NCBI GenBank assembly: GCA_024276595.1
Contig: JAJRWW010000627.1
Coordinates: forward strand, 1 to 13,932
DNA length: 13,932 nt
Direction: 5' to 3'
From: Myxococcota bacterium
Lineage (GTDB): Bacteria; Myxococcota_A; Polyangia; HGW-17; JAJRWW01
Shown: positions 1 to 13,932 of the stretch, in pieces
How positions within the stretch are numbered: position 1 is the stretch's first letter
How the letters are laid out: each line of letters opens with the position of its first letter
The notes under the pieces: model-generated
Told to the model about the DNA's origin: nothing
What the model saw: the letters and a program-made list of their open reading frames with translations, nothing else
The model's database searches: none
Program-made: the position numbers and the translations under genes

Positions 1-104
1 CCGAGTTCCGCGCCGACCACCCCTTCATGTTTCTCATCCGAGACCGGAGGACTGGCGCGATCCTGTTTCTGGGCCGCCTGTCCGATCCGACGAAGCGGCC
101 TTGA
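1..104 (+). CDS. 3' end of a serpin (serine protease inhibitor) gene; partial, with the stop codon TGA at 102-104
   Basis: Frame 3 translates to [33 protein letters not shown]. This matches the conserved serpin C-terminal signature (F-x-A-D-H-P-F-[LM]-F-x-I-R ... G-x-I-L-F-x-G-R-x-x-x-P). The frame is open to the window edge. Confidence 0.6.
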
Positions 105-304
105 CGAAAACGGTTCTTCGGCAGAAGCTGTGGGTAGAGCCATCGCCTCCTCGAATCGTCATGGGGGCGCGAAACCAGGTGCTTGAGAGGGTGTGCCGGG
201 TGGTACACCGGGTTTGAGCCGTTTGCGATCAGGTCAGGTCATGGAGCTCCTCAGCCGGGCTCCTTCGAGCCCCTTGGCCTTGCACATGGGAGACATCTCC
301 TGCC

Positions 305-907
305 ATGGGTGAGCGAACGCAAGAGCCTGCCAGGGAGGATCCCTGGACCATGCTCGGGCTGCGTGCGCTGGCGCTCGCGAGGGGGCTCGTGCAGGCGCCG
401 GACCTGGAGTCGGACCTGGAGCCGGATGTCACGGTCGCCGGGGGCGCGCGGCTGCGAGCCCTGGTCTCTGAGCTGGAGGGTGCCCAGGAACGGGTGCTGG
501 CCGCGCGGCGGGAGGTGGAGCGCCACGAGGCCCGGCTCGATGATGCAGCCGTGCAAGCCGGGGAGACCCTCATGGGCCTGACCAGCGCCGTGGCCGAGCT
601 CACGAGCAGCCGTGAGCGGCTCGTGGGAGGCGGCGACGCCGAAGCTCTGGAGCTGGCGGATATCGACTACCAGATATCCGCCCTGGAGGGACGCGCCGCC
701 GAGATCAGGGCGCGACAGGGCGCCCAGAGCAGGGACATCGAGCTGGAGATGTCCCCGCAGAGGGATCGCCTCGTGGAGGTGGAGCTTGTGCGGCAGGAGG
801 CGACGGAGCGGCTGCTGGAGCTCCTCCATGAGCTGAGACCTGAGCCGTGCCCCAAGGAGCTGGCCGCCGCCCTCGATGAGCTTGCCAGGCTGCGGCGGGG
901 GCTGTAG
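305..907 (+). CDS. hypothetical coiled-coil protein, 200 aa, Ala/Leu/Glu/Arg-rich
   Basis: Third codon positions are strongly G/C in this frame, e.g. ctG gaG tcG gaC ctG gaG ccG. GGGAGA lies about 12 nt upstream of the ATG. The antisense 258-aa ORF at 251-1027 does not show this periodicity. Heptad-like LE/AR content suggests coiled coil. An alternative start at Met16 is possible. Confidence 0.55.
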   Translation: MGERTQEPAREDPWTMLGLRALALARGLVQAPDLESDLEPDVTVAGGARLRALVSELEGAQERVLAARREVERHEARLDDAAVQAGETLMGLTSAVAELTSSRERLVGGGDAEALELADIDYQISALEGRAAEIRARQGAQSRDIELEMSPQRDRLVEVELVRQEATERLLELLHELRPEPCPKELAAALDELARLRRGL

Positions 908-1149
908 CGGCGGGGCAGCGGTGGGGCCGTGAGCGTAACTCCCTCTGGCCATCGGATCTACTCGAAAACACACCTGACGCACCGGAGCCATGCTGCGGGG
1001 CACAGCCTGTGCACAGCGCGGGGCCACGCCGCAGCCGAGCGACAGGCTACCTGGCGACTCGCGAGCGGCGGTAGTCTTCGAGCGCTATCGGGGGGCCGCG
1101 TCCGCGCTCCTTCCGCTTGCCAACTCCCCTCCCTCATACTCGAGCGGTG

Positions 1150-1349
1150 GTCCAACAGTCAGGATGATCCACTTTAGCCGCTCACGACCTCTCTCGCATG
1201 CGCCCATGTGAGTGTCATCGTTCGAAATGACTGAGCTCCAGGGAGACGGTATTGTACCATTGTTCTTGACTTGGGAACTGGGAGTGTCCACGATTTTGGC
1301 GGTCAGTGGTCTATATGTCAGTGGTCTATATGATGGAGGTGCAGTTTCC
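1150..1349 (+). promoter_or_regulatory. AT-richer leader/promoter region upstream of the lipoprotein gene, containing TTGACT (about 1266-1271) and TATAT boxes
   Basis: Local GC falls to about 50% against about 68% overall. TTGACT is a -35-like hexamer and TATAT is -10-like. I did not map a transcription start, so this is only a region call. Confidence 0.3.
1302..1331 (+). repeat. perfect tandem direct repeat, 2 x 15 bp (GTCAGTGGTCTATAT), ending 4 nt before the GGAGG RBS of the lipoprotein gene
   Basis: Read directly from the sequence: gtcagtggtctatat at 1302-1316 and again at 1317-1331. Each unit carries a TATAT, which is -10-like. Confidence 0.9.
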
Positions 1350-2147
1350 ATGAGCAGAACGAAATTGACGAAGTCGAACCGCGGGTTGCGACCGAGCCCC
1401 GGCCGCCTATGGTGGTGGGGGGCTGGTCCTGTTTGGGTCCTGGCCGGCTTGGTGTCCTGTGATGACGGGGGCTTCAAGTCCGTCGTGTCCACCGATGTGA
1501 CCAACGATCAGATCTCGGCGAAGCACTATGCGTATCGGCTCGGAGACGGCCGCATCGAGGCCGTCTCGAGGTTGCGGATCACCTGGGAATGCCCGGAGGA
1601 TGCCGGCTGTTTGCTCAACACACCGTTTCTGGAGCTCGTGGAACCGGATCGGCTGAGCCTTGTCTGCGGTGAGGTGACGGCGCCCTTTGTGCCCGTGATC
1701 AAGGATTCCATCCAACGGGTCTATCTGGCGGAGACAACGACCTGCACCGATGCGACCGAGGTCCGCTTCGTGCTGGAGCGCTCTTTGGGGACCCTCGAGT
1801 TCGTTGCTGAGTTCCCCGAGCCCTTCGAGATCCTCTCCCCGGCGGAGGGAGCGATCTTTTCCAGGGAGGACGGCTTCCAGATGGAGGTCTCCAGAGAGCT
1901 CACCAGCGTGTACATCTGGGGGGAGTGTATCAAGGATTGGAGTCGCATAAGCTGGACCTTGGGGAGCCTGAACGACTTCCCGGCGGGTCCTTTCGAGACC
2001 GCCGAGGGCCACGATGGGGAGACCTGCGAAGTCACCATCCAGGCCTACCGCTCCCGGGACGGGGTGGTGGATCCAGCGGTGGACCCGGAGACGAGCCTCA
2101 TCCAAGCCAGCGAGAAGCGAGTAGTGCACATCACGCTCACGCCCTAG
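1350..2147 (+). CDS. putative lipoprotein, 265 aa, with 6 further Cys residues; function unknown
   Basis: The internal start has GGAGGT at 1335-1340, 9 nt upstream of the ATG. The N-terminus MSRTKLTKSNRGLRPSPGRLWWWGAGPVWVLAGLVSC has a charged n-region, a hydrophobic core and an LVSC lipobox. The 46-codon N-terminal extension from 1212 in the six-frame ORF falls in the AT-rich region and lacks an RBS. GC3 is lower than in the neighbouring genes. Confidence 0.6.
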   Translation: MSRTKLTKSNRGLRPSPGRLWWWGAGPVWVLAGLVSCDDGGFKSVVSTDVTNDQISAKHYAYRLGDGRIEAVSRLRITWECPEDAGCLLNTPFLELVEPDRLSLVCGEVTAPFVPVIKDSIQRVYLAETTTCTDATEVRFVLERSLGTLEFVAEFPEPFEILSPAEGAIFSREDGFQMEVSRELTSVYIWGECIKDWSRISWTLGSLNDFPAGPFETAEGHDGETCEVTIQAYRSRDGVVDPAVDPETSLIQASEKRVVHITLTP

Positions 2148-2220
2148 ATCCCTTGAGGACGAGAATCTGTGGCAAATGAGTCAAGCTTTGGATCAGGCGC
2201 ACGACGCGGGACGAACCAGC

Positions 2221-2280
2221 CGGCGCACGTGCGCTGGCCGGCGACGAGTGTCGCCGTGCTGAGGGGAGGGGGCCCCGCGT
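2221..2280. terminator. cluster of GC-rich palindromes in a convergent intergenic region: GCGCACGTGCGC at 2221-2232, GGCGAC-gagt-GTCGCC at 2238-2253, GGGGCCCC around 2266-2274. These are possible bidirectional terminator hairpins
   Basis: The inverted repeats are read directly. No U-tract follows them, so their role as intrinsic terminators is uncertain. Confidence 0.25.
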
Positions 2281-2425
2281 GCCACGGGTGGTGGCCTGCG
2301 GGGGAAGGGAACCGCAGAGCTCCCCTCTACAGTCAGTCTGGCGAGGGCTCAGCTACGGGGAGAAACACCAACATCGGCGCCCACCCCTGGTCGACACCGC
2401 CTCGTCACTCTGAGGCTCAGCCTCG

Positions 2426-3232
2426 CTAGTACTCGGTCTCCTTGCGAGGCTTGGTCACCGCGTCGATCATGGGATCGTATCCGCGGCGGCGGCGGGGGGA
2501 GTTGAGCTTGCGGCCCTCCAGCACCTTCTGGCGCATCCCGTTGTGAAAAAGCACGATGCAGAAGTTGCCGTAGATGGTGGACTTGTCTACCGCCCACATT
2601 CGGACGTCCTTGGCGCCTATCCACTCCACGTGGTGGAGACGGGGCTGACCGGCGAGGTCCTTTTTGAACACCGGCTGGCCCGCGCCAAAAGCCTTTATTA
2701 GCTTGCCCAGAAACTGCGGGAAGGTGAGCCCCTTGTAGTTCTTGTGGTCCGCGTTGAAGGCGATGAACTGCTTGTACAGCTTTCCGTTGTGAAAGAAGAA
2801 GAAGCGCTGCTGCTCCTTTTCCAAGAAGACGACGATGGACTCCTGGTTTCTGTGCCGAAACTGATCGTCCACGATGGACGAGTCCCAGCCGCTGCGCCTG
2901 CCGGTGAACTTGAAGTAGCTCTTTTTCACCTTCAGGAGCTTCTGCCTGAGCTCCTTGCGGAGCTTGTCCTGCTTGCGAGGTGAGGTCCTGGCCTGCCGGA
3001 TGCGCTTCAGATAGACCTTCCTCAGGTTGGCGGTGAGGAGCTTGATCACCTTGGAGGGGCCCAGGCCCCACTTGTACTTGCCAGTTAGCGCAGCAATGGC
3101 GGCGGCGGCTCGCTTGTTCACCTTTACCTTCTTTGTGACCTTTCGGCGGCGGCGCCGGCGGCGAGCATCGGCGTCCGTGGTCCAGGCCAACAGGAGGATG
3201 GATGTCAGGAGCAATACGGATACGCGTCTCAT
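2426..3232 (-). CDS. secreted, extremely basic (Lys/Arg-rich) protein of 268 aa; mature N-terminus RRRRRRRK; function unknown
   Basis: The internal ATG at 3232 is preceded by GGAGGGA. The N-terminus MRRVSVLLLTSILLLAWTTDADA is a classic Sec signal peptide with an AxA cleavage site. Two internal motifs are similar to each other: FFFFHNGKLYKQF and CIVLFHNGMRQKV. I recognise no family. The 96-aa upstream extension in the six-frame ORF is rejected. Confidence 0.6.
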   Translation of the reverse strand: MRRVSVLLLTSILLLAWTTDADARRRRRRRKVTKKVKVNKRAAAAIAALTGKYKWGLGPSKVIKLLTANLRKVYLKRIRQARTSPRKQDKLRKELRQKLLKVKKSYFKFTGRRSGWDSSIVDDQFRHRNQESIVVFLEKEQQRFFFFHNGKLYKQFIAFNADHKNYKGLTFPQFLGKLIKAFGAGQPVFKKDLAGQPRLHHVEWIGAKDVRMWAVDKSTIYGNFCIVLFHNGMRQKVLEGRKLNSPRRRRGYDPMIDAVTKPRKETEY

Positions 3233-3410
3233 GCTTCCCTCCGTCTGGAAGACGCTGTGATCTTCAGCCGCTGCATAGTAACAGGGCGGCCTTCCGGCCG
3301 CAAATCTTATCCGTGGACAAGCTCGCGCGTACCTGCCAGGGGCTGCCTCCTCGCCAGCGGCCTCGGGGGACGCAGCTATGGGGCTCTGACTTCCCCTTGG
3401 CGGCCAATAT

Positions 3411-4223
3411 TCAACGGCCCCGCGCCACCCGTGTCTTTCGCGCGCGGGGACGGTAGCCACGCCTGGCCACCCCACGCTTGAGATCCAGATAGGGTGTCCG
3501 GGAGTACATGGCCTCCTCACCCGGGCCGCCGTAGTCTATCCAGAAGGTCTTCTTTGCCCGCACGTCCAGGTGCATGTGGAAGCCGTTGGGGTAGTAGCCC
3601 ACGCCCACGTGGGAGTAGTGCCTGAGCAGGTAGTTGCGGATCCGAACGTTGGAGATGGCGTCGAAGTTGAAGTCGATTGCGTGACCTGTCACGTGCTTGC
3701 TGGTCTTGAGCCGGGCCACCACCTTGGGGCGGTTCCCGGAGAAGACCGACACCTGGGGTTGTCCGAAGTGCAGCCACAGGTCGTAGAGAATCACCAGCAG
3801 GCGCCAGTGTATCTTCTGGGCGCGGCCCGTGTGGGAGCAGCGCATGAACCGCGCGAAGCGCCTGAAGGCGGCCGCCCGGAGCTGCCCACGGGAGTCGTAG
3901 AGGCGGATCCTGATGGCCTCCCGGTTGTGCACGTGGTAAAGGGGCATGGAAGGCAGCCGCAGCAAGGCCCTGGCCCCTCTCCTCCCTCTTCTGCTCCGAC
4001 CCTTTCGCCTGGTCGCTCTCCTGGCCCTGCTCGTGATCCTGCGCACCGATCTCAGGCGCCTTCGATTGCGCAGGCGCCTCGCCGGACGCAGGCTCCGGTG
4101 ACCTCCCTCCCTTCGGACCCGCCGCACCTGGCGACCGCCGGGCACCGCCACGGACACGGCGGGCTCAGCCCCCAACAGGAGCAGCAGGCAGGGGAGCAGC
4201 AGGTGCATCTTCGGGGCTCTCAT
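3411..4223 (-). CDS. MepK/YcbK-family peptidoglycan endopeptidase (DUF882, peptidase M15A) with a Sec signal peptide and an Arg-rich region of about 55 aa, 27 of them Arg
   Basis: The ATG at 4223 is preceded by GGAGGA. The signal peptide reads MRAPKMHLLLPCLLLLLGAEPAVSVA. The catalytic region reads LYHVHNREAIRIRLYD...SGNRPKVVARL...KHVTGHAIDFNF...GVGYYPNGFHMHLDVRAKKTFW. This matches the YcbK/DUF882 consensus (HTGE..., SGYRSPxxN, SxHxxGxAxDF, GGVGYYPxSxFVHxDTGxxRxW). Confidence 0.8.
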   Translation of the reverse strand: MRAPKMHLLLPCLLLLLGAEPAVSVAVPGGRQVRRVRREGGHRSLRPARRLRNRRRLRSVRRITSRARRATRRKGRSRRGRRGARALLRLPSMPLYHVHNREAIRIRLYDSRGQLRAAAFRRFARFMRCSHTGRAQKIHWRLLVILYDLWLHFGQPQVSVFSGNRPKVVARLKTSKHVTGHAIDFNFDAISNVRIRNYLLRHYSHVGVGYYPNGFHMHLDVRAKKTFWIDYGGPGEEAMYSRTPYLDLKRGVARRGYRPRARKTRVARGR

Positions 4224-4400
4224 GGTTCCTCCAGGGATCTCCAGATTGGATGGACCACCGGAACCTGTCAATTTTCTCGCCCCCTTTTGCCCATCACGGG
4301 CATTGAACGGGCGGTGAAACTGGGGGCCATCTGTGCTATACAGCCTCTAGCACGTCGGTTTGGCGATGGGCGAAATTACGATCCTGAAGGAGGAATCGAG
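4224..4400. promoter_or_regulatory. divergent promoter region between the M15A peptidase gene (minus strand) and the acidic lipoprotein gene (plus strand)
   Basis: 177 bp of lower GC (ttttctcgcccccttttgcccatcacgggcattgaacg..., gcgaaattacgatcc) are flanked by two oppositely oriented starts. Each start has a GGAGG RBS. Confidence 0.35.
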
Positions 4401-5366
4401 ATGAGAACTAAGCTAGTAGCAGTAATGGCGGCCTTCACCCTGGCCCTCTCACTGGGAGCCGCGGCCGGCTGCAGCGACGACGACGTTGGCGAGATCTGCG
4501 ACAACGGCGTGGACGACGACGGCGACGGCCTCGCGGATTGCGACGACCCCCTCTGCGACATGGACGAGGCCTGCCAGCCCGTCTGTGGCGATGGCGTGGC
4601 CGAGGGTGACGAGGTGTGCGACACCAACGACCTGGCCGGCAACACCTGCGCATCCGAGGGCTTTGACGATGGCGACCTGGCCTGCAACGCCACATGTGAC
4701 GGCTTTGACGACAGCGCCTGCTACGACTACTTTTGCGGCGATGACGCGGCCGAGGGTACAGAGGAATGCGACGGCGTGGACCTGGCGAACACGACCTGCG
4801 AAGACCTCGGCTACCTGGGCGGCGACCTGGCCTGCGACACGGACTGCTTCTTCGACGAGTCCGGCTGCTTCGACACCGTGACCTGCAGCGACGCCAGCTT
4901 CATGGGCACAGGGGGCCAGGCCTTTGGTGGCGACAGCCAGAACGGCAACTACGACTGGTTATACCAGGAGCTGGTGGACCTGGGTGACGGGGCCACCTGG
5001 CTGCTCTCCATCGAGCTGTACGGCGACTTTGTAAATGGCGGAGGCGGAATCACCACGGGCGCACACGACGTCTCCGTGCCCCCCGAGGACAACTACGCCA
5101 CCTGCGCCTACTGCGTGCTCATGCGGCGCTGTGCAGACGCCCAGTGCAGCAACGTGGAGGCGGTCTTCTTCCCCACCGCCGGAACCCTCCAGCTCGATGT
5201 CCTGTCTCAGGCCGGCATGGGCTCGTTTCAGGGCAGCATCTCCGACTTCAACTGGGAGGAGGTCACCATCGACTCGTCCACCTACGAGTCCACCGCCGTG
5301 GTGGGCGGTGACTGCTTCAACCTGACCGCGGCATACACGGTGGACGCCACCGTGGACGCCATGTAG
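4401..5366 (+). CDS. acidic Cys-rich lipoprotein of 321 aa with Myxococcus-type cysteine-rich repeats and a C-terminal beta-rich domain of unknown function
   Basis: GAAGGAGG lies 7 nt upstream of the ATG. The signal peptide MRTKLVAVMAAFTLALSLGAAAGC ends in a candidate lipobox. An Asp-rich CDNGVDDDGDGLADCDDPLC module is followed by tandem repeats: VCGDGVAEGDEVCDTNDLAGNTC...GDLACNATCDGFDDSAC and FCGDDAAEGTEECDGVDLANTTC...GDLACDTDCFFDESGC. About 25% of residues are D or E. The 5' 277-codon extension in the six-frame ORF runs antisense to the peptidase gene and is rejected. Confidence 0.75.
   Translation: MRTKLVAVMAAFTLALSLGAAAGCSDDDVGEICDNGVDDDGDGLADCDDPLCDMDEACQPVCGDGVAEGDEVCDTNDLAGNTCASEGFDDGDLACNATCDGFDDSACYDYFCGDDAAEGTEECDGVDLANTTCEDLGYLGGDLACDTDCFFDESGCFDTVTCSDASFMGTGGQAFGGDSQNGNYDWLYQELVDLGDGATWLLSIELYGDFVNGGGGITTGAHDVSVPPEDNYATCAYCVLMRRCADAQCSNVEAVFFPTAGTLQLDVLSQAGMGSFQGSISDFNWEEVTIDSSTYESTAVVGGDCFNLTAAYTVDATVDAM
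4581..4868 (+). repeat. internal tandem duplication encoding two Cys-rich modules of about 46 aa inside the lipoprotein gene
   Basis: The repeat is visible at protein level: xCGDxxAEGxExCDxxDLAxxTCxxxGxxxGDLACxxxCxFDxSxC appears twice. It is degenerate at DNA level. Confidence 0.7.
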
Positions 5367-5375
5367 CCAGCTCTC

Positions 5376-5401
5376 GGCCGCCGCCGCCTGGCGGCGGCGC
5401 C
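5376..5401. terminator. GC-rich hairpin (GCCGCCGCC ... GGCGGCGGC) between the convergent stop codons at 5364-5366 and 5437-5439; candidate bidirectional terminator
   Basis: The inverted repeat ggccgccgccgcctggcggcggcgcc is read directly. No U-tract follows it. Confidence 0.3.
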
Positions 5402-5436
5402 TCCCATGCGCCCCATCCTCTCCCCTGCTCCAAACC

Positions 5437-8400
5437 CTACTGTGTGTCCAGCCCCTTGAGGGCGTCCAGCAGCTCACGGAGCTGGTTCAGCTCTCCGAGG
5501 GCCTGCTCGATCATCGCGTCCACGGCGGGATCCACCACGCCGGCCTTCTTCAAGCGCCGGTCGATGGTGCGGAGCGCGTCCACAACCCGGATGTCCATGG
5601 AGGGGGAGAGGGAGCGGAGCTGGCTCCGGATGGTGGCAGGCAGGGAGAAGCTGTGCTTTCCCCCGGGGGGAGAGGGATGGCCTGCCAGCTCTGGCTCCAG
5701 GGACTTGGACGCGAGCTGGGACCGACCCGCAGCCGCCGCAGGAGATGCCGGGGCAGCGCCCGGCGCCTGGGGGGGCGCATGGGGCCGCATGGGGCCGGCC
5801 GCCGGGGGTGGGGAGACCGCGCCCGCGCTGCTCCCTCCACCCCTGCCCGCCTGGGCGTACCGCTCCATGGCGGCCACCATGGCCTGCACCCCCTGGCTGA
5901 GCGCTGCGAGCTGCTCGGTCACCTGCCCGACCGCCTCCGTGTCCGCAGCCGGCCGCCGCGACTCACCCTCCGAGCCTGCGCTCGGGGCCCTCCGGCCAGA
6001 GAGGCTCTCCTCCAGCTTCTCCAGCAAGAGCGCCTGGATCTGGTTGGACTCTGCGGTCTTCTCCCTGTCCGCCTCAACCGCCCTGGAGGCGTCCTGGATC
6101 CGCTGGCTGATGTCGCCCAGCTTCTCCGAGACGAGGCCCAGGGTGCCGGTGACCCTTGTCACCGGGTCGTCCTCGGCGCCCCCCATGGAGCGCTGCCTGC
6201 GGAAGCCCTCCTTGATCTCCTCCCAGCGGGCGGCCTGCTCCTCGGTCATCCGATTCCGCAGCTCGGCCAGCTTCAGAAGGTTCTGCTCCGCGCCGGTGGT
6301 CAGGGACTGGGCCTCGCCCTGGTAGTGGTCGTCCAGCAGGCTCTCCAGCTCGGAGTCGTTCATTACGGGCAGGATCTTCTCCGCCAGCTTGTTCATGTTG
6401 CGATAGCTGCCCTGGAGCTGGAAGCGCGGCTCCGTGCGGTAGGCGTCGTCCTGGGCGGCGGAGTAGATGTACTGCTGGTTGACCGAGAGCAGGACCCGCT
6501 GCACCCGCTGCAGCTTCTCCAGGACGGAGAGCACATCCTTGAGCTCCACCGACGAGTAGGGGTGGCTGAGCTGGTCCGCCTGCACCTCCTCACCGGCGGC
6601 CATGCGCACCAGCTTGTACAGGTCCTCTGGGTCCCGCGTGGTGAGAGGCGACAGCACCGGGTTGGAGGTGAGGGCGTTCTCCATGTACGACAGGGCGAAT
6701 GCCTCCTCGCGGCCCTCGAGGATGTCACCCAGGTTGTAGGTGTCGGCGCGGTTGGCCAGCATGTCAGGGATCTGGAACTTCTCCCCCGACTCGGTGTAGG
6801 GGTTGCCAGCCATGCACACAGCGAACTTCTTTCCCCGGAAGTCGTAGGTGCGGGTCTTTCCTTTCCACACCCCCTCGATGCGTCGCTGGGCGTCGCAGAG
6901 GGAGATGAACTTCTGCAGCAGCTCGCTGCTTGTGTGCTGGATGTCGTCGATGTACAGCAGCACGTTGTTGCCCATCTCAAAGGCGAGGTTGATCTTCTCC
7001 ACCTCCTGGCGCGCGGTGGCGTTGGGAGCCTCGGAGGGGTCCAGGGAGAGGACCTGGTGGCCCAGAGCGGGGCCGTTGATCTTCATGAACACCAGCCCAA
7101 GCCTGTTGGCGATGTACTCCATGAGGGTGGTCTTGCCGTAGCCAGGGGGAGAGATGAGCAGCAGCATCCCCATGAGGTCCGTGCGCTTGTTCTTGCCCAG
7201 GGCACCTATCTGCTTGGCCAGGTTGTCGCCGATCAGGGGGAGATACACCTCACTGATGAGCTTGTTGCGCACGAAGGAGCTCATCACCTTTGGCATGTAC
7301 TCCGAGATCCGGAGCGCCTCCCGCTCCCGCTCCAGCAGGTCGTGCCGGAGCTCCCTGAAGCGCTGGAAGGCGACGACTCGCTCCCGGCGGAAGGTGCCCA
7401 GGCGGGTCATGAACTCGTCCAGCCTCAGGTGGAGCGTCCGGTTTACGATGCGTGGATGCTGGCCCAGCAGGCCCTCCACGTCCGCAGAGGTCAGAGCGTG
7501 GCTCACCGAGCGCTGCACCTTGGACTCGGTCAGGATGAGCATCACCGCCTCCCTCACGGCGTGGCGGTTTGCTCTGACAGCCTCGTCGCTGGCGACATCC
7601 ACGAAGGCGCCAAGCCAGGCCTCCGCAAGCTCGAAGCGCTCCTCCACGCTGTCGGCGAGGAGCCGGAGATCGTCTGTGAACCCACGGTCGTTCTTGGTCT
7701 TCCGCAGGTGCTTCATGAAGTCCTTGCGGAGCTGCTCCGCCTCGGCGCTGATGACGAGCTCCACCGGGTCGGACGCCAGCTCCTCTGCCAGGTACTGGCC
7801 GGCGAAGCGGGCCTCCTCCGGGTCCAGATGGATGGACTCGGCCTGGAAGAAAGCGGAGATCGCCTCCGAGAGCTCTCCGTACAGCTCCGCGTGGGCGGCG
7901 CTGGGGGCGAAGGTGTCCCGCAGGCGCGCGAGGGAGCGCGCCCGGCGAGTCCAGCGCTCGGCGCGCTCCCTGTCCTCGTAGTGCGCCCAGAACAGGTTGG
8001 CCGCTGCCCGGGAGGAGGAGGAGAAGCGCAGCAGCCCGGCGGACTGGTACAGGGTGAGCAGCTTCCCGAGGATGAGCGCCGCGTCCGCGTCGTGCAGCCC
8101 TCGTTCATAGCCCTCGTCGTAGGCCTCGCCGGCGTACTGGCGCACGATCTCCAGCAAGTCCGTCTCGGTGGCCGCGGCTGCCCGGAGCTGAGCCAGGCTG
8201 TGGTTGCCCCGCTCCAGCTCGGCGTCCGCCAGGATCTTGGCGGCCAGGTACTCCCCACGGTACACATCGGCGGTCTCGCTCACTAGCTGCTGATCCCACA
8301 GGTCCCGGGTCTGGGCAAACTCAGGGTCGTCGATTCTCTGGTAGAAGTCGGTGCCAGTGAGGTGCAGGTACATCTCACCGTCCCGGGGCACCATGGTGAG

Positions 8401-11040
8401 ATCCAGAGGCTGAGTGTTTACGCTGAAGCTGTGGCGGCCCAGCTTGATGGAGTCGCCACCGTCGGTGAAGATGTCCTCCCTGTCCCGCAGCCCCCTGGCA
8501 GCATCCTGGATGGCCCCCTTCAGCCGGGCCTCCACCTCGTCCGCCTTTACCGAGTCTCCCAGCTCCCGGAGGTCTGAGGAGAGATCCTTGAGCTTTGTGA
8601 CCATGGGGTCGGAGGCAAAGTAGGAGTTGAGCTCGTCCACGTCGGCGAAGGTGGCTGCGCGGCGGCTCACCGTCTGGAGGATTCGCTCGGCGGCCTGCAT
8701 CATGTTCCCGGCGCGGCGCTGGCGCGCGTCCAGGAGCTGCTGCTTCTTGGTGGAGAAGGCCTTGTAGACCTCCTCCCGCTTGGTGGAAAGATCCTCGATG
8801 AACTGGTCGAACTCGGCGTAGCGGCTCTCCAGCTCCTCCAGCGCCATCATGAGGCGCGACAGCTCGGAGTCACACTTGGCAGGGGTGTCCGCCAGACCCA
8901 GGGCGCTGGTGACGTTCTGGGAGAAGACGTTGAACTCGGCACCGAACTCGGCCACCGCCTCCGTGGAGAGCAGCTCCTTGCGACGGTTCTCCAGCAGCGC
9001 CCTGCAGCGGTTCAGGCTCCCGAGCACCTCCGAGATGCCCTCCAGGATCTGCGTGCGCTGGGTAGAGTCCTCGAGCTTCAGCCCCCCGACAACCTCCGTG
9101 AGCATCTGGAGCTGCTCGTTCATGGTCTCCACCCGCTGGCGCAGGGGCTCGGCCTCGGCCACCTTCTCGATGGCCTCGCTGGAGCTCACCAGCTCGGCGA
9201 TCTTTTCGTGGTAGGGAGCCAGGGCATCCTCCCCCAGCAGAAACCTCACGGTGTGGCCGGTGAGCTTTTCGAACTGCTCCACCACCCGGGCCTCCAGGCC
9301 ATCCACCCGGGCGACGTCAACGTGACGGAGATTGCGCAAGGTGATGAGCTGCCCGCGCTGCTTGCGCAGGGCCGCCAGCCCCTCCACGAAGGCGTCCGAG
9401 GTGGTCCAGGAGTCGGGCTTGAGGTCCCTCAGCAGCTCCGCAAGCTGCTTCTCCGCGCGGTCCACCGCCTGACCGGACTGGCGCCGCACCTCCTCCACCT
9501 TCTGGAACTCGTCCACGATGAGGCTGGCGGTGTCCTTTATCTCCTCCAGGGGTTTGCGGAGGTTGCCCACCTCATCTCGATCCAGCCAGTAGTGGTCGTC
9601 GAGCACCCGGGACACGGCAGCCACCAGGTCCTCGTAGATCTGGACCGTGGGCCTCTGCTCCTCCACGGCCCTGCGAATGGAGAGCATGTCCGAGATGCCG
9701 CGCACCAGGTCGGCGTTGCCGATCTTTTCCAGGTATGAGCCCGAGGAAGGGGCCCTGGCGGCAAACTCGTCACTGGTAAAGGGGGTCTGCCAGATCTGCA
9801 TGGGGTGAACCCGCGTGGGCTCGTCGCTCTCGGTGCGGAAGACCACCAGCTTCCCGTCGGGGAACAGACCAAAGCCGTTGCACCTGATCGGGTTCTGCAG
9901 CTCCTTGCGGATCATGTTATAGGGCAGCAGCACCGACCTGCCCTCCATGCGGCTGTGGAAGATGTACAGCACGTCCTCGCCGTTGGGCGAACGGATCATG
10001 CGCATGAACTCCAGGCTCTCGGTGCTCCCTTCGAAGGTCTTGGTCTCTCCCGACTGCAGGTGGTAGCCGCCGGGGAAGATGACCCCGTGGTCCTCGGGGA
10101 GCTGAACGCAGGCTTGACCGATGGCGTCTATGCGCTCGGCCCTCTTGGTGCGGGTGTTAAAGAGCAGGTATCGATAGTGCTCCTCCCGGTAGGGGAGCAC
10201 CTTGAAGAGCACCAGCACCCCAACCCGAGCGTAGAGGATCTCTGCGTCGTCCAGCGACTGGTCCGGGTCCTCCACCGGCTCCCGGTAGACCCCCAGGCCG
10301 TCCTCGGTGTTGTCCTCCACCTTGATGGTGAGGTCGCCGCCCACGGTCTCGATGAACACCTCGTCGTCGATGGAGATGTGGGGGTGACGGCCCGGCACAT
10401 GCTGCTCCCTGGTGGTGGGGACCCACTCGAAGTCGTGGGAGGGGGGGAAGACCTGCTCCCGCTCCCCCCTGTTGTCGATGTAGGTGACCTCGCTGCCATC
10501 GGGGGACACGGCCCACTGGAAGACCCTGATGTCAGAGACGGTGGCGCCGGTCCTGAAGACAGCCAGCAGCTTTTGACCCACGCGCCGGAGCTGCATGAGC
10601 TCGGTGTCCTTGTAGAACCGATACAGCTCGGAGAACTCGCTGATGAACTTGGGCGCCGCCAGGAAGGAGGCATCCACCGCCTCCAGCTTGAACCCATCAT
10701 CGGTCTGCTCGAAGGAGCGAAGAGAGAGCACATCCGAGACGTCAGTCTCCTTCTTCAGGCCCAAAAAGGCGTTGTAGCCAAAAAGCAGCCGGTCTCCCAC
10801 CTCCACGATGTCCCTGGGCACGCAGTTGTTCTCGGTGCGGATGCGCTCGTTGCCAATGATGGCCATCTGGGTGCCACCAAAAACCTTGATTCGCTCGGCG
10901 TTGAGGGCCTGAGCCTTTTCCCCCAGCCCCCTGGCCTGCTGCACCAGGCGGTCCCTGATGATCTCGTAGGTGCCCTGCTCGATGGCAGCGGCGCCCTCCG
11001 TCTCCTCCACGACGCCGGCGGCTTTTTCTTCAGCGGCCAT
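5437..11040 (-). CDS. giant coiled-coil AAA+ ATPase of about 1,867 aa. Layout: N-terminal globular domain (about aa 1-430) unassigned; coiled-coil-rich region (about aa 430-1250); AAA+ module (about aa 1250-1450); Pro/Ala/Gly-rich linker (about aa 1683-1795); conserved C-terminal helix
   Basis: The single 5.6-kb ORF has strong GC3 bias. The ATG at 11040 is preceded by GGGAGAGG; an in-frame GTG at 11043 is an alternative start. The P-loop LLLISPPGYGKTTLMEY is encoded at 7126-7152 and Walker B VLLYIDDIQH at 6943-6960. A downstream segment, AVCMAGNPYTESGEKFQIPDMLANRADTYNL, resembles sensor regions of MoxR/AAA_5 ATPases. No protease, nuclease or vWA motifs are seen. Confidence 0.85.
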   Translation of the reverse strand: MAAEEKAAGVVEETEGAAAIEQGTYEIIRDRLVQQARGLGEKAQALNAERIKVFGGTQMAIIGNERIRTENNCVPRDIVEVGDRLLFGYNAFLGLKKETDVSDVLSLRSFEQTDDGFKLEAVDASFLAAPKFISEFSELYRFYKDTELMQLRRVGQKLLAVFRTGATVSDIRVFQWAVSPDGSEVTYIDNRGEREQVFPPSHDFEWVPTTREQHVPGRHPHISIDDEVFIETVGGDLTIKVEDNTEDGLGVYREPVEDPDQSLDDAEILYARVGVLVLFKVLPYREEHYRYLLFNTRTKRAERIDAIGQACVQLPEDHGVIFPGGYHLQSGETKTFEGSTESLEFMRMIRSPNGEDVLYIFHSRMEGRSVLLPYNMIRKELQNPIRCNGFGLFPDGKLVVFRTESDEPTRVHPMQIWQTPFTSDEFAARAPSSGSYLEKIGNADLVRGISDMLSIRRAVEEQRPTVQIYEDLVAAVSRVLDDHYWLDRDEVGNLRKPLEEIKDTASLIVDEFQKVEEVRRQSGQAVDRAEKQLAELLRDLKPDSWTTSDAFVEGLAALRKQRGQLITLRNLRHVDVARVDGLEARVVEQFEKLTGHTVRFLLGEDALAPYHEKIAELVSSSEAIEKVAEAEPLRQRVETMNEQLQMLTEVVGGLKLEDSTQRTQILEGISEVLGSLNRCRALLENRRKELLSTEAVAEFGAEFNVFSQNVTSALGLADTPAKCDSELSRLMMALEELESRYAEFDQFIEDLSTKREEVYKAFSTKKQQLLDARQRRAGNMMQAAERILQTVSRRAATFADVDELNSYFASDPMVTKLKDLSSDLRELGDSVKADEVEARLKGAIQDAARGLRDREDIFTDGGDSIKLGRHSFSVNTQPLDLTMVPRDGEMYLHLTGTDFYQRIDDPEFAQTRDLWDQQLVSETADVYRGEYLAAKILADAELERGNHSLAQLRAAAATETDLLEIVRQYAGEAYDEGYERGLHDADAALILGKLLTLYQSAGLLRFSSSSRAAANLFWAHYEDRERAERWTRRARSLARLRDTFAPSAAHAELYGELSEAISAFFQAESIHLDPEEARFAGQYLAEELASDPVELVISAEAEQLRKDFMKHLRKTKNDRGFTDDLRLLADSVEERFELAEAWLGAFVDVASDEAVRANRHAVREAVMLILTESKVQRSVSHALTSADVEGLLGQHPRIVNRTLHLRLDEFMTRLGTFRRERVVAFQRFRELRHDLLEREREALRISEYMPKVMSSFVRNKLISEVYLPLIGDNLAKQIGALGKNKRTDLMGMLLLISPPGYGKTTLMEYIANRLGLVFMKINGPALGHQVLSLDPSEAPNATARQEVEKINLAFEMGNNVLLYIDDIQHTSSELLQKFISLCDAQRRIEGVWKGKTRTYDFRGKKFAVCMAGNPYTESGEKFQIPDMLANRADTYNLGDILEGREEAFALSYMENALTSNPVLSPLTTRDPEDLYKLVRMAAGEEVQADQLSHPYSSVELKDVLSVLEKLQRVQRVLLSVNQQYIYSAAQDDAYRTEPRFQLQGSYRNMNKLAEKILPVMNDSELESLLDDHYQGEAQSLTTGAEQNLLKLAELRNRMTEEQAARWEEIKEGFRRQRSMGGAEDDPVTRVTGTLGLVSEKLGDISQRIQDASRAVEADREKTAESNQIQALLLEKLEESLSGRRAPSAGSEGESRRPAADTEAVGQVTEQLAALSQGVQAMVAAMERYAQAGRGGGSSAGAVSPPPAAGPMRPHAPPQAPGAAPASPAAAAGRSQLASKSLEPELAGHPSPPGGKHSFSLPATIRSQLRSLSPSMDIRVVDALRTIDRRLKKAGVVDPAVDAMIEQALGELNQLRELLDALKGLDTQ
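5777..5796 (-). repeat. perfect 10-bp tandem duplication (gcatggggcc x2) inside the low-complexity linker coding region
   Basis: Read directly. It encodes GPMRPHAPP on the minus strand. The unit length is not a multiple of 3. Confidence 0.85.
6693..7293 (-). other. AAA+ ATPase core (Walker A and Walker B) of the giant protein
   Basis: Walker A is the GPPGxGKT-type SPPGYGKTT. Walker B is hhhhDD (LLYIDD), about 60 aa downstream. An MAGNP motif lies about 45 aa after that, as in MoxR/dynein-like AAA_5 domains. Confidence 0.7.
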
Positions 11041-11043
11041 CAC

Positions 11044-11171
11044 CCTCTCCCGTTTCTGGCTGGCTCAAGGTCGCCAGCCCGGGGCAGTTTCTCCTCGACC
11101 AGGGAGCGCCCGATGGGCCGGAGCACTCGGTCGAGTGCGTGGCCGCCACCTGACCTGGTCCTTGCCCTGGT
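11044..11171 (-). promoter_or_regulatory. 128-bp spacer between the flotillin gene and the giant ATPase gene, both on the minus strand; likely co-transcribed, possibly with an internal promoter
   Basis: The two genes share a strand and sit close together. The only RBS is immediately before the ATPase start, and I see no strong hairpin in the spacer. Confidence 0.3.
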
Positions 11172-13346
11172 CTAAAGCTCGGCCTCGTCCACGCCCAGCT
11201 TCTTCGCCTCGGCGAGGAGCGACTGGAGCTTGGACTTGCCGGCATCGTCGGTCTTGAGCATCAGCTTGCCCAGCAGCCCAGAGAGGGTGAGGTTCTGCAG
11301 GTCGGCAGGCGAGATGGCTGAGTTTGAAAGCACCTGCTTGAGGTCCTCGGGCAAGTTGGCGCTCCTGTCCAGGTAGTCCTTGAACGCGGTGGAGGCGGCG
11401 CCGGAGCCCTTGAAGAAGCCGTCCACGCTCTTGCCGAGGGTCACGGAGTTCACGAGCCGCTCGAAGAACAGGTTCTCGCCGCCAACGATGTCGATCTTGG
11501 CGGTCTTGAGGGCCTCGGCCACGATCTCTGCCTGGGAGCGAGCGACCTCCTTGCGGGCCTCGATGCCCTGCAGCTCGATGGCGCGCTCGTTCTCCAGGCG
11601 CAGGCGGTACTCCTCGTGCCCCCGGCTGGCGTCGTCCAGGGCGCCCATGGCCCGGGCCTTCTCCTCCAGTCCGGAGGCCTCCGCCTCCAGCTTCAGTCGG
11701 ATGGCCTCGGCCTCGGCCATGCCCTGCTCCCGGGTGACCACCGCGGTGGAGAGCCCCTTCTCCTTGGAGACGACTGCCTCGGCCATGCCGTGCTTCTCCG
11801 TGGCGCCAGCGTCCACCTCCTTGACCTTGGCCCTGGCCTCCCCCTGCGCCTCGATGCCCCTGGCCTCCGCCTGCATCTTCTCCAGCAAGATCCGCGCCTC
11901 GGCCATGCCCACCTTCTCGATGGCGTCGGCGTCGGCGTTCTTCACGGTGACGGTGGCCAGACCGGCGGCGGCGGCCTCCGCCTGGGTCCCCTCGGCCAGG
12001 CGCATCTTGGCCTGGGCCTCCTTGTCGGAGACCTCGAGCTGTGCGTCGGCGAGCAGGAGCCTCTCCCGGGCGCGGAACTTGGCCGCCTCCTCGGCCGCCT
12101 CGGCCGCCTTGATGTCCTTCACCAGCTTCTCCTGGGCCTGGGCCTCGGCGGTGATGATGGTGGCCTCCTTGCTGCGCTTGGCCTCCTCCACCAGCCGCAA
12201 GGCCTTTATTCGCTCCTCCTCCTCGGCCTGGGTGCGCTCCACCGCCAGACGCTCTCGGATGACGTCGGCGATCTCCTTCTTCTCCCTCTCCACCTCTTTT
12301 TGCTTGGCTATGGTGCCCAGCTCGGTCTCCCGCTCCCTGGCGATGGCCTCCAGGGCCCGGTCCTTCTCTACCCGCTCGTTCTCCACTGCCACGACCCGCT
12401 CGCGGTTCTTCATGGCCACCGCCACCTGGCGGGCCTTGTTCTCCTCGTTGATGGCGATCTCCTCCTCGGTCTTGATGCGCGCCAGCTCTGCCTTGCGCCT
12501 CTCCTCTGCCTGGACCTTCTGGGTCTCTGCCGCCTCTCTGGCGCGCACGACGGCTATCTCCCGAGCCTGCTTCGCCTCGGCGTCCGCCTGCTGCCGCTCC
12601 AGCTCCAAGATGGCCTCTTTGGCCTCCACGTTCTGCTTGGTGATGAGCTTCCGCTCATTGTTCTCAAAGTCGTTGGTGCGAACGTTCTCGGACGCGGTCA
12701 GATCGGTGATCTTCCGGATGCCCTGGGCGTCCAGCACGTTCTTGGGGTCGAGGGACTCCAGGGGGGTCTGCTCCAGGTAGTCGATGGCGGCGTCCTCTAG
12801 CTGGTAGCCGTTGAGGTCCACGCCGATGACCTCGATGATCCGCTTGCGGAAGTCCTCCCGCTTTGTGTAAAGGTCCACGAAGTCGAGCTGCTTGCCCACG
12901 GTCTTGAGGGCCTCTGAGAACTTGGCATTGAAGAGCTCCTCCAGGGCCATCCGATCCGACGCGCGGGCGCAGCCAACCGACTGCGCCACCTGGATGACGT
13001 CATCGGTGGAGCGTCCGACCCGGACATAGAAGGTGACCTTGATGTCCGCCCGGATGTTGTCCTTGCAGATCATCCCATCCTTGCCCCGCCGGTCGATCTC
13101 TATGGTGTTGAGGGAGATGTCCATGATCTCCGCCTTGTTGTACACTGGCCAGACGAAGTGCCCGGTGAAGGCGACCTTCACCTTGCCCCGCGGGCTCGAC
13201 ACGATGAGCACCTTCCCCTGGGGCACCTTGCGATAGAAGCCCGCCAGGAACGTGGGAATGAGCAAGATCAGCGCGAGGATGGCGACCCCAACGATCACTA
13301 GCAGCGACATCAGAGGGCTGAGCCCCATGAGGGCAAAAACAGACAT
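11172..13346 (-). CDS. flotillin-like SPFH/Band 7 membrane protein (YqiK/FloT family), 724 aa. It has an N-terminal TM segment, an SPFH domain, and an EA-rich coiled-coil flotillin region of about 370 aa
   Basis: The ATG at 13346 is preceded by GAAGGAGG. The N-terminus MSVFALMGLSPLMSLLVIVGVAILALILLIPTFLAGFYRKVPQGKVLIVSS...VKVAFTGHFVWPVYNKAEIMDISLNTIEIDR...IRADIKVTFYVRV is a typical flotillin start: hairpin/TM, then SPFH beta-sheet. Long AEAxxA/ERxK repeats follow. I reject the 22-codon upstream extension (MTPPPPRRQRPP...). Confidence 0.9.
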   Translation of the reverse strand: MSVFALMGLSPLMSLLVIVGVAILALILLIPTFLAGFYRKVPQGKVLIVSSPRGKVKVAFTGHFVWPVYNKAEIMDISLNTIEIDRRGKDGMICKDNIRADIKVTFYVRVGRSTDDVIQVAQSVGCARASDRMALEELFNAKFSEALKTVGKQLDFVDLYTKREDFRKRIIEVIGVDLNGYQLEDAAIDYLEQTPLESLDPKNVLDAQGIRKITDLTASENVRTNDFENNERKLITKQNVEAKEAILELERQQADAEAKQAREIAVVRAREAAETQKVQAEERRKAELARIKTEEEIAINEENKARQVAVAMKNRERVVAVENERVEKDRALEAIARERETELGTIAKQKEVEREKKEIADVIRERLAVERTQAEEEERIKALRLVEEAKRSKEATIITAEAQAQEKLVKDIKAAEAAEEAAKFRARERLLLADAQLEVSDKEAQAKMRLAEGTQAEAAAAGLATVTVKNADADAIEKVGMAEARILLEKMQAEARGIEAQGEARAKVKEVDAGATEKHGMAEAVVSKEKGLSTAVVTREQGMAEAEAIRLKLEAEASGLEEKARAMGALDDASRGHEEYRLRLENERAIELQGIEARKEVARSQAEIVAEALKTAKIDIVGGENLFFERLVNSVTLGKSVDGFFKGSGAASTAFKDYLDRSANLPEDLKQVLSNSAISPADLQNLTLSGLLGKLMLKTDDAGKSKLQSLLAEAKKLGVDEAEL

Positions 13347-13504
13347 GTCCCGGACCTCCTTCGTCCCAAGAACCCGTGGGGGTCTTTGTCGTCTGGGCGG
13401 GGGTGGCGTCACGAGGAGCCCGTCCCCTGCTGGGATCTACGCCTCTCCCCGCCCCGCTGTCAAGGCCAAGTAGCTGCGGGGAGAGATCCCTGGCGGGGCC
13501 GAGG

Positions 13505-13720
13505 CTACCAGTCGTCGGGATCCGAGGGCGGGGGGCGCCTCCGAGGGGATCCGTCCACCCCTCCATCGAGAGGCTCAGTGGGAGTGGGGGCGCCGAAGGT
13601 CTCACCCAGGCGCCGGGCACAGGAGTCGCGGAACAGGAGCCACGCCGCCAGCAGCAGCAGCGCCAGGGCCAGGAAGATGTACTGCTGTGCCGAGACGTTG
13701 GGGCGGTGTCTCTGCCCCAT
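13505..13720 (-). CDS. possible small single-pass membrane protein of 72 aa (MGQRHRPNVSAQQYIFLALALLLLAAWLLF...), immediately upstream of the flotillin gene
   Basis: GC3 is high in this frame, at about 85%. One hydrophobic helix is followed by a Pro/Asp-rich tail. The RBS is weak (GCGAGG). The six-frame ORF extends to 13915 but would then overlap the recJ 3' end, so the start at Met66 is preferred. Confidence 0.35.
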   Translation of the reverse strand: MGQRHRPNVSAQQYIFLALALLLLAAWLLFRDSCARRLGETFGAPTPTEPLDGGVDGSPRRRPPPSDPDDW

Positions 13721-13778
13721 TCGCGCTCGGCGACCTCGCTGCAGAGGCCCGCTCGGGCGGCCGGGCTCGACCCCTCGC

Positions 13779-13932
13779 TCAGCCATCGCTCTTCGAGGGC
13801 GCAATGTCCAGGAGGCGAAGCTGGATGGATGTCTTGCCTCGATAGGTGTTGTGCTCTGGCACGAAGACCAGCCTGAGCGGTGAGTGAAGCGCCGGGGCCC
13901 GGCTGCCCATCCCAAAGCCGATGGCCTCGTGA
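13779..13932 (-). CDS. recJ: 3' end of recJ-like single-stranded-DNA exonuclease (partial; stop codon at 13779-13781)
   Basis: The minus-strand frame gives ...HEAIGFGMGSRAPALHSPLRLVFVPEHNTYRGKTSIQLRLLDIAPSKSDG*. The EHNTYRGKTSIQLRLLDI segment resembles the E. coli RecJ C-terminus (...DINEFRGNRSLQIIIDNI...), which I recall from memory. Confidence 0.5.
   Translation of the reverse strand, partial: HEAIGFGMGSRAPALHSPLRLVFVPEHNTYRGKTSIQLRLLDIAPSKSDG

Follow-up and report, generated by a model that had tools for sequence, protein, structure and literature searches.

The open reading frame on the minus strand at positions 2426 to 3232 of the 13,932-nucleotide stretch of Myxococcota DNA analyzed here (the window) is a real, conserved gene encoding a 268-residue polycationic protein that we call FAM. 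Judged by sequence comparison, FAM is an undescribed and unannotated family of Myxococcota from soil and sediment, mainly of the class Polyangia, and no described family contains it. FAM genes are linked to genes for DUF882 peptidases, and the two proteins co-vary in net charge. The explanation that we favor, tentatively and with somewhat less than even confidence, is that FAM is a non-catalytic exported partner of the DUF882 peptidase, and that both proteins would be held electrostatically on a polyanionic layer of the envelope.

A conserved polycationic protein family

The reading frame (2426-3232, minus strand, stop codon included) is intact over 268 codons. The start codon is the ATG at 3232-3230, with a Shine-Dalgarno-like GGAGGG read from the sequence 4 nt upstream (3237-3242), and homologues have the same MRR or MKR start; the N-terminus is MRRVSVLLLTSILLLAWTTDADA↓RRRRRRRKVTKKVKVNKR..., where the arrow, here and below, marks the predicted cleavage site. 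The predicted mature protein has a net charge of +45 and a pI of 11.1 to 11.2, and it begins with the RRRRRRRK that the first-pass annotation had reported for a polycationic exported protein; the coordinates and frame given there are correct, the strand is minus, and export is predicted. The seven arginines are encoded by CGC, CGG, and CGA codons and start directly after the A-D-A site; because the run is kept as 6 to 10 Arg residues in close homologues, it does not reflect chance. A Lys/Arg-rich stretch of about 120 residues had also been described, and residues 24 to 143 indeed contain 40 Lys/Arg and 8 Asp/Glu, but the sheet domain is basic as well, the charge being spread over the tail (+13), the helices (+18), and the sheet domain (+11). 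Similarly, the FHNG motif reported as repeated is present twice (residues 147-150 and 229-232), but the halves are not significantly similar (E = 0.12), and the second copy lies in a family-variable stretch and is not conserved; we therefore rejected an internal duplication.

No family had been recognized at first pass, and we likewise found no matches for the window protein among Pfam, NCBIfam, PHROGs, and PADLOC profiles, only noise at E ≤ 10 when 74 family members were compared with Pfam, and nothing at E ≤ 10 when the family profile was searched against PDB sequences. A word-indexed search recovered 168 full-length homologues at E ≤ 1e-3, all of them named as hypothetical and none with a Pfam domain, and an exhaustive search with a profile returned 707 cluster representatives (clusters at 50% identity) at E ≤ 1e-3, with 530 at E ≤ 1e-10. 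Homologues as distant as about 35% identity still cover 100% of the window protein. Scanning a single genome for each species yielded 135 FAM-encoding loci, of which 80 were kept, all from metagenome-assembled genomes (MAGs) and labeled as Polyangia, Kofleriaceae, Haliangiales, Nannocystineae, Polyangiaceae, Myxococcales, or "Deltaproteobacteria," together with four labeled "Pseudomonadota bacterium." An alignment of 74 sequences is collinear over the full length, with 14 columns invariant and about 30 nearly so; the invariant residues include W116, S119, E131, K154, and N223, and H201, D216, and C225 are nearly invariant. The window protein has the features that recur in the family, namely, the signal peptide, the basic tail, a helix with the motif L-x-G-K-[FY]-K-W-G, and a sheet domain containing the invariant residues.

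The structural prediction that had been suggested at first pass gave a full-length AlphaFold2 model, built from the family alignment, with a pLDDT of 88.9 and a pTM of 0.79. After the signal helix, residues 24 to 44 (RRRRRRRKVTKKVKVNKRAAA, net +13; 3101-3163) form a disordered polybasic tail that includes the Arg7-Lys run at 3140-3163, and model confidence is low over the poly-Arg (pLDDT 57-66 over residues 1 to 30). The helical region, residues 45 to 105 (2918-3100), is modeled with helices at residues 40-50, 59-80, and 85-104 and carries the L-x-G-K-[FY]-K-W-G motif and conserved Q88, D89, and R92; its net charge is +18 in the window protein versus about -2 in neutral orthologues. Most of the invariant residues fall in the alpha/beta domain that follows (residues 106 to 245; 2498-2917), which comprises an antiparallel sheet of seven strands and two helices. 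The basic C-terminal tail, residues 246 to 268 (…SPRRRRGYDPMIDAVTKPRKETEY; 2426-2497 with the stop codon), is again of low confidence (pLDDT 61-73), and a LIDAVT motif within it is conserved in the family alignment.

The nearest solved folds, all distant, are the YdcD double-wing (PDB 8wj5), DUF4309 (4ygt, the B. subtilis protein YjgB), and CAP_assoc_N (4h0a, 4ifa). With the sheet domain alone, the Z values for DUF4309 and CAP_assoc_N drop to 5.5 to 5.7, on a par with unrelated sheet folds such as those of UTRA, MucB/RseB, and PsbP-like proteins. YdcD of E. coli is encoded downstream of rhsE; a literature search on YdcD or "double-wing" returned nothing useful. In ECOD, DUF4309 and CAP_assoc_N are placed in a yfeY-like group that has been merged with the BLIP-like group into Cystatin/monellin, and are grouped with the BLIP and PepSY enzyme inhibitors (PMC11836899). 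For the yfeY-like/BLIP-like group, which corresponds to Pfam clan PepSY, no clan model matches any of the 74 FAM members at E ≤ 10.

[quoted passage not shown]

The signal peptide of FAM (residues 1 to 23; 3164-3232, minus strand) was assigned by rule-based inspection for an n-region, a hydrophobic core of 7 to 15 residues, and small residues at -3 and -1. It reads MRR / VSVLLLTSILLLAW / TTD-A-D-A, with a basic n-region, a Leu-rich hydrophobic core of 14 residues, and an acidic c-region (TTDADA) ending in an A-x-A site. The basic n-region, the core length, and the small residues at -3 and -1 are those of Sec-type substrates of signal peptidase I (SPase I), and the arrangement is conserved in the family; distant members have canonical signal peptides ending PALA↓K, and one (P0224) has a lipobox (LFGC). 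The window protein has no lipobox and no Cys before residue 225. These features suggest that FAM would be cleaved after Ala23 (ADA↓R) and would be located in the periplasm. We considered export by the Tat pathway, whose signals carry S/T-R-R-x-F-L-K behind an extended n-region and have a weakly hydrophobic core, and rejected it, as the RR pair is at residues 2-3 with no n-region ahead of it, the core is Leu-rich, and orthologues have KR, TR, or RL at this position. Neither is there an RR in the signal peptide of the DUF882 neighbor; both proteins have ordinary Sec-type signal peptides, with no convincing Tat motif in either.

In E. coli, basic residues just past the signal peptide hinder Sec export, and the first eight mature residues of FAM, with a charge of +8, depart from the rule that there are few such residues in the early mature region; cleavage and export of FAM are thus assumed. 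The junction has a second characteristic. We classed a tail as polybasic when the first 12 mature residues have a charge of at least +6, and a c-region as acidic when Asp or Glu occurs within the six residues before the first Lys or Arg, and found acidic c-regions in 37 of the 44 FAM members with polybasic tails versus 11 of the 91 others (Fisher p = 2e-16, not phylogeny-corrected). The typical junction in polybasic members is DxDA↓RRRR. We infer that the acidic end of the signal peptide is a compensation that preserves export despite the +8 early mature region. A signal peptide running straight into a basic tract is largely a property of this family: a pattern of hydrophobic core, small residue, and at least five consecutive Lys/Arg has 25 matches among the 9,198 open reading frames of all fetched loci, 20 of which are FAM, one a DUF882 protein, and one a PEGA protein encoded in the FAM cluster of a polycationic lineage.

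Linkage and shared charge with a DUF882 peptidase

The gene upstream of FAM on the same strand (3411-4223) encodes a DUF882/Peptidase_M15_2 protein of 270 residues, with its ATG at 4223 and a GGAGG at 4228-4232. It matches Pfam PF05951 (E = 9.7e-11; 42.1 bits, cut-off 27) and a PHROG family of phage endolysins (E = 6.5e-9), has its own signal peptide, and carries a net charge of +54 (pI 12.0). An Arg-rich low-complexity linker of about 65 residues (about residues 27 to 92; 3948-4145) joins the signal peptide to the catalytic M15 domain (3558-3947), which preserves the metal-ligand motifs SKHVTGHAID and FHMHLD. The unusual poly-Arg start that the first-pass annotation took to be common to both proteins is thus only partly shared; they are encoded on the same strand and are both basic after the signal peptide, but the peptidase has the low-complexity linker rather than a homopolymeric poly-Arg run.

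The known enzyme to compare with this peptidase is MepK (YcbK), the L,D-endopeptidase of the DUF882 group in E. coli and Salmonella, which cleaves 3-3 mDAP-mDAP cross-links in the periplasm (PMC8262268). The window peptidase resembles MepK in matching Peptidase_M15_2/DUF882 and retaining the metal-ligand motifs, but reaches only 34.6 bits with the MepK equivalog model (NCBIfam NF053624), for which the cut-off is 185 bits. It also lacks a twin-arginine signal, unlike MepK, which is exported by Tat (PMC8262268), and differs in its Arg-rich linker and high net charge. Literature searches found no partner protein for MepK and nothing useful on DUF882 in Myxococcus.

The two genes are separated by 178 bp (3233-3410; fold z-score -0.9), and no terminator-like or sigma-70-like site was found in this gap. 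Neighborhoods were scored with HMMs built from the first loci and run over all fetched loci. Homologues that never co-occurred with DUF882 genes had been named at first pass as grounds for abandoning the pairing, but among the 48 species-level FAM loci with enough upstream sequence, 19 have a co-oriented DUF882 gene no more than 8 kb upstream. Direct adjacency is seen in 13 of the 74 species-level loci, and pairing extends to homologues of about 35% identity. By an estimate that assumes one to a few copies per ~10-Mb genome, this linkage is far above chance.

Four arrangements can be distinguished. In arrangement A, shared by the window and 12 other species, DUF882 is directly upstream of FAM. 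In arrangement B, DUF882 heads a seven-gene envelope cluster, often 6 kb from FAM, and is followed by genes for an HZS_alpha/CxxCH lipoprotein (~740 residues), a HEAT protein (~285 residues), a second HZS_alpha/CxxCH protein (~1000 residues), FAM, a PEGA protein, and a CarboxypepD_reg protein, the products all having signal peptides or lipoboxes. In arrangement C, the trio of arrangement B (propeller-HEAT-propeller) accompanies FAM without DUF882, and mutS or other genes are upstream; in the Kofleriaceae and Haliangiales loci, we looked for a DUF882 gene hidden upstream of the propeller gene and found mutS or other genes there instead. In arrangement D, FAM lies between a divergent Ser/Thr kinase gene and a gene for a GlmM-like phosphohexomutase, or stands alone. 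Linkage between DUF882 and FAM thus persists through the rearrangement from A to B but is not universal; in about 60% of the loci with enough upstream sequence, DUF882 is not nearby, and these include some with polycationic FAM members (L008/L086, L065, and L070). No fusions of FAM to a peptidase were found, and the sole FAM fusion is to a bicupin.

Most FAM members are near neutral, with mature net charges of -3 to +5 and pIs of 6 to 9; they begin A↓KKK or A↓KGK and have tails of +1 to +6, mostly +3 to +6. The polycationic subset, which includes the window protein, has mature net charges of +20 to +47, with the tail, helices, and sheet domain all being basic. As the family is near neutral in most lineages, the poly-Arg run exaggerates, in particular lineages, a short basic tail found family-wide. 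Polycationic members appear in at least three places in a neighbor-joining tree, and DUF882 is adjacent in both of the large polycationic clades.

The charge of the FAM core (residues 45 to 245) is correlated with that of the DUF882 catalytic region, whether expressed as net charge (Spearman 0.81, n = 25) or as charge per 100 residues (Spearman 0.77, n = 24). In crude phylogenetically independent contrasts, the correlation is r = 0.60 (p = 0.002), and the sign agrees in 16 of 23 cases (p = 0.09), the co-variation resting on about two main independent transitions. A proteome-wide basic shift does not fully explain this; genes overall do not differ in charge between polycationic and neutral loci (p = 0.73), although there is a small shift in neighbors with signal peptides, with medians of +2.3 and -0.5 per 100 residues, respectively (p = 0.007). 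Other genes with signal peptides in the polycationic loci reach at most +8.2 per 100 residues, compared with +16.8 for FAM and +20 for DUF882, so that no other exported neighbor has more than about half the charge density of the pair. The other exported proteins in the window are acidic (-15 and -65). Some wider lineage effect does exist, as indicated by the TamB protein of a close relative (L004), with a charge of +119; a 517-residue membrane protein of the same relative is at +70. We also considered whether a conserved hyper-acidic lipoprotein might serve as an encoded polyanionic partner, but rejected this, as those encoded close to the pair, in the window as in L004/L006, are not homologous.

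That FAM and DUF882 gained charge together suggests a shared, negatively charged envelope layer. In the mechanism that we propose, FAM would be exported by Sec and cut after Ala23, with the acidic DxDA end offsetting the polybasic tail and keeping export working, to give a mature protein whose polybasic tail is disordered and is followed by three helices and then by an antiparallel-sheet domain of seven strands. It would work with the upstream DUF882 protein, an M15, MepK-like peptidoglycan endopeptidase, most likely as a binding or regulatory partner rather than as an enzyme, binding either the peptidase or its substrate layer; this association is suggested by the gene linkage. The supercharge of the two proteins (+45 and +54) would keep both on one polyanionic layer, be it peptidoglycan, anionic phospholipid, or the phosphates of LPS. 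What we propose about the partnership, about the target of the charge, and about possible regulation is drawn from sequence. Several considerations weigh against the partnership: like-charged proteins cannot pair via charged surfaces, the charge co-variation rests on few transitions, exported neighbors in these lineages are themselves slightly more basic, and the loci without a nearby DUF882 gene are in the majority, some of them encoding a polycationic FAM. The functional pair proposed in the first-pass annotation is therefore favored by the linkage, by the co-variation in charge, and by the absence of a terminator-like site in the gap, but the pairing is not obligatory. The signal peptides, ordinary and Sec-type in both proteins, give no sign of the shared export or delivery mode that was also suggested there.

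Alternative explanations and implications

A somewhat unlikely alternative is that FAM is a conserved envelope protein with an unrelated role, that its adjacency to DUF882 is inherited gene order, and that its charge reflects adaptation at the level of the lineage, affecting a subset of proteins that span the periplasm or associate with membranes. Many FAM loci lack DUF882, and in those that have it the gene frequently heads the seven-gene cluster, 6 kb from FAM; TamB and the 517-residue membrane protein of L004 are also very basic, exported neighbors are modestly more basic in polycationic loci, and only 16 of 23 charge contrasts agree in sign. Against this alternative stand a linkage that is estimated to be far above chance and survives the change from adjacency to a 6-kb separation, a charge density about twofold that of any other exported neighbor, the correlation of the independent contrasts, and the adjacent arrangement in both large polycationic clades.

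A second alternative, distinctly unlikely in our estimation, is that the two genes encode a secreted antibacterial pair, in which the polycationic DUF882 protein is a weapon against prey or competitors, the basic tracts bind or cross the anionic envelopes of prey, and FAM either confers immunity by inhibiting the hydrolase or is a helper secreted with it. Predation is common among Myxococcota, and endolysins engineered to carry polycationic tags can cross the outer membrane; both points fit such a pair, as do the match of the peptidase to a phage endolysin family and the order of a hydrolase gene followed, across a 178-bp gap with no terminator-like site, by a small, co-oriented gene for an exported protein. 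This is the gene order of a toxin-immunity system, but FAM is not a patchy, variable gene that tracks a toxin. It has class-wide conserved orthologues with 14 invariant columns, unlike fast-evolving immunity genes, and it adjoins housekeeping genes (glmM-like and mutS), often without an adjacent hydrolase. Moreover, the Sec signal peptide of the peptidase would direct it to the producer's own periplasm, neutral orthologues of both genes occur in the envelope cluster, and FAM and the peptidase are alike in charge, whereas inhibitor pairs are usually complementary.

A related and very unlikely possibility is that DxDA↓(R/K)n is a natural charge-coded tag for delivery or retention, carried by DUF882 and FAM proteins and some PEGA proteins, and that the pair is a two-component lytic system of predatory Myxococcota, its oligo-arginine tracts attaching to and breaching the anionic envelopes of prey. 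The tracts recall those of Artilysins, which are endolysins engineered with polycationic tags, and of oligo-arginine cell-penetrating peptides, a functional analogy only, in that 7 to 10 basic residues are present on, or encoded beside, a peptidoglycan hydrolase. Artilysins, however, are synthetic fusions applied from outside, whereas the tracts described here are natural, follow Sec signal peptides, and are found on a predicted non-catalytic partner too. If this predatory reading were true, the proteins would be a natural counterpart of polycation-tagged endolysins and would offer natural designs for endolysins that cross the outer membrane.

Finally, the hydrophobic segment of FAM could be an uncleaved reverse anchor (N-out, C-in) that leaves the poly-Arg at the cytoplasmic face of the membrane and makes FAM a cytoplasmic polycation binding nucleic acid, for which a net charge of +45 is suited, or the membrane, but although the C-terminal flank (+8) is more basic than the N-terminal flank (+2), and the more basic flank is kept in the cytoplasm according to the positive-inside rule (PMC9360617), we dismiss this as highly improbable because the hydrophobic core has only 14 residues and leads into a canonical A-x-A site, neutral relatives carry cleavable signal peptides of the textbook kind and one family member is a lipoprotein, all of the partners in the cluster are exported and the substrate of the peptidase is outside the cytoplasm, and the co-evolving acidic c-region looks like a compensation preserving export.

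We return to FAM as a putative exported partner of the peptidase that would be held with it on an anionic layer. By its sequence features, FAM would be best filed as an uncharacterized exported accessory-type protein linked to a peptidoglycan hydrolase; what is unusual about it is the paired supercharging and the poly-Arg early mature region with its apparently compensating acidic c-region. With charges of +45 and +54 on neighboring exported proteins, this paired supercharging offers an unusually clear example from nature of net charges that co-evolve. Likewise, natural and conserved Sec-type precursors with a charge of +8 after the cleavage site and a co-evolving acidic c-region run counter to the early-mature charge rule derived from E. 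coli, and could provide a ready-made system for studying escape from that constraint. FAM thus adds a sizeable unannotated family (707 clusters), confidently modeled in structure and with a specific partner in the genome, to the Myxococcota, and it offers a testable lead on how DUF882/MepK-type endopeptidases may be controlled or positioned outside the enterobacteria.

Genomic contexts of the family

A conserved seven-gene envelope cluster of Polyangia includes the gene for the exported-protein family under study (FAM); it is present at 2967-14119 of locus L001 and likewise in L003, L012, L020, L023, L030, L031, L044, and L078. The first gene encodes DUF882 (the M15 peptidase), and the next three encode a ~740-aa HZS_alpha/CxxCH lipoprotein, a ~285-aa HEAT protein, and another HZS_alpha/CxxCH protein, of ~1000 aa. 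FAM comes fifth, ahead of a PEGA-protein gene and one for a CarboxypepD_reg lipoprotein. Every product has an export signal, and to our knowledge the cluster has not been described.

A GlmM-like setting without DUF882 is a second recurrent cell-envelope context of FAM. In nine species (loci L017, L035, L036, L038, L039, L040, L046, L048, and L049), a four-domain phosphohexomutase (GlmM-like PGM_PMM) is encoded downstream of FAM on the same strand, with the FAM gene near 10000-10800 in most of these loci and at 6308-7348 in L048. A divergent Ser/Thr kinase precedes FAM in five of the nine (L017, L040, L046, L048, and L049), and also in L028. Two atypical members were recovered in the cluster-representative search: P0179 (681 aa) is a fusion with a bicupin C-terminal half, and P0224 (396 aa) is a lipoprotein with an LFGC lipobox and a long Lys-rich linker ahead of the conserved core.

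Neighboring genes in the window

Divergent from the hyper-basic DUF882-FAM pair is a gene (4380-5366, plus strand) for a Cys-repeat lipoprotein that is hyper-acidic (net charge -65, pI 4.1) and weakly matches an acidic double-disulfide repeat and DUF4215. The acidic lipoproteins close to the pair in L004 and L006 are not its homologues, so no acidic partner is conserved. Farther along, on the minus strand, the gene at 5437-11043 encodes a protein of 1868 aa that has DUF3686, DUF7902, and AAA domains and weakly matches PADLOC LmuB (E 4e-5). Directly upstream, the gene at 11172-13412 encodes a 746-aa protein with an N-terminus flotillin/SPFH-like in appearance, a resemblance backed in the databases only by an NCBIfam FloT match far below threshold (E 0.037, 13 bits versus a cut-off of 700). 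These two proteins may function as a pair that has no connection with the FAM finding.

Basic segments in polycationic lineages

Where the FAM member is strongly basic, the DUF882 partners (L011 8661-9824, L021 5289-6428, and L006 8587-9561) have pre-catalytic linkers made of tandem low-complexity basic repeats, with units including HARKRT (seven times), KKITKK, and PRRL(H/R)K; this pattern suggests that the linkers expanded by repeat slippage. In L027, also from a polycationic lineage, the signal peptide of the cluster PEGA-family protein (13461-15098) ends in DPASA and is followed by RKRKRRKKPK, so that an acidic c-region with a polybasic start is common to three cluster proteins. L004, from an organism closely related to that of the window, encodes a TamB of 1519 aa (4270-8829; net +119, pI 11.3) adjoining the DUF882-FAM pair in divergent orientation, and a nearby 517-aa membrane protein (14173-15726; net +70). 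These two proteins hint at supercharging of a subset of envelope proteins in this lineage.

Follow-up and report, generated by a model that had tools for sequence, protein, structure and literature searches.

The protein encoded at positions 3,411 to 4,223 on the minus strand of the window (here, the whole 13,932-nucleotide stretch of Myxococcota DNA that was analysed) belongs to a clade of DUF882/M15 peptidases set apart by a disordered module defined by charge alone and a conserved, apparently co-evolving partner of like design, while its catalytic part is ordinary. From comparative sequence analysis we propose, with about even confidence, that it is an exported cell-wall peptidase whose disordered polycation serves as an electrostatic tether to the anionic envelope. 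According to this proposal, a zinc-dependent peptidoglycan peptidase would carry a cleavable Sec-type signal peptide and would work outside the cytoplasm on the wall of the producer itself, with the disordered linker and the basic C-terminal tail acting as a sequence-independent electrostatic tether to anionic surfaces (peptidoglycan carboxylates, phospholipid head groups or LPS phosphates). The polycation would thereby take over the role played by LysM repeats in the sister proteins. The partner, which has the same signal-then-poly-Arg design, would probably reach the same destination and work with the enzyme or control it, and the two would form a housekeeping wall-remodelling module. The features on which the argument draws are the following (positions are those of the window):

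3411..4223, minus strand: coding sequence of the polycationic DUF882/M15 peptidase, complete, 270 aa plus stop (ORF list and translation)
4228..4232, minus strand: Shine-Dalgarno-like GGAGG, 4 nt 5' of the ATG (seen directly in the sequence)
4137..4223, minus strand: predicted Sec-type signal peptide, aa 1-29 (hydrophobicity and a crude -3/-1 rule)
3948-4136, minus strand: full basic linker, ~aa 30-92, net charge +28, predicted to be disordered
3969..4133, minus strand: polyarginine tract, aa 31-85, 27 R in 55 by residue count
4071..4097, minus strand: RSLRPARRL, the best-conserved linker motif, aa 43-51 (homologue alignment)
3966..4034, minus strand: purine-rich insertion private to the window protein, TSRARRATRRKGRSRRGRRGARA, aa 64-86 (alignment with the closest homologues)
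3504..3947, minus strand: DUF882/Peptidase_M15_2 catalytic domain, aa 93-240
3693-3695, 3672-3674 and 3570-3572, minus strand: codons of the zinc ligands H177, D184 and H218, respectively
3414..3503, minus strand: basic C-terminal tail, aa 241-270, with 10 R, 2 K and 1 D, net charge +11
2426..3232, minus strand: conserved downstream partner gene, 268 aa, 178 bp 3' of the DUF882 gene (synteny)

The coding sequence runs from an ATG at 4223-4221 to a stop codon at 3413-3411 (minus strand). Its reading frame stays open beyond this ATG, up to a TTG at 4271, and the ATG at 4223 is the likely start because the GGAGG lies 4 nt upstream of it. The product is identical (100%) to the 270-aa database entry P0001 and comprises, in this order, a Sec-like signal peptide, the arginine tract, the DUF882/M15 zinc peptidase domain and the basic C-tail; for the mature protein we calculated a net charge of +53 and a pI of ~12. 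The N-terminus, MRAPKMHLLLPCLLLLLGAEPAVSVA, precedes the arginine tract and is hydrophobic and Sec-type-like, with MRAPK as the n-region, a Leu-rich h-region and small residues at -3/-1 of the c-region, the cleavage site being a heuristic assignment.

The original prediction described a stretch of about 55 residues, half of them arginine, placed directly after the signal peptide, and exactly this peptide was found at aa 31-85. Its composition (27 R, 1 K and 1 E in 55 residues) is very unlikely to arise at the arginine frequency of the protein's own catalytic domain (P(>=27 R of 55) = 6e-12 for a baseline of 0.115), and lysine is almost absent from it: the K/(K+R) ratio of the linker is 0.03, vs 0.23-0.52 in other proteins of the window. 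AlphaFold2 models residues 10-87 with pLDDT <50, as compared with ~76-89 for most of the catalytic domain. Alignment of the close homologues revealed a longer common motif in the linker, RRVRRVR...RSLRPARRL...RRRLREVxRI, of which the central RSLRPARRL is kept in P0002-P0004, P0007, P0009 and in loci L001, L011, L012 and L019. A frameshift or alternative reading frame as the origin of the tract was considered, as frame +2 of the tract is stop-free and would encode an acidic Pro-rich peptide, and was rejected, since it is the Arg frame that the homologues keep, in agreement with the frames on either side. The linker has no significant amphipathic periodicity (the maximal muH of 0.78 was reached by 8.6% of shuffles), so a membrane-helix mode of action is not supported.

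The codon usage of the tract deserves separate comment. AGR codons specify 14 of the 27 Arg residues in the tract, as compared with 5 of 29 elsewhere in the gene, and this unusual AGG/AGA usage is explained by the private purine-rich insertion at aa 64-86, whose codons are AGG, AGA and GGG. AGR enrichment was rejected as a property of the family, being present only in the window and in L002. A search for tandem repeats in the DNA of the tract found none; in relatives, repeats are seen in the linker at the level of the peptide (KPRRLH four times in L001 and RRGKPKARRA three times in L020).

The database contains 17 close homologues, with 54-100% identity to the window protein. We collected the DNA of related loci from genome and metagenome collections (the metagenome scan contributed only three loci) and read the 5' region in 13 of them. 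In 13/13 the N-terminus is hydrophobic and leads into a basic linker of ~30-175 aa, and in every clade locus read the frame upstream of the domain is open for 90-230 codons. Linkers of 65-175 aa in these loci contain 26-46% Arg+Lys and 0-6 acidic residues; L019 and L020 exhibit the same signal-like segment and basic linker, and the more distant L016 has a short linker of ~30 aa. In L005, with DNA of 40% GC, the linker is Lys-rich (27 K and 9 R), which indicates that it is the charge that is conserved and that the basic residues are not a matter of GC-driven Arg codons; a GC or codon artefact as the origin of the tract was rejected on the strength of this linker. The charge is kept in linkers from 40% to 68% GC. 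For the four closest loci, the Nei-Gojobori dN/dS ratio of the catalytic domain is 0.06-0.12, as against 0.22-0.40 for the linker, values that are rough owing to near-saturation of the synonymous sites. As judged from these sequences, the linker is conserved in charge rather than in sequence. Wherever the genome is named, close relatives come from MAGs of uncultured Myxococcota, Polyangia or "Deltaproteobacteria", and on this sampling the clade of the window protein has so far been found only in uncultured Myxococcota. The suggestion that the Arg-rich insert is lineage-specific is borne out by the Myxococcota homologues compared, in whose MAGs it is conserved.

Screening 1.84 billion cluster representatives with a profile identified 3,817 relatives at E <= 1e-3, of which 169 remain at E <= 1e-30. 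Among the matches listed, 98 representatives retain an extended N-terminus that starts with a hydrophobic segment; the net charge within 40 aa is at least +14 in 26 of these 98 and +10 to +13 in another 23. With +22 within 40 residues, the window protein lies near the top of the family range and is not unique; in P0032 and P0042 the linkers exceed 200 aa and contain 76 basic residues. In many members the transition to the domain is marked by the motif (D/N)R(F/W/Y)P(P/A)M, and P0100 contains two DUF882 domains with a poly-Lys segment between them. A strongly basic post-signal region as a general trait of these genomes was rejected on a small sample of 39 signal-like ORFs from the loci and the window, among which only the DUF882 family and the partner possess it.

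The attribution of the catalytic domain to DUF882/M15A holds. Aa 93-222 match PF05951 (Peptidase_M15_2/DUF882) with 42.3 bits (cutoff 27), PF08291 (Peptidase_M15_3) is matched with 31.2 bits (cutoff 23.2), and the domain is assigned to the LAS/M15 fold with its zinc ligands intact. The SGxR motif corresponds to aa 162-165, and residues S162, G163, R165, H177, D184, H218 and D220 are invariant in the alignment of the clade with E. coli MepK; by these invariant catalytic residues the enzyme looks active, and the bond it cleaves is presumably of the L,D-type, by analogy with MepK. The window protein has no sequence-level match among PDB chains. The catalytic domain is itself basic (net charge +14), and basic C-tails follow it in all close homologues; the tails are acidic in the LysM relatives checked (L008, P0018-P0020).

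Analysis of the genomic neighborhood revealed a conserved gene downstream of the DUF882 gene; a promoter/terminator scan gave little information, with no terminator-like site between the two. The encoded partner has a signal peptide ending in TTDADA, followed by RRRRRRRK at positions +1..+8 of the predicted mature N-terminus, and is modelled by AlphaFold2 as a helical hairpin and a beta domain (pLDDT 84.5); it has no Pfam, NCBIfam or PHROG match. At least 168 homologues of the partner were found, and nearly all that are full-length carry a basic cluster straight after the signal peptide (R6-R10 in close relatives, KKK or KGKAK in distant ones). The partner adjoins the DUF882 gene in the window and in L001, L002, L011, L012, L016/L017, L019 and L020, and is still adjacent in L016/L017, where it is only 39% identical; its most distant homologues are not located next to a DUF882 gene. 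The pair of L016/L017 is bordered by MutS on one side and a class A PBP on the other, and a SPOR protein is encoded close by; in L020 MutS is found upstream of the pair. In a divergent subclade (L005/L007/L013) an mpl-like murein-peptide ligase follows the DUF882 gene directly, with a gap of 0-3 nt; it scores 350-364 bits against TIGR01081, just under the cutoff of 388.7. Across the loci the neighbours seen are the partner, a lipoprotein, a DUF3686 AAA ATPase, MutS, class A PBP, SPOR protein, mpl and TamB, and phage, secretion-system, toxin or polymorphic-toxin genes were found in none of the loci examined. Such surroundings suggest a housekeeping role more than a predatory one.

Export is the most problematic element of the proposal. 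Allen et al. found in E. coli that Arg is the rate-limiting residue for transport through SecYEG and that Sec substrates are depleted of it, and poly-basic stretches served there as evidence that positive charges resist transport (PMC9110029). Since Arg is the slowest residue through SecYEG, a protein that combines a Sec-type signal with 27-76 basic residues would not be expected to be exported well, and the reservation of the original prediction about Sec translocation was justified. The window protein has a net charge of +7 in its first 20 mature residues, which runs against E. coli Sec norms; most family members have their first basic residue at +1 to +3, and for positions +1..+20 the family median is a net charge of +5. 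A -3/-1 small-residue site is present in 46 of the 49 polycationic representatives according to a home-made, permissive rule. Tat export of the window protein was rejected, as its n-region MRAPK contains no twin-arginine motif and a crude RR pattern occurs in ~10% of the family, a proportion no different from that of non-polycationic members. P0120 and P0136 combine the modules in the order signal-LysM-polycation-DUF882 (the LysM being confirmed by Pfam), which suggests that there the polycation accompanies an extracytoplasmic wall-binding domain. Altogether, the strongly hydrophobic h-regions with small residues at -3/-1, the periplasmic relatives and these LysM-polycation hybrids are indirect evidence that the window protein is probably exported.

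The suggestion of the original prediction that export may need an unusual route or partner is speculative. It is also conceivable, although we regard it as unlikely, that the enzyme and its partner (with R7 at mature positions +1 to +7) share an undescribed feature of envelope sorting or export, which could be either the routine passage of poly-Arg through SecYEG or a signal-then-polycation code for targeting or retention. The SecYEG version of this feature would contradict the E. coli-derived rule that Arg limits Sec transport. A sorting code would co-localise both proteins, for instance at the periplasmic face of the inner membrane, in a zone of the wall or in vesicles, and would need a lineage-specific route or helper.

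An alternative to export is that the positive-inside rule wins, with the hydrophobic segment inserted N-out/C-in or stalled and the M15 domain left in the cytoplasm. There the linker might rest against the inner membrane from the cytoplasmic side, or else on nucleic acid or polyphosphate, and the M15 domain might trim cytoplasmic muropeptides, e.g. by shortening tetrapeptide to tripeptide for use by Mpl, in the manner of LdcA. The net charge of +28 immediately C-terminal to the hydrophobic segment and the difficulty of Arg-rich sequences for SecYEG (PMC9110029) are in line with such a topology; moreover, the divergent L003-L007 wholly lack the basic n-region before the hydrophobic segment, so that the positive-inside rule would favour the opposite topology in them, and the mpl-like ligase abuts the gene in L005/L007/L013. 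However, basic n-regions are present in most close relatives, the mpl linkage is limited to one subclade, and the hydrophobic segments are short (~10-14 residues) and followed by helix breakers and small -3/-1 residues, i.e. they resemble cleavable signals and not anchors. As MepK and the nearest relatives work on the wall in the periplasm and LysM lies N-terminal to the polycation in P0120 and P0136, we consider cytoplasmic retention rather unlikely. The original prediction pointed in a different direction, to a polycation that targets the envelopes of prey. In full, the protein would then be a secreted or vesicle-borne predatory lysin whose polycation destabilises the LPS of prey and lets the peptidase reach the prey wall, a natural counterpart of the Artilysins, and the partner would be an immunity protein or inhibitor. 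A polycationic peptide on a wall hydrolase is indeed the Artilysin design (PMC4161244), the catalytic domain weakly matches the phage endolysin family phrog_894 (E 6.5e-09), and the lineage is Myxococcota. The neighbourhood gives this role no support, with the partner, MutS, class A PBP, SPOR protein and mpl-like ligase in the place of phage, secretion-system or toxin genes. The pair is a stable chromosomal module, apparently single-copy, that in some lineages has MutS, a class A PBP and a SPOR protein close to it. In addition, the partner bears the same polycation, for which an immunity protein would have no use, membrane-active peptides are far shorter than the linkers of 100-200 aa, which are not amphipathic, and the MAGs concerned are without a documented predatory lifestyle; a predatory function thus appears doubtful, slightly more so than cytoplasmic retention.

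A further view of the linker as a regulatory element, i.e. a pro-region or autoinhibitory tail covering the active site until its removal or its displacement by the partner, or else as an entropic spacer that determines how far the enzyme reaches in the periplasm, agrees with the range of its length (~30-200 aa) and its growth by tandem peptide repeats (L001, L020), which are typical of spacers, with the conserved motif at the junction of linker and domain and with the conservation of the partner gene. Nonetheless, neither a spacer nor a pro-region needs a polycation, yet the charge persists across the GC range, and masking of a catalytic domain that is itself basic by a cationic tail is unlikely; we hold this view to be improbable, a shade below the predatory one. 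Far less probable than any of these is that Met93 is the true start and the upstream frame a GC-rich chance ORF or low-complexity remnant. It is true that 12 of the 17 close homologues in the database are modelled from this residue ("MPLYH..."), that Met93 is invariant in the alignment of these 17 proteins and that the codon usage of the tract is atypical. Against this, the upstream frame is open in all loci read, including the 40% GC genome, and always opens with a signal-like segment, the dN/dS of the linker is not above 0.40 and its peptide motifs are conserved, inspection of the sequence upstream of Met93 found nothing SD-like comparable to the GGAGG before the ATG at 4223, and the Met position is occupied by I, V or L elsewhere among the polycationic proteins (P0042, P0127). 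The envelope tether, with translation from the ATG at 4223, remains our preferred interpretation.

The family constitutes a sizeable unannotated clade of putative wall peptidases in which a charge-only disordered region replaces a folded wall-binding domain; roughly half of the representatives with intact N-termini (49/98) are polycationic. Gene callers systematically shorten these proteins, as the models starting at Met93 demonstrate, and thereby hide the signal peptide and the linker; such truncated models would mislocalise the enzymes as cytoplasmic. The two-gene module links the enzyme to a conserved partner of like design, and the clade offers a natural test case of whether and how Sec-type signals carry dense Arg or Lys tracts, whose passage recent in vitro work would make the slowest step of secretion. 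Its main interest lies in this export paradox and in the possible shared sorting code.

Among the known enzymes of this kind, MepK (YcbK) of E. coli and Salmonella is a peptidoglycan L,D-endopeptidase that cleaves mDAP-mDAP (3-3) cross-links. E. coli MepK and the window protein share 29% identity over 139 aa (E 3e-10), belong to the same Pfam family, have the SGxR motif and the H/D/H metal ligands in common, and both are envelope enzymes (predicted as such for the window protein) with N-terminal targeting. On the MepK equivalog model NF053624, however, it reaches no more than 34.8 bits (cutoff 185), and the window protein is closer to the LysM-DUF882 proteins, so that its designation as MepK-type stands at the level of the superfamily and fails at that of orthology. 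MepK is a protein of 182 aa with a twin-arginine signal (...NRRKLLAL), and its domain begins ~9 residues after the signal, with no linker or tail, in agreement with the earlier statement that MepK lacks a polycationic module. The window protein, unlike MepK, has a Sec-like signal without RR, a polycation of 62 aa, the FWIDYGGPGE segment and the basic tail. MepK is a Tat substrate, a version of which with a Sec signal fails to complement (PMC8262268).

Two structurally characterized enzymes are more remote: VldE from Streptococcus pneumoniae (LysM and M15-like L,D-endopeptidase, PDB 9flh) and the Streptomyces Zn DD-peptidase (PDB 1lbu, M15A) exhibit 10-16% identity to the window protein, and neither has a polycationic module. 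In the collection of papers searched, no description of the polycationic module of this family was found. Artilysin tags are reportedly short, about nine residues. Artilysins are fusions of endolysins with a polycationic peptide (PMC4161244), and the likeness to the window protein lies in the covalent joining of a wall hydrolase to a polycationic peptide. Artilysins are engineered, are used from outside and employ a phage endolysin as the hydrolase, whereas the polycation of the window family is 55-200 aa long, natural, located behind a signal peptide and attached to a DUF882 enzyme whose gene is chromosomal and has a housekeeping context.

Sequence comparison places closest to the clade, as an outgroup, a set of uncharacterised LysM-DUF882 proteins from Myxococcota and other bacteria (P0018-P0020, L008-L010), with 35-39% identity to the window protein (E about 1e-19). 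They share with it the catalytic core and the layout of signal, N-terminal non-catalytic module and DUF882, and the FWIDYGGPGE segment (aa 227-236) aligns with their FWxDYxxPG extension, which MepK lacks. One or two LysM repeats occupy the place where the window protein has its polycation, and the linkers as well as the tails of the members checked are acidic; in the window protein LysM has no match at E <= 0.1. By alignment, the basic linker is thus positionally equivalent to the LysM repeats of its sister proteins.

The polycationic linkers of this DUF882 family contain tandem peptide repeats in two related loci, with KPRRLH present in four copies in L001 (about 5900-6000) and RRGKPKARRA in three copies in L020 (about 7800-7950), and these repeats indicate that the polycation enlarges by local duplication. 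A search of the window tract for a tandem repeat at the DNA level found none. The codons AGG and AGA account for 52% of Arg codons in the tract; outside it their share is 17% in the same gene, and the larger genes of the window have 17-20%. The linker has a K/(K+R) ratio of 0.03, versus 0.23-0.52 elsewhere. This AGG/AGA bias is shared only with the related locus L002 and is not family-wide. The features of the window discussed here are:

2426-3232, minus strand, partner gene (268 aa), directly downstream of the DUF882 gene
3969-4133, minus strand, polyarginine tract with the Arg codon bias
4398-5366, plus strand, divergently transcribed lipoprotein (signal ending in GAAAGC)
5437-11043, minus strand, DUF3686, DUF7902 and AAA ATPase protein (1,868 aa)
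11172-13412, minus strand, membrane-anchored coiled-coil protein (746 aa), upstream of the ATPase gene

Gene callers have cut short 12 of the 17 close homologues at Met93, with loss of the signal peptide and the linker (truncation cases: proteins P0005, P0006, P0008 and P0010-P0017; loci L019, 7518-8000, and L020, 7391-7870). In L020 a spurious 159-aa ORF has been called in another frame across the polycationic region. A two-domain database relative, P0100 (437 aa), has a single signal peptide followed by a DUF882 domain, a poly-Lys/Arg linker and another DUF882 domain.

Analysis of the genomic neighborhood revealed that in one divergent subclade the polycationic DUF882 gene lies immediately upstream of an mpl-like UDP-MurNAc:tripeptide ligase (L005, 6562-7968; L007, 2670-4082; L013, 1002-1481), with TIGR01081 scores of 350-364 bits, slightly below the cutoff of 388.7. 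L005-L007 also encode, upstream and in divergent orientation, a conserved secreted protein of 390 aa. One lineage has the order SPOR protein, MutS, DUF882, partner and class A PBP (L016, 1432-9476; L017) and another has MutS, DUF882 and partner (L020, 4696-9827), which suggests a chromosomal neighborhood of old origin.

The 746-aa coiled-coil protein has no family match, although by eye it looks flotillin-like; its gene and that of the 1,868-aa ATPase appear to be a pair of large genes unconnected with the DUF882 finding. The lipoprotein contains Asp/Cys-rich repeats and matches the acidic double-disulfide repeat family NF033662 below threshold (25.7 bits against 41).

Synteny of the partner with the DUF882 gene is kept across distant lineages. 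In the partner protein the signal peptide ends in DADA and RRRRRRRK follows at positions +1 to +8; at least 168 homologues exist, and in almost every one the signal is immediately followed by a basic cluster. The predicted fold consists of a helical hairpin and a β domain with weak resemblance to YdcD double-wing/DUF4309.

Follow-up and report, generated by a model that had tools for sequence, protein, structure and literature searches.

Could a flotillin gene and the gene of a giant AAA+ ATPase that directly follows it encode the two parts of one machine at the membrane? Bacterial flotillins are widespread and their mechanism is poorly understood, and we know of no dedicated energy-consuming partner of a flotillin that has been characterised. 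The locus raising this question lies on a contig of 13,932 nt, which was analysed as a whole and is called the window here. We consider it fairly probable that the two genes form a co-inherited and probably co-transcribed module, in which the ATPase would act as the ATP-driven partner of the flotillin in membrane stress.

Gene structure of the window

The first-pass annotation had described a 724-aa flotillin followed, after 128 nt, by a 5.6-kb ATPase ORF on the same strand, and these coordinates were confirmed. The features of the flotillin gene and of the spacer behind it are the following.

11172..13346, minus strand: YqiK-type flotillin (SPFH) gene, 724 aa plus stop; ORF, identical to database protein P0001
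13236..13331, minus strand: putative hydrophobic membrane anchor at the flotillin N-terminus, aa 6-37, LMGLSPLMSLLVIVGVAILALILLIPTFLAGF; translation read by eye
12795..13229, minus strand: SPFH/Band_7 domain of the flotillin, aa 40-184; Pfam PF01145
11044..11171, minus strand: intergenic spacer from flotillin to ATPase, 128 nt; GGGAGAGGG shortly precedes the ATPase start

The flotillin gene starts with an ATG at 13346, has GAAGGAGG 8 nt upstream of it, and stops at 11172-11174; the ATPase gene starts with an ATG at 11040 (GTG at 11043) and stops at 5437-5439. The coding signal, measured as GC3, is 0.92 for the flotillin ORF and 0.90 for the ATPase ORF. A terminator scan gave no terminator-like site between the two genes and a terminator count for the region that is not above the chance level, and the promoter scan of the region returned no promoter. 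We also considered a GC-rich hairpin past the ATPase stop as a terminator and rejected it, as its folding is no better than that of shuffled sequence (z = -0.04).

The window comprises the whole contig, so that 586 nt precede the flotillin start; they contain a hydrophobic ORF of 71 aa and the recJ 3' end (13782-13931). A YqiJ/NfeD-like gene was not detectable anywhere in the window using tblastn and profile HMMs, and PspA, CesT-like/DUF2170 and PLD domains were not found among the larger window ORFs scanned. The idea that a YqiJ gene is hidden beyond the contig end was dismissed on two grounds, i.e. the upstream stretch is occupied by the other small ORF and the recJ end, and the two closest relatives of the locus (L081 and L082), which lie on longer contigs, are also without YqiJ. 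The flanking genes of L081 and L082 differ from those of the window and from each other, and PspA was not detected among the genes called in these two loci.

The flotillin

The putative membrane anchor is a run of 32 uncharged hydrophobic residues, as read by eye from the translation. The Band_7 domain (PF01145) is recognized when aa 1-253 are scanned alone (E 1.8e-13, 51.4 bits, cutoff 23.6), while the full-length protein has no match in Pfam. The domain is likewise missed in 16 of 20 close homologues, in both cases probably because of the composition filters of HMMER. Comparison of the flotillin family profile with Escherichia coli YqiK using hhalign gave a probability of 99.7% with E 8.9e-27 and ~30% identity over 401 columns. 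The protein further has an A/E-rich repeat region (21% A, 19% E), and this region and a conserved C-terminal block are common to the homologues that their sources call flotillin or YqiK. No Pfam match to the Flot domain (PF15975) was found; sequence searches of the solved structures in PDB, with the flotillin alone or as a profile, found no match, and the NCBIfam search with the flotillin N-terminus and the YqiJ-like family returned nothing.

Domain architecture of the ATPase

The ATPase gene and the features encoded in it are listed below.

5437..11040, minus strand: giant AAA+ ATPase gene, 1,867 aa plus stop; ORF, identical to database protein P0121, with Pfam DUF3686, DUF7902 and AAA
9589..10926, minus strand: DUF3686 domain, aa 40-485, Pfam E 3e-209; modelled as a beta-propeller-like module closed by a helical bundle
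8974..9228, minus strand: DUF7902 within the long helical middle region, aa 606-690, Pfam E 1e-30
8338..8460, minus strand: strongly conserved non-coiled block GGDSIKLGRH...TGTDFYQ, aa 862-902, a cluster of invariant columns in 20 homologues
6742..7194, minus strand: single AAA+ module, with Pfam AAA (36.1 bits), AAA_22 and AAA_5; motifs invariant
7126-7152, minus strand: Walker A SPPGYGKTT, aa 1298-1306, invariant in 20 homologues; fits GxxGxGK[ST]
6943-6960, minus strand: Walker B variant LLYIDD, aa 1362-1367, invariant in 20 homologues
6799-6813, minus strand: sensor-1 MAGNP, aa 1411-1415, invariant in 20 homologues; assigned by position
6742-6756, minus strand: putative Arg finger ANRAD with an invariant R; assigned by position
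5596..5841, minus strand: low-complexity linker rich in Gly, Pro and Ala, about aa 1735-1816; little conservation in the alignment
5440..5595, minus strand: conserved C-terminal helical tail, about aa 1817-1868

The large N-terminal domain, previously held to be unassignable, is the Pfam domain DUF3686. It is predicted to consist of a beta-propeller-like domain and a helical bundle. This fold reading comes from an alignment-based model, for which Foldseek gave low propeller TM-scores of 0.2-0.27; a single-sequence AlphaFold2 prediction of aa 2-516 was discarded (pLDDT 33). The domain is N-terminal in nearly all of the 1,590-2,036-aa proteins listed.

The middle of the protein had been described as about 800 aa of coiled coil. 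The helix-prone composition of the region agrees with this description, yet the region is interrupted by conserved non-coiled blocks, i.e. DUF7902, aa 862-902 and a second block YDEGYERGLHDADAA at aa 975-989.

The AAA+ module carries all three motifs reported in the first-pass annotation, SPPGYGKTT, LLYIDD and MAGNP, but its proposed MoxR/dynein-like nature does not agree with our data. The classic AAA family PF00004 outscores AAA_5 (E 1.1e-8 and 36.1 bits with a cutoff of 21.2, versus E 1.3e-5 and 25.6 bits), and the best 60 of the 85 PDB sequence matches of the module are p97, NSF, Rix7, Rpt3, RuvB and similar proteins, with no MoxR or dynein among these 60. The classic AAA relatives of the module (p97/NSF/Rpt) constitute a clade of remodellers and unfoldases. 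The N of MAGNP and the R of ANRAD have the spacing expected for a sensor-1 and an Arg finger. The Walker B motif reads hhhhDD rather than the usual hhhhDE, with an invariant D-D followed by I-Q-H and hence Asp in place of Glu, so the catalytic rate and mechanism of the ATPase are uncertain. In the alignment to the PDB matches, the stretch that follows Walker A shows no evident aromatic residue of a pore loop, and substrate threading by the ATPase is therefore not assured.

The Pro/Ala-rich stretch and the conserved C-terminal helix reported earlier are both present. Pro and Ala make up 20% and 18% of aa 1750-1815, and in the tail L1848, D1852, L1857 and L1861 (P0121 numbering) are nearly invariant across 20 homologues. 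The Pfam scan detected no protease domain or TM segment in the ATPase, and neither an NSF-N domain nor an MIT-like domain or other element known to bind PspA. Searching PDB with the full-length ATPase profile was uninformative, as its sole match was a designed coiled coil, reached via the low-complexity C-terminus. The mean column identity of the ATPase family across phyla is 62% in the 20-homologue alignment.

Conservation of the gene pair

The pairing of the two genes is nearly constant. A survey of gene neighbourhoods, which the first-pass annotation had set as the refutation test of the pairing, found a flotillin homologue directly upstream of the ATPase and on the same strand in 77 of the 78 related loci with upstream DNA, drawn from at least five phyla, namely Myxococcota, Actinomycetota, Gammaproteobacteria, Acidobacteriota and Planctomycetota. 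In many loci the end of the flotillin match and the start of the ATPase match downstream are only a few nt, or some tens of nt, apart. The identities of the flotillin and of the ATPase to the window pair co-vary across loci (r = 0.72, n = 75). ATPase matches were found in at least 594 species; the pairing also occurs on Bacteroidota and Pseudomonas plasmids, and ATPase matches are also found in Deinococcus plasmid records. Given the high conservation, this species count and the near-constant flotillin adjacency, the ATPase is a strong candidate for an ATP-driven part of the machinery of membrane microdomains or of envelope stress.

It had further been claimed that NfeD is absent and that an ATPase takes its place. 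The absence holds for the window, but the substitution does not hold in general: a YqiJ/DUF1449 (NfeD-like) gene lies immediately 5' of the flotillin gene in 72 of the 73 informative related loci, and HMM comparison supports its family identity (E 8e-10 with YqiJ, 1e-41 with a protein annotated as DUF1449). The ATPase is thus an addition to the operon and not a substitute for NfeD. The absence of YqiJ is restricted to the clade of the window and a few other Myxococcota, i.e. it is lineage-specific.

Several loci encode more than these genes. Among 80 loci we found PspA in 16, YjfI/DUF2170 (CesT-like) in 13 and PLDc_2 in 10, and all the PspA-bearing loci among the 80 are gammaproteobacterial. 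On the plasmid pQBR103 and on one from Hymenobacter, the genes of PspA, a YqiJ-like protein, SPFH and the ATPase follow each other in this order, and the full operon version was recovered in Pseudomonas, Lysobacter, pQBR103 and Hymenobacter loci. The genes that recur as partners are those of envelope stress, i.e. PspA, CesT-like, YqiJ and polyamine genes. The membrane-stress framing of the earlier annotation fits these wider operons with PspA, a CesT/Tir-like chaperone, YqiJ and PLD.

The architecture turned out not to be new, as had been thought: Ravi et al. (mSystems 2024, PMC11237479) reported in silico an operon of CesT/Tir-PspA, YqiJ, band-7/flotillin, beta-propeller/coiled-coil AAA+ and PLD, together with abbreviated forms. 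Their study used comparative genomics only and reached the same functional inference, with the Dokdonia donghaensis locus IS97_2772 as an example. Since the flotillin-ATPase dyad matches this operon, the window is a minimal two-gene member of a known module associated with membrane stress (phage shock). The window extends the known operon family by a version reduced to two genes, with neither YqiJ nor PspA; its existence suggests that the functional core consists of the flotillin and the ATPase.

Alternative explanations

The flotillin could be a mere membrane platform whose assembly is not itself the substrate; the ATPase would then act on PspA/ESCRT-III-like polymers encoded elsewhere, as a functional analogue of Vps4, or on membrane proteins that are misfolded. 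In the gammaproteobacterial and Bacteroidota versions, the operon includes both PspA and a CesT-like chaperone; Ravi et al. (PMC11237479) suggested that abbreviated operons work with a PspA encoded elsewhere, and a 2025 review, which regards the roles of Band-7 partners as undetermined, states that bacteria seem to have no Vps4-like regulator of PspA/ESCRT-III. However, it is the flotillin, and not PspA, that is the invariant partner of the ATPase; PspA is present in only 16 of the 80 loci and was not detected among the larger window ORFs scanned or the genes called in L081 and L082. Moreover, neither an MIT-like domain nor any other element known to bind PspA was detected in the ATPase. We consider this explanation rather unlikely. 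A role in conflict appears less probable still, in which the pair, joined in some lineages by a PLD effector, would sense infection at the membrane and then damage membranes or nucleic acids in an abortive infection. The patchy distribution of the pair in distant phyla at 45-63% identity, its presence on megaplasmids such as pQBR103, which is consistent with horizontal transfer, the PLD-family gene downstream in 10 loci and the unlike flanking genes of the window, L081 and L082 would all suit such a system. In PADLOC-DB 2.0, though, the flotillin has no match, and the weak match of the ATPase to LmuB (E 4e-5, 21 bits) is low-scoring, coiled-coil-like and confined to the helical region. No match was found in 50,697 phage records, no defence-type domains occur among the window ORFs scanned, and the recurring neighbours are the envelope-stress genes given above instead of defence genes. 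The mean column identity of 62-64% across phyla is also very high for a conflict system.

The database names point in another direction, as Pfam describes PF12458 as 'ATPase involved in DNA repair' and NCBI names the product 'DNA repair ATPase'. By this account the flotillin adjacency would be due to chance, and one could add the weak RuvB P-loop matches of the ATPase and the recJ 3' end at 13782-13931 in its favour. But the RuvB similarity is limited to ~45 residues around Walker A, with 22.5 bits versus a curated cutoff of 282, and no DNA-binding, nuclease or helicase domain was detected in the ATPase. The recJ neighbour is not kept in L081 or L082, while the universal partners of the ATPase are membrane proteins. 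Our literature searches on DUF3686 and on flotillin with 'DNA repair ATPase' found no papers, and hence none in support of the repair name. A DNA-repair role is thus highly improbable, and the name is probably misleading.

Proposed function

We return to the flotillin-ATPase pair as an ATP-driven module in membrane stress. Its most likely function, we infer, is remodelling that is driven by ATP and takes place at a flotillin scaffold. This proposal draws on the gene structure and domain content, the conserved adjacency and co-variation of the two genes, and their association with YqiJ, PspA, CesT and PLD in other lineages. The flotillin, held by its N-terminal hydrophobic segment, may assemble at the inner membrane, on its cytoplasmic side, into a cup or cage of the SPFH type, on the model of HflK/C, QmcA-YbbJ and flotillin-1/2. 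The ATPase would be its dedicated ATP-driven partner and presumably touch it directly. In such an arrangement the beta-propeller-like module with its helical bundle could recognise the scaffold or its clients; the long helical region may serve as a spacer or an oligomerisation element. The single classic-type AAA+ ring might then perform the mechanical work, for which assembly, disassembly and client extraction are all conceivable directions, and the flexible P/A linker with the conserved terminal helix could be a docking element. A likely physiological role would be membrane maintenance or repair under envelope stress. As the clade of the window has no YqiJ, and no PspA is found among the larger ORFs scanned, the stress context is extrapolated from other lineages.

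We speculate, more tentatively, that the DUF3686 AAA+ protein is possibly a dedicated assembly and disassembly motor for SPFH cages, and in fuller operons perhaps also for PspA/ESCRT-III polymers; in the clade of the window it would work with the flotillin alone, without NfeD/YqiJ. Should this be true, it would be the bacterial counterpart of Vps4/NSF that reviews call missing.

Comparison with known systems

The closest known system is the operon of Ravi et al. (PMC11237479, Table S3), which the window resembles in the flotillin, in the ATPase architecture directly downstream and in the gene order. The abbreviated form given there keeps YqiJ, a 3TM protein of the YqiJ/YuaF type, whereas the window has a flotillin-ATPase dyad without it. 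A survey of SPFH proteins in Pseudomonas aeruginosa (PMC13086221) reports no ATPase-linked flotillin. In the FloA-NfeD pair of Staphylococcus aureus, according to Ukleja et al. 2024 as cited in PMC13086221, the flotillin is an ATP-independent stabiliser of unfolded proteins under stress. As portrayed there, the S. aureus pair resembles ours by analogy only, as a flotillin with an operon partner in membrane stress proteostasis, and it differs in having no ATPase and in FloA being a short flotillin.

In E. coli yqiJ-yqiK and Bacillus subtilis yuaF-floT, the flotillin of the window finds its homologue in YqiK, and the upstream gene of the related loci belongs to the YqiJ family. E. coli K-12 has no ATPase downstream, where sibD/ibsD follow yqiK, while the window has no YqiJ partner.

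In HflK/C-FtsH and the prohibitin-m-AAA protease, an SPFH cage encloses an AAA+ machine. The window shares with them an SPFH scaffold and an AAA+ protein of the classic clade, whose coupling we infer for the window. Unlike FtsH and the m-AAA protease, the ATPase has no detected protease domain or TM segment; it has instead a beta-propeller-like module and a helical spacer of ~700 aa, and would be a soluble or peripheral giant whose sequence relationship to them is limited to the AAA core. Compared with Vps4-ESCRT-III and NSF-SNARE, the ATPase is without an MIT or NSF-N domain, has only one AAA module and differs in its accessory domains, and any likeness would be one of functional analogy. It shares with them a classic-type AAA+ module and, like Vps4 and NSF, it is tied to membrane-shaping scaffolds, here by genetic linkage, which in some lineages include PspA, a homologue of ESCRT-III.

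Gene organization of the module

The flotillin and ATPase genes lie on the minus strand of a complete contig of 13,932 nt with a G+C content of about 65%, as the first-pass annotation had read them, and the motifs it named all occur and do not vary across 20 homologues.

Features of the window
13782-13931, minus: recJ-like gene, 3' end, running off the contig end (RecJ_OB, E 5e-7)
13505-13719, minus: 71-aa ORF between recJ and flotillin, with the hydrophobic stretch QQYIFLALALLLLAAWLLF
13458-13463 (within 13435-13463), minus: perfect TTGACA, some 110 nt before the ATG of the flotillin
11172-13346, minus: flotillin gene, ATG at 13346, stop at 11172-11174; 724 aa, identical to database protein P0001
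11044-11171, minus: intergenic gap, 128 nt
5437-11040, minus: ATPase gene, ATG at 11040 (GTG at 11043), end at 5437; 1,867 aa, identical to database protein P0121
3570-5366, plus: 598-aa ORF without Pfam match, GC3 0.74
3411-4271, minus: ORF with Peptidase_M15/DUF882 matches (E 1e-10), GC3 0.83

Third-position G+C (GC3) values of 0.92 for the flotillin and 0.90 for the ATPase indicate that both ORFs are genuine coding sequences; by the same analysis, the long opposite-strand ORFs are shadows. The flotillin ATG at 13346 is preceded by GAAGGAGG. Only a weak -10-like hexamer follows the TTGACA by 17-18 nt, and a consensus promoter scan called no promoter at 13435-13463. The 71-aa ORF may not be a gene, because its GC3 of 0.73 and GC2 of 0.83 are atypical. 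The last two ORFs in the list overlap by 700 nt; the plus-strand one, convergent with the ATPase gene and ending 70 nt from its stop, probably has a later true start or is spurious. The module genes (5437-13346) have GC3 of 0.90-0.92 versus 0.74-0.83 for the flanking candidate ORFs (1-5400), a contrast that may be due to strong expression or to a separate history.

Linkage between the two genes

Our data strongly support the flotillin-ATPase pair as a conserved unit. The ATPase alignment, scanned against one genome per species, matched at least 594 species, and the linkage counts rest on the best 80 loci of these matches.

Taxonomic distribution of the best 80 loci
Actinomycetota: 34
Gammaproteobacteria: 22
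Named Myxococcota: 14
"Delta"/unclassified proteobacterial MAGs: 5
Acidobacteriota: 3
Planctomycetota: 1
MAG labelled Clostridia: 1

In 77 of the 78 loci containing upstream DNA, the gene immediately preceding the ATPase gene, in the same orientation, encodes a homologue of the window flotillin with 46-63% identity (L010 and L047 start within the ATPase gene and were left out). The exception is L028, a Myxococcales MAG locus, where the flotillin gene (1278-3566) is non-adjacent, about 6.3-6.4 kb upstream of the ATPase gene (9860-15712). Across 75 loci, flotillin identity and ATPase identity to the window proteins co-vary (r = 0.72), and in many loci the flotillin match ends just a few to a few tens of nucleotides 5' of the ATPase match. 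A terminator scan found no terminator-like site in the 128-nt gap of the window. The first-pass annotation had raised the possibility that the ATPase homologues are usually encoded apart from flotillins; the adjacency in 77 of 78 loci argues strongly that they are not.

The module of L002 (CAZQBW010000056.1, a MAG labelled 'uncultured Clostridia') is 58-61% identical to that of the window, closer than most Myxococcota, a possible sign of mis-binning or of recent transfer.

Domains of the flotillin and the ATPase

The full-length flotillin matched nothing in Pfam even at E <= 1, and nothing among the PDB sequences. When its first 253 residues were scanned separately, Band_7/SPFH was recognized with E 1.8e-13 (51.4 bits; gathering score 23.6). 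The whole-protein miss is probably a filter artefact of the long A/E-rich region (aa 250-600; 21% Ala, 19% Glu), since 16 of the 20 close homologues scanned whole were missed likewise and Band_7 was matched in just four. Domain-based surveys will under-count this subfamily because of such false negatives. The family profile aligned with E. coli YqiK (hhalign probability 99.7%, E 9e-27, 401 columns) and several sources name the homologues "flotillin family protein" or YqiK; by these similarities the window protein is a YqiK-type flotillin, with the following predicted parts.

aa 6-37: hydrophobic N-terminal anchor
aa 40-184: SPFH domain
remainder: long helical repeat region, then a conserved C-terminal block

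The N-terminal part of the ATPase, previously left unassigned, is the Pfam domain PF12458 (DUF3686, "ATPase involved in DNA repair"; aa 40-485, E 3e-209), and aa 606-690 match DUF7902. The single AAA module (about aa 1285-1435) had been called MoxR/dynein-like; PF00004 fits it better than AAA_5 (E 1e-8 vs 1e-5), and the PDB sequences matching its Walker A region include p97, NSF, Rix7, Rpt3 and RuvB (E about 1e-6), with MoxR and dynein absent from the best 60 of the 85 PDB matches. Judged by these matches, it is closest to the classic-clade AAA proteins. Walker A is invariant across the 20 homologues, as are a sensor-1-like Asn (MAGNP) and an Arg (ANRAD), and the Walker B motif is hhhhDD versus the usual hhhhDE. 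The coiled coil of about 800 aa proposed earlier is partly borne out by a helix-prone middle of 700 aa, but strongly conserved non-coiled-coil blocks (aa 862-902 and 975-989) lie inside it. At its C-terminal end the protein has a Gly/Pro/Ala-rich linker and, after it, a conserved helix. Searching 1.84 billion representative proteins with the DUF3686 profile gave 958 matches, 380 with E <= 1e-30; the full-length matches listed have 1,590-2,036 aa with the domain N-terminal in nearly all, essentially a single architecture.

The YqiJ-like partner

Clustering of every ORF in the loci brought out a third protein family. Its members have about 230 aa, hydrophobic segments and a beta-rich domain at the C-terminus, and their gene immediately precedes that of the flotillin in 72 of the best 80 loci, i.e. 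72 of the 73 informative ones. The loci without it are six cut by contig ends, L028 with its displaced flotillin, and L013, where no YqiJ-like match was found in the 752 nt upstream of the flotillin. The family HMM matched E. coli YqiJ (E 8e-10; hhalign probability 86%), a protein of Hymenobacter with a DUF1449-family annotation (E 1e-41) and the hypothetical gene that precedes the SPFH gene on megaplasmid pQBR103 (E 7e-66).

Neither tblastn nor the HMM found a YqiJ-like gene in the window; in the 586 nt that precede the flotillin start lie the recJ end (RecJ_OB) and the 71-aa hydrophobic ORF, in which no YqiJ-family similarity was found. Nor was one found in the longer contigs of the two closest relatives, L081 (flotillin 88% identical) and L082 (ATPase 78% identical), whose flanking genes differ from those of the window. 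By gene content, the dyad is the sole conserved unit in this clade. In both relatives the upstream neighbour of the module is not recJ as in the window. The earlier proposal that the ATPase takes the place of an NfeD partner is thus right about the missing partner in the window, but the YqiJ-family gene is present in nearly all informative loci, so in general the ATPase is added to a YqiJ-YqiK-type pair rather than substituting for an NfeD-like partner. Loss of the YqiJ-like gene seems repeated within Myxococcota, because the Polyangia-type L013 and L028 also lack it.

Wider operon and plasmids

Among the best 80 loci, a PspA/IM30 gene (E 2e-49) extends the operon upstream in 16 gammaproteobacterial loci, 13 loci additionally have a YjfI/DUF2170 gene, and 10 have a PLDc_2 protein gene downstream. 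The ATPase was found on 13 plasmid records and in none of 50,697 phage records. Two plasmids have the following gene orders.

pQBR103: PspA, rhomboid, DUF2491, DUF350, DUF1190, glutathionylspermidine-synthase-like, YqiJ-like, SPFH, "DNA repair ATPase"
Hymenobacter plasmid: Tir-type chaperone, PspA, DUF1449, flotillin, ATPase

On pQBR103 (NC_009444.1, 85458-104317, Pseudomonas fluorescens SBW25) the module is fused to a yjf-like PspA/polyamine operon, with an MvaT/MvaU gene just downstream; this plasmid offers a tractable experimental system. Two Proteus mirabilis records with the ATPase at 49% identity (NZ_OL790812.1 and NZ_OL790811.1) are PLSDB "plasmids" of chromosome size, about 4.08 Mb.

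Possible function

HflK/C, QmcA-YbbJ and flotillin-1/2 form SPFH cups. Our best reading is that the ATPase is probably an ATP-driven remodeller at a flotillin scaffold, involved in envelope maintenance. By analogy, the flotillin would build such a cup at the inner membrane. Docking of the ATPase would occur via its predicted propeller or its terminal helix, after which its classic-type AAA ring would drive scaffold assembly or disassembly, or pull out clients. It is rather unlikely, though conceivable, that the flotillin serves as a platform on which the ATPase acts on PspA or misfolded proteins. We consider a defence role more doubtful still, as convincing PADLOC matches are absent, conservation is very high and the neighbours are of the stress type. 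A function in DNA repair, for which the database name is the sole basis, is highly improbable, since the similarity to RuvB extends no further than the P-loop (22.5 bits vs a cutoff of 282).

Comparison with the described operon

In the literature we found no member of the module that had been studied experimentally. Its biology is testable. A 2025 review considers the Band-7 partners of PspA to be of undetermined role and a Vps4-like ATPase to be apparently absent from bacteria. The architecture, first taken as undescribed, has been described in silico: a CesT/Tir-PspA operon with three further genes, for a band-7/flotillin, a beta-propeller/coiled-coil AAA+ protein and a YqiJ/YuaF protein with 3TM, to which a PLD hydrolase is added in some versions (Ravi et al., mSystems 2024, PMC11237479; preprint 2020). 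The gene order listed for Dokdonia donghaensis is the same (Table S3 of that paper). The same authors reported widespread abbreviated operons with flotillin, YqiJ and "in some cases" the ATPase, which may act with PspA encoded elsewhere. The discovery itself was thus made earlier, and the window, unlike the described operon, carries a reduced form of this known module, the dyad without YqiJ.
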